Shown here: positions 1 through 64,000 of the stretch, one piece after another | Layout: each line of letters starts with the position of its first letter | How positions within the stretch are numbered: position 1 is the stretch's first letter | Origin: a virus | Lineage: Duplodnaviria; Heunggongvirae; Uroviricota; Caudoviricetes | DNA length: 64,000 nucleotides | Direction: 5' to 3' (one strand) | Virus record (IMG/VR): IMGVR_UViG_3300017649_000001 | Location: 24,798 to 88,797 of that record | Notes under the pieces: generated by a model | Told to the model about the DNA's origin: nothing | Seen by the model: the letters and a program-made list of their open reading frames with translations, nothing else | The model's database searches: none | Program-made: the position numbers and the translations under genes

Positions 1-41
1 CGCATGACCGTTGCAGAAGCTGCGTAATCTGCGAGGATACT

Positions 42-1151
42 ATGCTTTCACCCGAAGATATTATGAAGTCGCTGGCAGGAGTTGTCGGTGCGAACGATGA
101 AGAGGCGACTGTCACCGCCTATCTCGATAGCGGCTTTCCGCCGCTGAATAATGCGTCGAGCGCTAATTGGGACGGCTGTTTCCCGTTGGGTCGCGTCATC
201 GAGATTGCCGGACCGCCCTCGTCCGGCAAGACTGCAATCGCGACCGCTGCCATGGCCGCAGCCCAGAAGATGGGCGGTATTGCAGGCTTTATGGATCACG
301 AACGCTCGTTTTCGTTGAAGCTTGCGCCGCGCCTCGGACTCGACACAACTCCCGGCCCGCTCATTTACAAGAAGCCGGAAACTTTCGAGGAAGCAGTTGC
401 GATCTTTCTTACGGCCGTCGCGCATATTCGCGAGAAGAAGCTGATCGCGAAAGATGCGCCTATCTGTTGGGTGTTCGACAGTCTTGCGGCGATGACACCG
501 CAGTCGATCCTCTATGACAGCAAGGGTAAGCGGCGAGCTGCGGGCGACCGCAATATGAATGACAACACGGCATTGTCTCGTGCCACTTCCGCATACTTCC
601 CGGCGATCGCTCAGGCAGCGGAAGAACATAATGTCTGCGTGATCTTTCTCAATCAGATCCGTACCAAGATCGGCGTTATGTTCGGAGATCCGCGCAAGAC
701 GACGGGCGGTGATAGCCCTGCTTATTACTTCAGCCAGCGGCTTTGGCTTTCTGCATCGCAGATCAAGCTCGGAACTGACGTGATCGGATCCGAAGTCACC
801 GGTACGTTTATGAAGAACAAGGTCTCGCGACCATTTGCGAAAGCGTCTTGGCGCTTCATGTTCCGCGAGGACGGCACAGGCTACTTCGACCGCGAACGCA
901 GTCTGATCGAATTTCTCAATGATCAGGGTCTAATTGCAACCATCGATCCCGCAACGGGAAAAGAGGTTAAGAAGGGCTACGTCTATTGGGAAGGCAAGCA
1001 AGTGACCCGCGACAATCTCGCTCGCCAGATCGAGGCGGAAGGTCCAACCGGCTTTGCGAAGCTAAAGGCGCTTCTTCCACCGAAGTTTGAAGCGCCGATT
1101 GTCGCTTCAGTCGAGCTTGATCAGGAGCTTGAGGGCGTTGAGCAGGAATAA
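42..1151 (+). CDS. RecA/UvsX-like recombinase
   Basis: Walker A 'GPPSSGKT'; RecA-like core length (369 aa); sits with Mre11/Rad50 genes. Confidence 0.8.
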   Translation: MLSPEDIMKSLAGVVGANDEEATVTAYLDSGFPPLNNASSANWDGCFPLGRVIEIAGPPSSGKTAIATAAMAAAQKMGGIAGFMDHERSFSLKLAPRLGLDTTPGPLIYKKPETFEEAVAIFLTAVAHIREKKLIAKDAPICWVFDSLAAMTPQSILYDSKGKRRAAGDRNMNDNTALSRATSAYFPAIAQAAEEHNVCVIFLNQIRTKIGVMFGDPRKTTGGDSPAYYFSQRLWLSASQIKLGTDVIGSEVTGTFMKNKVSRPFAKASWRFMFREDGTGYFDRERSLIEFLNDQGLIATIDPATGKEVKKGYVYWEGKQVTRDNLARQIEAEGPTGFAKLKALLPPKFEAPIVASVELDQELEGVEQE

Positions 1152-1218
1152 CGCTTGATTAACCCATTTTGCCTATGTAGTTATTTAGTCAAATCACTAC
1201 GTAACTATTTGAGGCAGA

Positions 1219-1722
1219 ATGAAGGTATTTTCCGTCTGGCAGCCCTTCGCCACTTTGTTGGTGAAGGGCTTCAAGGTCTATGAAACAAGAGGCTGGCCTG
1301 CACCGAAATCAGTTATCGGTCAGCGCGTCGGAATAGCAGCAACCAAGGTGATCCGCCCCGAGCAGGTTAATGCCTACGAGGATCCGGTGTTTCAGACGTT
1401 TTATCAGCAGACAGGATTGCCGCCACTGAAGGAGCTGAAACACGGCTACCTTCTCGGCACAGCAATTCTGGAAAGCGTCGAAGTCGTCACCGAGGAATTT
1501 GTCGCTGAAATCTCTCCAGAAGAATACGCATATGGCTGGTATCACCAGGGCGGTTATGCGTGGTCAATGAGAGATCCAGTCGAGCTTGCTAATCCGATAC
1601 CGATCCGCGGTCAGCAAGGTATCTACGAGTGGAGCGGCGATCTTGGCGATCAAAACCAAAAACGCGAAGAGAATTCTGCGCAAAGGCCGCAGGATATTAG
1701 GCGGCTACTTCGAGTTGTCTAG
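1219..1722 (+). CDS. ASCH/PUA-like domain protein
   Basis: N-terminus 'KVFSVWQPFATLLVKGFKVYETRGW' resembles an ASCH beta-barrel; the 3' end overlaps the next ORF by 137 nt in the +1 frame. Confidence 0.45.
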   Translation: MKVFSVWQPFATLLVKGFKVYETRGWPAPKSVIGQRVGIAATKVIRPEQVNAYEDPVFQTFYQQTGLPPLKELKHGYLLGTAILESVEVVTEEFVAEISPEEYAYGWYHQGGYAWSMRDPVELANPIPIRGQQGIYEWSGDLGDQNQKREENSAQRPQDIRRLLRVV

Positions 1723-2044
1723 CGGCGAGCAGATTTTTCTCGCCTTCAAAAAGCAATCGGAAATGTTCAAGTCGGACGAGTTCACACTCTCCGGCGCTTT
1801 GATTCAAGATAAAGCAGGGTGGGCAATTGATGACGAAACCCTCCTCACCCTGCGCATCGAGAAAATCGAGATCGTCGGTATCGTCGTCAAGGAAACCCGC
1901 GATATCTATCTGACCAGGCTCGAAAACTTCACCGATCACGACAAAGCCGTCTACGGCAACTATTCCGGACGTGGCGGCGGTGTGATGCGTTTCCTCCCAT
2001 CGACCTACTTTTCAAAAAATGCCGGTGTCATTCGCGTAAAATAG
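1586..2044 (+). CDS. hypothetical protein (start uncertain; may be fused to the upstream ASCH ORF by a frameshift)
   Basis: Protein-like ORF whose 5' end overlaps the upstream ORF; no RBS of its own. Confidence 0.3.
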   Translation: MLIRYRSAVSKVSTSGAAILAIKTKNAKRILRKGRRILGGYFELSSGEQIFLAFKKQSEMFKSDEFTLSGALIQDKAGWAIDDETLLTLRIEKIEIVGIVVKETRDIYLTRLENFTDHDKAVYGNYSGRGGGVMRFLPSTYFSKNAGVIRVK

Positions 2045-2165
2045 CCATGCGAAACCCGTGCGTATTGTCGTTATAAGATAAATTGCAATTGACGTATCAC
2101 TAACTAATTGATTAGTGATTACCTGAAACGAGCTTAGCTCGCACACGCTGATGCAAGAGGCACAT

Positions 2166-3287
2166 ATGAAATTCGCGGTAGTATCTGATCTTCATTGTCA
2201 TTTGTGGTCGCTGTTTAGCACCACGACACGAAGCGGAATCAATTCACGGCTTCAGGAAATTCTGAACCAGGTTGAGAAGGCGGCTGATCACGTCAAGCTG
2301 GAAGGCGGCAACACGCTCGTAGTCGCCGGTGATATCTTTCACACTCGCGGCACCATCGATCCGGAAGTGCTCAATCCAGTGCGCGACTGCTTTCAGCGTA
2401 TCGTCAATAATGGCGTTAACGTCCTGATCGTTCCCGGAAATCATGATCTCAAGACCAAGAATACGACGGCTCTGTCCAGCTCGGTCGAGAACCTTCAGAA
2501 TATCGAATATATGGACTTTGACGGAACAAGTACCGTCAAGGTGTTCAACGAACCCACAATCCATGAGACAGATTGCATTCCGGCGGTAAAATTCGCTTTT
2601 GTGCCATGGTGCGAGAATACCGGCGAGCTAATCGCCCATATCGACGCGCTGACCGTGAAGCTAGGCAAAGACATTGGTGACACGTATCTATTCATCCACG
2701 CAGGCATTGATGGTGTCATTCCTGGCCTTCCCGCGCATGGGCTGTCCGACGCTCTGCTCGCTGGCTATGGTTTCAAAGCAGTATTCGCCGGCCACTATCA
2801 CAATCATAAGATGATGCCGGGCAATATTGTCTCGATTGGCTCGCCGACGCACCAAACCTGGGGTGATGTTGGCACACGTGCGGGCTATCTGATCGTGGAT
2901 TCTGAAACAGGCGTGATCGTGTTTAACGATACGTCCGCGCCCAAGTTCGTCGACGTGTCCGGCATGAGCGAAGAAGATGCCGAAATGGAAGCTGGCGGCA
3001 ATTATGTGCGCTTCCGTGGCCCTCACATGACGCAGACCGAAATCGACACGATGCGAAAGCAGTTCTACGCGTGGGGCGCACGCGGTGTTTCGATTCAGGT
3101 GCCGACTAGCGCACCGACAGCCCGCTCATCCGTGACGACACCCGGCAAGATCGTCACACTGGATGAATCCGTCAGCAATTTCATCGCGGCGAAATCGATG
3201 CCAGCGTCGATTGATGTAACCGAAGTGCAGAAACGTGCAGCCGATGTTCTCAATTCGGTTCGAACGGTGACTGAAGAAGCCGCGTAA
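2166..3287 (+). CDS. sbcD: Mre11/SbcD-family DNA repair nuclease (calcineurin-like phosphoesterase)
   Basis: Motifs 'VVSDLHCH', 'GDIFH', 'GNHD'; RBS aagagg before the ATG at 2166; directly upstream of the Rad50/SbcC gene. Confidence 0.8.
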   Translation: MKFAVVSDLHCHLWSLFSTTTRSGINSRLQEILNQVEKAADHVKLEGGNTLVVAGDIFHTRGTIDPEVLNPVRDCFQRIVNNGVNVLIVPGNHDLKTKNTTALSSSVENLQNIEYMDFDGTSTVKVFNEPTIHETDCIPAVKFAFVPWCENTGELIAHIDALTVKLGKDIGDTYLFIHAGIDGVIPGLPAHGLSDALLAGYGFKAVFAGHYHNHKMMPGNIVSIGSPTHQTWGDVGTRAGYLIVDSETGVIVFNDTSAPKFVDVSGMSEEDAEMEAGGNYVRFRGPHMTQTEIDTMRKQFYAWGARGVSIQVPTSAPTARSSVTTPGKIVTLDESVSNFIAAKSMPASIDVTEVQKRAADVLNSVRTVTEEAA

Positions 3288-3341
3288 ATCCCAAGCTGAT
3301 CTACGCTATACTGATAATTATCTGAAGATACGAGGCACAAA

Positions 3342-3707
3342 ATGCAGCTCTATACCGTTCGTTTCACGACAAAGCACGTTGTCACCAAGTATGACAACAG
3401 AGGCAAACCGGTTTCGTCTTACACGGATCATATTCAACAGACGATCCATGCTTTACCGCTAACGACCGCCATGCAGTACAAGGACTGCGACAACTTCACC
3501 TACGAGCCATATATCGCCGAGAGCAAGAGTTCCGGAAAGAAGTTCGATGGCACTCGTCAATACGGAACTTACGAACATGGCGTCGCGTCGAAACGTTCGC
3601 AAAAATCTCATTCGGCTTCTTCCGGCGCTGTTTCGGCGAAGCGTAAGGTTGATAGCGCGAAGGAAGCCGCTCGTCGTGGCGATCTGTCCGCTGCTGTGTC
3701 CGCGTAA
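3342..3707 (+). CDS. hypothetical protein
   Basis: ORF in the + strand gene array; basic Ser/Ala-rich C-terminus. Confidence 0.4.
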   Translation: MQLYTVRFTTKHVVTKYDNRGKPVSSYTDHIQQTIHALPLTTAMQYKDCDNFTYEPYIAESKSSGKKFDGTRQYGTYEHGVASKRSQKSHSASSGAVSAKRKVDSAKEAARRGDLSAAVSA

Positions 3708-3725
3708 ATAACTAAAGGGTTAGTT

Positions 3726-3956
3726 ATGAATACTCAAACCAAGGAAGCGATGCGCGATCTTATCGGTCGCGCAGCGAAAATCTGGATCATGATCGACGGC
3801 GGTTATCTGCCCAACATGCGAAACAAGATTCCGACTGTTCGGATTTCGCAGCGCGAGGCTCTGCGCCTGATCGAACGTTGTGAGGACGATAAAGTGCCGA
3901 GCGGTCGGCTCAATGCGAATGGTCAGCTTCTGCTGCGGCCAGCGGGAGTGAACTGA
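3726..3956 (+). CDS. hypothetical protein
   Basis: ORF preceded by the palindrome ataactaaagggttagttat; stop overlaps the next start (TGATG). Confidence 0.4.
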   Translation: MNTQTKEAMRDLIGRAAKIWIMIDGGYLPNMRNKIPTVRISQREALRLIERCEDDKVPSGRLNANGQLLLRPAGVN

Positions 3957-5890
3957 TGAAATTCACCGAACTTAAAATTCAGAACTTCCTCGCAATCACG
4001 GAGGCTGAGGTTAATCTCGCCGATCGCGGTCTTGTTCTGATTCAGGGCGTCAATGAAGATGACACCTCGACTAGCTCGAACGGCGCTGGCAAATCCTCGG
4101 TCGCAGATGCGCTGTGCTGGTGCTGGTACGGAACGACCGCTCGAGACGTTTCTGGCGACGATGTTGTCAACGAGACGGCTGGTAAGGACTGTTTTGTGCA
4201 ATCGGTTTTGATCGATGGCACCAATGCCTACACGGCAACGCGTCACCGCAAACATAAATCAGGCAAGAACACTTTCACGCTTACGGTCAATGACGGCTTT
4301 AAGACTACCGATCTGACCAAGGGCACCGACAAGCTCACGCAAGAGGTCGCGCTCAAGATCATCGGCAGTTCGCATGAGGTGTTTGTTGGCTCGATCTACG
4401 CCGGTCAGGAAAAGATGCCCGACCTCCCCTCGCTCACCGACAAGCAACTCAAGCTGATCGTCGAGGAGGCTTCTGGCGTTACGATCCTCGAAGAAGCATA
4501 TCGTGAAGCGCGCAATCGTCAGGCTCTTGCGACCGCAACGCTCCAAATGGACGAGCAGCAGCTTTTGACGCTCAACAGCCAGTTGACGATATTCGAGAGC
4601 CAGGTGGCGCGTATAAAGACGCTTCAGCTTGAATGGACGGACAATCAGGCGAAGAAGATCGCTGACCAACAGGCACAAATCGTCAAGGATGATACTGAAA
4701 TAGCAGCGCTCGACGGCATTATCGCCGGATTCGACGCGGCTGATCTTATCAACAAGATGAAGGAATGCGACGACCAGCTTGCGTCGCACACCACCAAGAC
4801 AGGCAAACTGAACTCACTCACCAGTCTGGTCACGACCGTCGAGTACGATATCAAGGCGCTTGGCGATCGAGCCAAGACCAAACTCGCCGAGCACAAGGCG
4901 AACCAGGAGCATCTTGCCAACGTCAAGCATCAGGTGGGTTGTCCGTGCTCAGCCTGCGGTCGTCCTATCACCGAGAATGAGATCGACGCGGCATCCAAGG
5001 CAGCGGAAATCAAGGTGAATGAGACCGCGGCTGACCTTGAGAAAATCAAACACGAGAACGAGGACTATAAGGTCAGACTTGCCGCGGCTCGTAAAGATCG
5101 CGACGACTTCGCCGCGACGGTAGAAAACTTCGATGACGTGATCGCTCGCAAGGATGAACTTTTGCGGCGACAGTCCGATCTCAATCAAGCGATTTTTGGG
5201 AAGAAAGCGCTCGTTGATCGGCGCAATGCTGACAAAGCGGCTCTCGATGCGATGATCGCAGAGGTCAATCCTCATCTGGCATCGGCGGCTCCCATCGAGG
5301 CGCAGATTGCGAGCACCAAGGCTGCAATCGAAACGCAGGAAAGACGTGTAAGCGCGCTTCAGGCGAGCTTGGAGATCGATGCGCAGGTTGTGTCGATATA
5401 TTCGCCTGCCGGTGTCAGAGCGCACGTTATGGACGAGATAACACCGTTCCTGAATGCGCAGACTGCCAAGTATCTGTCAGTCCTATCCGACGGCAACATG
5501 ATCGCCACCTGGACGACGCTCACCAAGAACTCTCGCGGTGAAATGAAGGAGAAATTCTCCATCGAAGTCACCAATGCGACAGGCGCCAAGATCTACAAGG
5601 GTCTGTCCGGAGGTGAGAAGCGAAAGGTACGCCTTGCCACCACGCTCGCGCTGCAGGATCTCGTATCCACTCGCGCCAATAAGCCGATCGAACTCTTCAT
5701 CGGTGATGAAATTGACGATGCGCTCGACGCGGCAGGTATCGAACGTCTCATGATCCTGCTCGAAGAAAAAGCGACCGAGCGCGGTAGCGTGTTCGTTATC
5801 TCGCACAATGAGCTGAAGGACTTCGTTCGCCAGTCTCTGATTGTCACCAAGAAGGATGGCAAGTCCACGATTTCAGAGATTGTAAGTTAA
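3956..5890 (+). CDS. sbcC: Rad50/SbcC-family ATPase
   Basis: Walker A 'SSNGAGKSS', long coiled coil, CxxC zinc hook 'CPCSACGRP', ABC signature 'LSGGEKRKV', Walker B 'LFIGDEID'. Confidence 0.85.
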   Translation: MKFTELKIQNFLAITEAEVNLADRGLVLIQGVNEDDTSTSSNGAGKSSVADALCWCWYGTTARDVSGDDVVNETAGKDCFVQSVLIDGTNAYTATRHRKHKSGKNTFTLTVNDGFKTTDLTKGTDKLTQEVALKIIGSSHEVFVGSIYAGQEKMPDLPSLTDKQLKLIVEEASGVTILEEAYREARNRQALATATLQMDEQQLLTLNSQLTIFESQVARIKTLQLEWTDNQAKKIADQQAQIVKDDTEIAALDGIIAGFDAADLINKMKECDDQLASHTTKTGKLNSLTSLVTTVEYDIKALGDRAKTKLAEHKANQEHLANVKHQVGCPCSACGRPITENEIDAASKAAEIKVNETAADLEKIKHENEDYKVRLAAARKDRDDFAATVENFDDVIARKDELLRRQSDLNQAIFGKKALVDRRNADKAALDAMIAEVNPHLASAAPIEAQIASTKAAIETQERRVSALQASLEIDAQVVSIYSPAGVRAHVMDEITPFLNAQTAKYLSVLSDGNMIATWTTLTKNSRGEMKEKFSIEVTNATGAKIYKGLSGGEKRKVRLATTLALQDLVSTRANKPIELFIGDEIDDALDAAGIERLMILLEEKATERGSVFVISHNELKDFVRQSLIVTKKDGKSTISEIVS

Positions 5891-6747
5891 TGGAGGAAGA
5901 AGAGTACAAATCCGAGAACATCAAGTTACCGGTCGATGATCTGACGCCAAAGAAGAGCGCATTTGAAGAGGAAATGCGTAAAAAACGACAAGAGTTGGAA
6001 AAGTTAAAGATCATAGAGGCTTTGCGAGAGGCAGTTATTGACCCTGCTAAGAGTAAATCGCCCGATGACTTTCTTGAAACAATTCGTACTAACCCGAAGC
6101 TTGCAAAACTACTCGGTTATCACCACGGCGGTGTAGTTGGCGGCCCCGCGTCAGCGCCAACGGGCTTCGGGGTGACAGTTAAACGACCTCAATCTTCAAT
6201 GAGTGATCAAATGGACAACAGTCTTACAAATGAGCATCTGTTAACAAACAAAAAGCCAGGTATCGACTGGCGCGAGTATCCGGTTCTAAACATCAAGGAT
6301 CCGGACGCAAATGAGGAGATTTTCAAGGAGATCGTCGAGAAGGTATCTGACGAGATTTTCCTCTCTGAAATACGAGCTAACGTCACGGTTCTCAAGACCG
6401 ACAAGCAGTACCGCTCGCGTGTTTTGGAAGCTGGCTGTGAGTTTTTTCTCGATCATATCTACATCACCCCTAAGACCGAAACTCTGGCCTTTGTCTTCAT
6501 GGCGTGTGACCGAACGGATATCGATTACGAATTTGTCGAACTCACCATGTCGTCGGCAGATGCGATCTTCCCGATGGTCGGTCCCGCTCTGGCAAAGGCA
6601 TGGGAGATTGAGGATTGCGAACTTCTAAGCCAGGTATTTGCTGCAATCTGCGACAAGATTAAAACCATCAAGCAGACCGAGCGTGAAGCTGCGCTGCTCG
6701 CCATTCAGGAGCAATATAGCAACGATCCGACATTCGGCGCCTTCTGA
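5890..6747 (+). CDS. hypothetical protein with C-terminal '...NDPTFGAF' tail
   Basis: ORF; conserved C-terminal tail shared with 6762..7178 and 38690..38986. Confidence 0.5.
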   Translation: MEEEEYKSENIKLPVDDLTPKKSAFEEEMRKKRQELEKLKIIEALREAVIDPAKSKSPDDFLETIRTNPKLAKLLGYHHGGVVGGPASAPTGFGVTVKRPQSSMSDQMDNSLTNEHLLTNKKPGIDWREYPVLNIKDPDANEEIFKEIVEKVSDEIFLSEIRANVTVLKTDKQYRSRVLEAGCEFFLDHIYITPKTETLAFVFMACDRTDIDYEFVELTMSSADAIFPMVGPALAKAWEIEDCELLSQVFAAICDKIKTIKQTEREAALLAIQEQYSNDPTFGAF

Positions 6748-6761
6748 TCGGAGGCGTTGCA

Positions 6762-7178
6762 ATGACAATGAACATTGACGAACTGTTCAATCTGGATCCC
6801 GTGCTTGCTGATCTTCTTGTCAGGGAAGCGTACACGGTCGAAAAGAAGAAGATTCTCGGCTTGTTGTTAGCGCCTCGAGGTCTTCCTCTCCTCGCTTATA
6901 TTCGCGACGGGTACAAGTCGGTTGGCAGATTTGATTTCAACTGGCTGACGCTCTCCCGGAGACGAAACAATCTTGGTGTGCCGCTTTACGAGTTGTTGCG
7001 CGTTCGAGATTTTCGTTGGGGCTTCGATTTCCCTGAACACGTTCAAATCCGGCTCCCAGAAACCCCTTTCAAAGCTCTCTATACAGAAAGCGATATCGAT
7101 ACCGCGTTGAAGATGGTTGAGGACTTCAACGCGGCAACGGAAAAATACCTCAACGATCCCGCTTATGGAGCCTTTTAA
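6762..7178 (+). CDS. hypothetical protein with C-terminal '...NDPAYGAF' tail
   Basis: ORF; paralogous tail to the upstream gene. Confidence 0.5.
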   Translation: MTMNIDELFNLDPVLADLLVREAYTVEKKKILGLLLAPRGLPLLAYIRDGYKSVGRFDFNWLTLSRRRNNLGVPLYELLRVRDFRWGFDFPEHVQIRLPETPFKALYTESDIDTALKMVEDFNAATEKYLNDPAYGAF

Positions 7179-7759
7179 TGGCAAAGATATTAATCGCAGG
7201 ACTTGATGGATCTCTGCGCAACTTCGGCGTTGCCCTGATGTGGCTCGACACCGAGACGCTCGAACTTTCGATACACGATCTTGTTCTGATCAAGACCGCG
7301 AAGTCGAAGGATAAGAAGGTGCGCTCGTCGTCGGACAATCTGTCTCGCGCTCTGGAACTGAAGAACGGAGTTCACGCTGCTCTGCGCGGTGTAACGACCG
7401 CCTTTTATGAGGTGCCATCCGGCGGACAGGATTACAACGCCGTTCTTGGCTTCGGCATCGTTATCGGCACCTATGCGGGACTTCCCGTCCCCGGCGCAGA
7501 GGTCTCTCCTTTCGAGACAAAGCTGAACGCTGTCGGTACGCGAACCGCCTCGAAGGATGAAATGATCGAGTGGGCGTTCAACAAATATCCTATGGCTCCA
7601 TGGCGCACTCGCAAGCTCAAGGGTGAAATCGTCCCGACGAAGGACAACGAGCACCTTGCGGACGCCGTAGCCATCGTGGAAGCTGGCATCAAAACGCCCT
7701 CTTTCCAGCAGACGCTCGCCATCCTGCGATCACAACATCTTGTGGCTCAGGCAGCCTAA
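7178..7759 (+). CDS. RuvC-like Holliday junction resolvase (RNase H fold)
   Basis: 'ILIAGLDGSLRNFGVA' matches RuvC 'ILGIDPGSRVTGYGV'; C-terminal 'LADAVAIVEAG' matches RuvC 'ADALAIAITH'. Confidence 0.6.
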   Translation: MAKILIAGLDGSLRNFGVALMWLDTETLELSIHDLVLIKTAKSKDKKVRSSSDNLSRALELKNGVHAALRGVTTAFYEVPSGGQDYNAVLGFGIVIGTYAGLPVPGAEVSPFETKLNAVGTRTASKDEMIEWAFNKYPMAPWRTRKLKGEIVPTKDNEHLADAVAIVEAGIKTPSFQQTLAILRSQHLVAQAA

Positions 7760-7860
7760 AAACTATTTTATTGTCAAGTCTAGTAACTAAACAATTAGTT
7801 AGTTATCTTGATAGACCGATGCCCGTTCAGGGCTAACTCCTAACATCGCGAGTGCATTCT

Positions 7861-8889
7861 ATGCTTTTTGAACCACAAACGGATCGCTATCCGGATCAGT
7901 ACCCTTGGGCGCTGGATTACGTGAAAGCTCTCCGCGACGGATTTTGGACCGTCGATAAATTCTCGTTCGAAGCCGATATTCTCGACTATTCCACAAAGCT
8001 TTCGCCAGAAACGAAAAAGCTTCTGATCCGCGCCCTCGCCTGCATTGCGCAGATCGAAGTGGACGTGAAGACCTTCTGGTTAAAGCTTGGCTTCACCTTC
8101 AATCATCCGTCGCTCTGGTCAATGGGTATCACCTTCGCTCACGTCGAAGATATTCACGATAAGGCTTATGCGCGCCTCACCGAAGTTCTCGGCCAGCTCG
8201 AAATCTTCAAGGAGATCATGCAGACGGACGTGATCAAAAACCGCGTGAAGTACCTCAAAAAGTACAACACCCGCGTTTATGAAGACGACAAGAAGCAGGC
8301 GATCTATTCGTTGATCCTGTTTTCGCTCTTCATGGAAAACGTCTCGCTGTTCAGCCAGTTCTATATCGTTCTGTTCCTCAATCGCGAGGACGGCGTGATG
8401 AAAGACACGGCGCAGCAGGTTAAATATACCCGCAATGAGGAGCTTCTACACGCTCAGGGTGGCATCAAGCTCGTAAACACGCTGCGCGCTGAATATCCGC
8501 ATTTGTTCGACGCCGAGCTGGAAGCTCGCATCTATGAAGAATGCCGCGTGGCGCAGGAAGCGGAGCACAATCTGATCGAATGGATCATGGAAGGCTACGA
8601 CCGGCCGGGACTTAACGTGCCGTTGATGAAGAATTTCATCGATGATCGCCTCAATTCGAGCCTTCAGGCAATTGGTTTCAATCCGATCTTCGCGATTAGC
8701 ACCAATATGATCGAAGAAACCGCCTGGATGGAGCGTGGCGCCTACACGCCGGTCAAGTTCGACTTCTTCCACGGCGAGAACACCGAATACGTCATGGAAG
8801 ATATGGCTCGCGAGGACGACTTCGACCTCACCTTTGCGGCGGCAGTGAAGCCAGTTCGCAAGTCGGCGCATCTTTTGGCCGGCAACTGA
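7861..8889 (+). CDS. nrdB: ribonucleotide reductase small (beta) subunit, class I
   Basis: R2-like ferritin-type helices; positioned upstream of the large subunit; the ORF track starts at GTG 7852 and the first ATG is 7861. Confidence 0.75.
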   Translation: MLFEPQTDRYPDQYPWALDYVKALRDGFWTVDKFSFEADILDYSTKLSPETKKLLIRALACIAQIEVDVKTFWLKLGFTFNHPSLWSMGITFAHVEDIHDKAYARLTEVLGQLEIFKEIMQTDVIKNRVKYLKKYNTRVYEDDKKQAIYSLILFSLFMENVSLFSQFYIVLFLNREDGVMKDTAQQVKYTRNEELLHAQGGIKLVNTLRAEYPHLFDAELEARIYEECRVAQEAEHNLIEWIMEGYDRPGLNVPLMKNFIDDRLNSSLQAIGFNPIFAISTNMIEETAWMERGAYTPVKFDFFHGENTEYVMEDMAREDDFDLTFAAAVKPVRKSAHLLAGN

Positions 8890-8908
8890 TATAACGAACG
8901 AGATAGTT

Positions 8909-10642
8909 ATGAAACCTGATTTCTTTTATCTGAACGAAACCTCTCTTCGCACGCTCTCGCGGGGATACCTTGAACCAGGTATCCCGAAGGAGGAACTTTT
9001 TGATGCGACGGTGAAGCGATTGCAGGCAATCGCCGACGCGTCCCACCAGCGCCTTATCAAGATGGGTAAAGCGCGTGAAGGTCACTCCGAAAAGCTCATG
9101 CATGGTTTTGCGCGTTGCTGGTCTTCGCTCTCGACACCGGTGATGGGTAATTTCGGCACCGATCGCGGTCTTCCGATCTCGTGCAATGGCTCGTTCATTG
9201 CCGATAACTCGGAATCCATCTTCTACAATTTCGCCGAAATGAGCCAGATGACGCGCTTTGGTGCGGGCACCTCGTCTTACATCGGCACGCGTCATAAGGG
9301 CGCCAAAATCCGCGGCGGCGGTGAATCTGCTGGTGTCGTGCCGTGGATGGGGCTTGCGAGCGCCATTACCAATACCGTTTCGCAGGCTGGTTTGCGCCGA
9401 GGCAATTGGGCGGGCTATATCGACATTCGCTCTCCCGACATTCACGACTTCCTGAAGATCCGCGATCCGCTGCATCCTGTTCAGCACGTCAGTTTCGGCG
9501 TCTGCATCGATGACGCTTGGATGATGGAAATGCTGAGCGAGCCTCGCAACGGTGAGAAGCGCATGTTGATGGTGGATATCATCCTCAAGCGCCGCAAGAC
9601 CGGTTACCCCTATATCTTCTTCACTGATGCCGCCAACGAGGCCCGACACCCACGTCTGGTCGAGCTGGAGCGCAAGATTTGGGCTTCCAATCTCTGCACC
9701 GAGATTATGCTGCCTGCCAATGAGGAAGAAAGCTTCGTTTGCAATCTGTCGAGCCTGAATCTCTCCACTTATGACGAGTGGAAGGATACCGACTGGATCG
9801 AGACGATGATCTATTTCCTTGATACCGTCATGGACGAGTACATCGAGAAGACCGAAGGTGTCATGTTCATGGACCGTGCCAACCGGTTCGCTAAGAACTG
9901 GCGCGCTCTGGGTCTGGGTGTTCTGGGTTACCACACCGCTTTGCAGGATCGTATGATCCCGTTCGAGAGCCAGGCGGCCCGTGACTTCAACATCGAGGTC
10001 CACAAGCTCTTGCAGGAGCAGTCATACGCAGCTTCTCGCAAAATGGCTGAAGAATATGGTGAAGCGGAAGGTATGAAGGGTACTGGCCAGCGCCATTTGA
10101 CGCTCAACGCCATCGCTCCAACCACCTCGTCGTCGATCATCTTTGGCCAGGTCTCGCAGTCGATTGAACCGTGGGAGGGCAATATCTTCGAGAACGATAA
10201 CGCTAAGGGCGTGTTCACGATGGTCAACCCGAAGTTTATCGAACTTCTTGACGAATACGGCAAGAACACTCCAGACGTGATCACCAGCATCGTGAAGCGC
10301 GGCGGCTCGGTGCAGCATCTGGACTTCCTGACGCCACTGGAAAAGAAGGTCTTCAAAACTTTCGCTGAAATCAGCCAGAGCGAGATCATCCGACAGGCTG
10401 CAGATCGTCAGGTTTATATCGATCAGGGACAGTCGCTCAATCTTATGGTCGATCCCGCTGTAGATATGGACGGTAACTTCCAGCTCATTCATCAGGCTTG
10501 GGCATCTGGATGCAAATCGCTCTACTATCACAAGAACTCGGCCGGCTCCGCTCGCAAGCTTCTGCGTGACGTTGCAAACACTCCAGTTCCAGTTGCTGAC
10601 AATGACACTGGCTTTGCGCAGTGTGTGGCTTGTGAGGCGTAA
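8909..10642 (+). CDS. nrdA: ribonucleotide reductase large (alpha) subunit, class I, short form without ATP cone
   Basis: Catalytic motif 'NLCTEI'; C-terminal CxxC 'CVACEA'; only 577 aa. Confidence 0.8.
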   Translation: MKPDFFYLNETSLRTLSRGYLEPGIPKEELFDATVKRLQAIADASHQRLIKMGKAREGHSEKLMHGFARCWSSLSTPVMGNFGTDRGLPISCNGSFIADNSESIFYNFAEMSQMTRFGAGTSSYIGTRHKGAKIRGGGESAGVVPWMGLASAITNTVSQAGLRRGNWAGYIDIRSPDIHDFLKIRDPLHPVQHVSFGVCIDDAWMMEMLSEPRNGEKRMLMVDIILKRRKTGYPYIFFTDAANEARHPRLVELERKIWASNLCTEIMLPANEEESFVCNLSSLNLSTYDEWKDTDWIETMIYFLDTVMDEYIEKTEGVMFMDRANRFAKNWRALGLGVLGYHTALQDRMIPFESQAARDFNIEVHKLLQEQSYAASRKMAEEYGEAEGMKGTGQRHLTLNAIAPTTSSSIIFGQVSQSIEPWEGNIFENDNAKGVFTMVNPKFIELLDEYGKNTPDVITSIVKRGGSVQHLDFLTPLEKKVFKTFAEISQSEIIRQAADRQVYIDQGQSLNLMVDPAVDMDGNFQLIHQAWASGCKSLYYHKNSAGSARKLLRDVANTPVPVADNDTGFAQCVACEA

Positions 10643-10864
10643 ATGGCTGAGTTCCACATTCTTTCGAAGCCGGGTTGTCCATACTGCGAGAAGGCAAAGA
10701 AGCTGCTCGACAAGCGGCGTCTGACCTACACAGAAGTCTCCTTTGACAACGTGGATAAACAGGTCGCCTTTAAGAAGATGGGCTACCCTTCCTGGCCGCA
10801 GATTTTTCACAAGGGTGAGCGGATCGGCGGCTACGACAAGCTAGAAGAATATCTGTCGGCTTGA
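10643..10864 (+). CDS. nrdH: glutaredoxin-like protein (NrdH-type)
   Basis: 'CPYC' redox motif, 73 aa, immediately after nrdA. Confidence 0.75.
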   Translation: MAEFHILSKPGCPYCEKAKKLLDKRRLTYTEVSFDNVDKQVAFKKMGYPSWPQIFHKGERIGGYDKLEEYLSA

Positions 10865-10988
10865 TCAACCCCTGCATCGCGTGTGCTATATGTGAATAAC
10901 TAACTCATTTGTTATTTACAATCTCTAACGAATTGGTTACACGCGATGCAACAGCAGCAACGGAGTACGAATTGTCTTCTAAAGACCA

Positions 10989-11958
10989 AATGTTCGCCAA
11001 GGTCGTCCTTGCCAGCAAGCCGACGAATGGCGCACCACCAATCATCACCATGCACTTGCGTTATCCACGCATCATTCATTCCGAGCTGATGACGCACCGC
11101 GTATTCAGCCGCAATGCCCGTTCGTCGCGCGCCGTGCCGGTCAAGACGATGCTGGAAGAGGTGCGCAATGCGCCATTCGTTCCTTGGCATTGGGGTAAGA
11201 ACCAGAAGGGTATGCAGGCTTGGGAAGAATGCGATGAAAAGGTTCTTCGTGCTTTTGGTCCTGCAACGCTGGATTTTACGCGCGAGGAAGCATGGCTTGC
11301 AGCTTCCAGCGAGGCAGTGGCGTTTGCAGAAGCATTTGCCGACGCCGGCTATCACAAGCAAATCGCAAATCGCCTGCTTGAGCCATTCATGTTCATTGAC
11401 GTGCTGGTAACTTCGACCGGTTGGGCGAACTTTCTGCATCTTCGCGACCATAAAGATGCAGAGCCGCACATTCACGATCTGGCTGTTCTTGTTAAGGAAG
11501 CGATTGCTGGCGCTGAATATCAGGAATTGAAACCTGGTCAGTGGCATCTGCCTTATGTTCATGAATTTGAATATATGCAGCTTGGCGACTTCAACCCCGC
11601 TCTGCGCGGATTGAGCGCTAATGACCCTCGCACAGTCAAATATCTCCAGAAGCTTTCCGTGGCACGTTGCGCTCGTATTTCTTATTCACCGTTTGACGGT
11701 GATGCGTCCATCAAGCGTGAGCTGGAGCGTTATGAACTTTTGGTAGGCTCAACACCGCTTCACGCCTCGCCGGCCGAGCATCAGGCCACGCCGGATAAGT
11801 GCAGTCACTTTGAGCGCATTCTGATCGATGGCGATAAGGAGTCGATTTTGTCGTCCGGTCCCGAATTTGACCGTGCCGAGCTTGCTGGCAACCTCGGACC
11901 TGGCTGGATCCAGTATCGCAAGACCCTGCCCGGCGAATACGTGGCGGACGCAGCATGA
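10989..11958 (+). CDS. thyX: FAD-dependent thymidylate synthase ThyX
   Basis: ThyX signature 'RHRVFSRNARSSR' (RHR-x7-S-x-R); the ORF track starts at TTG 10909 and the first ATG is 10989. Confidence 0.8.
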
Positions 11959-12236
11959 AAAAGCAGGATGTCGGTGTTCTGTTCACCATCACAACGCTCA
12001 CACTCATTCTGATCACCGTCTATCTTACCTCTTGCGGTGTAAACCCAAATGAGGGTCGAAGGGTGCTTGAATCCCAAGGTCTTTCGAAGGTCGAGATCGG
12101 CGGCTGGTCATTCTTCGGATGCAGCGAGCGCGACACTTTTCGCTCAAAATTCACAGCGGTCGGCGTGAACGGCAAGCCCGTCAACGGCGTTCTCTGCTCG
12201 TCCTTTCTCAAGGGCGTAACTGTTCGTTACTTCTAA
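11955..12236 (+). CDS. small lipoprotein/membrane protein
   Basis: N-terminal hydrophobic segment followed by Cys ('ITVYLTSCG'), lipobox-like. Confidence 0.4.
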   Translation: MKKQDVGVLFTITTLTLILITVYLTSCGVNPNEGRRVLESQGLSKVEIGGWSFFGCSERDTFRSKFTAVGVNGKPVNGVLCSSFLKGVTVRYF

Positions 12237-12248
12237 CTGGAGGTCAAA

Positions 12249-12779
12249 ATGACCAATTCTACCAATACCCTGTCGGAACTGGCTGCTGGCATCTACCAGC
12301 CGCATGTTTCCGTCGCGATCAAAAAGCTTCATGAAGACGCTTTTGTTCCAAGCTACGGCACCGAAGGCGCAGCCGGCGCTGATCTTGCCGCTGTCATCTA
12401 TCCCGAAGATTATCCTGATGGCACTCCACCAGCCGGCCAGGAAGCGCTACCGATCAAGCCGGGTGAACGCCGTCTCGTAAAGACCGGCATCGCTATTGAG
12501 CTTCCTATCGGGTACGAAGCGCAGTGTCGTCCCCGCTCCGGTCTTGCACTCAAGCACGGCATCACCGTTCTGAATGCTCCAGGAACTATCGACAGCGACT
12601 ATCGTGGCGAGATCGGCGTGATCCTTCACAACACCTCGGAAAAGGTGTTCTACGTCAATCCTGGCGATCGTATCGCTCAGCTTGTCATCGCGCCAGTCAC
12701 CAAGGGTCAGTTTATCGAGGCTGACGATCTTTCAGACACCGTTCGCGGTGAAGGCGGCTACGGAAGCACCGGCGTCTAA
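12249..12779 (+). CDS. dut: dUTPase (trimeric dUTP diphosphatase)
   Basis: dUTPase motifs 'RSGLALKHGI' and 'GTIDSDYRGEIGVIL'. Confidence 0.85.
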   Translation: MTNSTNTLSELAAGIYQPHVSVAIKKLHEDAFVPSYGTEGAAGADLAAVIYPEDYPDGTPPAGQEALPIKPGERRLVKTGIAIELPIGYEAQCRPRSGLALKHGITVLNAPGTIDSDYRGEIGVILHNTSEKVFYVNPGDRIAQLVIAPVTKGQFIEADDLSDTVRGEGGYGSTGV

Positions 12780-12780
12780 T

Positions 12781-13407
12781 ATGATCATTGGCATCACCGG
12801 GGCTTCCGGCTCAGGGAAAACAACATTGGCTACTGAAGTAGCCGACTCCCTCGGCCTCAAATTCGTTCCGTCCGAAGTCAATAAAATAGCAAAAGCCGCT
12901 GGCTTCCCACATGCCAGTGTTTCGATAACTCTTGAGGAGCGTCTGGCGCTACAGCAGAAGATTCTGCTCGGTTTCGCCAAGTTTCTCGCAGAGCTTCAGC
13001 CTAACACTATCACGGATCGAACTCCGCTCGATATCGCCGCCTATATGATGGCGGAGGTAACGATGCACAGCGACAAGGCTGCAAGTGACCACTCACTTCA
13101 GCAAATCGCAAAGTTCGTGGACGATTGCGTCAGTCTGACCAATTCCAGGTTTGATACGATCTTTGTCGTTCGTCCTCTGGATAAATATGAGGCGATTGAA
13201 GGTAAGAGACCAGCGGCTAACCCCGCATATCACCTTCACACGCAACTCATTATGGAAGGTGTGGCGGCGCGAGCGCGGCGTGTAAATCAGATGGTGACGC
13301 TGATTACCTCTGATCACGACCAGCGCGTCCATATAGCTACTGAGACCATTCTGGACCGGATCGACCGGATTGAAAGTATGGTCAAAGAAAATCGCATTTA
13401 TAACTAG
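12781..13407 (+). CDS. P-loop nucleotide/nucleoside kinase-like protein
   Basis: N-terminal Walker A 'GITGASGSGKTTLA', CoaE/dNMP-kinase-like; ATG 2 nt after the dut stop; the track's upstream start at 12682 overlaps dut. Confidence 0.55.
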   Translation: MIIGITGASGSGKTTLATEVADSLGLKFVPSEVNKIAKAAGFPHASVSITLEERLALQQKILLGFAKFLAELQPNTITDRTPLDIAAYMMAEVTMHSDKAASDHSLQQIAKFVDDCVSLTNSRFDTIFVVRPLDKYEAIEGKRPAANPAYHLHTQLIMEGVAARARRVNQMVTLITSDHDQRVHIATETILDRIDRIESMVKENRIYN

Positions 13408-13511
13408 CCAATCGAACCCCTCGAAAAGCTTTGTTATAACTTAATGACTAAATAAATGATTAGTTATTTCTATTCGTTTATTGAGTTTCTTTCGACACTA
13501 AGGAGAAAATC

Positions 13512-14141
13512 ATGTCGAAGTCCGATTACGCAGCCGCCATCAAGAATATCTTCGACAAGGCGTCAGCAGCCGCTAACACTCCGCAGCGGCAGCAGATCGA
13601 GCAAATCGTTGAAGCGGCTCAGAAACACGGCGAAAGTCTCAAGACTGCAGCCGAGATCTACACATCGATCGGCGAAGTGTTCAAGCAGGCGGGTCAGTCG
13701 GTTCTCGATACTGAAGCTGCGATGCGAAAAGACGCTAATCCCAATACGGCGAAGCGGCTCACCTCCGCGCTTAAGATCGCCAATGATATGGTCGTGGATA
13801 TTCCGATCGAGACCATCATCGCGGGTCTGGGCATGATCGGCTACGACATGGACAAGTTCGTCAAAACCGCAACCGAGCTGCAGCGCCAGGCTTCGCAATT
13901 CACGTCCGACGAATGTGACTGTCCGAAATGCGCTGCGACGCGCGGTGAAGAAATCTCCACCCCAGAAGCTTCTGAAGGTGTCGCTGTTACGTCTGACGAC
14001 GATCTGGACAGCAAGCTCGCCCACATACCAGAAGAAATTCGCGGTGTTGTGAAGTCTCTCCTTGGAAACGGCTCTATCGAGCGCATTGAGGTCATCAAGC
14101 TCGACAACTCTGACGAGAAGGGTTCGTCGACCGTTCACTGA
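13512..14141 (+). CDS. hypothetical protein
   Basis: ORF with RBS aggag; palindrome motif upstream; hairpin terminator downstream. Confidence 0.5.
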   Translation: MSKSDYAAAIKNIFDKASAAANTPQRQQIEQIVEAAQKHGESLKTAAEIYTSIGEVFKQAGQSVLDTEAAMRKDANPNTAKRLTSALKIANDMVVDIPIETIIAGLGMIGYDMDKFVKTATELQRQASQFTSDECDCPKCAATRGEEISTPEASEGVAVTSDDDLDSKLAHIPEEIRGVVKSLLGNGSIERIEVIKLDNSDEKGSSTVH

Positions 14142-14161
14142 CAATCTCAGAAATAGCGTGA

Positions 14162-14196
14162 AGCGGATGGGTTGAGGTGCCCATCCGCTTGTTTCA
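14162..14196 (+). terminator. putative intrinsic terminator
   Basis: Hairpin agcggatggg/cccatccgct followed by tgttt. Confidence 0.45.
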
Positions 14197-14218
14197 ACAG
14201 CAGCAACAAGAGGAAATC

Positions 14219-15169
14219 ATGGCATCGTCCAAGAAGAATAAATTGCGGATCGCGGATCGACACCGCTTGCTCACTTTCGCCCTTCATCGTTTTCAGGACG
14301 TAAAATTGCGTGAGAAGGAAGAAAAGGCTCGCATGAAGCTTATCGATCTATTTCTCGCCGACTACAGCCGGGAAATCGAGCCGTATCTCGCGACTTCAGC
14401 GAAGGCCGCTGGCTTTGCGAAGATGAACAAAATCACGCTTCCCTCTGTAACGTATGTTGCCGAGGAGGTGAAGTCGCACACGCTGCCAAATGGCAAGGTG
14501 GTGAAGCGAGCCTCGGTCGCCACTTCGATTGATATGAAGGGTTTGCGAGTTGAGGTGGGAAATCACTACTGGCGTTCTGCCGCGGACATTGATCTGGATT
14601 ATCAGTATGGTATTCGCGGTTTTCACCTAATCGACGATCCACATCGTTTCGAGCTGAAACTTGAAAAAGATATTTGGCTTCCCGGATCTAGCTTCTCGCT
14701 CGGCCGTGACAAGGCGTCCTCGTCGCCGGATTACACGATCGGCTATCGTTTCAATAAGCAGGATACGACGGTCTTCTACGACGACGGTTTCAACTTCTCG
14801 GCGGCAACCGTGAAAGCGCACCGGGAATATATCCTGGCCCTAAATGCTCGTCTTCAATCCGAGTATGAACTTCTGATTGCCATCAAGGCTCTGATCGACA
14901 ACTGCGATGTGTTCGATGACCTGGTGCTTCTCTGGCCCGAAGCTGAAGACATGCGCACAGCGCTTTATCCACCGTCACCGGTAATCGCAGCGAGCGCCGC
15001 TCTCGTCACTCTGAATGACGAAATGAAGGAAAAACTCTGCGCCAACATGTCTGCTCGCGGCATCAAGGGTTCGCAGGTCTGCGCTGTGACGCCGAAAAAG
15101 GTGTCGAAAGCTGCCAAGCGTGGCGCTGCACAGCCAACCAAGCTGTCGGTTGTGCGAAACGCAGCCTAA
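14219..15169 (+). CDS. hypothetical protein
   Basis: ORF with RBS aagagga before the ATG at 14219. Confidence 0.5.
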   Translation: MASSKKNKLRIADRHRLLTFALHRFQDVKLREKEEKARMKLIDLFLADYSREIEPYLATSAKAAGFAKMNKITLPSVTYVAEEVKSHTLPNGKVVKRASVATSIDMKGLRVEVGNHYWRSAADIDLDYQYGIRGFHLIDDPHRFELKLEKDIWLPGSSFSLGRDKASSSPDYTIGYRFNKQDTTVFYDDGFNFSAATVKAHREYILALNARLQSEYELLIAIKALIDNCDVFDDLVLLWPEAEDMRTALYPPSPVIAASAALVTLNDEMKEKLCANMSARGIKGSQVCAVTPKKVSKAAKRGAAQPTKLSVVRNAA

Positions 15170-15234
15170 TTCAGCAGTTTAAAGTCTCGTGACAGTGGGC
15201 GCCTCCCACTGTCACCATCTGCATTGAGGAAATT

Positions 15235-15852
15235 ATGACTTTTGTGAAGATCGCAAAACCCAATGATCGAGTTGGGAACTATATGCATGTCGTCACTGGC
15301 GGCAAATATTACCCGTTCGATCCACGGCCCGAAGAGGTCGATATCGTAACGATCGCCCATCACCTCGCGACACGTGGTCGATTCAATGGCGCGACACAGC
15401 ATCCGACTGACGAACGCCGGATTCATTACTCTGTCGCCGAGCACAGCGTCTATGTGGCGCAATATGTCGAGTTCGAACTTGGTCGGCCAGACCTGGCGCT
15501 GACTGCTCTGCTCCACGATGGGGCTGAAGCCTACAACGGCGACCTTATTCGCCCGCTGAAATACTCAGAGGAGTTCCGGAAGCCATTCGAACGCGTCGAG
15601 ACGCTGAATGAAACCGCTGTCGCGCGTCGTTTCGGCATTCCCTTCCCCTATCCGCCTGAAATTAAGATCGCTGACAATGCGGTCGGCCTGGCAGAGCTTC
15701 TGACCATCGTGCCTCGAAATGACAACGAGGAGTGGCTCACCATGTTCGGCGACGATGTGAAGCCGGCCAAGATCGACTTCGCTATGTACGACCCGTATTT
15801 CGCCAAGCAGTTCTTCCTGCGCGAGTACGAGCGGATTATGCAGGTCAAATAA
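15235..15852 (+). CDS. HD-domain 5'-deoxynucleotidase (YfbR-like)
   Basis: 'SVAEHS' and 'LLHDGAEAYNGD' match the YfbR-type HD phosphohydrolase metal-binding motifs. Confidence 0.7.
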   Translation: MTFVKIAKPNDRVGNYMHVVTGGKYYPFDPRPEEVDIVTIAHHLATRGRFNGATQHPTDERRIHYSVAEHSVYVAQYVEFELGRPDLALTALLHDGAEAYNGDLIRPLKYSEEFRKPFERVETLNETAVARRFGIPFPYPPEIKIADNAVGLAELLTIVPRNDNEEWLTMFGDDVKPAKIDFAMYDPYFAKQFFLREYERIMQVK

Positions 15853-15917
15853 TCGCCGATAGACGCCCTCGTTTCTTGCGTCTATAAGTAATTAATTAGT
15901 TAGTTAGAGCGAAAGCG

Positions 15918-16136
15918 ATGACAGGCGAAAAAGAGTGGCTGGAATACAGCGAAATTCTGGGCGGAAAGATAATCGCCCAGATCGAGAAGTGGAGCGTTGC
16001 CTATGAGGCGAAGAAAATCACCAAACGTGAGTTCTTCATCGTGATTAGCGCTCTTTACGACGCCACTTCCGGGATAGCTCCCGAGGAGGTTCGCAAGCTT
16101 CTGGCCAAGATCGATGAGGAGTTGAGAGCGAAATGA
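15918..16136 (+). CDS. hypothetical protein
   Basis: Small ORF after the palindrome motif. Confidence 0.4.
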   Translation: MTGEKEWLEYSEILGGKIIAQIEKWSVAYEAKKITKREFFIVISALYDATSGIAPEEVRKLLAKIDEELRAK

Positions 16137-16489
16137 GCGAAGGTTTGAATTTTGGCAGCTTGAAGTGTGATGCGTGTGGAAAGCAGCATCCGCTTGATCG
16201 GAAGCTTTCTGCAGACATGGTTGGCACACCCTGCACTGACTGCGGCGAGAATCTTCTTACTGAAGAGGATTTCAAAGACGGTCTCGCGACCTGGGAGGCG
16301 CTTAATCTGCTGCACTCTCTGGGGCTTGCGAGAAATCCTGGCGAGGGCGTGCCAGACAATGCGCCTGACGGCGTGAGGTTCGTTCCGGCGAGCTTCAATT
16401 CTCATAAGGGGTCTGTGAACATCAAAATCGACAAGATTAACGACGACGCCACGTCGGAGAATGATGTTGAAGAAGTTTCCGAAGGATAA
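16133..16489 (+). CDS. zinc-ribbon protein
   Basis: 'CDACGK...CTDCGE' CxxC-x17-CxxC. Confidence 0.45.
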   Translation: MSEGLNFGSLKCDACGKQHPLDRKLSADMVGTPCTDCGENLLTEEDFKDGLATWEALNLLHSLGLARNPGEGVPDNAPDGVRFVPASFNSHKGSVNIKIDKINDDATSENDVEEVSEG

Positions 16490-17003
16490 GTGGATCGCAG
16501 ATGCGATTATGCGGAGCTATCTTGTCGTCCGACAGGATGGCTCCATTCTGCGTTGTCGAAAGGCTGACAAAGACGGCACCGTCTTTAAGGACAAGGGCTA
16601 CGATCTCGTAAAGCCGCAGATCCATAAGAAGTCTGGCAGGGTCTATTTCAACCTTACCTGGCGTGGCGTCACTAAGTCGGTTCTTGTCAATCGCGTCGTC
16701 GCAATTCGCTTTCTTCCCAACCCTGACAATCTCCCACAGGTCAATCACATCGACGGAAACAAAGAGAATAACGCTCTCGGAAACCTCGAATGGTCCAGCG
16801 GGTCAGATAACGAGCTTCATGCGCACCGTACCGGCCTCAAATCGGGCCGTGGGAGCGCAAACTCTAATGCGAAGCTCACTTCTTCCATCGTCGAGGAAAT
16901 TCGCGCCAGTGACGAGGATTTTCAGGTTCTCGCTGATCGATACAGCGTCAGTCGATCAACCATTCACAACGTCAAAAAAGGCATCACCTGGAGGCATCTA
17001 TGA
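16461..17003 (+). CDS. HNH homing endonuclease
   Basis: 'VNHIDGNKENNALGNLEW' HNH motif; C-terminal helix-turn-helix-like region. Confidence 0.75.
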   Translation: MMLKKFPKDKWIADAIMRSYLVVRQDGSILRCRKADKDGTVFKDKGYDLVKPQIHKKSGRVYFNLTWRGVTKSVLVNRVVAIRFLPNPDNLPQVNHIDGNKENNALGNLEWSSGSDNELHAHRTGLKSGRGSANSNAKLTSSIVEEIRASDEDFQVLADRYSVSRSTIHNVKKGITWRHL

Positions 17004-17119
17004 TCAAGACGTTTATCAATTACTCGATTGGATTCGGCATCGTTACGATGATCTGGTGCGGCATCGCTTGTCTCATAGCCAAAACCTATCTGGCGATCAA
17101 AAAGGAGATGGATAAGTGA
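17000..17119 (+). CDS. small membrane protein (39 aa)
   Basis: ATGA overlap with the HNH stop; single TM segment 'IGFGIVTMIWCGIACLIA'. Confidence 0.3.
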   Translation: MIKTFINYSIGFGIVTMIWCGIACLIAKTYLAIKKEMDK

Positions 17120-17285
17120 GGTCAGACACCCGAGCAGTTCATTTCGTGCATACGACGGCGGAAGGTTGCCATGTCGAGGTGATGTTCGACCGCCACTTGA
17201 TGACAATCAAGCCTTCTATCGACCTACCGCCGGCAGAGCGGATCAAGGCTTTTGATACAGCCGTTGAACGTTATGGAGCGTCAGC

Positions 17286-17495
17286 ATGATCCCGCTAGAC
17301 GAGCTTCGATTTGAAGTATGGCCTCCCCGTCAAAAGGGCGGTCAACAGGTTACTATGACTTCCGCTGGCGTCATGGCTACGCACGTTCCCACCGAGACCG
17401 TAGCTATATCGATGTTAGCTCGCAGCCAGCATAAGAACAGAGCTATCGCCATCGAAATGATTGAAGCGGCACTGACGCATCCATGGAGTAAATGA
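17286..17495 (+). CDS. hypothetical protein
   Basis: Small ORF overlapping the start of the exonuclease gene. Confidence 0.35.
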   Translation: MIPLDELRFEVWPPRQKGGQQVTMTSAGVMATHVPTETVAISMLARSQHKNRAIAIEMIEAALTHPWSK

Positions 17496-18049
17496 TGACC
17501 ACCGAATTGGGTCTTGATATCGAAACAACCGGACTGCTCGATCCTGATCACCGCATCATCGAGCTTTATTTTCAGGGTCGAAAAAACGGCGTGAAGATAT
17601 TCGAATGGGAAACGCGCATCAATCCGAAGCGCTCGATCACCGCAGAAGCACAGCGCGTTCATGGTATCGACTTCACTGACCTGGTTGGAAAGCCAACGTT
17701 TGAGGACGTGGCGAAAACCGTTCACGCAATCATATCCAAGTTCGACGTAATGATCGCCCACAACGGTATTGGCTTCGATTGGCCGTTTATCGAAATGGAG
17801 TTGAAACGTTGTGGTCTGGTTATTCCGGACAAACCTGTAGTCGACACCATGATTGAAGGTGTTTGGGCGACACCAGACGGCAAGAAGCCGTCATTGGCTG
17901 AATTGTGCTTTGCAACTGGCATTGATTACGACCCGAGCAAGGCGCACGCGGCAAGCTACGACGTTGAGGTAATGCTGGACGCATACGACATTGGCCGCAA
18001 ACTCAACTTCTTCTCCGACCCCGGATTGGCAACCGCGATAGCAGCGTAG
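17492..18049 (+). CDS. DnaQ-like 3'-5' exonuclease (DEDDh)
   Basis: Exo I 'LDIETTGL', Exo II 'IAHNGIGFDWPF', Exo III 'HAASYDVEV'. Confidence 0.8.
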   Translation: MMTTELGLDIETTGLLDPDHRIIELYFQGRKNGVKIFEWETRINPKRSITAEAQRVHGIDFTDLVGKPTFEDVAKTVHAIISKFDVMIAHNGIGFDWPFIEMELKRCGLVIPDKPVVDTMIEGVWATPDGKKPSLAELCFATGIDYDPSKAHAASYDVEVMLDAYDIGRKLNFFSDPGLATAIAA

Positions 18050-18121
18050 TTACCAGCCGCATCCCTTAGCGCACTCAATTATAGTGAGAAAAGAAATCGA
18101 AACGCAAAAGAGGCGCATAAA

Positions 18122-19024
18122 ATGAACACAGAAAGTACCGTTATGACCGTTGAAAATTCCGACAACGCAACACTCGCCCATCTGGATAGTCTGGATGATC
18201 TTCTGACCCAGGAAGAGATCGTGGTGGATGACGATGATGTTTCTGCCGTTATCTCGTTGGGCGAGCACGAAACTATGTCCGACTTCAATTTTGATGCGCC
18301 TGAAGAGATGGTCGAGGAGGAAATCGTCGGCGAGCACCCCGTTGAGGAGGTTGAGAGCGAGCCTGATCCGATTCAACTCGCGGGCGAAGTCGTGGAAGAA
18401 CCTGTCGAAGAAGATGAGGTTCTGGCCGACGACATGATGCGGGAGTTTGACCTGGCGCTCACCATTTCTGAAGCCAAGGATGCCGTCTACTCGTCCGCCG
18501 AAGCTGTCGAGATAATCACCGACCCGACGCAGCCGAACCCTGCTGCCGTCAAGGTGGGTCGCAAGCGTGCTTCTACCGGTGCCCCGCGTAAGGCTGCCGT
18601 TCCACGAGCCAATCGTGACATTGAGAATATTCCGGCAGAACTGTTCTCGTTGGCAAGCGAGCCTGGTAATTTTCAATACGACGAACTTGACGCTATGAAG
18701 GCGACATTTATCTCGGGAATGCCTGATATCGTGAAAGTGCGCGAGAAGATCGTGACGGTTATGGCTTCTTTGCAGAGCGGCGCAAAGCTGTCGCCATATA
18801 TTGCAATTCCAATTCGCCTGCTTATGGATCGCGGTGTTATCTCGTCTGCCGACATTGTCGCGGCCTACATGGCGACCGGCAATATGAGCACCGGTACTGC
18901 GCGCTCGCAATGCACCCAAATGATGACGCTGCTGCCGTATATGCAGCTTGCCACGCGCTCCGGTAAGGATCTCACTTTCGTAAGCGGAACAGAGATAGCC
19001 AAAAAGATCGTGCCGCTGATCTGA
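18122..19024 (+). CDS. acidic hypothetical protein
   Basis: ORF with RBS aaagagg; highly acidic N-terminal half; the overlapping 333-aa minus ORF is Arg-rich and judged spurious. Confidence 0.5.
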   Translation: MNTESTVMTVENSDNATLAHLDSLDDLLTQEEIVVDDDDVSAVISLGEHETMSDFNFDAPEEMVEEEIVGEHPVEEVESEPDPIQLAGEVVEEPVEEDEVLADDMMREFDLALTISEAKDAVYSSAEAVEIITDPTQPNPAAVKVGRKRASTGAPRKAAVPRANRDIENIPAELFSLASEPGNFQYDELDAMKATFISGMPDIVKVREKIVTVMASLQSGAKLSPYIAIPIRLLMDRGVISSADIVAAYMATGNMSTGTARSQCTQMMTLLPYMQLATRSGKDLTFVSGTEIAKKIVPLI

Positions 19025-19098
19025 GCAGTTTGGTTCTCGGGCGGATTTCACACCCGAAATCCGTCCATTGACATAACTAATTATTTACTGAGGTTAAC

Positions 19099-19689
19099 AT
19101 GCCAACTGGTTATACAGCTCCCGTCGTTGACGGTGAAATCACTTCCCTGAAGGAATTTGCCAAGCGTTGCGCACGTGCATTCGGCACATTCATTTTAATG
19201 CGCGATAAGCCACTCGACGCTGCACTGCCAACCAAGATCGATCCCGATGTTACGTTCTACGACCGCCGTATTTCGGAATGTGAGGAAGAGATAAAGCGCC
19301 TCACTGTTCTGGACGGTGATCGGCTTTACCTTGCACATGCGGCTGAGCAAGCCCGGCTGGCAGATTTGAAGGCTGAACACGTCAAATTGGTCGAGACCAA
19401 CAATAAGCGTCTCGATGATATGCGTGCGAAGGTTGAGAGCTGGAACGAATGCCTGCCGGAGATGCGTCAATTCATGCTGGAGCAGCTCGGTATATCCAAA
19501 GAAGAGATTTGGCTCGAACCTGAAACCCACGAGAACGAGACAGCGGAAGAGTGGCGCGAGCGCCTGTTGGAGAAGCACCACGAGGATATCGAGTATTGGC
19601 AAAAGATGCGCGCCGAAGAGGTCGCCCGCGCTCACGACAAACAAAAGTGGCTTGATGACTTCTACAAGTCGCTGGAGACAGCAGAATGA
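19099..19689 (+). CDS. hypothetical protein
   Basis: ORF preceded by TTGACA and the palindrome motif. Confidence 0.5.
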   Translation: MPTGYTAPVVDGEITSLKEFAKRCARAFGTFILMRDKPLDAALPTKIDPDVTFYDRRISECEEEIKRLTVLDGDRLYLAHAAEQARLADLKAEHVKLVETNNKRLDDMRAKVESWNECLPEMRQFMLEQLGISKEEIWLEPETHENETAEEWRERLLEKHHEDIEYWQKMRAEEVARAHDKQKWLDDFYKSLETAE

Positions 19690-19985
19690 AGTCGGGCGTA
19701 ATTATGAGTGAGATTCAGCGCCTTCGCCCTCATTATCAGACGCAAAGTATGCTGGATCACGGTCGTCGCCAGATGCTCGATCATTTCGAGAAGTTCCTTC
19801 AGTCGCAAGGTGCACATTCTCCAACGTCGGTGCATCCCACGGTTATCGCAGCGCAGATAACGGGCGCGCTCGATGAAATCAGGCGTGTCGCTATCTCCCT
19901 CGATGACGAGTTCTTCGTGGATCGGCTGTCCAAGCTCTGCGACGAAATTGAGGATAAACTTTTTGGAGCGCGCCATGCTTCTTGA
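19686..19985 (+). CDS. hypothetical protein
   Basis: ATGA-overlap ORF. Confidence 0.4.
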   Translation: MKSGVIMSEIQRLRPHYQTQSMLDHGRRQMLDHFEKFLQSQGAHSPTSVHPTVIAAQITGALDEIRRVAISLDDEFFVDRLSKLCDEIEDKLFGARHAS

Positions 19986-20107
19986 GGCTGTTGCCGTCGC
20001 GATGTGCATTCTCGTCGGTGCCGGCTTTCTGTCGCTGATCAATATCGGCATCGCTAATCTCGTAGAGCGATATATCGACTGGAAGCGATGGAAAAGAGAT
20101 CGCGATC

Positions 20108-20428
20108 ATGAATATCGTTGATTTTCATCGAGATGCGGTCCCTGGCGATTTTGTCTGGGTGTTCTATCCAGAAATTGGTTTCGAACTGCACAAAGTTGAG
20201 CAAGTTTCAAAGACTTCGATCTGGTGCAACGGCGGTCGCTACAACGCGAAAACCGGTAATCGTCTCCGAATGCCCGGATTCATCACGGGGACCGCAGGAA
20301 AAATCCAGCACGAGTGGCGAAGCAACCATCAAATGCAACTGTTGGACGCGATTGCAAAGATTGATGACGTAAGTGTGCTTAAAAAAATCGCAAGGATTGT
20401 TGGCTACAGCGCTGTAACTGGCTATTAG
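20108..20428 (+). CDS. hypothetical protein
   Basis: ORF. Confidence 0.4.
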   Translation: MNIVDFHRDAVPGDFVWVFYPEIGFELHKVEQVSKTSIWCNGGRYNAKTGNRLRMPGFITGTAGKIQHEWRSNHQMQLLDAIAKIDDVSVLKKIARIVGYSAVTGY

Positions 20429-20488
20429 GCCAGAAGATCATGAAATGGGGCGAGAATCTGCCGGGAGGACTCGGCATAGTGGGGCGTT

Positions 20489-20779
20489 GTGAATCTGACA
20501 TGGCATCAATGGACGGCCATTATTCGCGTAGGCGATATTGGCCGACCAGTTATACCGAGCGAAATTGCCGAACTTCCAAGAGCTGATAGACCGACAATTG
20601 GGCTGGCGAGCGCACATTCCACTCTTCGCAGCCTAGCTAATAAGGGCTACGTAGAGATTATCGCGATCAAGCCGAGGCAGTTTTTTCTCACTTATCAGGG
20701 GAAGTTAGCTTACGAGTACGCTCGGAAAAGCCGTATCCTCGAGAGCGATGGGCAGGCCATCTTTAAATTAGCGAGCTGA
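20489..20779 (+). CDS. hypothetical protein, possible winged-helix DNA-binding protein
   Basis: 'STLRSLANKGYVEIIAIKPRQ' resembles a MarR/PadR recognition helix plus wing. Confidence 0.4.
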   Translation: MNLTWHQWTAIIRVGDIGRPVIPSEIAELPRADRPTIGLASAHSTLRSLANKGYVEIIAIKPRQFFLTYQGKLAYEYARKSRILESDGQAIFKLAS

Positions 20780-20788
20780 TTTCGTGGA

Positions 20789-20820
20789 CTGCATTTGCCG
20801 AATGCAGTCCTCAGTTTTTG
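20789..20820 (+). terminator. intrinsic terminator (member of the GCATT..GCCGAATGC hairpin family)
   Basis: ctgcatt-tgccg-aatgcag hairpin followed by TTTTT. Confidence 0.6.
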
Positions 20821-20888
20821 TGTATATCAATAAATAACTGTTTATTTATTCTCATTAGTTCGTTAGTGAGGCGGCAGGAGAAGCAGCA

Positions 20889-21143
20889 ATGATAAAACTT
20901 TGGATGATCGTTCTGATGGGCACTCATATCGGCGGTGTAGCCGGTCCGCTGCCTTACGACATGAACGAATGTCAGCGCCGAGCTGGCGAGCTGGAAAATG
21001 CGCGTGTTGAGGCGATGCGCAGCGGCATCGCGGATGATGGCTCGAAGATTCCTGAGAAGAACATGAAGGTCTTTGAGACGATGCGGTTCAAATGCGTTGA
21101 AGCTCAGGAGCGTCCCGTGATGGGCGGGGATTGGAAAGAATGA
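20889..21143 (+). CDS. small secreted/membrane-anchored protein
   Basis: N-terminal hydrophobic signal-like segment. Confidence 0.4.
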   Translation: MIKLWMIVLMGTHIGGVAGPLPYDMNECQRRAGELENARVEAMRSGIADDGSKIPEKNMKVFETMRFKCVEAQERPVMGGDWKE

Positions 21144-21334
21144 GATCGAACCTTGCGGATATTGAGGTTCGAGTTCATCGGCGGACCGAGAAGGCAGTTC
21201 TCGTCAGTAACGACGGCGATTCCAAAAATGCTGTCTGGATACCAAAAAGCCAGTGCGAAATCGCTCACACACGTGGCGATGTTTTTACGCTGACTGCCGA
21301 ACAATCCCTGCTGGAAGAAAAGGAGCTGGTGTAA
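21131..21334 (+). CDS. hypothetical protein
   Basis: Small overlapping ORF. Confidence 0.35.
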   Translation: MERMRSNLADIEVRVHRRTEKAVLVSNDGDSKNAVWIPKSQCEIAHTRGDVFTLTAEQSLLEEKELV

Positions 21335-21999
21335 TGACCAGAAAGAAATCGTGTGGCTGCGTCATAGCGAACGGCAAAAACACGCCGGCTGTAAGACGGG
21401 GTTTTGAATTGGGTGGCTATGTAAAAGTCGAGTGTGATGAATGCCGAGAATGGCGTCTTGCAGCGGTGCCTGTAGCACCACCATCTTCAGTTTCGAGCGC
21501 CTATCAAGCGATCAAGGAGTTTTACGGAGATCGCACTGCGAAACGCAGCGGCGTTCCGCTCATTAATCATATCGATGAAGGTCTTATTATCCTGAAGCGA
21601 TACGACGCCGATCAGGATACGCTCGACGCCTATTGCTTGCATCCATTAACGCAGGCTGATGGCGAACTGGTAGTGTTCGATCCGTCTCCGTTCAGCCCGC
21701 GAGCAGTGATGCTTGCGATGGAATATCGTCATACGGCGAACGCTTATCTTGCCTCCAACACTATGCCCGCCGGTGGCATCAAACGCAGCCCTCTGGTGGA
21801 GGTCGATTTGATGCTGATTGCTGACAAGGTTCAGAACCGTAAGGATTTTCTGATCCACCACCAGGCGCATCCAAACTTCGCGAGATTGGACGAGTATTTC
21901 AAAGAGTGGTTGGCAGCCTTGAACGTTTCCGAGAGCGATTACCAGGAGCTGCTCGCTTTGATAGCGGTCGCTGAAACCGCTCATATCGGCGTTAATTGA
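21334..21999 (+). CDS. hypothetical protein
   Basis: RBS aaggag before ATG 21334; Cys-rich N-terminus. Confidence 0.45.
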   Translation: MTRKKSCGCVIANGKNTPAVRRGFELGGYVKVECDECREWRLAAVPVAPPSSVSSAYQAIKEFYGDRTAKRSGVPLINHIDEGLIILKRYDADQDTLDAYCLHPLTQADGELVVFDPSPFSPRAVMLAMEYRHTANAYLASNTMPAGGIKRSPLVEVDLMLIADKVQNRKDFLIHHQAHPNFARLDEYFKEWLAALNVSESDYQELLALIAVAETAHIGVN

Positions 22000-22311
22000 T
22001 ATGTGCATTCTTAAAAAGGATGGTCCTTTCTGGTTTGCGTCCATTCGTACAGGGCCGCCAATAATCGCCACCAGGATGCGCTGTAAGTCGTGTATCGGAC
22101 AAGGCTTCACCACCATAAATCCAGGACTTCTGAAGCTGTCTGAAACGGTGACGATTAGAACGGGAACAACGGTTTCATGCCGGAAGTGCCAAGGAACGGG
22201 AGATTTGGTAGCCGCGATTTACACACGCGGAAAATCGATCACTCCAATTATCTCTCGTCGGAGAAAGCAGTGAGAAATGGCTAAGGATGTGATCATCTTA
22301 GGAGCGGTATT

Positions 22312-23445
22312 ATGACGGACGAACGCAAGGAAGCCTTCCTCAAAGTTTGGTTTGATGCACCTGAAAACATTCATTGGGCGCATGGAATGTCGAACGGTGT
22401 GGAAAAGGACATAAGCGATACCTTTGACCGAGCTATTGCCGCTTGGAACACCCGCCCCGCGCCTGCCGCTACAGATACTGGTCTTGGTAAACCAGTAAGA
22501 AGCTTTGAAGATACTTTCAGCGCTGAAGAGGTGGTTATTGATAAGTTCTTTAAAACTGCCGCTACAGATACGGGACTGGAGACGGTGGCTTGGCAGCATC
22601 AAGATTATGACGAATGGCACGAGACGCGCGTTCCTGAATACCACAAAAACCGAGGCAAGAACGTCCGCGAACTCGTCACCCGCTCGCAGGCTGAGGAACT
22701 ATTGGCGGCGGAACGGGCGGAGCATGATAATACACTTGCTACGCTCTTCAATAATATCTTGCGGGAAGCCGAACTTACCGACGAATGCACAGCCCTGAAA
22801 GCCGACAACGAGGCGGAACGCGCGGAGAAGGAACAAGCCAAGGACGATCTCACAAGGGTGCTTGTTCATTTCGTCCGAGAGCATTTCCCGGAGAACACGA
22901 CATTTAAGCCATTTGACGACCTCATTGGGCTTATCACGCAATTCGACAACGCCAGCACAATTGCAAGGGAATATGTGTCGCGCATTCGCTCGCTCGAAGC
23001 CGACAACGCGGCGCTCATCCATGACCTAACCCGTATCAAAGATCATGAAACAGAACTGGTCAATGACAACGCGGCGATGGATGCGCGGATTAAGGAGTTG
23101 GAGAAATACTTCGATAAGTGCATCTCAAATGAAACGTTTCTTAAGCAAGACGCTCGCCGTGTTGGACAAATCGAAGCCCTAGAAGCCAAGCTCGCGGCTG
23201 CTGAAAAGGAACGCGACTACTGGAAGGAAGATAGTCGAGCTAAGGGGTTCGTCCTGGAGTCCGGTGTAGTCATTAAGACGGAAGAGTACGAAAGACTTCT
23301 GGAAATCGAACGTAAGCTCACCGCGGCAAAGCAACTTGCTGAACTCGTCGTTCAGGCTGAGGAAGATGAAAGCGGTGATCCAAACTTCTATCTTCTTTTG
23401 AAGCAGACGGCTTATGAGAAGGCCAACGTGGTCCTAGGGAAATAG
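22312..23445 (+). CDS. coiled-coil hypothetical protein
   Basis: Long heptad-rich ORF; internal duplicated peptide 'AATDTGL'. Confidence 0.5.
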   Translation: MTDERKEAFLKVWFDAPENIHWAHGMSNGVEKDISDTFDRAIAAWNTRPAPAATDTGLGKPVRSFEDTFSAEEVVIDKFFKTAATDTGLETVAWQHQDYDEWHETRVPEYHKNRGKNVRELVTRSQAEELLAAERAEHDNTLATLFNNILREAELTDECTALKADNEAERAEKEQAKDDLTRVLVHFVREHFPENTTFKPFDDLIGLITQFDNASTIAREYVSRIRSLEADNAALIHDLTRIKDHETELVNDNAAMDARIKELEKYFDKCISNETFLKQDARRVGQIEALEAKLAAAEKERDYWKEDSRAKGFVLESGVVIKTEEYERLLEIERKLTAAKQLAELVVQAEEDESGDPNFYLLLKQTAYEKANVVLGK

Positions 23446-23598
23446 TCGTGGTCGACAATCTCCTTCTATTTCTCGCGGCCATTATTTGCGGTTTCATTGT
23501 CTGGAGTTATCCGCGGTGATCGTTGCTGAATAAACCGAACGATCTCCATAATGCTTGTCGCTATAACTAACTCAATCGTTAATTACACAGAGGCGAAA

Positions 23599-24741
23599 AT
23601 GTCTATCATCACACTCACGAAAGAGTATGTTGCGGAAATCGATGCTTATGTTCCTCGTGTCAATGTTGGCGGACGTGTCGCGTATATGATGCGTTTTTTC
23701 CGCAGTTTGTTTCCGGAAGCGCTCAACGAAAAGTGCCAACAGATGGCCGAAAAGCGCTTCTTGGATCTCCATCCCGATGATGTAATCGACGTGCGGGCCT
23801 CGGAGTGCTCAAATTACGGTCGCTATATTTTTGCCGATGCTGTCGACCGATATGTGAGCTTCGCCAACAATTCCAACGAAATGGCGTTGATTACGAAGTC
23901 CAGCAGCTTTTTTGCGGGGCGCAATGTTGGTCGGCGTGACGCGCTCGCAGAGCGACAACTAGCGTTGCGGCTCGACGCGCCATCGAACGTGGTGAAACTT
24001 CGGGCTAATGAGTCCAAACCACGTCTCAGCGCGCGGGCATTAACTCTGCTCGACAAGCCGATACCTCTCTCACGACGAGGGAAAATCGACACGACCTCTT
24101 CCGTCGAATACGAACGCATCGCATTTCAGATGGCGCGTGATCGTCTGGCGTTCTTCTATCGGATCGATCTTGATCAGCAATTGGTCAATGAGGTGACCTT
24201 CGGTGGCGGCACACTTGCGCCAATTCTGAAAACAACGGTCGTCAATCACCTGGAACATCGCTTACAGCGCATGTTCAATGGGGCGACGGCATCTGTCCAC
24301 GAATCGAACGGCAGATTTGTTCTTTGCGGTTTGATCTTCGTTGGTCCGATTGTCGAAGTTAATGCCAGCGAGAAGCTACCTGCGCTCATTGGTTCAGACC
24401 GGATCGACAAGACGCGTAAGTTGATAGGCAGCATCTTCGCTCACCGCACTCACATTATCGGTCACGGCAAGATTTCAGTTCATTGCGTAACTGATCCTCG
24501 CTTCTACTACGGCATGATGGCCGACAATAGCGAGCTTCTGTTCGAAGGTATTGCGCCGCTTACCCGAAGCTCTCGCAAGAAACGCACGCTTCCGCAGCCA
24601 TATGTCTCAGCGAGCCTTCGTCGGGAAATCCATGAGTGGAACCGAAAGCGGCAAATCAGTGTCTCTGATCGCATGACCGCCGCTTTAAAGGCGGTTGTCG
24701 AGCGCAAGGCTCAATTCAACAGCCATACACAGGCAGCATAG
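23599..24741 (+). CDS. hypothetical protein
   Basis: ORF after TTGTCG and the palindrome motif; RBS agagg. Confidence 0.5.
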   Translation: MSIITLTKEYVAEIDAYVPRVNVGGRVAYMMRFFRSLFPEALNEKCQQMAEKRFLDLHPDDVIDVRASECSNYGRYIFADAVDRYVSFANNSNEMALITKSSSFFAGRNVGRRDALAERQLALRLDAPSNVVKLRANESKPRLSARALTLLDKPIPLSRRGKIDTTSSVEYERIAFQMARDRLAFFYRIDLDQQLVNEVTFGGGTLAPILKTTVVNHLEHRLQRMFNGATASVHESNGRFVLCGLIFVGPIVEVNASEKLPALIGSDRIDKTRKLIGSIFAHRTHIIGHGKISVHCVTDPRFYYGMMADNSELLFEGIAPLTRSSRKKRTLPQPYVSASLRREIHEWNRKRQISVSDRMTAALKAVVERKAQFNSHTQAA

Positions 24742-24749
24742 GGGTAATT

Positions 24750-25433
24750 ATGGGCAAGGTATTTGCAATCGGCGACATTCATGGCCGTTTCGATCTTCTG
24801 GAGAAAGCTATCGAGGAGATCGAGGCTTGTAGCCACACCGGCGGTATAGTCGTCTTTCTGGGAGACTATATTGATCGCGGTCCGCAGAGTCGTGAAGTGA
24901 TCGAACGTCTAATGGCTGGGCCTTCGGATGCGGAGCGCTGGCATTGGATCTGCCTGCAGGGTAATCACGAGGACATGCTCCTTTCATGCATCGATGATGC
25001 AAAGATGGCGAACAACTGGTGGATGCCAAACGGTGGAGCGCAGACGCTAATGTCATACGGCGCGCAAAACGGCGATGAACTTTCGTCGGCACTACGGCGC
25101 GTCCCACAGCAGCACATTTCCTGGCTTCGATCTCTTCCACCGCTCTCCTATGACGACAATCGGATTTATGTTCACGCGAGCGTCGATGAAACCATCGATC
25201 TCGAGAACCATACTTCGAAGATTCTGCAATGGGATCGCTTCCCTGACGGCCACACCGGTGGCTATCGCGGAAAGCACATCGTTCATGGGCACACACCCCA
25301 TCGTGAGGTTGAACTGCACGAGGGGCGAACCAATCTCGATACCAACGCTGTCTTTACCGGCGTACTTTCTGTTGGCGTCTTCGATGATGATCAACCAGGC
25401 GGCCCGGTTCGCGTCATTTCCGTACGCGCATAA
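24750..25433 (+). CDS. Ser/Thr protein phosphatase (lambda PPase-like metallophosphoesterase)
   Basis: 'GDIHGRFDLL', 'GDYIDRGPQS', 'GNHE' motifs. Confidence 0.8.
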   Translation: MGKVFAIGDIHGRFDLLEKAIEEIEACSHTGGIVVFLGDYIDRGPQSREVIERLMAGPSDAERWHWICLQGNHEDMLLSCIDDAKMANNWWMPNGGAQTLMSYGAQNGDELSSALRRVPQQHISWLRSLPPLSYDDNRIYVHASVDETIDLENHTSKILQWDRFPDGHTGGYRGKHIVHGHTPHREVELHEGRTNLDTNAVFTGVLSVGVFDDDQPGGPVRVISVRA

Positions 25434-25454
25434 CTAACTATCTGGTGAGATAAT

Positions 25455-25739
25455 ATGAAGCGAGTATTGAGATACACCCCGCCTTTCAATCCAATTATCA
25501 ATCTCTCACTGCCGTGGGGCGCCAAACTGGTTCTGGTCGATAAGGCAAGCCCTCATCACTACGCGGAAACAGGCAATCCCGTCTCCTTCTGGTTTGAAGT
25601 CGATGACAGTCGATCGGAGCACATTCGCTCCTTCTTTGTCGTCGGAACTGGATTCGAGATTCCGAAAGGTGCTGGCGACTGGATGACCAGCGTCAATGTC
25701 GATGGCTACATCTGGCACATCTACGAAAAAGTGTCGTGA
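25455..25739 (+). CDS. hypothetical protein
   Basis: ORF after the palindrome motif. Confidence 0.4.
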   Translation: MKRVLRYTPPFNPIINLSLPWGAKLVLVDKASPHHYAETGNPVSFWFEVDDSRSEHIRSFFVVGTGFEIPKGAGDWMTSVNVDGYIWHIYEKVS

Positions 25740-25840
25740 AACTTGCCAACTTCTCGCAGTTGTTGCCGCATGTAACCCTCTGATTTTTATGCGAATTTAA
25801 ATTCAGACAACAACACAATTCGCGTTTTAAGGAGATAGCT

Positions 25841-26095
25841 ATGAAGAATATCAGTCGTATCGCTTTTGTCGCCCTAATGGCCGGTTCGGTCGTCGGTTGC
25901 GCAAGTGTGCCGGAAACGAAGTCCGGGGTCGATCCTCAGAAGGTTGCGTCCGTAACGAAATGCGTTCGCACCAAGCCGGTCGGGCAATTTGATGAGAACT
26001 GCGATGAACCAAAGCTTGGCTGGAAGGGCGCAAACGGCGGCGATTTCATCATCATCCAGGGCGGCGGTATCTCTGGATCCATCGCAGGCTTCTAA
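25841..26095 (+). CDS. small lipoprotein
   Basis: Signal peptide and lipobox 'LMAGSVVGCAS'; RBS aaggag. Confidence 0.5.
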   Translation: MKNISRIAFVALMAGSVVGCASVPETKSGVDPQKVASVTKCVRTKPVGQFDENCDEPKLGWKGANGGDFIIIQGGGISGSIAGF

Positions 26096-26097
26096 TA

Positions 26098-26534
26098 TGA
26101 GCAGGCGGTTCCCCAAGGTGAAGGTCGACAAGAAAGGTATGGCTGTCCTTTCGGGCATCCATATTCGCGATCTGTGTTCGATCTTCACCGCCGCTTCTCT
26201 GCATCATTACGATACGGAGAAGAATTATCGCAGCGGTGGCGAGCGATATGAGGAAGCCCTGCGGGATCGTGCCGAAGATAAGTACGGCTTAGGCGAGATA
26301 AGTTGGCGAAACCACTTGGATAATTGCACCTGGGTCCGCCGAATACGTCTGCTTATCGATAGCCTTGATCACCCGCCCTACAACCACGGCTATAACGATA
26401 TTCCGGTGTCGCAACTCGACAAATCGGGCAGGTTTTGCAGGCTACGTGCCGTCCGCGAGCAGCGAGACCAGCGACTCCTCATCAAGAAAATCGTGGAAGA
26501 GGCACTCGCAAGCAAAGGAGTGACTAATGTCTGA
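26098..26534 (+). CDS. hypothetical protein
   Basis: ORF starting 'MSRRFPKVKV'. Confidence 0.4.
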
Positions 26535-26904
26535 AAAGACCGTGAATGCATATCTGATTCATCTAACGTCGGGCGACGGCGACACAACGCTAACCTTGGT
26601 CAATCATGAAACCTGGAGTTGGTTCATGGAGCGCATCGATAGTCCAGACGAGGTTTTCGCAGAACCGCCGGAGGAGCAGGTCGTCGGGGTTATGGCTTCA
26701 AACGAGTGTTCGCGCAAAGAGGCAATTAATCTCCTGAACGGCTACGAGGATTCCGGCTCGCTTGACAACGATATCGCGCTACTGATGGTGCCAAGCAAGT
26801 TCGATGGTGAGATTTATGCGGACGACACCATTTCCGGACTGTTCGCATTTGTGACCAAACACAAGCTTACGCTCACCGACGAGTATAACGGGTTCATGTA
26901 CTGA
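26527..26904 (+). CDS. hypothetical protein
   Basis: Overlapping ORF. Confidence 0.4.
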   Translation: MSEKTVNAYLIHLTSGDGDTTLTLVNHETWSWFMERIDSPDEVFAEPPEEQVVGVMASNECSRKEAINLLNGYEDSGSLDNDIALLMVPSKFDGEIYADDTISGLFAFVTKHKLTLTDEYNGFMY

Positions 26905-26969
26905 CCCGACCAGCGATTATCGCTCCTCGCGGCCGACGCCGTTCAACAGCACATCGGACAGGAGTTTCT

Positions 26970-27482
26970 ATGTCCACAAGGTCATTAATTGGCCGTCTGA
27001 ACGCGGACGGAACGGTTACTTACGTCTATTGTCACTACGACGGTTATCTGGATGGGGTTGGCGCAAAGCTGCACGATTTTTATCAGGATGCGTCGAAGGT
27101 TGACGAGCTGATCGGCTTGGGCAGCCTCTCATCGATTGGCGAGCATATCGGTGAGAAGCATGACTTCAACTGGATGGAGAATATTTGGAACGAGCACGGT
27201 TACGACCCTCGGACCTATTCAACTGAAGTTAAAGCGAAGTATGACCGGCTCAACAGTATGACGCTCGCCTATCATCGGGATCGCGGTGAGAAATTCGCCG
27301 ACGAAATCGTGAAGGACGAGGCAGCGTTCTGGGTCGCAGATCAGTGGACCGAATACTGGTATCTGTTCAAAGACGGCTCTTGGTGGGTCAAATGCTATGA
27401 CGCGGAACCATTGCTTCTAACCGCTGCTATCGAGCTGGAAGAGGCTAATGCGGAAGGTAATGATCTAGAAGCCGCAGAATGA
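26970..27482 (+). CDS. hypothetical protein
   Basis: ORF with RBS ggag. Confidence 0.45.
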   Translation: MSTRSLIGRLNADGTVTYVYCHYDGYLDGVGAKLHDFYQDASKVDELIGLGSLSSIGEHIGEKHDFNWMENIWNEHGYDPRTYSTEVKAKYDRLNSMTLAYHRDRGEKFADEIVKDEAAFWVADQWTEYWYLFKDGSWWVKCYDAEPLLLTAAIELEEANAEGNDLEAAE

Positions 27483-27624
27483 CGAAGATCTTCCCTTCGA
27501 TAATGATCCTCATGTCGCTCGGCGCTGCAGTCACCTATCTATTCGATGGTGACTGGCGTCGGACGATATACTGGATCGCGGCAGCAATTCTCACCACCAC
27601 GGTGACGTTTTAAAGGAGAACACC

Positions 27625-29034
27625 GTGAGCGATATCACCGGTGATACACTTATCAAATGGGGCTTCAAGCCTGGTCCGGCATTTAAGCAAATGCTTGATG
27701 AAGGTAATAAGCTTCTCAAGGGTGGCGCCTCATCGATGGAAGTTTTTCATCGTCTACAGGAGCTTAAACCTGTTGAGGTGCCGACTATTCCGCTTCGCAC
27801 CAATTCCATCCCTTTCGGTCAGTTTATCGAGCCTGAAACCGACGATGAAATTGAGAATACCAACGCCGTAATTCAGCACATGGATGCGCTTATGCGCGTT
27901 CCGACAATTAAGGCTGGCGCGATCATGCCAGACGCCTGCCCTTCTGGCTCAGCCCTCGGTACGATACCAGTCGGCGGCGTTGTCGCTTGTGAGAATGCGA
28001 TCCATCCGGGGTTTCATTCCGCTGATATCTGTTGCTCGATGGCGATCTCTGTATTTAAACGGCGCGAAGACGCGTCCAAAATTCTCGACGCCGCTATGAA
28101 GGTTTCACATTTCGGTCCTGGCAAGCGTACCGCCACTGAGGCGCGTCAACACAAGGATCTGGTGGCTCTGGTCAAAAGCTTCGATGCTAACCCGTTCCTC
28201 AAAGGTCTCGAGGACTATGGTATTCATCACTTCATGACGCAAGGTGACGGAAATCACTTCTTCTACGTGGGCGAGCTGGAATCGGCCGGGCAGACGGTCA
28301 TCGTTACCCACCATGGCTCTCGTGGTCTGGGTGGCGCGCTCTACAAGCGAGGAAAAGCAGCAGCAGAAAAGCACACCAAAATTGTTGCTCCGCGCGTCCC
28401 GCTGCATAATGCCTGGATCGAGGCAGACAGCCAGATCGGTCAAGACTACTGGGCTGCACTTCAGGTCACCCGTCAATGGACGAAGATGAATCACTTCGCC
28501 ATTCACGACGCGGTAGCAAAGCGTATCGGAAACTCCGTGGTTGATCGCTTCTGGAACGAACATAATTTCGTCTTCCAGAAATCAGACGGGTTATTCTATC
28601 ACGCAAAAGGTGCCACACCTGCCTATAGCGGCTACAGTGATGACGATCAGGGACTTACTCTCATTCCTCTGAATATGGCTCAGCCGATTTTGATCGCAGG
28701 ACATTCGAGAAGTGATCACGCGCTCGGCTTTGCGCCGCACGGCGCAGGTCGGAATATGTCAAGAACCACGCATATCAAGCGGCTTACCGCTGAGTTTGGT
28801 GACTCACGCGGATTGGGTCCAAAAGCTATTGAAGCAATCATGGCGCGAGAGACTGCCGGCTTGGACGTCAGATTCTACACCGGCGCTCCTGACGTCTCCG
28901 AACTGCCGAGCGCTTATAAGAATGCCGGACAGGTGCAGGAACAGATCCGCAAACATCGACTTGCGACAATAAACAGCCGCATCTTACCTCTCGGTTCTAT
29001 TATGGCCGGCGAGGTTAAGTGGAAGAAGATCTAA
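27625..29034 (+). CDS. rtcB: RtcB-family RNA ligase
   Basis: RtcB motifs 'GDGNHFF', 'HHGSRGLG', 'APHGAGRNMSR'; GTG start with RBS aaggag. Confidence 0.8.
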   Translation: MSDITGDTLIKWGFKPGPAFKQMLDEGNKLLKGGASSMEVFHRLQELKPVEVPTIPLRTNSIPFGQFIEPETDDEIENTNAVIQHMDALMRVPTIKAGAIMPDACPSGSALGTIPVGGVVACENAIHPGFHSADICCSMAISVFKRREDASKILDAAMKVSHFGPGKRTATEARQHKDLVALVKSFDANPFLKGLEDYGIHHFMTQGDGNHFFYVGELESAGQTVIVTHHGSRGLGGALYKRGKAAAEKHTKIVAPRVPLHNAWIEADSQIGQDYWAALQVTRQWTKMNHFAIHDAVAKRIGNSVVDRFWNEHNFVFQKSDGLFYHAKGATPAYSGYSDDDQGLTLIPLNMAQPILIAGHSRSDHALGFAPHGAGRNMSRTTHIKRLTAEFGDSRGLGPKAIEAIMARETAGLDVRFYTGAPDVSELPSAYKNAGQVQEQIRKHRLATINSRILPLGSIMAGEVKWKKI

Positions 29035-29042
29035 CCTTAACG

Positions 29043-29100
29043 TAAACTGCCGCTCAATAAACGAAAAAAACCCAGGATCACCACTGACCTGGGTTTTCTA
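29043..29100. terminator. bidirectional intrinsic terminator
   Basis: A7-cccagg...cctggg-TTTTCT. Confidence 0.7.
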
Positions 29101-29103
29101 CGG

Positions 29104-29319
29104 TTACTGAACGTGAGTTATTTCGTTTTGAGTAGGTTCGTATAGATGAGAAAGTCCGAAGAGAACGATGTTAGAGGCTGCCTCTTCCACAGTCCTACTA
29201 ACGAGTGGCACCGCTTTACTGTCTAAAGTTAGTCCCCTGCGCCGAATGAGACTTTGTGTGTGTTGCATTAATTCGTCCACGAGGGACGCCCTCAATTCCG
29301 ATAGTTCGGTGTCATTCAT
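29104..29319 (-). CDS. hypothetical protein (minus strand, within the AT-rich island)
   Basis: ORF on the opposite strand directly after the bidirectional terminator; lower GC than its surroundings. Confidence 0.3.
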   Translation of the reverse strand: MNDTELSELRASLVDELMQHTQSLIRRRGLTLDSKAVPLVSRTVEEAASNIVLFGLSHLYEPTQNEITHVQ

Positions 29320-29538
29320 TTTGTATCTTTTTCGATCTCATATTTCCTGTGATTGCTGGTTTCGAAGTTTCTTCCCTTCGCCCTCCTGCGACCGCACCTC
29401 TACTCCAAAAAATATGGGGATGACAACTCGAATCATTATTTTATGCACCAAATAAATACGAATTGATTAATTATTTCGATTGAAAAGCCCGGCACCAGAT
29501 CACTATAATTAAAGAGGATAAAATTCTAGGATAAGACG

Positions 29539-29763
29539 ATGAATCAAGAACGCCTAATGTATTGCGCAACTATATTTCTTGTTGAAATGAGTAAGAATTT
29601 TCACAAGTTAAATCCAAATTCCGGCGTTAACTTGCCTACTATTGAGAGTTATCCCGAATCCCACCGGTCCGCATTACTATCTTCTCTCGAAAAGGCTATT
29701 AGATCGGCGTCGTCAGAAGCCGATTCTTCTTATGAGAACTGGAAAACTTCAAGAGCGAATTAG
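29539..29763 (+). CDS. hypothetical protein (AT-rich moron-like gene)
   Basis: ORF with markedly lower GC than the surrounding genes. Confidence 0.35.
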   Translation: MNQERLMYCATIFLVEMSKNFHKLNPNSGVNLPTIESYPESHRSALLSSLEKAIRSASSEADSSYENWKTSRAN

Positions 29764-29827
29764 CCGATGTTTTCCCTTGCGCTAAAGTCATATATTAAAT
29801 AATAACTAACTGTTTAATGAGGCTCAC

Positions 29828-30154
29828 ATGCAACAGACCACAGTTACAGAAATGGATGGACTCGGGCGACTGCTACTTGGAGCGGTTCATTCAGGGGTGC
29901 TGACGGTGCGCGAAACGCCTGACGGTTATCAACTGATCATGAAAAAGAACGGCATGATCAACACCCTTCTATCAACCCCCAAACTCGCGCCTAACGAGCA
30001 ATTGTCGGATGAAAGTCTTTCGCTGCTGCTCGCCGGAGCTGAGAACGCGACCGCTCGCAGTAAAGCGGTGCAGCTCGGTGAGCGTAAAAGCGAGTTTGAT
30101 ATCGCTCCGATGACGCCAGAACAGCGTCGCAGCACGTTTAGGATCGTTTCGTGA
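29828..30154 (+). CDS. hypothetical protein
   Basis: ORF after the palindrome motif. Confidence 0.4.
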   Translation: MQQTTVTEMDGLGRLLLGAVHSGVLTVRETPDGYQLIMKKNGMINTLLSTPKLAPNEQLSDESLSLLLAGAENATARSKAVQLGERKSEFDIAPMTPEQRRSTFRIVS

Positions 30155-30390
30155 TGAGTGATCTGGCTAAAGCAATTGTTCAGCGCCAGCCCAAAGATGG
30201 CGCAGATATAAAACTGTCCCTTTCGAACGGTGCAGTTTTAATGGGCGTGCCGAGCATCGATGGCAATTGCCTTCGAATACAAGATCCGCACAGCCCAAAC
30301 CGATACACTCTGGTTAATCCAGCTTTCATTGTTAGCGCGGAATTACCAGTCCCTCCAAGAATGCCTGACGAATTGGAAGAAAATGACTGA
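30151..30390 (+). CDS. hypothetical protein
   Basis: ATGA-overlap ORF. Confidence 0.35.
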   Translation: MMSDLAKAIVQRQPKDGADIKLSLSNGAVLMGVPSIDGNCLRIQDPHSPNRYTLVNPAFIVSAELPVPPRMPDELEEND

Positions 30391-30940
30391 TACAGCAACT
30401 CTCGAATCAAGCAGCTTCGGTGAATTTCCGCGTGTCGCCGCTGACGCAATCGTTCTCAACGCTCAGGCAGAAATCCTGCTTATCAAGCGTAGAGATAACG
30501 ATATGTGGGCTATACCTGGCGGTATGATGGAGCCGGGCGAGTTTCCGGAAGCGAGCGCTAAGCGCGAGCTGCGTGAGGAAACTGGATTGCGCGTCAGTCA
30601 TCCTTCCTTTTATCAGTTTGTGGCGGCCGATCCCGATCGTGACCCCAGATCGCACATTCTCGCCATTGTGAGCGCTTTCCAGCTACCAGATGACTTCGAC
30701 ACCTCACGCGTTGTTGCTCAGGATGACGCGAAAGAGGTGAAATGGGTTCCGTATGCGGAAGCCATGACGATGCCTCTATTTGCCGATCACAACGAGCACC
30801 TGATGAAGACTTACGAGAAGATTCAGGAGACAGTTGAGGAAAGCGCCGCGGTGGCTCGACGACGCGTTTCCAGTGTTTTGTTTGGCGCGACCATCATTCT
30901 GGGCATGGTTGGCTTCTACACGCTCGGAAAGATTTTCTGA
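30386..30940 (+). CDS. NUDIX hydrolase
   Basis: Nudix box 'GGMMEPGEFPEASAKRELREETGL'; C-terminal hydrophobic segment. Confidence 0.75.
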   Translation, partial: TDTATLESSSFGEFPRVAADAIVLNAQAEILLIKRRDNDMWAIPGGMMEPGEFPEASAKRELREETGLRVSHPSFYQFVAADPDRDPRSHILAIVSAFQLPDDFDTSRVVAQDDAKEVKWVPYAEAMTMPLFADHNEHLMKTYEKIQETVEESAAVARRRVSSVLFGATIILGMVGFYTLGKIF

Positions 30941-31142
30941 TGGCTTCAGCATCGAAAAGACAACTTGAGCGTGATTTGAAGGACGCTCTTTTCACCGCAG
31001 ATTTTACAGAACCGCTGTCGGATGAGGACACCGCGTTCGCAATCGCATTCTCAGCGAACTACGCGAGATATGCCGATCGAAACCCTCAGCGTTTTAGTTT
31101 ACAAACTAAGAATAACTAAAACGTTAGTTAACGAGGGCAAAA

Positions 31143-31403
31143 ATGAATAGGGTTCTGCAAGTGTCTGTGGCTCATATCACAGAGGAAACCGCTTACGAAC
31201 TTACGCGTGGAAAGCAGATCAAGCATGTTCAGGTGAACAGCGATTCCGACTTCTTCATCGACAATCTACCACGGGTGCGGCTTTCTAAAGTATCCGGGGA
31301 TCTCGCTCGGGTTATTTCCCACGCCCTCGCTAACGGCTTCAAATCTCTTCATCTGGCAGCAGATGGAAAGTTTCACCAGGCTATACCTCACTACGATTGG
31401 TGA
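31143..31403 (+). CDS. hypothetical protein
   Basis: ORF after the palindrome motif. Confidence 0.4.
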   Translation: MNRVLQVSVAHITEETAYELTRGKQIKHVQVNSDSDFFIDNLPRVRLSKVSGDLARVISHALANGFKSLHLAADGKFHQAIPHYDW

Positions 31404-31444
31404 GATGCGCCTTAACGTTTAACTCAATTGTTATTGAGGCAATC

Positions 31445-31567
31445 ATGTTTCGGGCAATCGGCATAACCATTGTGGCGGTTTTCATCGCCTTGGGCGTCGG
31501 CACGACAATTCAGTTTTTGTTCAACAGGAACAAAACCAACCCCTCCAACAAGAAAACGAGGAAATAA
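31445..31567 (+). CDS. small membrane protein (40 aa)
   Basis: Single TM segment 'IGITIVAVFIALGVG' directly upstream of the SPFH gene. Confidence 0.3.
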   Translation: MFRAIGITIVAVFIALGVGTTIQFLFNRNKTNPSNKKTRK

Positions 31568-31571
31568 CTAA

Positions 31572-32432
31572 ATGCGTCTCAATCCATTCGCGCTCATCAT
31601 CCCTGCGGTGATTGGCCTGTTCGCGCTCGTCACTCTTGGCGGCTCCTTTTATACCATCGATGAAGGCGAGCGAGGCGTGATCGTCAGCCAAGGCAAGATT
31701 ATTGGTGTCGCGCAGCCAGGGCTTCACTTCAAGAAGCCATTCATCGATGACGTTCACAAGATTTCGGTACGCACGCAGGCAATCGAGTTTCCGGAAGAGC
31801 CGGTCTATACGGCAGATCGACAGACCGCCAATGTGACGTTCTCCGTTAACTACGCGGCTGTGCCCACGGACGTTGAAGTGGTGACACTCTATCGCGAGTT
31901 TCAGACGCTTGAAGGTCTCGAAAGCCGCGCGCTCAAACGACAAATCCGTGAGCAGATCAAGAATGTTTTCGGTCGTTTTACTGCTGAAACCGCAGTTCGC
32001 GAGCGCGGTAAACTGAATACGGAAGTCTCGGCCACGATCGCCGGTCTTGGTGACAAGCTGATCAAGATTGAAGGCATCAATATCGAGAATATCAACTTCT
32101 CCGATGCGGTTGAGCGAGCTGCCGAAGAGCGTGCCAAGGCTGAAATGCTGGTGAATACCGAGCGGCAGAAGCTCGAACGCGAAAAGGTTCTGGCTGACAT
32201 TACCGTGACGCAGGCGAAGGCTCAGGCGGAAAGCAAGCTCGCCACTGCTGAAGCAGATGCCAAGGCAGTTCGTCTGAAAGGTGAGGCAGAAGCTGCAGCT
32301 ATCAAGGCAAAGTCCGACGCGCTCGCTCAGTCGCCCAATCTGGTCGAACTCACGAAGGCTGAACGGTGGAATGGTCAGTTGCCACAGCAGTTCGTTCCTG
32401 GCTCCGCCGTGCCGTTCATCGGCATCAAGTAA
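31572..32432 (+). CDS. SPFH/band-7 (prohibitin/HflC-like) membrane protein
   Basis: N-terminal TM segment, band-7 core, Ala/Glu/Lys-rich coiled-coil C-terminus. Confidence 0.8.
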   Translation: MRLNPFALIIPAVIGLFALVTLGGSFYTIDEGERGVIVSQGKIIGVAQPGLHFKKPFIDDVHKISVRTQAIEFPEEPVYTADRQTANVTFSVNYAAVPTDVEVVTLYREFQTLEGLESRALKRQIREQIKNVFGRFTAETAVRERGKLNTEVSATIAGLGDKLIKIEGINIENINFSDAVERAAEERAKAEMLVNTERQKLEREKVLADITVTQAKAQAESKLATAEADAKAVRLKGEAEAAAIKAKSDALAQSPNLVELTKAERWNGQLPQQFVPGSAVPFIGIK

Positions 32433-32450
32433 TCCATCAACTTTTTCGCA

Positions 32451-32482
32451 AAGCCGGGCTTAGTCCCGGCTTTTTCTGCTCT
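32451..32482 (+). terminator. intrinsic terminator
   Basis: aagccgggc-ttagt-cccggcttt followed by TTCTG. Confidence 0.6.
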
Positions 32483-32492
32483 GGAGGCAAAT

Positions 32493-32852
32493 ATGAACCG
32501 TTTCAATTCGTTCCTGAAATCCAACAGTTCGATCACTATTAATGGCAAGTCGTATGTCGGTCGCAACGTGATCATTCGTGGTGACAAAGTTATTGTCGAT
32601 GGCGTTGAGCAGTCTGGCGAGCTTGAGCACGGTCCTGTGACTGTCAGCATCACCGGCGATGTTGAGAAATGCGAGACAGCCGCCGGTGATATCACCATCA
32701 CTGGAAATGCTGGTCAGGTTATGACCGTGTCAGGTGATATTCGAGCCAACGATATCACTGGCGGCGCCAAGACTGTCTCCGGCGACATTTACGCGCAAAG
32801 CGTTACTGGCGGTGCACAGACTGTTTCCGGTGATATTACGGGATTACGCTGA
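32493..32852 (+). CDS. beta-helical repeat protein (bactofilin-like)
   Basis: Repeats 'TVSGDI(R/Y/T)...GG(A)(K/Q)TVSGDI'. Confidence 0.4.
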   Translation: MNRFNSFLKSNSSITINGKSYVGRNVIIRGDKVIVDGVEQSGELEHGPVTVSITGDVEKCETAAGDITITGNAGQVMTVSGDIRANDITGGAKTVSGDIYAQSVTGGAQTVSGDITGLR

Positions 32853-33586
32853 TGGCTGCTCCCACGATGAATAGTACCGCGCACAACGATCTCGCTAAGG
32901 AATTTGTGAAGCGATTAGGCGATCTACAGCGCCTGGAAGGCTGGCGCGAGAGCGAAGCGTTCTTTGCCTGGCTCGAAGCTGCCGCTCGCGCCCTAATCGG
33001 CGCCTCCCTCGTAGGCTACAAGGAAGAATGGCAGAAGAACGAGGATTCGTTCCTTCGAATTGAGAAGCACTGGCAGAAGCGCGCAGACACAAAGAGCGTG
33101 ATGGCGGAAATGACCGGCATTGTCATGCTTGCGCTTTCAAAGGATCCAGTCGATTTTCTGTCGCCGCTCTTTATGGACGTTGGTGGCAGCGGACACCTCG
33201 GACAGTTCTTCACGCCTTGGTCTGTTTCAACGATGATGGCTGAAATGACGGTCGGCTCAAAGGAAGAGTTGTTCGAATCTGCCACCAAGAATGGCCGGGA
33301 TTATATCTCCCTGAGCGAGCCAGCCTGCGGTGTTGGCGGAATGGTGCTCGCGGCCAACGAAGTGATGCGCAAGCGTGGGATCGACATTAGCAGCCAGATT
33401 CTGTGGCACTGTGTCGATGTTGACTGGCGAGCTGTTTGCGGCACGTTCATTCAGACGACACTAACCGGTACGCCTGCCGTTGTGATCCATGGGAATACGT
33501 TGACGCTTCAACAGCACAGCGCCTATATGACTGCCGCAGCACAGCGAATGTTATCGGCTCATAAAACTACGCCGAAGGCGGCGTAG
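32852..33586 (+). CDS. N6-adenine DNA methyltransferase-like protein with degenerate catalytic motif
   Basis: Motif X 'FFTP'; motif I 'LSEPACGVGGMVL'; NTLT ('VIHGNTLT') where motif IV (NPPY) would sit; no target-recognition domain (244 aa). Confidence 0.5.
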   Translation: MAAPTMNSTAHNDLAKEFVKRLGDLQRLEGWRESEAFFAWLEAAARALIGASLVGYKEEWQKNEDSFLRIEKHWQKRADTKSVMAEMTGIVMLALSKDPVDFLSPLFMDVGGSGHLGQFFTPWSVSTMMAEMTVGSKEELFESATKNGRDYISLSEPACGVGGMVLAANEVMRKRGIDISSQILWHCVDVDWRAVCGTFIQTTLTGTPAVVIHGNTLTLQQHSAYMTAAAQRMLSAHKTTPKAA

Positions 33587-33587
33587 T

Positions 33588-34202
33588 TCATTTCTCTCGA
33601 TGTTTTGCCATTGCCGCCTCAATAAAGACGGGCGGTAATAAATCATCGTTATCATCCGCGATTTCGCGTTTTCTTCTTCTCAGGCGCGCGTAACGGGTCT
33701 TAAGCCCAGCGGGTCGCTCCTTTTTGGGCGCAGGAACTGCTGTCGACTCTAGTAAGTAATGTTCATGCAGAATACCGCGCTTGGGTTTTTCAATTCCCAT
33801 CACCATATCGCGCACACGATAACCGACGATCTTACCTGTAGAGGCGACGGCGTCTCTCCTGTGAGATCGTCTCATCACTTCTCGGAGAGTCGTCTTATAT
33901 TCTCTTGGCAGCCCGTCCATAAAGCTGGACTTGACGTGAGGATTCGCCTTCTCGAGTACGGGGATTAACTCCTCTGGTCGAACGACTGTCCACACATCAG
34001 CGCTTGTTAAATCGCAAGCTACGCCATAGACCGTGTCGTCATCATAAGTGCCATCACGAAATCCCGCGAAAAATTGGTCTAGGCGCTCCAGAACCGCCTT
34101 TTTGACTCCAGGGGACCTCTCTTGGATCTTTTCCCTGATATCGTCAAAATCCGACGGGTTTGCGCGAGCAAATGGCATAATAAATTCGACAGCCATTTCC
34201 AT
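33588..34202 (-). CDS. hypothetical protein (second gene of the minus-strand cassette)
   Basis: ORF; 1-nt overlap with the upstream minus gene; basic C-terminus. Confidence 0.5.
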   Translation of the reverse strand: MEMAVEFIMPFARANPSDFDDIREKIQERSPGVKKAVLERLDQFFAGFRDGTYDDDTVYGVACDLTSADVWTVVRPEELIPVLEKANPHVKSSFMDGLPREYKTTLREVMRRSHRRDAVASTGKIVGYRVRDMVMGIEKPKRGILHEHYLLESTAVPAPKKERPAGLKTRYARLRRRKREIADDNDDLLPPVFIEAAMAKHREK

Positions 34203-34203
34203 T

Positions 34204-34779
34204 TTACCTTTTCACGTAACGTGCTTTGACCTGAATATGGTACTTTTCAAACTCTTTCGCAACATTCTGGAGTTGCTCCTCCGATGTGCGCTCAACGTCT
34301 CCGTATCGACCGGACGCATTCGTGAGCAGCCATTGCCCTCTGTCGAACCTCAACTCACCGGCAATTCTTGCATAATATCGAGGATGATCCGTTAACGCGG
34401 GATGGCCGAGCTTTGACTCTCTTTTGTCGGTCTGGCCCGCAAAGACGCCTACCGATCGCCCAATCTCGGTATCAAATATCTCTTCTACAGCAACGACCAG
34501 GTTACCGTCGTCCCTAATCAACCAGAGAAAAGGAATGAATTGATGAAGAGTTGTTCCTGGCGTGTGCGCCTCGGCCGCCTTCATGTGATTCATCAGCAAC
34601 GGCGCTGTTGCCTGGTCTAGAACGACTACTGAGTTGGGTTTAAAACTTTTTTCAACGTCTGTAACGGTGCGATTGGGCGCTTTTGAGGCGCCGAATAGCG
34701 TATCAAAATCTGTCGTCATACGTAAGATACCCCAATTACCGATGTAATTGCACAACAGATTCAGATTGCCAAGTTGCAC
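34204..34779 (-). CDS. hypothetical protein (first gene of the minus-strand cassette)
   Basis: ORF on the opposite strand to all neighbours. Confidence 0.5.
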   Translation of the reverse strand: MQLGNLNLLCNYIGNWGILRMTTDFDTLFGASKAPNRTVTDVEKSFKPNSVVVLDQATAPLLMNHMKAAEAHTPGTTLHQFIPFLWLIRDDGNLVVAVEEIFDTEIGRSVGVFAGQTDKRESKLGHPALTDHPRYYARIAGELRFDRGQWLLTNASGRYGDVERTSEEQLQNVAKEFEKYHIQVKARYVKR

Positions 34780-34852
34780 CTTTAAAATTGAAGCGATGTT
34801 TTACCGTCTTATTGACATATCCGCCATTTTGTTCCCTTTATGTTCTTATGCA

Positions 34853-35129
34853 TATCGAGACATTATGGGACGCATATGTCCACAGCGTCACCATCCGTTT
34901 GGAGTGCGCCGCGGGTCGCGTCGAGGGATTAAAAACAGTTCGCGAGTGTCATTTTAAAACTGACCTCGATGTGAAAACGCTCGTCTGCACCAGAGGTCGC
35001 GATATGCCGATCACCATGCTACAAGATCGGATGCGTTGCCCACTGTGCAAAGCTCGTCGTGTTCGTTTGGTGTTTGGGCTGCCCACCAATACGAATGTGC
35101 AAGCCGCCCGCCGAAAAGCTTCGTATTAA
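34853..35129 (+). CDS. small Cys-rich hypothetical protein
   Basis: ORF with 'ECHF...VCTRG...CPLCKARR'; TTGACA upstream. Confidence 0.3.
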
Positions 35130-35519
35130 CCAGCCGACAACCGTGTCGTGACAGTATATCTTTAGCAAGATTCGGGAGCAAAAGCAGAAAGCGTCTAGCC
35201 AGCAGACGCGTCGAAGAGGATGAGCCACTTCGACCTCGGCATAGGCTTTGCTCTCGAAATGGAGTGAGACGAATGGGTTTTATACCTGTGAGTGTCACGC
35301 TTACGATAAAGAAAACCCGCACGGGCTGGCAGTGCTACGTGCGGGTCACATTCTTTAACTAAGCGCATGGCTGGCGGAGTTAGCGCTCCGCCAGTCACTC
35401 CATGAACATAATCTCCCCTGTTGATAAAATCAAGATTGCGCAGAATAAGCCACGCGACACCCTTGCTGCTTTGTGAGACTTTAACTAATCAGTTATTGAC
35501 ACTAACGAGGCAATTAATA

Positions 35520-36215
35520 ATGGGTATCAGAATACACCGGGCGATGGGTTGGGGCATGACCATCGCAACGCTTGCGGCTCACTATAAAGGACCGCTCGAT
35601 GCACATTCCAAAGGTCTTCATGCAGTAACGAACGGGCTTTATAGCCTGTTTGACGACGCGGACGTAAACAGCGAAGCGTTCAATGTGCCAAAGGATGTGT
35701 GCAGTCACTCATTCCGTAACAAAGCGAATGAAGACGGCATGGCTTCCTGCTGGATCACCGAGCCGCATATTCTCGCTAAAACCAGCACGGATTTCGGCAG
35801 GCGTCCTTTTGAGCCAGCTCCGGCGTCCTATCTCTTCGATCTCATCGGCTTTGACGACTATACGGATATCGTCTTCTACCCCGACCTGCACACTAAATCT
35901 TCATGGCATCGCTACAGCGACGACCTGGATTATTATTTCGAACAGTGGCGCGGCGACGACGTAAGCCGTGACGCGGATCCTGAGACGCGCGATTTCGTCA
36001 AATACATGCCGTACAACCCCTACCCCTACGGCAACAATTTGATGAACGAAGCTGGCGGTCATGAGGATTGGCAGGCGTTTTATGAACTACGCAAGCGACC
36101 GGACATTGTGCCTGCCGTGCATTCATCGATCCGGTGGTATCTGACGAAACTCGGCGTTATGGATAATGAAGGCGTCAATCAGCTTCGTCCTGTCATTGCG
36201 CAGTGGTGGTCGTAA
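35520..36215 (+). CDS. hypothetical protein
   Basis: ATG preceded by the palindrome motif; the track's upstream start at 35421 is unlikely. Confidence 0.45.
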   Translation: MGIRIHRAMGWGMTIATLAAHYKGPLDAHSKGLHAVTNGLYSLFDDADVNSEAFNVPKDVCSHSFRNKANEDGMASCWITEPHILAKTSTDFGRRPFEPAPASYLFDLIGFDDYTDIVFYPDLHTKSSWHRYSDDLDYYFEQWRGDDVSRDADPETRDFVKYMPYNPYPYGNNLMNEAGGHEDWQAFYELRKRPDIVPAVHSSIRWYLTKLGVMDNEGVNQLRPVIAQWWS

Positions 36216-36508
36216 TGCGGAGCGCGAAACAGCGAATTGAAGACGCAGCGCAGGCAGCTTCCGAGACCCAAAAGTCCTGGAAGCACCGGTGTCACGCCAT
36301 TCTCAGCGCGCTTGGCTTGGATTTCGGAGATCCTGACTTCGAAATCCCACCTGTTCACGAGCGTAAGCTGAACGCCCTCTCCCGGATCGTTGACGCTTAC
36401 GACGCGGCGAATCCCATCCGTACCGCAGATATGCATCCATCACGCTGCAAATGCCTGCGCTGCGCCATTGATGAGGCACGAGATATTGTGAGGGATCATG
36501 CATCTTAA
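36203..36508 (+). CDS. hypothetical protein
   Basis: Overlapping ORF. Confidence 0.4.
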   Translation: MVVVMRSAKQRIEDAAQAASETQKSWKHRCHAILSALGLDFGDPDFEIPPVHERKLNALSRIVDAYDAANPIRTADMHPSRCKCLRCAIDEARDIVRDHAS

Positions 36509-37199
36509 TGAAAAATGGCACGTCCAGCATGACGATGAGGTTTGGTGCGAGTCCAACTATTGCGTTGCGAATTGCGCTGACGAGGAAACAGCCAAGCACA
36601 TTGCCGAAACGCACAATCTGATGCTCTCGGCAGAGGATGAATGGCGTGACGCGATGCCGAACAGTTATCGCTCGGCGAAGTGGGGTAAATACGCCGCCAT
36701 CTATCCTTCCACAGTGGCTCAAGCCATACGCATCGCCGGCCAGAGAGCGCCCGAGCTGAATGACGTGATTGTAGCGCTTGTGTTCTTCCGGATCATGGCT
36801 GATCAGCGCGCTCACTTCTTGTTCGAAAACGAAAAGGAGAAGCGCGAAGCCCTGGAACGCGAAATGGCTGGTCTGGCGGATCCAAACGCCGTCCATATTA
36901 ACATGTTGCGTGGCTCCATCGCCCTGCCCTCTTTCGAGCAGATAAAGCACATTTACGCAGGCGAATTTCGCGCTCTTGAAGATCGTGAAAACCTGCGGGT
37001 GGAGGCGCTTGCCGAAATTAAAGCGACAGTTGACGGCGATAGCGATCAGCCCGTCGAAAAGATCATCTATGGCCATCTTGATGAGTTGGCCCGTCTCGAT
37101 AAGGGAGAGAGCTATGCGACAATTTCCGCGGGAACTTATGGACAGTCGAATGCAGGAAGACCTGGAGATGCTGAGGTCTCCGGAGAAGTGGCCGAATGA
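36498..37199 (+). CDS. hypothetical protein
   Basis: ORF. Confidence 0.45.
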   Translation: MHLNEKWHVQHDDEVWCESNYCVANCADEETAKHIAETHNLMLSAEDEWRDAMPNSYRSAKWGKYAAIYPSTVAQAIRIAGQRAPELNDVIVALVFFRIMADQRAHFLFENEKEKREALEREMAGLADPNAVHINMLRGSIALPSFEQIKHIYAGEFRALEDRENLRVEALAEIKATVDGDSDQPVEKIIYGHLDELARLDKGESYATISAGTYGQSNAGRPGDAEVSGEVAE

Positions 37200-37359
37200 C
37201 CCGATCTGCGTAAAGACGCAGCCTTGGGAAAGCGAACGACGCGGGAAAATGAATTTCGGCTTCTATTACGCCGGCACCGCCGGTGTTGTTCTTGACGACG
37301 GGACGGTTGAGAATTTTAGCAGCCTGGAAGAACTTACAGCAGTCTGGAGCGTTGATTAA
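37114..37359 (+). CDS. hypothetical protein
   Basis: RBS aagggagag before ATG 37114. Confidence 0.35.
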   Translation: MRQFPRELMDSRMQEDLEMLRSPEKWPNDPICVKTQPWESERRGKMNFGFYYAGTAGVVLDDGTVENFSSLEELTAVWSVD

Positions 37360-37389
37360 TAAGCGCTTTTTCTTTCATTTGAAATTTAA

Positions 37390-37430
37390 AAGGCGTTTCG
37401 GTTTAGTCACCGTGACGCCTTTTGTTCGAT
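37390..37430 (+). terminator. intrinsic terminator
   Basis: aaaaggcgt...acgcc hairpin followed by TTTTGTT. Confidence 0.55.
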
Positions 37431-37461
37431 CTTCTAACCTCTGATAACTAAAGCTTATCGG

Positions 37462-37788
37462 ATGTTATGCGGAATGAACCTTCTCCGTGAACTTGCGGTC
37501 GCCAAAGATGCATTTGGCTTATATATCTACCGCATCGGAACTCGGAGTTGGCAAATGGCGACCAGGAATGACGTCTACAATCACATTGGAGAGGCTCTTC
37601 AGGATCATTTGCCGGAAGATGGCTCTGCGGAGATCGGCATGGATCACAACAAGCTCTTTCTGAGAATGGGCGGCCAGGTCTTCGCCATTTCGGTGGAAGA
37701 AAAGCAGCAGTTCCGAAATATCAAGGATCCTGTCGAGGCGGCCAGAAACTTCATGGCTACCCTGCCCTTCTGGCCGTGGCGTCGCTGA
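37462..37788 (+). CDS. hypothetical protein
   Basis: ORF after the palindrome motif. Confidence 0.4.
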   Translation: MLCGMNLLRELAVAKDAFGLYIYRIGTRSWQMATRNDVYNHIGEALQDHLPEDGSAEIGMDHNKLFLRMGGQVFAISVEEKQQFRNIKDPVEAARNFMATLPFWPWRR

Positions 37789-37923
37789 TCAACCAACCTG
37801 GTGCGATAAATCGATAGAGCATTGCCGAATGCATCCCTGTGAATAAACGTGCATTGTTATCTTACTTGTTATTGATTCTCACTAATCTGTGAGCTATTCA
37901 GGCGACAACACGGAGCAACAGCA

Positions 37924-38697
37924 ATGCCAAATCACGTCACTCACCGCATCACGATCACGGGTTCGAAGGAGGCGGTAGACCGTTTCGCCAAAACGTTCAT
38001 CACAACAGAGAAGAACGTTAAAGAGGAATGGGAAACCTTCGATTTCAACAATCTCATCCCGATGCCGGAAATTCTGGCGGATTCTCAATCCAGCTCTAAT
38101 GTTGGCCTAGGTCTCGCCTATATCGGATCAGATGCGCCTGACGGGTTTGGTCTCTACAGTCAGAAATCAACCCTGGAGTCATATCTCGACTATCCGTGGG
38201 TTATGGCTGCAGGCATCAAGACCGTTGATGAAATGAAGGCTTACATCGAAAAAGAGCGGCCCGAAGCTATTGAACTCGGCAAGCTCGCTGATAAAGCCTG
38301 GCGCGAAACCGGTCATACGAGCTGGTACACCTGGTGCACTGAGAATTGGGGCACGAAGTGGAACGCTTATTCTTTCAGTCACGAGCGTCTGGATGACGGC
38401 ACGCTGGAAATGAAATTCGATACCGCGTGGTCTGTACCCCTTCCGGTACTCATGGCTCTGTCCGAGCGAGAGGAAATTCAAGACCTGGTGATCAAGATCG
38501 TCGCATTCGATGAAGGTTGGAACTTCGCATATGTTGGCGGTATCGATCACGGCGATTTCCGCGGTGAGAGCGTTAAAGCCACTGATCAGCTCTATGAAGA
38601 GGTTTATGGCGAGCCAAACCCGGATCCCGAGGAAGAATACGAAGGTGATCCGGCGCCCGCTCTGCTCGAAGGCACCATCGAGGTGATCGATGATTGA
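37924..38697 (+). CDS. hypothetical protein
   Basis: ORF; acidic C-terminus. Confidence 0.45.
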   Translation: MPNHVTHRITITGSKEAVDRFAKTFITTEKNVKEEWETFDFNNLIPMPEILADSQSSSNVGLGLAYIGSDAPDGFGLYSQKSTLESYLDYPWVMAAGIKTVDEMKAYIEKERPEAIELGKLADKAWRETGHTSWYTWCTENWGTKWNAYSFSHERLDDGTLEMKFDTAWSVPLPVLMALSEREEIQDLVIKIVAFDEGWNFAYVGGIDHGDFRGESVKATDQLYEEVYGEPNPDPEEEYEGDPAPALLEGTIEVIDD

Positions 38698-38986
38698 TCT
38701 GCCCGAAGGGTGGACGCATGTTCACGGTATCTCTTGGAATGGTCACAATATCTACCATTGCCATCGCGAAACTCATCCAAACGGCCCGATCGAACGAGCA
38801 CTGTTCTGGAACTCACCTGATCAGCCGGCGATGACGAAGGGACGTACCTTTCCGCGAGCTGGTCACATCATGAACCAGATGAAGAAGATTAAGAGCGTAG
38901 TCGAAACGACGGGTGAATTTCCGTACGAGTTGGTGCTTTCGCCGATCGATCCTCACCTCGATACGCCGGGATATGGCGCTTTTTAG
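38690..38986 (+). CDS. hypothetical protein with C-terminal '...DTPGYGAF' tail
   Basis: ORF; third member of the GAF-tail set. Confidence 0.45.
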   Translation: MIDLPEGWTHVHGISWNGHNIYHCHRETHPNGPIERALFWNSPDQPAMTKGRTFPRAGHIMNQMKKIKSVVETTGEFPYELVLSPIDPHLDTPGYGAF

Positions 38987-39581
38987 CCAGTTTCGCAGAT
39001 GCCATCTTCCTGACAGGGCATGTCGGTGGATGGAGCAGCCAGCAACGAGCACGGTTGGCGCCAGAAATGGATCGGTTGGAGAATGCCCGAAACACTCCAA
39101 CCGGACTGCTCAAGAGTTCAGTCAAATGAGTGACGCATTAAGCCGAATGCATCCCTGCAACGCTTTTGCTAATCTATAAACATCAAAGAAAACAACGAAC
39201 TAAGCGCACGAAGCGCGGAGCAGCAGTAATGATCTGGACGATAATTTGAGGGTGGCAGACCTCTGAAATAGCCCGGCTGAAAGTACGCCGTTATTACATA
39301 TTCAGAGCCTCTTCGCCGACGTGCGCTAGAGTGACAAGCCAAAAAGGGCCAATGTCAGAGAGGTAATGAGCTGTCGCCACACCCGCCAGGGTAGTCTTGG
39401 TGAGATTAATCAATCCGTAGAACTCGCAGTGCTGGACCGACCGCCAGCCGAGGCGTTTGAACGGGGTAATCGCTTGATTGCTCACGATCCGCACTCTTCG
39501 CTTCAGCTAAGGACTAACTAAGTTGTTAGTGACGCATGAAGCCGGGTGCTGATCAATGAACAATCGAAAGGAAGAACATCA

Positions 39582-39875
39582 ATGACAAACGCAACCAAGA
39601 AGACCTTCGCCGAGCTGGTGGCAGCGGAAGAAGCCGCCAAACACAATTCCGATCTGTCGAACCTTGCGACGGCACTGCTCAATATCAAGCGGACACGCTT
39701 TGAGCTGCAAGCATTTGTGGACGCTCTCACCGAAGAGCTTCACGAAACCGAAGCTGAGATTGATCGCCTGGTTGCTCTTATCGAGAGAGGACATGAGGTT
39801 GATGTTAGCAAGATTTCCGCTGTCTACAACAAGGCGCAACGTCCGACGACGCGATACGAGAAGTTTCAAGCTTAA
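39582..39875 (+). CDS. hypothetical protein
   Basis: RBS aaggaag before ATG 39582. Confidence 0.4.
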   Translation: MTNATKKTFAELVAAEEAAKHNSDLSNLATALLNIKRTRFELQAFVDALTEELHETEAEIDRLVALIERGHEVDVSKISAVYNKAQRPTTRYEKFQA

Positions 39876-39902
39876 CCTAAACACCTAGATAGGCTTTTAG
39901 TC

Positions 39903-40313
39903 ATGTCGCACGTTCTCATTAAAGCCACGTCGGTTCTGTCTGCTATTCCAGCAGCGCTTCGACGCATCGAAAAGGCGCGTCAGAACGCCCACTTAGGTGC
40001 AATCGAGAGTTACAAGACCAAGAAAGTGTCGCGCGGTCTGTTTCGCACCGAAGTTGTCGTCGTATCGGATGAAGAGGCTGACGAAGCCTACACCAAGGGC
40101 GATCAGATGCTTGCCGATCTTTGGTCTGGCTACCCGACGCCGCGCCAGGAGAACGACGCTCATTACGATCGTCTCGTTCACAAGGTGAATGTTCTGCGCA
40201 ATCTTGCCACCGCCTCGATAGCTCACGGCGACGGCTACGTCACAATGACCGGAGATGATCTGCGCATTCTTCCGATGCCGTCGAACATTCTTCGTAGCGA
40301 GGAGGCGGCCTGA
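39903..40313 (+). CDS. hypothetical protein
   Basis: ORF. Confidence 0.45.
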   Translation: MSHVLIKATSVLSAIPAALRRIEKARQNAHLGAIESYKTKKVSRGLFRTEVVVVSDEEADEAYTKGDQMLADLWSGYPTPRQENDAHYDRLVHKVNVLRNLATASIAHGDGYVTMTGDDLRILPMPSNILRSEEAA

Positions 40314-40534
40314 TGCGTCCAGAGACAGCAGATTACAACCACGATATCGATGGCGATCTTCTCGAGGTGGAAGATTACCTGGAAGACGTGAAGCATGGCG
40401 GCTTTATCGACTACGACGGCTTCGGCTACGCGGTTCGCGACGGCATGGCAAGTAGAGAACTCCGTATCTACCCGTCTGATGGCGATCGCTTCATTCCCCT
40501 CGATGCAACTCATATAGATTGGTACAATCGATGA
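40313..40534 (+). CDS. hypothetical protein
   Basis: ATGA-overlap ORF. Confidence 0.35.
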   Translation: MRPETADYNHDIDGDLLEVEDYLEDVKHGGFIDYDGFGYAVRDGMASRELRIYPSDGDRFIPLDATHIDWYNR

Positions 40535-41016
40535 GCACCACCGATCTCTACATTCTCAATCAAAAGTCCACGCGTCATGTGGCTGAGTTTCGCAACGGCT
40601 GGGGTTCCGCGCCTCGTTGCTGGGATTATCTGGCGCTAAAATATCTCGGCGAGAAGACGGCCATGTTCGATCTGCGCGGAATGCAGCGCGTATGGGATCT
40701 TGCCGGTGATGAGCGCCTAACAGCAGATGAAAAGGTGGCTCTCATGTTCACCTTTGATCGCGCCTACATTCCGACCAAGCACCTGAAGGATGCCGGCGAA
40801 TCCATGATCGCATTCGGAAAAGCGTGCCACGATGGCGTGAGTGTCAATCACTGGCCGGCGATTGGAGAAAAACTGATCGAGCTGTCCGCTCAGAAGTTTC
40901 ATCATGTGGCACGGGGCATTTGCATGTCGCCAACTTCTGTGAGCGACAACTGGTGCCGGCCGAGCGAATGCTGGCTCACAGAAGCGTGGCCCATTCTGAA
41001 GGAGGATGAAGAATGA
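40531..41016 (+). CDS. hypothetical protein
   Basis: ORF; ATG at 40531 (the track starts at a TTG at 40519). Confidence 0.45.
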   Translation: MSTTDLYILNQKSTRHVAEFRNGWGSAPRCWDYLALKYLGEKTAMFDLRGMQRVWDLAGDERLTADEKVALMFTFDRAYIPTKHLKDAGESMIAFGKACHDGVSVNHWPAIGEKLIELSAQKFHHVARGICMSPTSVSDNWCRPSECWLTEAWPILKEDEE

Positions 41017-41600
41017 TTTTCAACCCCATCACGCATCCCCTCGCCTATCAAGCGAACATCTTTGCGGCTGCAGCTCATGCAGCCGTGGATCAGAAACGGA
41101 AATACACCACTGAGCCATATATTGTGCACCCACGCTCAGTTGCTCAGATACTGCGTAACTACGGTTACGACGATGATCTGATGTATGCGGCCGCCCTACT
41201 TCACGATGTAATCGAGGACACAGGTGTAACAACCGACGTGTTGCATCGGGAGTTTCATTTCCAGCCGTTTCGCAAGGCGCTCGTCAATATCGTGGATGAT
41301 CTGACCAATCTCCCGCAGGAGTTCGGCAATCGTAAAACCCGTAAGGCTGAAGACCGCAAGCGTCTGTCGGCGGCGAGTCCCGCGGCGCAAACCATCAAAT
41401 GCGCTGATATTCTCGACAACATCACCGGCATCAGCGACCGCGATCCTGAATTTGGCCTGGTCTACGCTCAGGAAGCGCTCGATACGCTGGCTGTTCTTCG
41501 AGAAGCGGACGAGAAGCTTCGAGAGCGTGCCCGGGAGGTTGCAGCGATTGAACTCGAAAAGTGTCAGTTCAAAAAGGCTTTACCGCTCAAGAGAGCGTAA
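41013..41600 (+). CDS. HD-domain (p)ppGpp hydrolase-like protein (small alarmone hydrolase, SpoT/Mesh1-type)
   Basis: 'HPRSVAQIL...AALLHDVIEDTGV' matches the SpoT/RelA hydrolase HD motif. Confidence 0.7.
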   Translation: MIFNPITHPLAYQANIFAAAAHAAVDQKRKYTTEPYIVHPRSVAQILRNYGYDDDLMYAAALLHDVIEDTGVTTDVLHREFHFQPFRKALVNIVDDLTNLPQEFGNRKTRKAEDRKRLSAASPAAQTIKCADILDNITGISDRDPEFGLVYAQEALDTLAVLREADEKLRERAREVAAIELEKCQFKKALPLKRA

Positions 41601-41885
41601 TCTTTCGGCGGGGTGTCATGGACCCGCCAGACGCGCAGCCGAAGGTCGTGTCACGTAAAACAACGTCGGCAGTCAGAGCAGTGGTCCTCCTTTCTACACT
41701 GTGATCTGATCGAATAGCGCACGATAAGCGCCAGGCGCTCCGCCAAGCGCCGCAAGATAGGCAAAGCGAGCTAATTCTCGCTTTGCCTACTTAGGTAAGT
41801 AACTTTCTAGTTATCTAACCACACGATCACCTGCGTGTTGTTTGATAGTTTGAAACATCAACAAAATCAGTGAGTGGAGATAAAC

Positions 41886-42158
41886 ATGTCTCGGAACCAA
41901 GACGTTCTCCTTGAACACAGCTACCAGGTCGTTACCTGGGATGAGTTTCACAATCGTCACAAGTTTGGCGGCGGTGGCGTTACGAACGATCATATAGCTC
42001 GCGCCGATTACATCCGCGCCAATTGCATGGATCCTGCAGAGAAGAACTCGTGGGTGATCTACGATCCGCACGACCATGGCGATGAAGGTCTGATGCTCAT
42101 CGGTGAGAACCTTCAAGAGCTGTGCGATGAAGCGGTTCGTCATCTGGAACTTAACTGA
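41886..42158 (+). CDS. hypothetical protein
   Basis: ORF after the GTAACTTTCTAGTTA motif. Confidence 0.4.
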   Translation: MSRNQDVLLEHSYQVVTWDEFHNRHKFGGGGVTNDHIARADYIRANCMDPAEKNSWVIYDPHDHGDEGLMLIGENLQELCDEAVRHLELN

Positions 42159-42526
42159 TGGCGCGCTACTACATTCTGGACAAGAACAAGAACGCCATTC
42201 CGGTCGATGATATTCGGCAGTGGGGAACAGCGTTCGAGGATTTTGACGCACGCTGCGTTGGCAAATTTCAGGCCAAACTTCATACGGTGTCGACCGTTTT
42301 CCTTGGCGTGAACCATTCCTTTGACGAGAACAGCCCTCCCCTACTTTTCGAGACCATGATCTTTGATGAAGATGGTCGCGACTGCGGCTGCGCAAGAACA
42401 TCGACCTGGAAAGATGCTGAGTACATGCATCGCCGAGTATGTCAGGAAGTTACGAAGCGTGAAAATGGTGGTGGCGCCAATACGCTACTGAGCGAGGTTG
42501 TCGATAAATTTCTAGGCGATATGTAA
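42158..42526 (+). CDS. hypothetical protein
   Basis: ATGA-overlap ORF; last gene before the ORF-poor region. Confidence 0.45.
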   Translation: MARYYILDKNKNAIPVDDIRQWGTAFEDFDARCVGKFQAKLHTVSTVFLGVNHSFDENSPPLLFETMIFDEDGRDCGCARTSTWKDAEYMHRRVCQEVTKRENGGGANTLLSEVVDKFLGDM

Positions 42527-44430
42527 TTGGCTTCTTTACCACACCTCTTATATTCGGTTCATATCAGTTGTTTAAGAACGACAATCAACCAAAGGTCCGT
42601 CAAAAGCCGAGTGCTTGCCTTTGAAAAAGCGTATATTGAGAGCAGCAAATATCGAAAATAAAAACGAGCTTTGAAGACCGCTGTTACCAGCGGTCTTCAA
42701 GACGCGCAGCCGGCGGTCGTGTCTGTGAGGGAATAACACCGGCAGTTGGTGGCTTAATTTCGTAAGCCGAACCAACCGGAGACTTTAGCAAGAGGGCTTG
42801 TAACCCTTGTCTTCGAGAACAAAAATGCACCGCGATGGCAGTACGTGTGGAACAAAAAACGTCTGCTCGTCATCTTCCGATGACGTGAATGGAGGGTGTG
42901 GTATGCGTAGTACCACACCCTTTTTCATGCTTTACCAGAACTTAACATCCCATTGACAAATGCCCTAAATCGTCAACTCCAGTAAATCAGCCATTCATTT
43001 TCAGTTTGCGAAAGTAGACCAATCACTTCGTCAAATCAGCCACCAGACTGACAGGACGTAAATCAGGCCAGTCGTGAAACGCCGGCCAGCTTGTCGCTGA
43101 CTTTACCCGGAGTTTACAAAACTGGTCTGAAAGACTTGTTTTGACCTTTTGTAAATCGACGCAGACGATCACAGGCTCGATCCGACAGATGAAGAGCGCA
43201 CTTGTACGCTAGGCGTCGCGGATCTTCACCAGTGAGCATTTTTGAAGATTTCAAAAGAGTAATTTCTCGATAGCACCAATTCAGATTCGCACAAGAGATT
43301 TCTGCGGTGCGTAACTCAAAACCGCCAATAATCAGAACGACTGGTCCAGCTTCCCGCGCCAACTCTCAGATAAGCAAATAACTAGATAGGTAATTACCTT
43401 TTGGCCGAGACAAGCAAATAACTAAACTGCGCGAAACCTCGAGATAATAAGGCATACAGACAAAACACTAAATAGGCAGATAGGTACGTAGTTAGATAGA
43501 CCATAGGAACGAACATCGAGAAGAACCACAAACGATAACGAACGTCAGAACCAAGAGAAGCAAGACTGCCGGTCATAAGAGAAAGCGACAGAGCGATAGA
43601 GAGGAAGATTCTCACGCAAAGGTGAAAACGATACATAGATGAGAAGCGCCACTAGAGAACCCGATCATAGATCGAACGCATGAGAAACGCCTTATAGAGA
43701 GCTGAAGGTGAGATATGCGTATAGGGGTGAGAAAGATGCGCTAGACAGAAAGAACCTGTGAAAGTGTGAGACGGAGGAAGTGCGAGCGGCGCCTATGGCA
43801 TTTTTCCATAAACCGCCCCAATGGTTCACCTCCGTCAGCCAATTCCGGAAAAATTAGGAACCAAGGCGTTTTCCCATGGGCACGACCACATAGGCACACA
43901 GGCTCGCCCATCCCCTGCCCCGTAACCGCACGCCTACACGTCTATAAAGGCACGCAGGTAAACAGGCACATAGGCTTTTAGGCATAAACCGGAACATTGT
44001 TGCACCTATATGGAAAGAAGTTTCCACAAACCGAGCGGGATCGTTCCCGGAGCTTTCTTCCCACACTGCGAAAAGAGCCAACTCTCTATATATTATATAA
44101 ATAGGTACATAGGCATTTAGGTATATTTGTATTTAGGGAGTTGGACGAAATTGCAGAACTCCCGGTAGCGCGACCAATGGTTTCCCCAGACCGGTTATAA
44201 CTACATGCCTAAGCGCCTAAATCGTCAAATAACTACTTCCATAGGCCGGCCACAGTTCTCGCCATACCCCGGCTCCCATGTATGGAATATTTTTAAGATC
44301 AAATAAGCCACGTTTCCATGCATATAAGCCGAATGTAACCCGTCACGCGTTTTGATACTTTCAAATCATAGAGAGCACGAGGCAAAGGCGCTCTAGTGAA
44401 ACGAATTTCAACTCTGATGAGGAAAGTATC
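42527..44430. other. 1.9-kb ORF-free repeat- and hairpin-rich noncoding region; candidate origin, centromere or ncRNA locus
   Basis: No plausible ORF; purine-only tract ~43400-43790; ATAGGYA tandem iterons; CCWWWGG heptamers. Confidence 0.6.
42893..42927 (+). terminator. intrinsic terminator inside the noncoding region
   Basis: ggtgtggtatgcgtagtaccacacc hairpin followed by CTTTTTC. Confidence 0.55.
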
Positions 44431-45294
44431 ATGACCGAAGTATCCAATCTGCATCTTGACGTTGTTTCCGCCAACGCAATCGCCAACGATGTTGACCTTA
44501 ACGATATCGACGCGCTGATCGCTGCGGCCGAAAAGGAAGAAGCCACACAGAAGCTGATCGACGAAGCCAAGCAGGCCGCACTTGATGCGCAGGCCGAGCT
44601 GGACCAGGCCAATGACGACGATACGGGCGAGGCCGTTTCTGAGACGACCGTTAATATCACGCCGGTATTCGAAGAAGGCGACATTCACCAGATGCGTAAG
44701 AGCGTCGACGGCAAGACCGTTGAAAAGATCCGCGCAGAAGTGACGGCACAGTTCGATCAGCGCACCAAGTTCCACGCTGACAACGATCCGCACAACACCA
44801 ATATCCAGAAGAACCTGGCGAAGTACCGTCAGCAGTTCTCCTCGCCGCACACTGCCGGTGTGATCGCAGCGTGCAAGATGGAGGTTTCTTTCATCAATCG
44901 TGTGAAGCGTGGCGAACAGTGCTTCAACGTCTATTCGGTCGAGAAGGTCTCCAAGCTGATCAATCAGATCGTGCTCGGTGTCGCCAACAACGCCTATAAC
45001 GACGCCATCTTCAAGTCGATGTGGAACTTCATGAAGGCGAAGGTGCCTTTCACCACAGAAGCAGCCAAGGCAGCGATCTCCGACCAGATTGCGGTCAAGG
45101 ACAAGCAGATTAAGGCGCTTCTCGTGCGCCATACTGTGAAGCCAGGTACTGCGTCCACACAGTCGAGTTCCTCGCTGCGCGCGATGGAAGTTCTGGGCAT
45201 TGTGCGCAACGCCGGTACTGAAGGTCGCCAGGTGTGGGTGCTGAACGATAATCCGCAGATGCGCGCTGTTGCAGCGAGCTATGGACTGAACTGA
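44431..45294 (+). CDS. hypothetical protein
   Basis: RBS gaggaaag; strong terminator downstream; the overlapping 404-aa minus ORF is judged spurious. Confidence 0.5.
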   Translation: MTEVSNLHLDVVSANAIANDVDLNDIDALIAAAEKEEATQKLIDEAKQAALDAQAELDQANDDDTGEAVSETTVNITPVFEEGDIHQMRKSVDGKTVEKIRAEVTAQFDQRTKFHADNDPHNTNIQKNLAKYRQQFSSPHTAGVIAACKMEVSFINRVKRGEQCFNVYSVEKVSKLINQIVLGVANNAYNDAIFKSMWNFMKAKVPFTTEAAKAAISDQIAVKDKQIKALLVRHTVKPGTASTQSSSSLRAMEVLGIVRNAGTEGRQVWVLNDNPQMRAVAASYGLN

Positions 45295-45318
45295 GTTAGG
45301 AGTGAGACGAGCATAATA

Positions 45319-45352
45319 GGGGCCGGAGTTACATCTGGCCCCTATTTTTATG
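45319..45352 (+). terminator. intrinsic terminator
   Basis: ggggccggag...ctggcccc hairpin followed by TATTTTT. Confidence 0.65.
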
Positions 45353-45658
45353 CGTGATTGCTGACCATTGGATTTTTGGGGAACCAAGGCGAATGGCCTA
45401 TGGGTTGAGAAGCTGCGGGAAGAAGGCGCGACCAATGGGAGCCGCGGGACGGCGGAACGCACAATTAGGCAAATAGGTATTTCGGCATATAGGCTTGTAG
45501 GCACGCTTCTCACCTTCCGGCCATAGGTTGACGCATATCTCGCGTTGGAGCGCGCCAGTGACGGTTTATGCGCGTTTTATGATATGCCGTTTGTAACTAC
45601 GTAGTGATTTAGCTATTTAGTTATTGTCTGAAACACAAACGAGAAAGATAGCCTCACC

Positions 45659-45970
45659 ATGAAGATCACCTTTAAAGTCGAGTTCCACGAATATGACGAA
45701 ATGAACGACGCCCTGTTCGCCATTGTCAGACGAGTCGACGCCAATGAGGAATTTGAGATCTATAATATTCGCGCTCATTTCGACACAGCGATTTACGGCA
45801 TCGAATACGCTCTTCCAGAACGCGCAGAAGCCGAAGTTGATTACGCACCAACAATTCTGCTGTTCTTCATGCGCGCATTCAAAGACCGCTACGCCAAGCT
45901 CGATCACACCGCATCGCCTGCAGATGTGTTTGGTGAGGAACTTGTGTTCACACTCGACATTGACGCCTAA
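45659..45970 (+). CDS. hypothetical protein
   Basis: ORF; terminator aaaagcagc-ttcg-gctgctttt follows at 45974-46000. Confidence 0.45.
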   Translation: MKITFKVEFHEYDEMNDALFAIVRRVDANEEFEIYNIRAHFDTAIYGIEYALPERAEAEVDYAPTILLFFMRAFKDRYAKLDHTASPADVFGEELVFTLDIDA

Positions 45971-46233
45971 CGCAAAAAGCAGCTTCGGCTGCTTTTCTTT
46001 ATGTGACGATCGACCATAGGCCAGGCCATTGGTCATCAGGCCGTTTCCAGGCGCCAGGCCAATGGTTATTTACCTATTTCCCTAAATCCCTACCCGCCTA
46101 TAAGCCTATCTCCTCACGGGACACTTCCGGACGCTCGAGCATTTACCGCATTCGGCTCACTACATGCCGATTTAGTTATCTAGTGATTTAGTTAGAATAA
46201 ACATATCGAAACACTCACTAGAAAGTCACTCAC

Positions 46234-46617
46234 ATGAACAAGATCGAAGCCACCATCCGCCAGCACGCTCGTATCATCGCAGACGCTGACGAAATGCTGG
46301 ACGCGCTCGAAGATATCTCGCCAATCGTGGCACAGCTCAACATCGTCGATCGCCCGAAGAAGGACACGCCGGTCTCGCGCAAGCTTCAAATCATCAAAGA
46401 GATCCGCGCTCGCTGTGATGCAGCCATCATGAACATGCTCGACCAGATCACCGATTACGACCTGATCGACAAGATTTTTGCCGCTGCCAACGAAATCAAT
46501 GCCGAGCGTGCTGCTGACCGTGCGGCACTTGCCAAGATCAAGCGCGAGCGTATGGAGAGAATGAACGCCCATCGCGCCAACGCACAAGTCGCCGATCAAG
46601 TCGCTGTCGCAGCCTGA
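46234..46617 (+). CDS. hypothetical protein
   Basis: ORF after a palindrome-motif variant; hairpin terminator at 46635-46671. Confidence 0.45.
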   Translation: MNKIEATIRQHARIIADADEMLDALEDISPIVAQLNIVDRPKKDTPVSRKLQIIKEIRARCDAAIMNMLDQITDYDLIDKIFAAANEINAERAADRAALAKIKRERMERMNAHRANAQVADQVAVAA

Positions 46618-47076
46618 GACCACACGAGCGCGCCACGTCATGTGCAGCGCGCTCTCTTTTGAGCACTAGTTAGGTTTTCAGGCAAATAGGCAGATAAGCA
46701 TGTGGCAGATACCTATGGAACTAGATAACTGAATAGGCAGGTAGGCAAATTGCCTATGGAATATCGCCGGACGAGGATTTCGGATTTTTGGGGAACGGCA
46801 GTCACCACATAGGGAGCCGGCGTATGATGGCACAAAGGCGGGCTAGGGCGGCTTCCTATGGTGAGCGCCCGCGGGAGGCGGGGAATGGCATAAATCCATT
46901 CCCCTTATAGGCCAGGCCATTGGTATCGCTAAACCACCAATGGACTTGCGGCCTATGGCAATCAGGCCGATTTCAAAGCCAACCCCATCAAAATGCGCCA
47001 TTCCTCCGGGGGCGATAGGAATGGCGCACGTATTTGACAGGTAATTGCCTATTTAGCCATATAGGCGTTTAACTAC

Positions 47077-47307
47077 CTAGAGCAAGGCAAGCGGGTCGTC
47101 AAAGAAACGCTTTCGCAGATTGTGGGGCACAGAATTATCCTCGCAAAAGGGCAGCCCCAGAAGATCCATCATAAGGTTGGTCGATTCCGCGGATTCGCGC
47201 ATGGACCGAAGTCTGTCCCGTCGTGCCCGGTCAAAAGCCAGTTTCTGGCGTGCCGAGAGATTAGGGCGGTCGAAAATGGGCAAAGTTGCCATATCAGCGC
47301 ACCTCAC
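47077..47307 (-). CDS. hypothetical protein (minus strand)
   Basis: Overlaps the upstream minus ORF by 14 nt. Confidence 0.3.
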   Translation of the reverse strand: MRCADMATLPIFDRPNLSARQKLAFDRARRDRLRSMRESAESTNLMMDLLGLPFCEDNSVPHNLRKRFFDDPLALL

Positions 47308-47488
47308 ACGCGAAAATCGTTTCCATCGTGACGTTTCCCACGTGGGTCACTTCGGTGAGCTTCTCGCGCTGGAGCTGGTAGCCAATGCAATCTTCCTGGG
47401 TAAGACCCGTGTCGAGAATGAACTCCTCGGATTGCGTCCCGTGCGTTGGCGACGAAAAGAGCGTTATGGCGATAAGAGCGAATTTCAT
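47294..47488 (-). CDS. small secreted protein (minus strand)
   Basis: Signal peptide 'MKFALIAITLFSSPTHG'; palindrome-motif variant upstream on the minus strand. Confidence 0.35.
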   Translation of the reverse strand: MKFALIAITLFSSPTHGTQSEEFILDTGLTQEDCIGYQLQREKLTEVTHVGNVTMETIFACEVR

Positions 47489-47750
47489 TGTGAGTTGCCT
47501 TCGTTGTTTGTCACTAATCGTTTAGTGATTTTGTTATAACTGATTAGTGAGTAATGAAAATCGGCTTATGAAGTTTCTCACATGGTAATTTCTAAGCAGG
47601 GAAGGGCGCCCGCGACCGATGAATCTCCGGATACGAACCAATGAGCCTGGCTAACCGTCCCCGGCAATTCCAATGGATCCGCCACTTTTGGATTTTTGGG
47701 GAACGGATGCAAATCCAATCAGGGGAACCGGTACATAGGTACATAGGTCT

Positions 47751-47832
47751 CGTGTGTGCGTGCGCATGTGCGTGCGCATGTGCATGTGCATGTGCATGTG
47801 CATGTGCATGTGCATGTGCATGTGCATGTGCG
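47751..47832. repeat. hexanucleotide microsatellite (CATGTG)n, about 9 perfect plus 4 imperfect units
   Basis: Tandem gcatgtgcatgtg...; gives artefactual His-Ala and Cys-Ala repeat ORFs on both strands. Confidence 0.9.
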
Positions 47833-48055
47833 CTCATGCGTCATGCGCACGCATGATCGAGATAACTAAATAGATAGTGATTTATTCGCTCAAAAACACG
47901 TCATAGAAGCGTTTCAGCGCGTTTCTAGTATCATTTGTCATCTGAAGCTAGAAACGCGCTCTAGAGTCAAATTTGAGCGTTTTTCGCAAAGCGTCATAGC
48001 GTGTCAATGATAGCGTTTCGCGCATGAACGCATGACACATGCGCAAAACGCAAAA

Positions 48056-48127
48056 AAGCGCTCATATAGAGCGCTTTGAAGCTTTAGCAGATAAGAAAAG
48101 CGCTCTATTGCTAGAGCGCTTTCAAGT
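48056..48127 (-). terminator. two tandem intrinsic terminators for the minus-strand gene 48131..48730
   Basis: Hairpins aaagcgctc-atata-gagcgcttt and aaagcgctcta-ttgc-tagagcgcttt; each is followed by a T-run when read on the minus strand. Confidence 0.55.
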
Positions 48128-48130
48128 CTG

Positions 48131-48730
48131 TTATGCAAAGAATTCTTGCATCTTTGCAAGCGCGTCTGCATCTTTGTTAATTTTGAAGAAATTAACTCTT
48201 TCTTTTCTCGAAACTAGATCAAGAATTTTGAAGAAACGCAATGCAACGCTTGACGATGACGCTTGCGTGTCGCAAGTGCGAGCGTCTTTTACTTCATTGC
48301 GCTGATAGACAAGCGCTTTCAATTCGTCTGTAAGAACAATCTTTTCATCGACATTATTCTTTGTGCAAGCAAGCTTGAGAACGCTTGACGTGATATTTTC
48401 TTTATCATTCTTTACATGCAACAAAACAGTTCGCGTCACACATGCATGAAAGTCTTGCATCTTTTTGCTGTCATAAAACATGACAGAAAGCATTTCGCGA
48501 ATTTTGTTCAACGCATAGATATTATCATTCAACATAGATGCATCAGCGTTGATTGTGTCGAGATATTTTTCAACTTTCTCATATGAAACTAAATTCATCA
48601 GCTTAATCATGTTAGCTGTATTGTTATCAAGCTTGTCGCTTGCGCTTTCTTTCTTGCGTGCTTCAACGCGAGCGTTGATGATTGCAGCGTATTTGTTGAG
48701 CGTAGCAGTTTTTGCGTTGTTCTTCGACAT
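48131..48730 (-). CDS. hypothetical protein, AT-rich minus-strand gene (likely horizontally acquired)
   Basis: 199-aa Lys/Asn-rich ORF with GC far below the genome average; palindrome motif upstream on the minus strand; tandem terminators downstream. Confidence 0.5.
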   Translation of the reverse strand: MSKNNAKTATLNKYAAIINARVEARKKESASDKLDNNTANMIKLMNLVSYEKVEKYLDTINADASMLNDNIYALNKIREMLSVMFYDSKKMQDFHACVTRTVLLHVKNDKENITSSVLKLACTKNNVDEKIVLTDELKALVYQRNEVKDARTCDTQASSSSVALRFFKILDLVSRKERVNFFKINKDADALAKMQEFFA

Positions 48731-49134
48731 GTGAGTAACTTTCTAGTTAGTGAGTTAATATTTCGTCGTTTCGTTTCGACAATTTGTTTATAGCGTGCTG
48801 TTTTGAGAAAAAAAAGCGAAGTCTTACAAGTTTTGCTAAGTCTTTTAGGGGATGCCTAGGGCCAACACAGCACTCCGGGCAACTAACCTCCGCTCCTTTT
48901 AAACCACGGATATCATTTATATTTATTCCCGGCACCGATATTCAACCAGTCAGGCTTCCGGATATTCCAGAGCGCGCCGATTTACTTAACCTCCGCTTTG
49001 CACTGTTTACCCCATACCACACGTCCAGGATCCGTTGCCCATCCTCCGCACCCTCAATAAATAACTAAATAGTTATTGATTTTCTCAAAAGTGAGGACTA
49101 GGTTGAGGAAACCGAACCGATCAAGAGGATCGAA

Positions 49135-49662
49135 ATGACGAAACCGCATACAGGGCTACCCGTCGCAGGATATCAGTCGCAGAGCGATGAAGCGGTGGCC
49201 GCCGTAAACCGCAATAAAGTGCTGGAAGAAGTGGCCCTTCGGGCCATCGAGCGGGCAGGGGAGGAGCTTGAAGGGCTGGATCCTCGTGCGCTGGCACTTG
49301 CAAAGACCAAGATGCAGGAAGCCTTCATGTGGTTCAATCGAGCCATCTTCCAGCCCAAGCGTATTGAGGGCGATCTGCCAATCGATGTGAGCCTGTTCTT
49401 CGACGAAGGATTGGTTATCGACCACAAGCTTCACGGCAAGTTGCAGCTTTTTCCGTTCACGGGCACAGCCGACAGCGCCGCAGCGCTCGCCAAGAAGCAT
49501 TCCTCTATCGTGACCTACTATGATGACGATCTGGATCGTTGGAGCGTCAGTGTGTCGTCGATTGATGGTGGAACTGTTGAGCTGGCAATTGGCGATTACC
49601 TCGCTATCGCTCGTTCAGGTCGCGCAATTGCGATGCCCAAAGAGACGATTGAGCTTCCATGA
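49135..49662 (+). CDS. hypothetical protein
   Basis: ORF after the palindrome motif; ATGA overlap with the next gene. Confidence 0.45.
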   Translation: MTKPHTGLPVAGYQSQSDEAVAAVNRNKVLEEVALRAIERAGEELEGLDPRALALAKTKMQEAFMWFNRAIFQPKRIEGDLPIDVSLFFDEGLVIDHKLHGKLQLFPFTGTADSAAALAKKHSSIVTYYDDDLDRWSVSVSSIDGGTVELAIGDYLAIARSGRAIAMPKETIELP

Positions 49663-50264
49663 GCGTCGTAACCTACCGCAACTACGTGATGGCTGCCGAT
49701 ACGCGAGCTTATAGCGGCCGTCACACTCCAATTGGCAACAAGATGAAGATCAGGGCGTTGAATAACGCTGGAATCGCAGGTGTTGTCACCTCTCAGCCAG
49801 GTCTGGGCGAAGCTCTGTTGGAATGGCTCGAAAGCAATCGCGACCCCGGTCTCTATCCGAATGTGCCGGAACCTGTTTTCGACATTCTGCATGTCGACGA
49901 AAAAGGGGAGGTCTATTTCTATCACGACAGTCCTTACCCGTCTGGCCCGTTGAGCGGTCCATTCTTCGCCGTAGGTAGCGGCTGTGATTTCGCTTTGGGC
50001 GCGATGGCAGTTGGTGCAGATGCCGTTCAGGCAGCGGCAGCCGCCTGTGAACTAGACACAGTGTGCGGTGCACCGGTGGCACGCGTTGAGCATCCAATTC
50101 TTCTGCAGCGCGCGCAGGAAGCTGAAACTGCCAATATGGTCGAGAAGTTGACCGAAGAAAATGCGCAGCTTCAGGAGCAGCTTGCGGCCTTGAAAGGCGA
50201 AGAGCCGGTGGAGAAGAAGTCGGTCAAGATCACAAAAATGCGCAAGGAAACTGCCGTTGAGTGA
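49659..50264 (+). CDS. HslV/proteasome beta-like Ntn-hydrolase-fold protein with coiled-coil tail
   Basis: N-terminal 'VVTYRNYVMAADTRAYSG...KMKIRAL' and 'FFAVGSGCDFALGAMAVGADAVQAAAAACELD' parallel HslV '[21 protein letters not shown]...KVRRL' and '[26 protein letters not shown]'. Confidence 0.5.
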   Translation: MSVVTYRNYVMAADTRAYSGRHTPIGNKMKIRALNNAGIAGVVTSQPGLGEALLEWLESNRDPGLYPNVPEPVFDILHVDEKGEVYFYHDSPYPSGPLSGPFFAVGSGCDFALGAMAVGADAVQAAAAACELDTVCGAPVARVEHPILLQRAQEAETANMVEKLTEENAQLQEQLAALKGEEPVEKKSVKITKMRKETAVE

Positions 50265-50445
50265 TCTCGTTTCCATCGACTTGCGCCGCCGACGAGTGCG
50301 CTACGAAGATGGCACGACTGCCCGCATAGAGAGCTTCGTTGACAGGCTTGGTTTCGACCTTCTGTCCTGGCGCGAAGCGGTCTCCATAATTCTCGATAAT
50401 GGTGATGAGTACGAGCTTGATGATGTGAGGTGGGCGATTGTCTAG
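50257..50445 (+). CDS. hypothetical protein
   Basis: Small ORF. Confidence 0.3.
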   Translation: MSDLVSIDLRRRRVRYEDGTTARIESFVDRLGFDLLSWREAVSIILDNGDEYELDDVRWAIV

Positions 50446-50555
50446 CTGCTCACTCGGCAATTCATTGCAGATGCTGCCGCTCTTCATGACAGGGATGTTT
50501 CTGATCCTCGTACTCATGATCACGGTCATCAGCGCCGATTCATCCAGCGATAACG

Positions 50556-50783
50556 ATGAGGATTAGAATGAACACTTCAGAAGTCTGGCGAACCTTCCTT
50601 CTTGCCGCCCTGACATTGGGTTTCTTCATCCTGGTCGCTTATATGATTGCGCCAGAACGGACGATAGTTCGGAATGTCCATTATGAGGTCAAACTGAGCC
50701 ATCTCGAACCAATAAAGCCGCCCGAGCCGGTGCCGAAGTTCGACACCGTTCTCGAAACACTAAGTAAAACGAGATTGCGCTGA
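50556..50783 (+). CDS. small membrane protein
   Basis: TM segment 'FLLAALTLGFFILVAYMIA'. Confidence 0.4.
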   Translation: MRIRMNTSEVWRTFLLAALTLGFFILVAYMIAPERTIVRNVHYEVKLSHLEPIKPPEPVPKFDTVLETLSKTRLR

Positions 50784-50795
50784 TCAGGAAACTGG

Positions 50796-51095
50796 TCAGC
50801 CTTTTTCTTTGCTCTGACGACCGCGCAGCTCTTTCTCGACCTCAATAGCCTGAATGTGCTCTGACCGGCGCCAGTCGTTAAAAATCTCAACGAGGAAGTC
50901 ACGCATCGACATACCGCGCTGTGTGGCGTGCATTTTAAACTCGCGGTGCCAATATTCCGGCATATTGAAGGTCATCGAGACGATCTTCTTTTGCTTCATA
51001 TTGTCGGCAGCGGTTGGTTTCAGAGCCGAAGCTGCGCCCAAGAAACTCTTCCGACGCTCAGACGGCTTGATTGGAACGGGGGAGTCGTCAGACAT
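50796..51095 (-). CDS. ribbon-helix-helix DNA-binding protein (ParG/CopG-like)
   Basis: 'KIVSMTFNMPEYWHREFKMHATQRGMSMRDFLVEIF' is an RHH fold; immediately downstream of ParA on the same strand. Confidence 0.55.
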   Translation of the reverse strand: MSDDSPVPIKPSERRKSFLGAASALKPTAADNMKQKKIVSMTFNMPEYWHREFKMHATQRGMSMRDFLVEIFNDWRRSEHIQAIEVEKELRGRQSKEKG

Positions 51096-51741
51096 ATTCT
51101 TCCTCTACCAGCTTGTTCACTTTGCGAATGATTTCGTCCATCAAACCCATGGCGCGGTCGTTTAGCGTCTTGAAATTGCTTTCGCTGATAGCCCGACCGG
51201 TGTTTTGCGCCATCTGATAGCCAATTTTATAGGAAAGCTCGCTCTCGGCGATCTGGAACTCGGCTTCGCTGATGTAATTGCGAGCATCTGTAACAGCGTT
51301 TGTCGATTGATCCGACGTCTTGTTCAGGACGAACAGAATACGATGGTTCTCGACACCTTTGTTTCGCAGCTCCATAGCAAAGGCGACCTGCGGCTTCAGA
51401 TCATCAAATGTCAGACCCGTCGGAATGATCACAAGCGAGGATTGCTGAGCGATTGCGAGCGAAGTGATATCCGAGTCTGGCTTGCCATCGGCAACGACCA
51501 GATCCACTTCTTCGTGCTTGATAGCTGTCGGCGAATTGAAAGGCTTCACCTGGATAGCAGGTTCAACGCCTTCTGCCGCGCGTATCTTGCCCCAATCGGA
51601 GGCCGTGTTCTGACGCGTATTGAAATCGGCCAGCAAAACGCTCCAATCGTTCTTCACAAAGGTATGCGAGATCAAACGAGCGAGTGTTGATTTTCCGACG
51701 CCGCCCTTTTGCGAAAGACAGGCGATGACGAGATCGGCCAT
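51088..51741 (-). CDS. parA: ParA/MinD-family partition ATPase
   Basis: Deviant Walker A 'LSQKGGVGKST'. Confidence 0.85.
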   Translation of the reverse strand: MADLVIACLSQKGGVGKSTLARLISHTFVKNDWSVLLADFNTRQNTASDWGKIRAAEGVEPAIQVKPFNSPTAIKHEEVDLVVADGKPDSDITSLAIAQQSSLVIIPTGLTFDDLKPQVAFAMELRNKGVENHRILFVLNKTSDQSTNAVTDARNYISEAEFQIAESELSYKIGYQMAQNTGRAISESNFKTLNDRAMGLMDEIIRKVNKLVEEEYV

Positions 51742-52011
51742 TTCTACACCTCTGTAGTTAGATAACTATCTGCCTAGATAGCTTCATTCCTACATAGCTA
51801 AGTAAGCCAATTCGGTTAACGGGTCATTAAAAAAATATAATAGGTAAATGCCTATTTAGTGATTTAACTATTTACTTAGTGAGGAATCGGCTTTATATTC
51901 AGGAACAGTTGATGTTGCTGTTGACTATCGGGGAGAGGGGGTTACGCCTCTGACCCTTCTCCCCACTCTCTTATGGGCACCTCCTCCTATATCCCATACT
52001 TAAATGGCCGC

Positions 52012-53583
52012 TTATGCGGCCATTTTCGTTTCAAAGATCGACCAGTCGAAGTCATCGCCGGGTGGAAGGATTCCTTCTGCAAATCCCGGAGTGAATCTAA
52101 CAATAGCCTCGCGCTGAGCTGCGTGATCTCGAAGCGTGGCGTTGGCGTTGCAGGAATAATCCGCGATGAACGCGAAATTGGGCATATCTCTCTTTCGACG
52201 AAGACCACGCCCGATCTGCTGCCGAAGCTGCACTTCTGCTTTCATACCTCCAGCCCTTTGCACCAGACCGATCGCCGGCACGTCTACGCCGACGTCAAGA
52301 ATGTTGGTTCCGATCAGAACATCGATTTCGCCGTTTACCAGACATTTGAGCTGCGCCTGGCGAACCTCCATTTTATCCTCGCCGCGAAGAAACTCGACCC
52401 GGAGACCGTTCGAACGATAACTCTCAAGGATATTGTCGCCGTGCTTCTTGCGCGCAACCAGAACGAGGACGGGTAGCGAATAATCTCGCGCCCGGAGAGC
52501 GTCCTTCAGCATCGCGTCCAGCATATTCTGGTTTTCGATATATCCGAGCGTATAGGCGCGCTCGAATGGAGACGTTTTGTGCAGACCTTTCGGCGCCTCA
52601 ACGTCAACGAAGCGAAAGAACGGTTTCGCCAGAATGCCGCGATCAATCAGCAGCTTCTCAGGAATGTCGATCAGCACCGGCCCGAATGCCGCCATTAGGC
52701 GCATATTGTCTTCGGCCGACGAGCGCATGAAAGGCGTCGCAGTCAGCGCCACCCGAATATGGGCATTTTTGCAGTAGCGGAGAATCTCATAATAGGATTT
52801 GCCGCCTGCTTCGTGCGCTTCTTCGCCTATGACAACCTCAATAAGTGATAAGAACTTCAAAATCACGTCACGGCGCTTGTTTTTCCGCTCAACAACCTCG
52901 TCAGCCATCTTCAGAATCTCTGCGCGAGACGTATTCGGATTCTTTCCCTTCGCCGTATGCAATGATTTGATGATCTCACGCATTTCCGCATCACGAGACG
53001 GTACTTCGAGCGCCTGAACGAGTGTCTGAACCATGCCGAGATTCACGCCGCGTGAGAAGCTAAGCTCGCCATCACCGACCTGACCTATTTCCATCTTCAG
53101 TTCTTCGAGCTGATCCTTCATCTGGTAAAGAAGGATTCCGCGCGTTGTGAGAAACAGGGTAGGGCGGTCGTAACGCGCCATGATCAACTTGGCGATCTTC
53201 GATTTGCCACCGCCGGTCGCTACACGAATGATGCCAGCATTGTGCTTCTCGACCTGACGCAAGGCTTGCATCTGGTAGTCATAGTCCGGATCGTCGTTGC
53301 CGAAGGCATCAACGATGGGACTTTCTGGACCACGAGGTGGCGGAGCGGGCTTCTTCACCAAGCCAACAGTGTGACCGATTTTTTGCAGTTCTTCGCGAAC
53401 AATCGTGACGAAACCTGCAGGAAACGTGCAGTTGATGACATTGTAGAACGATGATTTACCGCTCCAGCCCAGACCGCCCTCGACATTGTACGACAAAAGA
53501 TTGGTGACGAACGTAGCCACCTCTTTTGTCGGGTCGATAAGCTTCGCCACGACTGCGTTCTGAGCGATTGTAACCTTTGCCAT
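52012..53583 (-). CDS. superfamily-2 DEAD/DEAH-box helicase (UvsW-like)
   Basis: Walker A 'TGGGKSK', 'EEAHEAGG' (DEAH-like), motif VI 'QQIGRGLRRKR'. Confidence 0.75.
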   Translation of the reverse strand: MAKVTIAQNAVVAKLIDPTKEVATFVTNLLSYNVEGGLGWSGKSSFYNVINCTFPAGFVTIVREELQKIGHTVGLVKKPAPPPRGPESPIVDAFGNDDPDYDYQMQALRQVEKHNAGIIRVATGGGKSKIAKLIMARYDRPTLFLTTRGILLYQMKDQLEELKMEIGQVGDGELSFSRGVNLGMVQTLVQALEVPSRDAEMREIIKSLHTAKGKNPNTSRAEILKMADEVVERKNKRRDVILKFLSLIEVVIGEEAHEAGGKSYYEILRYCKNAHIRVALTATPFMRSSAEDNMRLMAAFGPVLIDIPEKLLIDRGILAKPFFRFVDVEAPKGLHKTSPFERAYTLGYIENQNMLDAMLKDALRARDYSLPVLVLVARKKHGDNILESYRSNGLRVEFLRGEDKMEVRQAQLKCLVNGEIDVLIGTNILDVGVDVPAIGLVQRAGGMKAEVQLRQQIGRGLRRKRDMPNFAFIADYSCNANATLRDHAAQREAIVRFTPGFAEGILPPGDDFDWSIFETKMAA

Positions 53584-53662
53584 TTCTTAGAGCACCTATT
53601 GCTTTTAGGAGCGTTTCCGTTAAAAGTAACTAAATGATTAGTTATCTTTTACAGAGTTTGGG

Positions 53663-54406
53663 ATGATTACGCCACGATATTTCGACGTTTCTGTCGGGGA
53701 ATTGCGCAAAAATCCATGGAATACGAACATCGTCAGTCCGGAAAACGAGCTGAAGATACGTAACTCCATCAAGCGCAACGGAATTTTTAAACCTATCCTC
53801 GTTCGCGAGATTGCAGGCGAGAGTGGTTACGAGATCATTGGCGGCGAACATCGATGGGAGCAAGCCGTCGCGCTCGGTTTCACCGCGGTTCCTGTCTGCA
53901 ATCTCGGCGCTATCTCCGAGAAGCAGGCCAAGGAGATTGGTATCATCGACAATGCGCGTTACGGCGCGGATGACAGCCTCGGTCTTGCTGAACTTCTGAA
54001 AGAGATATCGGACAGTATCGAGGATATTCAGGAATTTCTCCCATACGGCGAAGCTGATCTTGATGATTTGTTTGGCTCAATGAGCGCTATAGATCTCGAC
54101 AGCCTGGGGATTGACGACGAAGCAGCAGAAACCGAAGCGGAATTGCTAACCGAGCTTGCGCTGCCGACGCCCAAACCGTCCAAAACTCACACAATCATGC
54201 GCTTCAAGGTTTCTCTCGGTGACGCCGAGCGCCTTACTGCGCTCGTTGCAAAGACCCAGAAAGAGCAGGGCTTGAGCGGCTCCGAGGATCTGATCAACGC
54301 CGGTGATGCCCTTGTTCACCTTCTGAGCGAGCACCTTTCCACCAGCAAAGCCAAGTCCCTCGAAGAGCAGTTGGACGAAGCATTCAAGGATGAAACCAAT
54401 GAGTGA
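53663..54406 (+). CDS. ParB-N/sulfiredoxin-like nuclease-domain protein
   Basis: 'ILVREIAGESGYEIIGGEHRWEQAVALG' ParB box; divergent from the helicase gene with a palindrome motif in the shared promoter region. Confidence 0.65.
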   Translation: MITPRYFDVSVGELRKNPWNTNIVSPENELKIRNSIKRNGIFKPILVREIAGESGYEIIGGEHRWEQAVALGFTAVPVCNLGAISEKQAKEIGIIDNARYGADDSLGLAELLKEISDSIEDIQEFLPYGEADLDDLFGSMSAIDLDSLGIDDEAAETEAELLTELALPTPKPSKTHTIMRFKVSLGDAERLTALVAKTQKEQGLSGSEDLINAGDALVHLLSEHLSTSKAKSLEEQLDEAFKDETNE

Positions 54407-55088
54407 AATCGATCATTCAAAGCAGGCGATCGAAATCTGGGATATCGATAAGATCAAACCCTACGAGCAGAACGCCAAGATTCACGATGATGCACAGGTG
54501 GAGAGCCTGTCGCGCTCGATCAGTAAGTTTGGCTGGTCCTCGCCAATTGTCATCTGGACCGACGGCGTAATCATCGCCGGGCACGGTCGCCGTCTCGCAG
54601 CCCTTAAACTCGGGCTGAAACGTATCCCTGTCATCGTTCGCCGCGATCTGACGAAGCTTGAAGCCGACGCCATGCGCATCGCTGACAACCAGGTCGTCAG
54701 CAAGAACTACGACACCAATATTATGTCCGACGAACTCCGTCGCATTAATGCGGAGCTGGAGATCGGCGGCGGAGATTTCGAGCTTTTCGATCTCGGCTTC
54801 ACATCCAAGGAGCTTGATATTCTGGTCGAGCCTCTCGAGGAAATGGATCTCAGCGTCTTCACTGATGATTTAAGCGAAGCATTGGCCGAGCAGCGCGAGA
54901 AAAACGAGGCGATTGTCGCTTCCATTGACGAAACCGCAGCCCCAGTCGGCGACGCCTTTGGCTTCAAGCGGGTGACAATTGAGCAGTCTCGTGAAATCCG
55001 CAACTTTATGCGTCAGATCGAGACGGTCGAAGGACAAAAAGGGGCGGACGCCCTTTTGGCTTTCTTTCGTAAGTACATCACTATCTAG
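54390..55088 (+). CDS. ParB-N-domain protein (second copy)
   Basis: 'PIVIWTDGVIIAGHGRRLAALKLG' ParB-N motif. Confidence 0.65.
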   Translation: MKPMSEIDHSKQAIEIWDIDKIKPYEQNAKIHDDAQVESLSRSISKFGWSSPIVIWTDGVIIAGHGRRLAALKLGLKRIPVIVRRDLTKLEADAMRIADNQVVSKNYDTNIMSDELRRINAELEIGGGDFELFDLGFTSKELDILVEPLEEMDLSVFTDDLSEALAEQREKNEAIVASIDETAAPVGDAFGFKRVTIEQSREIRNFMRQIETVEGQKGADALLAFFRKYITI

Positions 55089-55106
55089 GCATTTAGGCTT
55101 TTACCT

Positions 55107-55532
55107 ATGTCAGAAAACGTCATCGATATTCGAACCCGCAAAACACGCGAGATTCCCGATCCGGAAGTTGAAAAACTGAAAGAAGAGGAGGCTCGAAAGT
55201 CAGCGATGAGCGAGCACCACGAAAGCTTGCTTAGATATCTCGACCAGGTGAGGGATTTGATCCTCGATGGCAAGCTTGAAACTCTCGTTCTGATCTCGCG
55301 CCACATAGAGACCGGTCACTATCACACTGCGTCAATTATCGACGCTAAAGCGACCGATCTCACAAAAGTTTACGGACACATCGGCGTTCTCGAAACCATG
55401 AAACTGGAACTGATGGAAGTAGCCAGTATGGCGCCGGCACTCATGGAAGATGGATCGACGATCGATCCATACAAAATCCACCCAGATATTAACCCGTCCG
55501 ACGACGAATTTGGATTTGAAGAAGATGACTGA
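55107..55532 (+). CDS. hypothetical acidic protein
   Basis: ORF. Confidence 0.4.
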   Translation: MSENVIDIRTRKTREIPDPEVEKLKEEEARKSAMSEHHESLLRYLDQVRDLILDGKLETLVLISRHIETGHYHTASIIDAKATDLTKVYGHIGVLETMKLELMEVASMAPALMEDGSTIDPYKIHPDINPSDDEFGFEEDD

Positions 55533-56172
55533 ATACGTCGTGGACAGGTCATTTATGACCTCGGTTGAGCGTACACCGCGCGTTCTGGAGATCGCCGAAG
55601 CCTTTGGCCTTGGTCTATCCGATAAAAAGTTCGTGGTTTACGACAATCTGAAGATCGAGATCAGGGAAGGCGATGTGGTTTATATCACAGGACAGTCTGG
55701 TTCTGGGAAATCGCTACTCCTTCGTGATCTGGCAGAAAAGATGGCCAACGGCGGCCTAAAAATCGCAAACCTGGACGAGATTATTCTGCCGGACGTGCCG
55801 GTAATCGACTGCCTCGGCAAAGACACGCTCGATGCTACCAATTTGCTGTCCAAGGCCGGCATTTCGGACGCCTATCTCTATACGCGCAAGCCGAAAGAAC
55901 TGTCTGATGGTCAGCGCTACCGCCTCCGCCTGGCGAAAGTCATGGAGCAGGATGATGCGGACGTATGGATCGCGGACGAGTTCGGTGCGGTTCTAGACCG
56001 CAATACCGCCAAGGCAGTCGCCTTCAACATCGCAAAAGTCGCCCGCGCCAAGAACAAGAGACTGATGGTGGCGACCACTCACACGGATCTGCTGTCGGAG
56101 CTGGCACCTTCTTTGACCATCATGAAACGCTTCCGCGAGAAGGTCGAGATTACCAAAGGAGAAGCGACTTGA
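55525..56172 (+). CDS. standalone ABC-type ATPase (nucleotide-binding domain only)
   Basis: Walker A 'GQSGSGKS', signature 'LSDGQRYRL', Walker B 'WIADEFGAVLD', H-loop 'ATTHTD'. Confidence 0.65.
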   Translation: MTEYVVDRSFMTSVERTPRVLEIAEAFGLGLSDKKFVVYDNLKIEIREGDVVYITGQSGSGKSLLLRDLAEKMANGGLKIANLDEIILPDVPVIDCLGKDTLDATNLLSKAGISDAYLYTRKPKELSDGQRYRLRLAKVMEQDDADVWIADEFGAVLDRNTAKAVAFNIAKVARAKNKRLMVATTHTDLLSELAPSLTIMKRFREKVEITKGEAT

Positions 56173-56337
56173 ACGTCGATCTGGTTGAATTGTGGGTATT
56201 TGCTCAGCTTCTAACGCTGTTCGTGGTGCTCATCGGATCACCGCTTGCGTTCGTTCTTTTCGTTCTACCTGCAATGTTCATCAGCAACGTTCGCGGAATG
56301 CTACAAAAACGCTCTCAGGAGCACACAGGCGAGCGCC

Positions 56338-57213
56338 ATGAATGATTTAGCAATCGAGACACTGATCACCAGGAACGATAGCCCACGCCCGTATTTCTCG
56401 CTGATGGATGAAATGATTATCAGCCGCGGTACGAAGGATGACTGGAACCTCCTGCACGATCTTCATTACAAGGCTGAGAACCTACCGATCGGTCCTCGTT
56501 TCTGGAAGCTCACCCTTCATGGCGAGACCATCGGCGTACTTGTATCTGGAACACCAAAAGGAATGCTCCGTGAGCGGCATCAGGTATTTCCAAATCTGAA
56601 GCCAGGTTCCGGAGATTCCTACGCGTCGAATAAGCACCGGTATGTCTACATAAATGCCAACTTTCGCGTAATTTCCCGCTTCGTGATCGACACCATGTAC
56701 CGCGGAATCGGTGCTGGATATCGAATGATGAACCTGGTCTCTCGCCTGGAGGGAATGACTTTCATGGAGATCCAATCCTCCATGTCGAAGTTTAATTATT
56801 TTGGCCAGAAGGCAGGCTTCAAATTCGTCAAGCCGGCGAATGCCAATAACTATGATCGGGTGATGAAATTCTTCCGGGCCAACTTTGGCTCAAATCCGCA
56901 GGATTTCGAAGCACTGGTGAACGAATTCAACGAGCTGACACCGGAACACCAGGAAGAGATGAAAAGCCTCCTGGGCAGCTTCTATTTCCGTTTCAGCGCA
57001 TTGGAAAACACCAGCAACGCAGGTGCGAACCTTGAAGCGCGTGCCGCCACTATGACCGCTCGGGATTTGATCAAGGGTATTCAGCAAATCGGTCTGGCAT
57101 CTCCCATGTACGGAATCTGGAAGAATCCCGATATCGGCCGCGAGTTACCGGACTCATTGCCGTTAAATGCGTTTGATCGCCAAAAGCCGAATGAAAGGTT
57201 GATTTTGCCATGA
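56338..57213 (+). CDS. hypothetical protein (weak GNAT-like 'YRGIGAGYRMM' motif)
   Basis: ORF; ATG at 56338 (the track start at 56245 overlaps the ATPase gene). Confidence 0.4.
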   Translation: MNDLAIETLITRNDSPRPYFSLMDEMIISRGTKDDWNLLHDLHYKAENLPIGPRFWKLTLHGETIGVLVSGTPKGMLRERHQVFPNLKPGSGDSYASNKHRYVYINANFRVISRFVIDTMYRGIGAGYRMMNLVSRLEGMTFMEIQSSMSKFNYFGQKAGFKFVKPANANNYDRVMKFFRANFGSNPQDFEALVNEFNELTPEHQEEMKSLLGSFYFRFSALENTSNAGANLEARAATMTARDLIKGIQQIGLASPMYGIWKNPDIGRELPDSLPLNAFDRQKPNERLILP

Positions 57214-57473
57214 GTAGGCTTGGAAAGCCGAACCGGACGAGAATCCAAAAGGAGATCATGGGTATCGTCATGCGCGCCGCGAGCGACGGAACACCTGTGA
57301 AGCTGCAGGACTTGCCAGCCATGCTTTCACACGCCCCATCTTATGACGCCACAAGAGTGAGCATCCGGTTCCTTGAAAACCACGGCGTGCTAAAGCGTGT
57401 CCGAGATAAGGGCCTCACGTATCTACATCCCACTCCTTCTTCCTACGAGTGGTTTCGGATGAATTACCGGTGA
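57210..57473 (+). CDS. hypothetical protein
   Basis: ATGA-overlap ORF. Confidence 0.4.
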   Translation: MSRLGKPNRTRIQKEIMGIVMRAASDGTPVKLQDLPAMLSHAPSYDATRVSIRFLENHGVLKRVRDKGLTYLHPTPSSYEWFRMNYR

Positions 57474-57483
57474 TGCGATTTCG

Positions 57484-57572
57484 TCCAACTCTCTAAATAT
57501 ATTATATACAGAATGATAAATATCTAATTAGTTATTTATATATTTAGAGAGTTGGATGAAATTGCAGAACCC
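57484..57572. promoter_or_regulatory. AT-rich inverted-repeat element ending in GTTGGATGAAATTGCAGAAC (second copy at 44078-44172)
   Basis: 18-bp inverted repeat tccaactctctaaatata/tatatttagagagttgga around an AT-rich core; lies upstream of the terminase genes. Confidence 0.5.
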
Positions 57573-57661
57573 GCCGGATAATGGGCCTGAAACTCATATA
57601 ATTGTAAAATCATGCCGGTTATGGTAATTAACTGTTTAGTTATTAACGCTGGAAGTACAAG

Positions 57662-58315
57662 ATGACAACTGAGCCGGAGACACCGGAGAACACTGAAGAA
57701 GAAAAGTCCGGCCGGAGAAAGTTGTCGGACGCCGATTACGCGGAAGCTTGCAATTTGTACGAACTTGGACAGGCCGGCATTGCTGAACTGTCTGATAAAT
57801 ACGGGTGCACGCGCCAGAATTTGTATAACCGCTTTAAAGCAGACGGCATCAAAAAATCTTCACGGGTCCACGAGCTTCAAACTGCGGCCACCGAAGCGGC
57901 AAAAAAGGCGGCCGAAGTTGCGGCTGCCGCAGCAAACCGTTTTAGCGCCAAACGCGCCGAACTGATCGAAGAGACCCGAATACAGGGCCTTAACCTTTTC
58001 AAGCAAAGTCGCCTGCTGGCTCACAAGGTCGTCACGGACGCTCTGAAGTCCGCACACTCGCTCGCATCTGTCGATGACGATCTTAAGGCGCTTCAACGAT
58101 ACAACAAGATTCTCACAGAGAACATCACCACGTCGCTCCAAGTGCTGAATGCAGACGAGCACGTTGACGAGAGCGATATGCCTCTCCTGCGCATCGAGGA
58201 TCTGACTGAAGAGGACATTCTTCAGCACCACAAGAATACGGGTGCTCTCGAGCATGACGCGACGGTTGATGATCTAAACCTACCTGATCTATCGGAAGTC
58301 ACCAGGACAATCTGA
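57662..58315 (+). CDS. terminase small subunit (putative)
   Basis: HTH-like N-terminus; stop overlaps the terminase large subunit start (ATGA). Confidence 0.5.
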   Translation: MTTEPETPENTEEEKSGRRKLSDADYAEACNLYELGQAGIAELSDKYGCTRQNLYNRFKADGIKKSSRVHELQTAATEAAKKAAEVAAAAANRFSAKRAELIEETRIQGLNLFKQSRLLAHKVVTDALKSAHSLASVDDDLKALQRYNKILTENITTSLQVLNADEHVDESDMPLLRIEDLTEEDILQHHKNTGALEHDATVDDLNLPDLSEVTRTI

Positions 58316-59589
58316 TGGCTGCCCCGATCTGCACATCGCTCAAAGTCCACGCCGGCCAGTCCATAATCATGCGAAATCAGTCTCGCTTTCGCGTGGTTGT
58401 GGCCGGTCGCCGTTGGGGTAAAACCCAGATTTCAAAGATTTCCATCGTGAAGGCTGCAGCCTCCAAGCCAAATCAGCTCGTCTGGTATGTCGCGCCGACC
58501 TATCAAATGGCTCGCCAGATCATGTGGGATGATCTTCGCTTGTCGATTCCGCGGGAGTGGATTGTCAAAGTCCACGAGACGCGAATGGAGATCTATCTCT
58601 ACAACGGCTCGAAAATTGCGCTGAAAGGCGCGGATAAGCCGGACACCCTGCGCGGTGTGGGTCTGCATTTCGTGGTGATCGACGAGGCGCAGGATATCAA
58701 AAAGGAGACATGGGAAGAGGTTCTCCAGCCGACGTTGGCAACCACAAACGGAAAGGCTCTCTTTATCGGCACGCCGAAGGCATACAACTGGCTCTACGAT
58801 AAGTGGCGCTTTGGCCAGCGTGGCGATTTTTACTTCGACGACAACGGTAAGAAGCATCCGAATGAATGGCATTCGTGGCAGTTTCCGACCATAACATCGC
58901 CATTCATTCCACGCGCTGAGATCGAAGCACGCCGCAGAGACATGGATCCGCGCTCGTTCCGTCAGGAATTTGAGGCGTCTTTCGAGTCCATGGCAGGACG
59001 CGTCTACTACAATTTCAGCCGTAAGACGCACGTTACCGATCTGGCATTCAATCCGCACGAACCAATCTACATCGGTATGGACTTTAACATCGATCCTATG
59101 TCCGCCGTGGTGCTTCAGGAGAAACCGAATGGTGAAATCTGGGCAATCGATGAGATCGTCCAGTATTCGTCGAACGCCGAGGAGACCGGTGAGGAAATCA
59201 TGCGGCGCTATTACAAATACGCCAATCAGATTTTCGTCTTTCCGGATCCCGCAGGTAACAACCGTAACCACGACCGCGGCGAGTCTTCGCTCGATGTGCT
59301 TCGAGATCAGGGTCTGAAGAATATCTACTTCAAAAAGAAACACCCCGCCGTCCAGGATCGTGTAGCGTCCGTAAACCGCCTTCTCATGTCGGCTGACGGT
59401 CAAATGAGGCTCAAGGTGGACCGGAAATGCGTTCGTCTGATCGATTCATTGGAACAGACGATCTACAAGCCAGGTGCTCGTGAGGTCGATAAGTCACAAG
59501 GTGTCGAACACGTCACCGATGCTCTTGGTTATTACACCGATTACAGGTTCCCGGTCCGTAAGGTCAACATCCTTGGGGTAGAAGTTTGA
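58315..59589 (+). CDS. terminase large subunit
   Basis: Walker A 'VVAGRRWGKT', Walker B 'HFVVIDEAQDI', C-terminal nuclease-like region. Confidence 0.75.
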   Translation: MAAPICTSLKVHAGQSIIMRNQSRFRVVVAGRRWGKTQISKISIVKAAASKPNQLVWYVAPTYQMARQIMWDDLRLSIPREWIVKVHETRMEIYLYNGSKIALKGADKPDTLRGVGLHFVVIDEAQDIKKETWEEVLQPTLATTNGKALFIGTPKAYNWLYDKWRFGQRGDFYFDDNGKKHPNEWHSWQFPTITSPFIPRAEIEARRRDMDPRSFRQEFEASFESMAGRVYYNFSRKTHVTDLAFNPHEPIYIGMDFNIDPMSAVVLQEKPNGEIWAIDEIVQYSSNAEETGEEIMRRYYKYANQIFVFPDPAGNNRNHDRGESSLDVLRDQGLKNIYFKKKHPAVQDRVASVNRLLMSADGQMRLKVDRKCVRLIDSLEQTIYKPGAREVDKSQGVEHVTDALGYYTDYRFPVRKVNILGVEV

Positions 59590-59649
59590 CCTTGCTATTA
59601 ACTAATTAGTTAGTTATTCTTTGCTCCAAGTTAATGGTCGAGTTGTATT

Positions 59650-61269
59650 GTGGCACGGAAACCTAAAAGCGAAATCTATGCTGAGTTCTATGAGCGTCGT
59701 CATCCAATGTATGACGCGCTCCTTGAACATTGGCGTTTCTGCGAATCCACTTACAAAGGCGGTCGCAATTGGTTTAGCGAGAACATTTTTCGCTACTTCA
59801 AGGAAGGTCCGGGCGAGTATGCTGATCGTATTCAGCGTGCCTATCGCTTCAATCACACCCGTGAGGTTGTGGAACTTGTCCAGAAATATCTGTTCAAGGT
59901 AGGACCGGCGCGATCCAACGAGGCTCCAGATGCCGTCAAAAAGTTCTGGAAGCGCTCCACGCTCTCGGGCGCAAGCATCGACCATCTCGTCCGTGTCGCA
60001 AGCACGGCGTCGTCGATCACAGGTGTTTGCGCCGTTGTGATCGACAACAATATGGGCAACGTCGTTGCCGAAAAGGAAAATATCTCTGTAGCGGAAGCCG
60101 ACAAGGCGCGCGTCTACGGATATATCGTCAATGCCCGTGATATTCTGGATTACGCTTGGGACGAAGATGGCGACGGCGAACTGCTGTGGGTCAAACTCCG
60201 CGAGCATGTTCGGGACGATGCGAACTTTCTGACCTCGAGCGGTGAGATTTACGAGCGCGTGCGTGTTTGGACACGCACTGAGTGGTTTCTTTACACCAAG
60301 AAGACTGTACGCACTCGGACGTCCGCAACATCGGTTCATTCGAGCGAGACCGCTGAAGTTGTCGAGCTGACCGATAAGGGCACGCACGACCTCGGCTTCG
60401 TCCCGGTCAAGATTTTTCGTCACCAGGTCACTGACGAGCCTTACATTTCGTCCGGACTGATCGATGAAATCGCCTATATGGATCGAGCCGTTGCGAATTA
60501 CCTGTCCAACCTCGATGCTATTATTCAGGATCAGACCTTCTCTCAGCTTGCTATTCCGGCTCAGTCGCTGAGCAACGCTGACGGCGCTGAGAAAAAGGCC
60601 GTCGAGATGGGCACCAAGCGCATCTTTACCTACGACGGCGGTTCTGGTTCGAATGCGAAACCGGAGTATTTGTCGCCCGATCCCAAGCAGGCCGGCGTAA
60701 TTCTGGAATCCATTAACAAAATTATCAGCGAAATTTATCACACCATCGGTCTCGCAGGTGAGCGAACCAAGGAAGATAATTCCGTTGGTATCGACAATTC
60801 GTCCGGCGTAGCGAAAGCCTACGACTTCGAGCGCGTAAATTCCTTGCTACTGTCCAAGGCTCAGAGCTGCGAGCTTCTTGAGAACTGGATCATCAAGGCT
60901 GTGTGCGCATGGCACCACGTCGATCAGGACGAAGAAGAACAGTTTGTAACCTATCCGACCACTTTCGACGTCATGCGACTGGTGGACGATCTGGTTACGG
61001 CTGAAGCTCTCCAGAAGATCAATGCACCTTCGGAGATCCGCAAACTTCAGATGAAGGGTCTGGCAAAGAAGCTGTTTCCGCAGATCGACGCCGCTCTTGA
61101 GAAGAAGATCGAGGCCGATATCGACAAATGGGAAACTAGCCCCGTCGTCACGGCTTCAACTGTCCCCAACCCGACAGGATCGAAAGCAACCGCCGAAGGT
61201 AGTCGGCAGGGGCAAGTAACATCCAAAACCGAAAAGATCAACAAGGCCAAGGGTGAGATAGCAGCCTAA
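59650..61269 (+). CDS. portal protein (putative)
   Basis: 539-aa ORF immediately after the terminase large subunit; GTG start; the overlapping 375-aa minus ORF is rejected. Confidence 0.5.
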   Translation: MARKPKSEIYAEFYERRHPMYDALLEHWRFCESTYKGGRNWFSENIFRYFKEGPGEYADRIQRAYRFNHTREVVELVQKYLFKVGPARSNEAPDAVKKFWKRSTLSGASIDHLVRVASTASSITGVCAVVIDNNMGNVVAEKENISVAEADKARVYGYIVNARDILDYAWDEDGDGELLWVKLREHVRDDANFLTSSGEIYERVRVWTRTEWFLYTKKTVRTRTSATSVHSSETAEVVELTDKGTHDLGFVPVKIFRHQVTDEPYISSGLIDEIAYMDRAVANYLSNLDAIIQDQTFSQLAIPAQSLSNADGAEKKAVEMGTKRIFTYDGGSGSNAKPEYLSPDPKQAGVILESINKIISEIYHTIGLAGERTKEDNSVGIDNSSGVAKAYDFERVNSLLLSKAQSCELLENWIIKAVCAWHHVDQDEEEQFVTYPTTFDVMRLVDDLVTAEALQKINAPSEIRKLQMKGLAKKLFPQIDAALEKKIEADIDKWETSPVVTASTVPNPTGSKATAEGSRQGQVTSKTEKINKAKGEIAA

Positions 61270-61347
61270 GCCTGACCAATTATCAACCGACTGACCGAGA
61301 TACTGGTCATTCCTTAAAGCCCAAGATACCGGGCAGGGAGTAAGAAA

Positions 61348-62277
61348 ATGCCGCATTGGCTTAATAAGTACGCAATCGTTCGCAACGCAGATGGTCTGGG
61401 TTCCGGTGGTGGCGAAGGTGACGGCGCTGCTGCCGCAAAGAAAGAGGGCGATGAAGGCGATGGAAAGACCGCCGAAACCGCCGACGACAAGAACAAACCT
61501 GGCGCCGAGAAGGCTGCCGGAGCGACTGCTGCTGACCTTGAAAAAGCTTCAGCCGAAGAGCTGCGTCGCATCATCGCGAATATGAGCAAGGAGAAGGAAG
61601 AACTTCTCGGCGACGTGATGAAGAAGAAGTCCAAGCTGACGGAGAGCGAAAAACTCCTGAAGGAATATGGCGAGATTTCACCCGACAAGGTTCGGGAACT
61701 GCTTGACCGTGAGCGTCAGGCCGAAGAAGCACGTGTTGCCGCCGAGCGAGAAGCTGCGGAGCGGGCAGGTGACTTCGAGCGCGTCAAGGAAATGATGGCA
61801 GAACAGCATCGCCGTGAAGTTGAAGAATTGAAGGCAAATCTCACCACCAAGTCCTCGCGAGAAGGTGAGCTGATTTCTGTCATCAATGAATTGACCATCG
61901 GCAACTCGTTCTCAGGCTCCGGTTTCATTCGTGACAATCTTCTACTGTCGCCGGCCAAGGCCCGTACCCTGTATGGCGGCCATTTCGATAGCGAAGATGG
62001 AAAGATCGTTGCCTATGACAAGCCGCGTGGCGCTGCAAATCGCACACCGCTCGTGGACAGCCAGGGTAACAACCTCGACTTTGAAGCCGCTATTGAACAC
62101 ATCATCCAGAACGATCCGGACAAGGATAGTATCCTCAAGTCCAAGATGAAGAAGGGTGCCGGTTCTCGCAGTGCAAATGTTGAAGGTGACGGCGATGGTA
62201 AAGCTAAAGATGACGGCCTGTATGGATCGTCGCGTATCTCGGCAACCATTAGTCAATTCACTGGCCTCAAGCGATAA
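61348..62277 (+). CDS. scaffolding protein (putative)
   Basis: Gly/Asp/Glu/Lys-rich coiled-coil ORF between the portal and capsid genes. Confidence 0.45.
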   Translation: MPHWLNKYAIVRNADGLGSGGGEGDGAAAAKKEGDEGDGKTAETADDKNKPGAEKAAGATAADLEKASAEELRRIIANMSKEKEELLGDVMKKKSKLTESEKLLKEYGEISPDKVRELLDRERQAEEARVAAEREAAERAGDFERVKEMMAEQHRREVEELKANLTTKSSREGELISVINELTIGNSFSGSGFIRDNLLLSPAKARTLYGGHFDSEDGKIVAYDKPRGAANRTPLVDSQGNNLDFEAAIEHIIQNDPDKDSILKSKMKKGAGSRSANVEGDGDGKAKDDGLYGSSRISATISQFTGLKR

Positions 62278-62381
62278 CTAACCGGTTATTTATTTTCTCC
62301 TTGTTTTGGCTTGGCTGTTCGGTTAACATAACTAAATAGTTAGTTAATCGAATGGCCTTTTTGTGCCCAAGGAGAAATTGA

Positions 62382-63284
62382 ATGCCGCTGCTTCTTACTG
62401 AAGCTGCCAAGCTCTCGCGGGATGATTTCCAGCGCGGCGTGGTAGAAGAAATTATCACCGAAGACGCGCTTTACGCGCTGCTTCCGTTCACTCAGACGCA
62501 GAACCGCGTTTATTCCTACGTCCGCGAAGGCACGATCGCCGGCGGTGCATGGGCGGCTGCTTATGATACGCTTGAAGAAAGCGCATCGACCTACACCGAA
62601 GTCGACACCCGCGTGAAGGCGCTGATCGGTCAGGTTGACCTCGACAACCTCACGGTTGTTTCAGAATCCAATATCAACGATCAGGTCGCTCTTCAGGTCG
62701 CATCGAAGACCAAGGGTATGTCGCGCCAGTTCCGTGACAATCTGATCAATGGTGATGCGGACGCTGATCCGAAGACCTTTGACGGTCTGAAAAAGCTGGT
62801 CGTACCCGCTCAGACTCTTGAAGCTGGTGCTGACGGCGCCGCAGTTTCTCTCGCCGCTCTCGACGAGCTGAAGGACGCTGTACCGCTTCGTCCTGACTTC
62901 TTCCTGATGCGTCGCGGCACTTGGCGCTCGATCCGTGGTCTTCTCCGCGCGATGGGCGGCAACATGGCTGACACCATGATGATCCCGAACTTCGGCCAGC
63001 CTGTGCCTTGCTACGACGGCACGCCGATCCTGTTCTCTGAGTTCATCAAGGCCGACGAAGAGCAGGGCACGAACGACGCAACCACGTCGATCTACGCTGT
63101 TCGTGCAAACGAAGCTGATGGCGTGCACGGCCTGTTCCTCGGCGGTCATGCTGGTCTGAACGTGACCAACATGGGCGATCTCGAAGATAAGGACGCTATG
63201 CGTATCCGTCTTCGTTGGTACGCAGGTCTGGCTCTGAAGGCCACGCACTCGGTTGCTCGCCTCAAGGGCATCACCAACATTTAA
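62382..63284 (+). CDS. major capsid protein (putative)
   Basis: 300-aa ORF after the scaffold gene; RBS aaggag; strong terminator downstream. Confidence 0.5.
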   Translation: MPLLLTEAAKLSRDDFQRGVVEEIITEDALYALLPFTQTQNRVYSYVREGTIAGGAWAAAYDTLEESASTYTEVDTRVKALIGQVDLDNLTVVSESNINDQVALQVASKTKGMSRQFRDNLINGDADADPKTFDGLKKLVVPAQTLEAGADGAAVSLAALDELKDAVPLRPDFFLMRRGTWRSIRGLLRAMGGNMADTMMIPNFGQPVPCYDGTPILFSEFIKADEEQGTNDATTSIYAVRANEADGVHGLFLGGHAGLNVTNMGDLEDKDAMRIRLRWYAGLALKATHSVARLKGITNI

Positions 63285-63314
63285 TCTTGTTACTAACTAA
63301 ACCGTTAGTTATTA

Positions 63315-63342
63315 TGGGGCAGGTAATTCCTGCCCCATTTTT
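63315..63342 (+). terminator. intrinsic terminator
   Basis: ggggcagg-taattc-ctgcccc followed by ATTTTTATT. Confidence 0.7.
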
Positions 63343-63356
63343 ATTAGGACAATCAA

Positions 63357-64000
63357 ATGGACGATATGAAATATCTTCGACTGACTGCGAAAGAGTGGGC
63401 GGGTTACTCCGGTCCCATCGGCGTAGTCTGGTTCAAGGACGGCGTTTCTACAGAGCCTTGGCAGAAGCACGTTCGCGACCGAGTTTCCTCGGCAATTCCC
63501 ATGGAAGAATTTACCGACGACGGTGACGTGCAGGAAGCAGGTCAGGCGGCCGACTCTCTGCGCAACCGTCTCGTTCGGGTTGAAAACCCTGCGCCGCTGA
63601 AGCGTCAGACGGTCGACGGAAAAGTCGCCGAAATGGTGAAGACCGTTCTGGGGAATGTGCCAAAGCGCACTCTTCGATCCCAGGATGAACTGGAGGCTAT
63701 TATCGCCGCAAAGGGCATCGCCGGCCTCAGAGAAGTGGCCGCTGAGTGGAACGTGAAGGGTAAGTCGATCCCGGATCTTCTTGAAGCGATTAGTCGTGCT
63801 CAGAACTCTTACAGCTCCACGCATTTGGTTCGCTCGGACGCTTTGCGAGAGAAGTACGCGGAAGCATACGGGCAGAAAACCGAATCTACGGGTTCTGACG
63901 ACGCCCTAACCTCCCCGGTGACTGAGAAGCCAAAGCGTGGCCGCCGTAAAAACAAGGAAATCGCCGAAGCCGCCGCAACAGGCGATCTTGCCGCGGCGCT
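63357..64000 (+). CDS. hypothetical protein (3'-truncated at the window edge; likely head or structural)
   Basis: ATG at 63357 opens a frame with no stop through position 64000; it is missing from the ORF track because it is truncated. Confidence 0.5.
   Translation, partial: MDDMKYLRLTAKEWAGYSGPIGVVWFKDGVSTEPWQKHVRDRVSSAIPMEEFTDDGDVQEAGQAADSLRNRLVRVENPAPLKRQTVDGKVAEMVKTVLGNVPKRTLRSQDELEAIIAAKGIAGLREVAAEWNVKGKSIPDLLEAISRAQNSYSSTHLVRSDALREKYAEAYGQKTESTGSDDALTSPVTEKPKRGRRKNKEIAEAAATGDLAAA

What the first reader, a model, noticed from the sequence alone, without database searches (positions are those of the whole stretch)
43431..43470. Tandem ATAGGYA iterons scattered through the noncoding DNA
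Examples are aaATAGGCAgATAGGTAcg (43431), cacATAGGCAcacAGGC (43896), acATAGGCttttAGGCAt (43963), gtacATAGGCAtttAGGTAt (44107), aaATAGGTAtttcggcatATAGGCttgTAGGCA (45468), aaATAGGCAgATAAGCAtgtgGCAGATAcctatgg (46686), tgaATAGGCAggTAGGCAaattgcctat (46732), ttgcctatttagccatATAGGCg (47047) and gtacATAGGTAcATAGGTc (47731). Further copies lie beside parA at 51770-51850 and at 55085 just before 55107..55532.

Direct repeats of a 6-7-mer at helical spacing are the classic signature of iteron-type origins and of partition sites.
Basis: seen in the sequence. Interest (0 to 1): 0.6.

Follow-up and report, generated by a model that had tools for sequence, protein, structure and literature searches.

The report
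Eight-base repeat arrays for partition protein
The ATAGGYA repeats are real, but they are arrays of 8-base units and most likely binding sites for a small ParG-like DNA-binding protein encoded beside parA in a phage-plasmid, which is a familiar kind of plasmid partition and repressor system rather than a replication origin.

Summary
The motif is real and non-random: 24 ATAGGYA in the window against 6.3 expected, 14 of them in 43386-47741. The description needs correcting. The first example lies at 43472-43486, not 43431. The repeat is a strict 8-bp register (consensus WTAGGYAW), not helical spacing. Arrays hold 3 to about 12 units, in direct and inverted orientation.

The window belongs to a roughly 112-120 kb family of alphaproteobacterial siphophages and plasmid-prophages (RHph_X66, B1VFA, pLM21S1). 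Relatives carry the same 8-bp TAG-core arrays with lineage-specific cores. Seven of eight relatives have such an array directly upstream of parA.

In the window, parA (217 aa, small Walker type) is followed by a 99-aa ribbon-helix-helix protein. Its closest solved relative is ParG of plasmid TP228 (profile E 3.3e-5; top fold match). ParG-type dimers are known to coat 4-bp boxes separated by 4-bp AT-rich spacers, which is an 8-bp register.

Best reading (about 0.55, binding inferred): these are operator and centromere arrays of a type Ib partition system, scattered over several promoters and intergenic regions as in pSM19035. An iteron-type origin is not supported. I rate it a new member of a known kind, of modest interest.

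The parts
43384..43399 (.). Inverted pair of units: AGATAGGT AATTACCT
   Evidence: Read.
43448..43503 (+). Array of 7 units in 8-bp register, 4 of them strong: ATAGGCAG ATAGGTAC GTAGTTAG ATAGACCA.
43888..43903 (+). Two units: ACATAGGC ACACAGGC
43946..43985 (+). Five-unit array: AAAGGCAC GCAGGTAA ACAGGCAC ATAGGCTT TTAGGCAT
   Evidence: (families D1/D2).
44101..44140 (+). Five-unit array next to a roughly 50-bp AT-rich patch: ATAGGTAC ATAGGCAT TTAGGTAT ATTTGTAT TTAGGGAG
44197..44236 (-). Five-unit array on the minus strand: GTAGTTAT TTGACGAT TTAGGCGC TTAGGCAT GTAGTTAT
45465..45504 (+). Five-unit array: TTAGGCAA ATAGGTAT TTCGGCAT ATAGGCTT GTAGGCAC. In the 97% relative L003 it is replaced by a different TAGG array, and the cassette junction lies here.
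45601..45624 (+). Promoter-proximal three-unit array (GTAGTGAT TTAGCTAT TTAGTTAT), 35-58 nt upstream of the ATG at 45659 and just downstream of a TGCCGTT box
46070..46109 (-). Five-unit array on the minus strand: ATAGGCTT ATAGGCGG GTAGGGAT TTAGGGAA ATAGGTAA
46172..46195 (+). Promoter-proximal three-unit array (TTAGTTAT CTAGTGAT TTAGTTAG), 39-62 nt upstream of the ATG at 46234
46669..46763 (+). Longest array: about 12 units with one 1-nt register slip, direct plus inverted units. It lies right after the terminator of the 127-aa gene, in a convergent intergenic region with no downstream gene. It is the best candidate for a centromere-like platform.
   Evidence: The orthologous position in L004 also carries arrays.
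47037..47084 (+). Six-unit mixed array: ACAGGTAA TTGCCTAT TTAGCCAT ATAGGCGT TTAACTAC CTAGAGCA
47517..47556 (.). Degenerate TAG-type units overlapping the putative promoter of the minus-strand 64-aa gene (ATG at 47488), downstream of an AAGCCGAT box
47728..47751 (+). Three units (CCGGTACA TAGGTACA TAGGTCTC) abutting a (TGTGCA)n microsatellite
51762..51801 (-). parA-proximal five-unit array, 21-60 nt upstream of the parA ATG: TTAGCTAT GTAGGAAT GAAGCTAT CTAGGCAG ATAGTTAT. Operator-like, and orthologous arrays occur in relatives.
51834..51889 (-). parA-distal array of about 6 direct and inverted units, including ATAGGTA and ATAGGCA, next to an AAGCCGAT box
55085..55108 (+). Three-unit mini array (CTAGGCAT TTAGGCTT TTACCTAT) that runs into the ATG of the 141-aa gene at 55107
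39874..39905 (+). Four-unit mini array (AACCTAAA CACCTAGA TAGGCTTT TAGTCATG) that runs into the ATG at 39903
51088..51741 (-). parA: a small (217 aa) Walker-type partition ATPase
   Evidence: Pfam CbiA and AAA_31, PHROG ParA-like, NCBIfam ParA_partition at 81 bits, below its cutoff.
50796..51095 (-). 99-aa ParG-like ribbon-helix-helix protein overlapping the end of parA. Proposed binder of the arrays. It has a disordered N-terminal tail with a conserved basic patch followed by SFL. Ribbon IVSMTFNM, with S40, T42 and N44 at the presumed base-contacting positions.

Best explanation
The ATAGGYA heptamers are the visible part of 8-bp repeat units: a 4-bp box TAGG (TAGY/TAGT in the promoter-proximal version) plus a 4-bp, mostly A/T, spacer. 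The units form arrays of 3 to about 12, in direct and inverted orientation.

The arrays are most likely binding sites for dimers of the 99-aa ParG-like ribbon-helix-helix protein encoded just downstream of the small Walker-type parA. In this model one dimer sits on each unit and neighbouring dimers bind cooperatively, so each array is coated.

Two roles follow, both inferred:
- Short arrays overlie the putative promoters of parA and of at least three small accessory genes (ATG at 45659, 46234 and 47488). There they would act as operators, giving autoregulation and co-repression.
- Longer promoter-distal ATAGGYA arrays, above all the roughly 95-bp array at 46669-46763 in a convergent intergenic region, would act as centromere-like platforms. 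On these the flexible N-terminal tails of the RHH protein would engage ParA to partition the plasmid form of this phage-plasmid.

Shown here: the arrays, their 8-bp register, their conservation beside parA in relatives, the RHH fold and its ParG affinity.

Inferred: that this protein binds these arrays, and the split between operator and centromere roles.
For: 1. The register is strictly 8 bp. Units occur in both orientations.

2. Promoter-distal and promoter-proximal units share the frame T2-A3-G4...A7. The parA-upstream arrays mix both unit types.

3. Seven of eight relatives examined have an 8-bp TAG array immediately upstream of parA: L004, X66, pLM21S1, N1_15, L009, L010 and L011. The Methylobacterium plasmid L006 does not. 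B1VFA (L002) was not checked at that position. Each genome's other arrays use that genome's own core: TTAGSY in L004, TAGCT in X66, B1VFA and pLM21S1, TTAGCGA in N1_15.

4. The ORF after parA is an RHH protein.
- Alone it gives a Pfam ParG hit at E 0.094, and its top PDB sequence hit is ParG 1P94.
- A 7-sequence family profile gives ParG at E 0.052, and the next three hits are also RHH proteins.
- A 54-homologue profile gives ParG at E 3.3e-5 and then the Mnt repressor.
- Of the 54 homologues, 28 hit Pfam RHH_10 and 16 hit ParG.
- The AF2 model has pLDDT 86.5 with an extended segment, two helices and a disordered tail.
- Its top Foldseek PDB hit is ParG, followed almost entirely by Arc, CopG and other RHH proteins.
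- It is the only ParG-like ORF in the window.

5. The literature matches the register. ParG dimers each bind one 4-bp box, and boxes are invariably separated by 4-bp AT-rich spacers, in direct or inverted orientation: 8 boxes in the operator and 12 in the parH centromere. ParG homologues with other ribbons use other boxes in the same register, and changing the spacing by 1 bp impairs binding (PMC3130281; PMC3413123).

6. pSM19035 shows that an RHH partition protein can use several scattered arrays that overlap promoters (PMC9499535).

7. Ribbon residues vary with the box. S-T-N goes with TAGG/TAGY, G-T-N with TAGCT (X66 and pLM21S1 share both the ribbon and the box), D-N-K with TTAGCGA, and the D-S-K ribbon in the Methylobacterium plasmid goes with no TAG arrays.

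8. The strain behind L003 and L253 encodes the identical RHH protein and keeps TAGGY units even where an array has been rebuilt.

9. Array orientation does not track gene direction, and the largest arrays lie in a convergent, promoter-less intergenic region. That fits dimer-binding or centromere arrays better than promoter elements.
Against: - No binding data exist.
- The window protein alone is below Pfam's ParG threshold.
- The promoter-distal units (G at position 5 in 40 of 46) differ from the promoter-proximal and parA units (T or C at position 5 in 9 of 11). Two different proteins could therefore read the two classes.
- X66-type relatives have the promoter-proximal arrays but few or no distal TAGG arrays. 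The distal arrays are therefore not essential to the family.
- The covariation rests on only five or six ribbon types, and N1_15 keeps the TAG core despite a very different ribbon.
- The same intergenic regions carry other, even more region-specific motifs (CCAWWGG, GGATTTTTGGGGAAC) that this model does not explain.
- Plasmid maintenance of this particular element is inferred from relatives only.
Confidence: 0.55

Rival explanations
1. The distal ATAGGYA arrays are operator or enhancer-like sites for a different, unidentified phage or host regulator of an early or accessory gene island. Only the promoter-proximal TAGY arrays would belong to the ParG-like protein.
For: The two unit classes differ at position 5. 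The arrays lie in a region of small genes that each have their own terminator, a conserved [AT]GCCGAT box at a fixed distance from the ATG, and an unusual leader. The region carries accessory and anti-defence-type genes: Acb2/Tad1 here, and Rap1a in L004. Several unannotated small proteins nearby could be regulators.
Against: The register and the T-A-G...A frame are the same as in the parA arrays, and both unit types are mixed in the parA-upstream arrays. No second RHH or HTH candidate was found near the region. The largest arrays have no downstream gene to regulate.
Confidence: 0.2
2. The arrays are iterons of a replication origin, possibly a lytic origin in the 1.9-kb gene-free stretch 42527-44430.
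For: A long gene-free region upstream of the 287-aa gene is conserved in the family, 1.2-1.9 kb long. It holds a short AT-rich patch at 44085-44135 beside an array and an unusual purine-rich, T-poor segment at 43500-43790. Octamer iterons are known for phage P4 (from memory, not checked).
Against: The period is 8 bp with contiguous units, unlike 17-22-bp iterons phased at 11 or 22 bp. The arrays are spread over five intergenic regions plus parA, rather than one cluster. No Rep initiator was found among the ORFs scanned. No DnaA-box-like site lies between 42.5 and 64 kb. Relatives are reported to replicate with a RepC-like system, and in B1VFA no annotated repC lies within 25 kb downstream or 38 kb upstream of the syntenic region.
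Confidence: 0.07
3. The repeats are parS-type sites for one of the two ParB_N-domain proteins (53663-54406, 54390-55088).
For: Two ParB N-terminal-domain genes lie 2 kb from parA. A mini array ends the second one at 55085-55108.
Against: Only the N-terminal (Srx/nuclease-like) domain is detectable, with no HTH or C-terminal match. Classical parS sites are about 16-bp palindromes, not 8-bp tandem units. The genes are divergent from parA and separated from it by the helicase, whereas parA is translationally coupled to the RHH gene.
Confidence: 0.05
4. The repeats have no sequence-specific function. They would be leftovers of duplicated regulatory cassettes, or recombination scars, in a fast-evolving accessory region.
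For: The intergenic regions share long stretches, and the close relative L003 has lost or gained a whole gene cassette by recombination inside them.
Against: Drift does not predict a strict 8-bp phase maintained over up to 12 units. The same grammar with different cores is kept in relatives at 40-68% protein identity. The array at the L003 junction was rebuilt with new sequence but the same TAGG phase.
Confidence: 0.08

Closest known systems
TP228 ParF-ParG-parH/OF type Ib partition system (E. coli multiresistance plasmid)
   Same: - A small Walker-type ParA, followed directly by a small RHH protein with a flexible N-terminal tail.
- Arrays of short boxes in an invariant 8-bp register (4-bp box plus 4-bp AT-rich spacer), in direct and inverted orientation.
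- A proximal array over the promoter and a second array further upstream of parA.
- ParG is the best sequence and fold match of the 99-aa protein.
   Different: - The box is TAGG/TAGY instead of ACTC, and the ribbon is IVSMTFNM instead of KRVNVNFD.
- The window protein alone scores below Pfam's ParG threshold.
- Arrays are also scattered through about 4.4 kb of accessory-gene intergenic DNA, 4-8 kb from parA.
- The host element is a phage-plasmid of Alphaproteobacteria.
- Binding is untested.
pSM19035 delta-omega system (Streptococcus pyogenes)
   Same: An RHH partition protein that is also a global repressor. There are several separate arrays of contiguous short repeats that overlap the promoters of different genes. 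One dimer binds per repeat, direct and inverted repeats are both used, and at least 4 contiguous repeats are needed to activate ParA.
   Different: The repeats there are 7-bp heptads (WATCACW), not 8-bp units. Only 1 of 54 homologues gives a weak Omega_Repress hit. Here some arrays lie in a promoter-less convergent intergenic region.
Iteron-type plasmid origins (for example pPS10, F, RK2)
   Same: Directly repeated short sequences in non-coding DNA.
   Different: Iterons are 17-22 bp, phased with the helix, and clustered next to a rep gene, an AT-rich unwinding element and DnaA boxes. None of these features was found here.

Membership tests
Type Ib (ParF/ParG-like) plasmid partition system | Small Walker-type ParA (about 200-220 aa) without an N-terminal HTH domain | tested here: met
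   The ORF is 217 aa. Pfam CbiA/AAA_31 match from residue 5. PHROG ParA-like at 6.5e-25. NCBIfam ParA_partition (203-position model) aligned to residues 5-189, but at 81 bits, below its cutoff of 180.
Type Ib (ParF/ParG-like) plasmid partition system | Centromere-binding protein with a ribbon-helix-helix fold encoded immediately downstream of parA | tested here: met
   The 99-aa ORF overlaps the parA stop by 8 nt. A 54-homologue profile hits ParG 1P94 at E 3.3e-5 and then Mnt. Of the homologues, 28/54 hit RHH_10 and 16/54 hit ParG. AF2 gives pLDDT 86.5, and the top Foldseek hits are ParG, Arc and CopG. Caveat: the single sequence scores below Pfam's ParG gathering score (13.3 against 21.4 bits).
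Type Ib (ParF/ParG-like) plasmid partition system | Array of short repeats upstream of parA serving as operator or centromere | tested here: met
   Arrays at 51762-51801 and 51834-51889. Orthologous arrays occur in 7 of 8 relatives.
Type Ib (ParF/ParG-like) plasmid partition system | ParG-type register: 4-bp box plus 4-bp AT-rich spacer (8 bp), with direct and inverted boxes tolerated | tested here: met
   Distances fall at 8, 16, 24 and 32 nt only. Both orientations are present. The spacer is mostly A/T. The reference behaviour is taken from PMC3130281 and PMC3413123.
Type Ib (ParF/ParG-like) plasmid partition system | The protein binds the repeats, stimulates the ParA ATPase and stabilises a plasmid | not testable with these tools
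   This needs EMSA or footprinting, ATPase assays and plasmid stability assays.
pSM19035 omega-type global regulator/centromere | Several separate arrays overlapping the promoters of different operons | tested here: inconclusive
   Arrays lie 35-62 nt upstream of the ATG of three small genes and of parA, each downstream of a conserved [AT]GCCGAT box. However, promoters are only inferred: the sigma-70 scan is not enriched and there are no transcript data.
pSM19035 omega-type global regulator/centromere | 7-bp heptad repeats WATCACW bound by an Omega-family protein | tested here: not met
   The units are 8 bp with a TAGG core. Omega_Repress is hit by 1 of 54 homologues at E 0.026.
Iteron-type replication origin | Iterons of about 17-22 bp, phased with the helical repeat, in one cluster | tested here: not met
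   The units are 8 bp and contiguous, and are spread over at least 6 intergenic regions.
Iteron-type replication origin | Adjacent rep initiator gene | tested here: not met
   No Rep family was found among about 45 window ORFs scanned with Pfam, PHROGs or NCBIfam. In B1VFA no repC is annotated in record positions 1-63,676, the part that contains the syntenic region. Not every small ORF was scanned.
Iteron-type replication origin | DnaA boxes and an AT-rich unwinding element next to the repeats | tested here: not met
   None of the 12 near-matches to TTATCCACA lies beyond 42507. Only a roughly 50-bp AT-rich patch is present, at 44085-44135.
ParB-parS (HTH-ParB) centromere | About 16-bp palindromic parS bound by a ParB with HTH and C-terminal dimerisation domains | tested here: not met
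   The units are 8-bp tandem repeats. The two ParB-like proteins match only the ParB_N domain.

The most novel reading that the evidence does not exclude
The 99-aa RHH protein could be a master switch of the plasmid-prophage state in this phage-plasmid family. By coating more than a dozen arrays, it would at once form a distributed centromere and silence a hot-swappable island of small accessory and anti-defence genes. Each of those genes is packaged in a standard intergenic cassette: a terminator, CCAWWGG boxes, GGATTTTTGGGGAAC, a TAGG array, an AGCCGAT box, a TAG operator and an atypical TAGAAAG leader. Rapid co-evolution of the ribbon and the box (TAGG, TAGCT, TTAGSY, TTAGCGA) would then set incompatibility and immunity groups within the family. 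The shared cassettes would drive gene exchange, as seen in the cassette difference between L003 and the window.
Probability: 0.15. Interest if true: 0.55.

Novelty: new member of a known kind. Interest (0 to 1): 0.33.

Why it matters
Published descriptions of this phage-plasmid family (RHEph10, pLM21S1, B1VFA) mention parA, parB and repC. None of the papers found in the searchable library names a centromere-binding protein or a centromere for it.

This analysis identifies a ParG-like RHH gene and its probable 8-bp arrays. That gives a concrete, testable partition and regulation module for these rhizobial and soil phage-plasmids. It also explains a conspicuous repeat pattern without invoking a new mechanism.

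The finding also adds natural pairs of ribbon and box sequence to the ParG family, which has been used to engineer artificial RHH transcription factors. For the genome scan, the main value is that the finding is largely explained by a known kind of system.

Tried and rejected
- Nucleotide similarity of 43000-48200 to GenBank phages and PLSDB plasmids gave no match.
- Protein-guided scans for close relatives of the 287-aa neighbour in viral, genome and metagenome contigs found nothing.
- Exact scans for the conserved 15-mer GGATTTTTGGGGAAC in genome and metagenome contigs returned 240 loci. None encoded any protein of this region, so they are chance hits.
- The 54-sequence RHH alignment was too diverse for a locus search. 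The 7-sequence alignment gave 3 viral loci.
- Rfam found no family above threshold in 42.5-52.1 kb. The only hits were spurious miRNA matches to the TGTGCA microsatellite.
- No tRNAs were found.
- Sigma-70-like promoters were not enriched: 5 against 8.9 expected. Promoter positions are therefore inferred only from the conserved box-to-ATG spacing.
- There were no DnaA boxes in the region.
- Phylogenetic footprinting with L003 was uninformative because it is 97% identical.
- The minus-strand ORFs in the purine-rich segment are not conserved between the window and X66, so I treat that segment as non-coding.
- PDB and NCBIfam searches of the 287-aa and 199-aa neighbours gave no lead to another DNA-binding protein.
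- I considered that the region might be the direct terminal repeat reported for B1VFA (3.6 kb) and that the repeats might be packaging signals. No sequence evidence could test this, and the metagenome contig does not end here.
- I considered a role for the 8-bp-spaced TAGs as stop codons in all three frames. I rejected it because arrays occur on both strands.
Full report
**1. The observation**

ATAGGYA occurs 24 times in the 64-kb window against 6.3 expected, and no shuffle reached 24. Fourteen copies lie between 43386 and 47741. That stretch is poor in coding sequence, with five large intergenic regions around small genes.

The quoted pair begins at 43470, with the heptamers at 43472 and 43480.

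The spacing is not helical. Same-strand distances between TAGG cores are almost exclusively 8, 16, 24 and 32 nt. Strict chains of at least three TAGs at 8-nt steps occur six times, against 0.1 in Markov simulations, and all lie in 43.4-46.2 kb. Allowing one degenerate unit gives nine chains, including one directly upstream of parA.

Written in register, the arrays hold 3-5 units. One, at 46669-46763, holds about 12. The consensus of 46 units is W-T-A-G-G-Y-A-W. A second class lies close to start codons and reads K-T-A-G-Y-K-A-T, sharing T2, A3, G4 and A7. Inverted units occur, for example AGGTAATTACCT and TAGGCAAATTGCCTA.

Outside this region the window has such arrays only upstream of parA (51762-51801, 51834-51889), at 55085-55108 and at 39874-39905. 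So the motif is real and strongly clustered, but it is better described as 8-bp-period arrays than as tandem heptamers at helical spacing.

**2. What the element is**

The window carries these genes:
- UvsX-like recombinase, SbcCD, ribonucleotide reductase and RtcB;
- a protein with an Acb2/Tad1 hairpin domain and an HslV-like peptidase;
- parA, a DEAD-box helicase and two ParB_N-domain proteins;
- large terminase, portal and capsid genes.

The helicase is 68% identical to those of Rhizobium siphophages RHph_X66, V1VFA-S and B1VFA, and 57% identical to the RHEph10 group. Gene order around the region is conserved in these phages and in the plasmids pLM21S1 (Sinorhizobium) and an unnamed Methylobacterium plasmid.

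The family has been described as plasmid-like prophages, or phage-plasmids, with parA, parB and a RepC-like replication system (PMC12509600, PMC4447125, PMC5537653, PMC7969092).

The window is identical over 20.3 kb to a 112,222-bp metagenome contig, apart from a 24-bp microsatellite difference. Two closer relatives were recovered. L003 and L253 are about 97% identical and come from the same sample. L004 has a neighbouring protein at 66% identity.

**3. Comparative evidence on the repeats**

ATAGGYA itself is not conserved in X66, B1VFA or L004. It is kept in L003, with 10 copies against 0.7 expected.

The 8-bp register is conserved even where the heptamer is not. A blind scan for 4-mers with excess same-strand pairs at a fixed distance returned the following:
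- TAGG at 8 nt in the window and in L003;
- TTAG at 8 nt in L004;
- AGCT/TAGC at 8 nt in X66, B1VFA and pLM21S1.

Seven of the eight relatives whose parA upstream region I read have a TAG array immediately upstream of the parA start codon:
- X66, L010 and L011 have a five-unit array (X66: ATAGCTAG TGCCTTAG ATAGCTAG ATAGGGAC ATAGATAG, then ATG), and pLM21S1 has almost the same five units.
- L004 has a six-unit array and L009 a four-unit one.
- N1_15 has a weaker version with TAGs at 16-nt steps.
- The Methylobacterium plasmid has none.
- I did not check this position in B1VFA (L002).

The other arrays in each genome use that genome's own core.

In L003 the array of the 45465-45504 region has a different sequence but the same TAGG phase (TTTAGGCT TATAGGCA TAAACCTA TCTAGGTA). 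The grammar is therefore maintained while the sequence turns over, which argues for function.

**4. The candidate binding protein**

parA (51088-51741, minus strand) encodes a 217-aa Walker-type ATPase. It matches small ParA models from residue 5 onwards.

Overlapping its stop codon is a 99-aa ORF (50796-51095). The same arrangement is present in every relative examined. The evidence that this ORF is a ParG-like RHH protein is as follows:
- Alone it gives only a weak Pfam ParG hit (E 0.094), and ParG of TP228 (1P94) is the best PDB sequence hit at E 0.21. Both alignments cover the strand-helix-helix core.
- A seven-sequence family profile improves ParG to E 0.052, and the next three hits are all RHH proteins.
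- A full HMMER search of 1.8 billion representatives found 56 homologues.
- Their profile hits ParG at E 3.3e-5 and then the Mnt repressor.
- Of 54 homologues, 28 match Pfam RHH_10 and 16 match ParG.
- The AlphaFold model built with this alignment has pLDDT 86.5. Residues 1-34 are low-confidence, residues 36-46 are extended, and two helices follow.
- The model's best PDB fold match is ParG, followed almost entirely by Arc, CopG, AmrZ and RHH antitoxins.
- No other ParG-like ORF exists in the window.
- The N-terminal tail has a conserved basic patch followed by S-F-L. That resembles ParA-activating tails of centromere-binding proteins; this resemblance is inference only.

**5. Why the register matters**

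For ParG it is established that one dimer binds each degenerate 4-bp box. Boxes are invariably separated by 4-bp AT-rich spacers, in direct or inverted orientation. Eight boxes form the operator over the parFG promoter, and twelve more form the parH centromere (PMC3130281).

ParG homologues with different ribbons bind different 4-bp boxes in the same 8-bp register upstream of their parF genes. Altering the spacing by 1 bp impairs binding, because the register is set by contacts between the helical scaffolds of neighbouring dimers. The hydrophilic residues at ribbon positions 2, 4 and 6 read the bases (PMC3413123).

The window's units fit this pattern: a box TAGG or TAGY, then a spacer such as CAAA, TATT, CATA or GATT.

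At ribbon positions 2, 4 and 6, the proteins and boxes pair up as follows:
- S-T-N in the window, with TAGG/TAGY;
- G-T-N in X66 and pLM21S1, which share the TAGCT box;
- S-T-L in L004, with TTAGSY;
- D-N-K in N1_15, with TTAGCGA;
- D-S-K in the Methylobacterium plasmid, which has no TAG arrays.

This covariation is suggestive. It rests on few lineages.

**6. Position of the arrays relative to genes**

Three small genes (ATG at 45659, 46234 and 47488 on the minus strand) and six small genes of L004 share one upstream layout. An [AT]GCCGAT box lies 69-82 nt before the ATG. A three-unit TAG array follows, and then a leader with TAGAAAG about 10 nt before the ATG.

The parA upstream region has the same box followed by arrays. 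The short arrays therefore sit where a promoter would be expected, which suits an operator role.

The ATAGGYA arrays proper lie further upstream, 125-480 nt before the ATG, or in a convergent intergenic region. On either strand, their orientation does not follow gene direction. The longest array, at 46669-46763, starts just after the terminator of the 127-aa gene, and the orthologous position in L004 also carries arrays.

This is closer to the parH-plus-operator arrangement of TP228. It also resembles pSM19035, where an RHH protein uses six separate arrays that overlap the promoters of three genes and needs at least four contiguous repeats to activate ParA (PMC9499535).

**7. Rival readings**

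Iteron origin. The evidence is against it:
- the unit length and phase are wrong;
- there is no Rep gene among the ORFs scanned, and no DnaA-box-like site beyond 42.5 kb;
- the family uses a RepC-like system, and in B1VFA no annotated repC lies anywhere near the syntenic region.

It cannot be fully excluded that the 1.9-kb gene-free stretch 42527-44430 holds a lytic origin. That stretch contains an odd purine-rich segment.

A different regulator for the distal arrays. This is the strongest rival, because the distal and proximal units differ at position 5.

ParB_N proteins. They are unlikely binders of 8-bp tandem units.

A purely neutral origin. This does not explain the conserved phase.

**8. 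Verdict**

The repeats are real and are best explained as operator and centromere arrays of a ParG-like type Ib partition module in a phage-plasmid, with binding still to be shown. This is a new member of a known kind. Interest is modest.

The features not explained are the co-located CCAWWGG boxes, the conserved GGATTTTTGGGGAAC element and the standardised intergenic cassettes. They deserve a separate look.

Noticed in passing
window 43501-47670 (19 sites); one more at 7589: CCAATGG, CCATTGG, CCATAGG and CCTATGG are even more region-specific than ATAGGYA: 19 copies inside the region and 1 in the other 59 kb. Relatives have a different version in the syntenic region. X66 has CCTAGG, with 10 of 11 copies there. 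L004 has CC-W5-GG, with 11 copies against 1.1 expected. L003 swaps CCATAGG for CCATTGG at one site. The binder and function are unknown.
   Followed up: partly
window 45370-45384, 46782-46796, 47690-47704: GGATTTTTGGGGAAC occurs three times. The element is conserved as GGATTTGGGGAACGGCAG in RHph_X66 and as GGATTTTTGGGGAACGGC in L004, so it is a conserved non-coding element of unknown role. Exact-match scans of public contigs gave only chance hits.
   Followed up: partly
window 44326, 45585, 46165, 47560(-), 51886(-); L004 upstream of six genes: An [AT]GCCGAT box lies at a nearly fixed 69-82 nt before the ATG of small genes. It lies 95-104 nt before the 287-aa gene and 151 nt before parA. A TAG array follows, and then a leader with TAGAAAG about 10 nt before the ATG in place of a standard Shine-Dalgarno sequence. 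This looks like a family-specific promoter and leader cassette.
   Followed up: partly
window 43500-43790, within the gene-free stretch 42527-44430: A purine-rich, T-poor segment of about 300 nt (AT skew up to 0.70), with repeated ATAGAGA-like words. A segment of similar character exists in RHph_X66. The minus-strand ORFs there are not conserved. Possibly a non-coding RNA or an origin-related element.
   Followed up: partly
window 47755-47831: A (TGTGCA)n microsatellite of 12.8 copies, flanked by alternating purine-pyrimidine GC-rich sequence. It is 24 bp (4 units) shorter in an otherwise identical 20.3-kb stretch of metagenome contig k141_273740, so the repeat length is polymorphic or unstable in assembly.
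   Followed up: yes
window 45659-45970 and flanking intergenic regions; L003 1590-2009: The 97%-identical relative L003 lacks the 103-aa gene. Its single intergenic region is a hybrid of the window's two. The junction lies at the TAGG array (about 45460-45510) and the start of the next intergenic region (about 46000-46020). The repeated intergenic cassettes appear to mediate gain and loss of genes.
   Followed up: yes
window 48131-48730 (-) and 53663-54406 (+): The 199-aa gene has low GC (about 40%) and no known domain, and is conserved in position in all relatives. Its part covered by L253 (48384-48730) differs from the close relative at 23% of nucleotides, and parB1 at 7.3%, while neighbouring genes differ by less than 1%. 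This is a mosaic pattern, or these genes evolve fast.
   Followed up: no
window 47860-48130: Repeated CATAGCG and AGCGTTT words and inverted repeats lie downstream of the 199-aa gene. A similar CATAGCG-rich stretch is present in RHph_X66 at the same place.
   Followed up: no
window 49135-49662: The ORF has an Acb2/Tad1 hairpin domain (Pfam E 4.7e-15), a domain of phage anti-CBASS and anti-Thoeris sponge proteins. In L004 the neighbouring variable region carries a gene of the Rap1a family. The region may be an accessory or anti-defence island.
   Followed up: no

Follow-up and report, generated by a model that had tools for sequence, protein, structure and literature searches.

A conserved palindromic element present in two matched copies in a family of Rhizobiales phage-plasmids

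Introduction

Cos and pac sites classically lie directly upstream of the small terminase gene, as in the phages lambda, HK97 and SPP1. Further points of comparison for palindromic phage DNA are the oriL and oriS palindromes of herpesviruses, the two origin regions of SPP1, both of which are bound by one initiator, and the parS site of P1, in which two arms flank an AT-rich bend site, the whole measuring about 80 bp. At the RNA level, the RNase III processing hairpins of phage T7 are intergenic and have internal loops and small apical loops. The phage-plasmid N15 carries several matched palindromes scattered among its phage genes (PMC7205306). The injection-stop element of T5, a 131-bp IRC-spacer-IRD arrangement that occurs twice in the terminal repeat, is conserved across its family, unlike the neighbouring genes (bioRxiv 10.1101/866236).

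The phage-plasmid clade of pLM21S1, RHEph10 and B1VFA is common on Rhizobiales plasmids and in soil viromes, and is so far without any mapped cis-acting site, whether packaging signal, lytic origin or late control. Fixed genome ends are reported for the closest characterized relatives, B1VFA and V1VFA-S, with direct terminal repeats of 3,605 bp (PhageTerm) and 3,939 bp (coverage), respectively (PMC12509600). The DNA analysed here, a stretch of 64,000 nucleotides that we call the window, comes from a member of this clade (112-kb genome); a T5-like identity was our first idea and was dropped. The window contains two copies of one conserved palindromic cis-element of about 85-100 bp, which is shared by this Rhizobiales phage-plasmid family. 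Tentatively, we favour the reading that the element is a DNA palindrome whose reader is a DNA-binding protein that the phage encodes and that is linked to the packaging module.

Results and discussion

Two copies of one element in the window

From the outside in, the element consists of an outer core, a lineage-specific inner arm, an AT-rich centre, the inverted inner arm and again the outer core with a short tail. The outer core reads TTCCCGTCC and GGACGGGAA in most lineages, and TTTCGTCC and GGAyGAAA in the window.

Copy 2 (57469..57571, + strand) is the top-scoring local inverted repeat of the whole 64 kb (score 23; runner-up 13). Its extended arms of 34 nt each (57469-57502 and 57538-57571) match at 88% and include a perfect 19-bp pairing of TCCAACTCTCTAAATATAT (57484-57502) with ATATATTTAGAGAGTTGGA (57538-57556); the tail TGAAATTGCAG belongs to this extended repeat, and both mismatches there set a G opposite a T. 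The left arm with its outer core TTTCGTCC (57474..57502, + strand), homologous to the TTCCCGTCC of the family, begins at the stop codon of the upstream gene. It is followed by an AT-rich centre of 35 nt (57503..57537), the central motif columns of which are nearly invariant across relatives, and by the right arm and tail (GAGAGTTGGATGAAATTGCAGAACC, 57538..57571), the best conserved non-coding piece, which is common to copy 1. A sequence-only reading of this DNA had described an 18-bp perfect inverted repeat around a 50-bp AT-rich core at 57484; repeat and AT-rich core stand, with 19 bp of pairing, whereas the spacer measures 35 nt and not 50. The same reading had called the site cruciform-capable, and folding agrees strongly: copy 2 reaches -26.4 kcal/mol as DNA (z -9.4) and -49.6 kcal/mol as + strand RNA (z -11.6), and a covariance model scores it at 71.6 bits on the + strand and 48.8 bits on the - strand.

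Copy 1 (44066..44163, + strand) is the weaker palindrome. Its left arm CCAACTCTCTA (44078-44088) pairs with its right arm TAGGGAGTTGG (44134-44144) with one T.G, and the tail extends to 44159. According to the repeat analysis, its centre is an array of three to four 8-bp nnTAGGyA units (44095..44143, + strand), an array that is found again at six further places between 43.45 and 47.75 kb. Copy 1 has an unremarkable hairpin at the DNA level (z -1.3) and only a modest one in + strand RNA (z -2.8; - strand, z -0.9). The significance of this copy derives from its resemblance to copy 2. The corresponding copy in a relative whose flanking 287-aa protein is 97% identical differs by a single base.

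That the two sites form a duplicated inverted-repeat element, as had been proposed from the sequence, was confirmed at both places. They share both arms and the tail GTTGGAyGAAATTGCAGAAC, and are 75% identical over 73 nt; their local alignment score is 50, compared with a maximum of 39 in 248 other 500-nt windows. The word GTTGGAYGAAATTGCAGAAC occurs at 44140 and 57551 and, as an inverted copy with three mismatches, at 57470 (0.02 expected). The covariance model, trained on copy-2 elements, finds two matches only in the window, at 57470-57570 (71.6 bits) and at 44070-44159 (29.2 bits, E 0.018). The centres are unlike, with the TAGG 8-bp array in copy 1 and, in copy 2, one occurrence (57517-57539) of a TAACTAA..TTAGTTA palindrome that is found window-wide. 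Both copies are direct repeats and have the same orientation as the surrounding genes.

Copy 2 lies between two genes of the + strand. Upstream, the stop codon of an 87-aa protein of phrog_900 (57210..57473) abuts its left arm. This protein has no Pfam match and no informative family match, and its structure model is of low confidence (pLDDT 58), too low for a fold search; by eye its sequence might be winged-helix-like, a speculative assignment that no tool confirmed. Downstream, copy 2 ends 91 nt before the start codon of the small terminase candidate terS (57662..58315), in line with the earlier placement of one copy just upstream of this gene, and terL (58315-59589) and the portal gene (59650-61269) follow. 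Among PHROG families, the terS candidate matches phrog_867 (annotation 'DNA binding domain'), and its N-terminal helix-turn-helix match (HTH_7) is weak, below the Pfam cut-off. Copy 1 precedes by about 270 nt a conserved 287-aa gene (44431..45294, + strand), which anchors it in every relative and the product of which has no Pfam, NCBIfam, PHROG or PDB match.

Conservation and concerted evolution in relatives

We compared 25 relatives, namely 20 IMG/VR contigs (TerL at least 64% identical), X66, V1VFA-S, pLM21S1, RHEph10 and a Pararhizobium plasmid; close relatives were found via proteins and not by exact-word scans. A palindrome directly follows the stop codon of the gene before terS in all 25, from Rhizobium-type to Methylobacterium genomes, with degenerate or atypical forms in four (L007, L009, L010 and L026) and short-armed forms in the Shinella and Methylobacterium plasmids. 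Most relatives have arms of 19-36 nt, spacers of 12-46 nt and a distance of 44-105 nt between copy 2 and terS. A second, sequence-matched copy lies 13-15 kb upstream in each of the ten lineages in which both regions are fully readable. The sequence-only reading had named conservation of both copies in relatives as a check, and both are indeed present at the same two positions across the family. The covariance model was run on 695 kb, with B1VFA and V1VFA-S as complete genomes, and found only two copies per genome.

Within the palindrome, both pairing and sequence are conserved. Compensatory changes occur at 19 of the 20 arm pairs, and 90.7% of the alignment cells pair, against 64.5% in shuffles. 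The outer core is kept family-wide (GTCC...GGAC) with invariant C/G columns, and the core-to-core spacing stays at 64.3 ± 2.4 nt despite a three-fold variation in the split between arm and loop. In a relative with a 65%-identical TerS, the left arm of copy 2 is 69% and the right arm 83% identical, compared with 46-54% for the neighbouring non-coding centre and spacer, which indicates that the arms are constrained in sequence and not by pairing alone.

The two copies agree within a genome and differ between lineages, the signature of concerted evolution. Thus X66, B1VFA and pLM21S1 each have GGACGGGAATGAAG in copy 1 as well as in copy 2, and RHEph10 and the Pararhizobium plasmid have TCCGGTCCGTCTCCCTTC at the two sites. 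The window has GGAyGAAATTGCAG at both of its sites, and the relative with the 65%-identical TerS has GGACGAAATAGCAG at both of its own. A reader shared by the two copies explains this pattern; mere hairpin stability does not. In several genomes, moreover, one copy has lost one arm while the other arm is intact. The left arm of copy 1 is gone in X66, B1VFA, V1VFA-S and pLM21S1, where the right arm is near-identical to that of copy 2, and in L009 it is copy 2 that is degenerate. Which copy is the good palindrome therefore varies: it is copy 2 in the window, X66 and pLM21S1, and copy 1 in L009/L095 and Methylobacterium. Such arm loss with a varying good copy fits half-site recognition with redundancy and does not fit a local RNA hairpin.

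The same comparisons bear on the idea of a functionless element, either a selfish or neutral MITE- or REP-like palindrome inserted twice, or a symmetry kept by intrastrand repair and gene conversion. An AT-rich core framed by terminal inverted repeats and the homogenization of the copies within each genome speak for it. The copies nevertheless occupy orthologous positions in every lineage, from Rhizobium-type to Methylobacterium genomes, number two per genome, and have arms that are better conserved than their flanks. Exact-word scans of viral, genome and metagenome collections returned chance-level matches only, and thus no host-borne family. We consider this explanation highly improbable, and a mobile palindrome of the MITE/REP type was rejected on the grounds of copy number, orthologous positions and chance-level scans. 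An integron attC site was likewise discarded: GTCCAAC and GTTGGAT of the window match by eye the attC cores RYYYAAC ... GTTRRRY, but most relatives have TTCCCGTCC/GGACGGGAA cores, the stem is continuous, and no integrase was found among the genes scanned in the 39-62 kb region.

Position relative to the genome ends

We placed the terminal repeat of the family indirectly, from the published repeat lengths and an alignment of B1VFA with V1VFA-S used as an indel test. The 21-kb block that holds copy 2 is collinear and indel-free between these two genomes, which is incompatible with a 334-bp length difference of a repeat that touches copy 2. The sole place that fits both repeat lengths within 3 bp runs from 39.63-39.81 kb to 43.24-43.41 kb of B1VFA. 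In the same coordinates, copy 1 (40.02-40.10 kb) falls inside the inferred repeat and not at its boundary, and copy 2 (54.26-54.34 kb) is excluded. We infer that the terminal repeat begins, at its left end, about 0.2-0.4 kb before copy 1 and that copy 2 is about 11 kb away. The repeat-rich, mostly non-coding region around copy 1 in the window (42527..48130) probably corresponds, judging from the repeat analysis and the published lengths in relatives, to the 3.6-3.9 kb repeat that B1VFA and V1VFA-S have. The two copies cannot themselves be the repeat boundaries, since they are 13.8 kb apart in V1VFA-S; a 13-kb terminal repeat bounded by them was rejected because the published repeat measures 3.6-3.9 kb. 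A search for a motif common to both inferred boundaries yielded chance-level words only at a spacing of 3605 or 3939. The record starts of B1VFA and V1VFA-S were dismissed as genome ends, since they are at non-homologous positions and hence arbitrary.

These placements decide largely against the literal form of the earlier proposal, in which copy 2 is a pac or cos site cut by the terminase and the virion ends there. Copy 2 does resemble lambda cos and SPP1 pac in its classical place directly upstream of terS, its AT-rich bendable DNA and its dyad symmetry. In addition, a Nickievirus relative groups with 3'-cos phages in a TerL tree, an argument by inference only (PMC8537276). Unlike at those sites, however, the virion ends of the relatives map elsewhere, and a second copy lies 13-15 kb off, not 3.6-3.9 kb. 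B1VFA and V1VFA-S have fixed ends with a direct repeat (PMC12509600) that we place around copy 1, and the indel test excludes a repeat touching copy 2. A terminus at copy 2 is thus very unlikely, while a pac-associated role for copy 1 is possible.

A site within or near a long terminal repeat recalls the T5 injection-stop element. Both are complex elements of about 100 bp in two matched copies, lie in or near a long terminal repeat and a repeat-rich non-coding region, and are conserved across a family while neighbouring genes are not. The T5 copies, however, are inverted, 3 kb apart and accompanied by DnaA boxes, whereas the present copies are direct, 13-15 kb apart and without DnaA boxes, and only one of them is in the inferred repeat. 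We rejected a T5-type element for the lack of DnaA boxes, the direct orientation and a clade that is not T5-like. Another reading holds that the matched palindromes bracket a 'first-in' segment of 13-15 kb and that copy 2 is a programmed pause or stop; this may take the form of a T5-like injection stop, or of a hairpin at which cleavage by an SbcCD-like nuclease of the phage sets off recombination-dependent replication. We give it very little credence. If it were true, anti-defence and maintenance genes would act before packaging and structural genes enter or are expressed. In a variant, RNA of one copy may pair with the complementary arm of the other and act as a trans-acting timer of late genes. 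Encoded between the copies, over 13-15 kb, are an Acb2/Tad1-type anti-defence sponge and partition and helicase functions, besides the genes of the terminal repeat; in relatives, tRNAs are found there too.

An RNA hairpin or a site read by a protein

The strongest competitor of the protein-read palindrome is an RNA hairpin of the + strand with a stem of about 20 bp or more, located after the last codon of the operon that runs from the ParB-like genes to the 87-aa gene. Such a hairpin would end, insulate or process read-through RNA before the terminase operon, for example by RNase III-type cleavage or as a 3' stabilizer, and copy 1 would have an equivalent role before the 287-aa gene. The very strong covariation of 20 stem pairs, the stem of at least 19 bp in every good copy and the orientation of both copies with the surrounding genes all agree with it. 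In the relatives inspected, the left arm begins 0-3 nt past the upstream stop codon or overlaps it. RNA folds across the elements of the family alignment range from -24 to -59 kcal/mol. With 19-36 bp, the stems have the length of double-stranded RNA that RNase III-type enzymes need (about 20 bp or more), transcription being assumed from gene orientation only.

Strand preference points the same way. G.U-type mismatches favour the + strand (21 vs 10), and of 22 elements, 16 fold better as + strand RNA (Wilcoxon p 0.035, with samples that are not independent), the gain in the window being 10 kcal/mol. The relative with the 65%-identical TerS has four arm mismatches, two of them U.G on the + strand, and the window's copy 1 folds better than its shuffles only as + strand RNA. 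This wobble bias leans towards an RNA or single-strand role; a C-to-T bias of the non-template strand, and thus a mutational origin, could produce the same pattern.

Other features do not suit an RNA role, which needs neither the same sequence in both copies nor a conserved outer core. The loss of the left arm of copy 1 in four genomes and the degenerate copy 2 of L009 also count against it. No T-run follows the stem in any relative; in the absence of a U-tract, the hairpin is not an intrinsic terminator, and a consensus scan found no Rho-independent terminator at either copy, the loops measuring 12-46 nt. Rfam 15 gave no match in the whole window at the gathering threshold, and a permissive E-value scan of the copy-1 region (42.4-49.2 kb) gave only spurious matches to a TGTGCA tandem repeat. 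The T7 RNase III hairpins are similar in being long, intergenic, situated between co-directional gene blocks and present in several sequence-related copies per genome. They differ from the present elements, which have near-perfect stems and a 12-46 nt AT-rich loop with a conserved DNA-type palindrome, and some of which are without one arm. We regard the RNA reading as possible but doubtful. If the element were an RNA boundary hairpin only, the finding would be an ordinary one.

Our preferred reading of a protein-bound DNA palindrome accounts for the concerted evolution, the fixed core spacing and the arm loss. One sequence-specific phage protein would read the element as two inverted half-sites about 64 bp apart, and arm-to-arm pairing, as a hairpin or cruciform, would keep the arms symmetric. 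The most likely reader would be a DNA-binding protein from a gene that flanks copy 2. The small terminase candidate is the first choice, and the 87-aa protein, suggested by adjacency only, is a more speculative one. Copy 1 would then serve packaging as a pac-like recognition landmark that lies a few hundred bp inward from the left end of the repeat, and copy 2 would be an operator-like site through which the same protein is linked to the terminase and morphogenesis operon.

Besides the wobble bias and the uninformative structure model and family matches of the 87-aa protein, several observations count against this protein-reader model. The arms of 19-36 bp are longer than any ordinary protein footprint, and their length, together with the degree of pairing and the compensatory changes, speaks for selection on base pairing as such. 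No genome end is near copy 2. Finally, more distant relatives (SSU5, Nickievirus, Acinetobacter plasmids) keep the flanking genes without a comparable palindrome 44-105 nt upstream of terS in the 20 scanned; three of these have an inverted repeat with a score of 10-23 further upstream.

Whatever its role, the palindrome pair offers a handle for locating the cis-acting sites of the clade, with one copy in the terminal-repeat region and the other where the terminase operon starts, and supplies testable targets for binding by the small terminase and the 87-aa protein. The covariance model can be used to locate the same landmarks in new contigs, and the pair is a clean natural case of two distant sites that evolve in concert. 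Should the element be a packaging recognition site or a lytic origin, it would help to orient the genomes of the family and to build packaging or replication vectors for rhizobia.

Replication and partition

A lytic origin, with an easily melted AT-rich centre between inverted initiator boxes and two such sites per genome, is an unlikely alternative for which several features nonetheless speak. The anatomy of about 85 bp, with conserved cores inverted around an AT-rich centre, agrees with it, as do the two matched copies with their apparent redundancy over which one stays intact, and the centre contains a promoter-proximal motif. The family encodes its own replisome (DnaE, primase, helicases) and has RepC elsewhere, so a separate lytic origin is needed. 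In B1VFA and V1VFA-S, the detrended GC-skew minimum lies about 2 kb from copy 1, with a small amplitude; this signal is weak and confounded by gene orientation. No DnaA boxes were found in or near either copy and they are not enriched (4 found, 3.3 expected), no initiator has been identified, the 287-aa neighbour having no recognizable domain, and no feature is specific to replication. Herpesvirus oriL and oriS likewise have an AT-rich centre between inverted protein-binding boxes, two or more copies per genome and hairpin capacity, but they belong to another virus realm, and the likeness is an analogy only. A role of the 287-aa gene as RepC, with copy 1 as part of the plasmid origin, was rejected since RepC is annotated 52 kb away in B1VFA and the protein has no family match.

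Centromeres offer a further parallel. As in P1 parS and IR1-4 of N15, both from phage-plasmids, an operon that starts with ParB-family genes has the element at its 3' end: two ParB_N proteins head the operon whose far end carries copy 2. The N15 sites are contiguous 16-bp palindromes, in contrast to the 19-36 bp arms with hairpin-like covariation found here. An IHF site in the centre was ruled out, since neither copy has an IHF-like consensus at up to one mismatch. The comparison with ParB-parS comprises two copies at the end of a ParB_N-headed operon, half-sites 64 nt apart and an RHH-like partner of ParA. According to gene and profile annotation, the partition pair is ParA with what appears to be a small Arc/RHH protein, so the 'ParB-like' proteins may not be centromere binders.

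Promoter-like signals

The sequence-only reading had also considered a late promoter plausible, and the copies may be one. Consensus scans found no sigma-70 promoter at the copies. The arms were also rejected as copies of the phage's own promoter, because a weight matrix finds about 20 sites and neither copy ranks in the top 30. The arm core of B1VFA, TCCCGTC, is similar to the upstream box in a class of promoter-like sites, TGCAyTCC-N11-GCGCTATAA. The TGGAyGAAATTGCA of the tail resembles the sigma-54 pattern TGGCAC-N5-TTGCA; such a promoter was dismissed because the GG-to-GC spacing is 8 and not 10 and relatives, inspected by eye, do not have it. The centre of copy 2 carries the promoter-proximal palindrome of the family. 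A second palindrome of the TAACTAA type (57624..57646, + strand) is situated 15 nt before the terS start codon and is kept in the relative with the 65%-identical TerS; it is probably a proximal control site of terS, distinct from the large palindrome.

A palindrome in front of the terminase genes

We found a real, conserved and non-random element in the window, which occurs as two look-alike inverted repeats (copy 1, 44066-44163; copy 2, 57469-57571) and most likely represents a phage cis-site of a familiar sort in a new form, for which we propose a mechanism below. A sequence-only reading had noted both sites as a duplicated inverted repeat, and both are present where it placed them. In copy 2, a perfect 19-bp inverted repeat (57484-57502 pairing with 57538-57556) forms the core of two 34-nt arms (57469-57502 and 57538-57571, 88% match), which enclose an AT-rich spacer of 35 nt. 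The 'tail' described earlier for this copy exists, but is the outer portion of the right arm; its partner on the left is GCGATTTCGTCC, and its two mismatches are G opposite T. Copy 2 ranks first among the local inverted repeats of the 64-kb window (score 23, runner-up 13), and folds with -26.4 kcal/mol as DNA (z -9.4 versus shuffles) and -49.6 kcal/mol as + strand RNA (z -11.6 versus shuffles).

The source contig of the window measures 112,222 bp. DNA and protein matches assign the window to a group of phage-plasmids that includes Sinorhizobium plasmid pLM21S1, Rhizobium phages RHEph10, RHph_X66, B1VFA and V1VFA-S, and comparable plasmids (115-120 kb) from Shinella, Pararhizobium and Methylobacterium. 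This group has distant kin in two other phage-plasmid groups, SSU5 and Acinetobacter (PMC7969092). Copy 2 is preceded by genes for two ParB_N proteins, P-loop/ABC-like ATPases and an 87-aa protein, and followed by a small-terminase candidate (phrog_867 match; weak N-terminal helix-turn-helix match), terL and portal. Copy 1 is located in a repeat-rich non-coding stretch of 1.9 kb; a conserved 287-aa gene, for which an identity as RepC was rejected, follows it at a distance of about 270 nt. Between the copies, a 175-aa protein with an Acb2/Tad1 hairpin domain (49135-49662, + strand, E 5e-15) is a candidate anti-CBASS/Thoeris sponge. On the - strand, the gene of a small ParA ATPase (51088-51741) is followed by that of a 99-aa Arc/ribbon-helix-helix-like protein (50796-51095); the two look like a type Ib partition pair, and the 'ParB-like' proteins (53663-55088) may therefore have another role.

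Conservation and pairing of the arms

We compared copy 2 with 20 IMG/VR contigs (whose TerL shares at least 64% identity with that of the window), X66, V1VFA-S, pLM21S1, RHEph10 and the Pararhizobium plasmid. Each of these 25 relatives carries a palindrome before terS, which begins 0-3 nt past the preceding gene's stop codon or overlaps it. Most have arms of 19-36 nt, spacers of 12-46 nt and 44-105 nt between palindrome end and terS start; the palindrome is degenerate or atypical in four contigs (L007, L009, L010 and L026), and the Shinella and Methylobacterium plasmids hold versions with shorter arms. Among 20 more distant relatives scanned (TerL at most 61% identical), a comparable element is absent from the terS-upstream position, and three have an inverted repeat (score 10-23) farther upstream.

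In most lineages the outer core reads ..TTCCCGTCC / GGACGGGAA..; the window carries a diverged version of it, TTTCGTCC / GGAyGAAA. A central motif of the AAGTAAnnnnTTACTT type is conserved. The core-to-core distance stays at 64.3 ± 2.4 nt despite three-fold variation in the arm/loop split. In a metagenome relative with flanking proteins 97-100% identical, copy 2 is unchanged and copy 1 differs by one substitution. Compared with the relative whose TerS shares 65% identity, copy 2 shows 83% identity in the right arm, 69% in the left arm, and 46-54% in the centre and downstream spacer.

In an alignment of 22 sequences, compensatory double changes occur at 19 of 20 stem pairs, pairing cells amount to 90.7% (64.5% when shuffled, 40-49% with the partner slid by 1-3 columns), and the covariation score is 0.69 versus 0.21. 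Long, near-perfect, co-varying arms of this kind surpass any ordinary footprint, which argues that they truly pair. A weak wobble bias towards the + strand (21:10), together with better folding of the + strand in 16 of the 22 elements (p 0.035), leans towards RNA; biased C-to-T mutation of the non-template strand could mimic this pattern. A hairpin in + strand RNA that delimits or processes transcripts is our second-ranked reading, which we consider rather unlikely.

Two copies that evolve in concert

The similarity between the copies is well beyond chance. They have CCAACTCTCTAwATATATTATATA on the left side and TATTTAGrGAGTTGGAyGAAATTGCAGAAC on the right side in common; a 20-mer of the two occurs three times in the window versus 0.02 expected, and their local alignment scores 50, where the rest of the window reaches no more than 39. 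Copy 1 pairs weakly with itself (11 bp including one T.G), and its fold is non-significant as DNA and reaches z -2.8 solely as + strand RNA. The centres are unlike: copy 2 contains a member of a window-wide TAACTAA-N5-TTAGTTA palindrome family, copy 1 a short array of 8-bp TAGG units, which is found six further times between 43.45 and 47.75 kb. These seven short arrays of the iteron-like unit nnTAGGyA (43458-43496, 43948-43996, 44095-44143 in the copy 1 centre, 45467-45503, 46672-46760, 47039-47071 and 47713-47749) all lie within the repeat-rich region.

We read both regions in the window, X66, V1VFA-S, B1VFA, pLM21S1, RHEph10, the Pararhizobium and Methylobacterium plasmids and three IMG/VR genomes. 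The duplication is conserved: all ten lineages readable in full carry the second copy, about 250-300 nt upstream of the 287-aa gene homologue and 13-15 kb before copy 2, in the same orientation. Within one genome, 65-86 positions are identical between the copies, and the sequence common to both varies from lineage to lineage; the window's ATTGCAG, for example, is ATAGCAG in both copies of the relative with 65% TerS identity. Some lineages have a copy that lost one arm and whose other arm is still nearly identical to that of the partner copy. The good palindrome is not always the same copy: the window, X66 and pLM21S1 have it as copy 2, L009/L095 and Methylobacterium as copy 1. Across 695 kb, with the genomes of B1VFA and V1VFA-S covered in full, a covariance-model search yielded no third copy. 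A selfish or functionless repeat appears very improbable to us; a MITE was rejected.

An eleventh lineage, again that with 65% TerS identity (L171, a 41,946-bp contig from Logan SRR31629360), shows the right arm of copy 1 only, as the contig stops inside the copy 1 centre at its position 1; it passes uninterrupted through copy 2. This stop could be due to low coverage of the AT-rich palindrome, to a break in the assembly or to a genuine end of the DNA.

Position relative to the genome ends

According to the genome announcement for B1VFA and V1VFA-S (PMC12509600), the termini are fixed; PhageTerm gave B1VFA a direct terminal repeat of 3,605 bp, and coverage gave V1VFA-S one of 3,939 bp. Their GenBank records start at non-homologous places, and these starts are thus arbitrary. 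We searched the alignment of both genomes for a 3,605-bp span matching a 3,939-bp span. The sole solution within ±3 bp (B1VFA 39,631-39,809 to 43,236-43,414) spans the repeat-rich non-coding region and the 287-aa gene homologue; within ±12 bp there is one further solution, inside structural genes. Judging from the published lengths, copy 1 (B1VFA 40,023-40,095) would then fall within the terminal repeat, 0.2-0.4 kb from its left end. Copy 2 (B1VFA 54,259-54,340) resides within a 21-kb indel-free block and is therefore unable to touch the repeat. This placement, inferred from published lengths, means that the copies cannot be the two boundaries of the repeat, and it speaks against a terminus at copy 2. 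The sequence-only reading had called a pac- or cos-associated site plausible; we give a literal cos/pac terminus at copy 2 very little credence.

Immediately left of the inferred left end is a purine-rich stretch with about ten ATAGAG/ATAGAT repeats (window 43380-43780, AT skew up to 0.51), also found at B1VFA 39500-39600 and at 8700-8930 of the relative L084. In the X66, B1VFA and pLM21S1 lineages, copy 1 is preceded at 130-300 nt by a conserved run of hairpins closing in a terminator-like stem and T-run (relative L001 3200-3345, B1VFA 39770-39925, L084 9100-9255); this run shows compensatory changes between lineages and is possibly a small RNA gene. A tandem 12-nt repeat at 47743-47838, which decays from TGTGCGTGCGCA to TGTGCATGTGCA over about 8 units and has an inverted repeat at its flanks (47748-47768 / 47842-47862), gave spurious microRNA matches in Rfam, and TTGGATTTTTGGGGAAC occurs three times in non-coding gaps between small genes (45368-45394, 46780-46806, 47688-47714).

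Proposed function

Since the two distant sites evolve in concert, the outer core is family-wide with constrained spacing, and single intact arms survive while the copies are redundant, we favour a shared sequence-specific reader that would act on both copies at the DNA level. We tentatively propose that this reader is a phage protein, that copy 1 could be a landmark for packaging recognition close to the left end, and that copy 2 could be an operator-like site at the terminase operon. The small-terminase candidate would be the leading reader; the 87-aa protein, speculatively and by adjacency, an alternative.

The element resembles P1 parS and the dispersed N15 centromeres, T7 RNase III sites, terS-proximal pac/cos sites and herpesvirus-type origin palindromes in single respects, and matches none of them on its full set of defining features; that the copies act as lytic origin(s) seems improbable. 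An intrinsic terminator, an attC site and a T5-type injection-stop element (DnaA boxes absent) were rejected. Rfam contained no match to the element, and full-text searches on these phages, made for other questions, brought up no description of it. It offers a good experimental handle for an unstudied phage family.

Small palindromes and promoter-like sites

About 20 TAACTAA-N5-TTAGTTA sites precede + strand start codons by 10-70 nt, in early and late regions of the window (for example 2097, 7784, 10893, 13445, 15885, 20827, 23564, 31109, 49058, 53623, 57517, 57624, 59595, 62271, 62325 and 63290). They could be operators for a global regulator or 5'-UTR hairpins; the B1VFA equivalent, AAGTAA-N4-TTACTT, has 31 copies. 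At 10873-10950, a 12-nt inverted repeat (TGCATCGCGTGT / ACACGCGATGCA) flanks a 54-nt segment with a promoter-like box and a TAACTAA palindrome, echoing the copy 2 layout at small scale. In B1VFA, a sharply defined promoter-like class, TGCAyTCC-N11-GCGCTATAA, immediately precedes the small palindrome at about 20 high-scoring sites, all on the + strand and at early genes (for example 455, 4506, 8829, 13345, 20023, 21693, 104717, 109979 and 118903). Its window counterpart, CCCTCG-N9-GyTATAA, is found at 10893, 13445, 15885 and 23564, and the phage family itself encodes a sigma-70-family factor.
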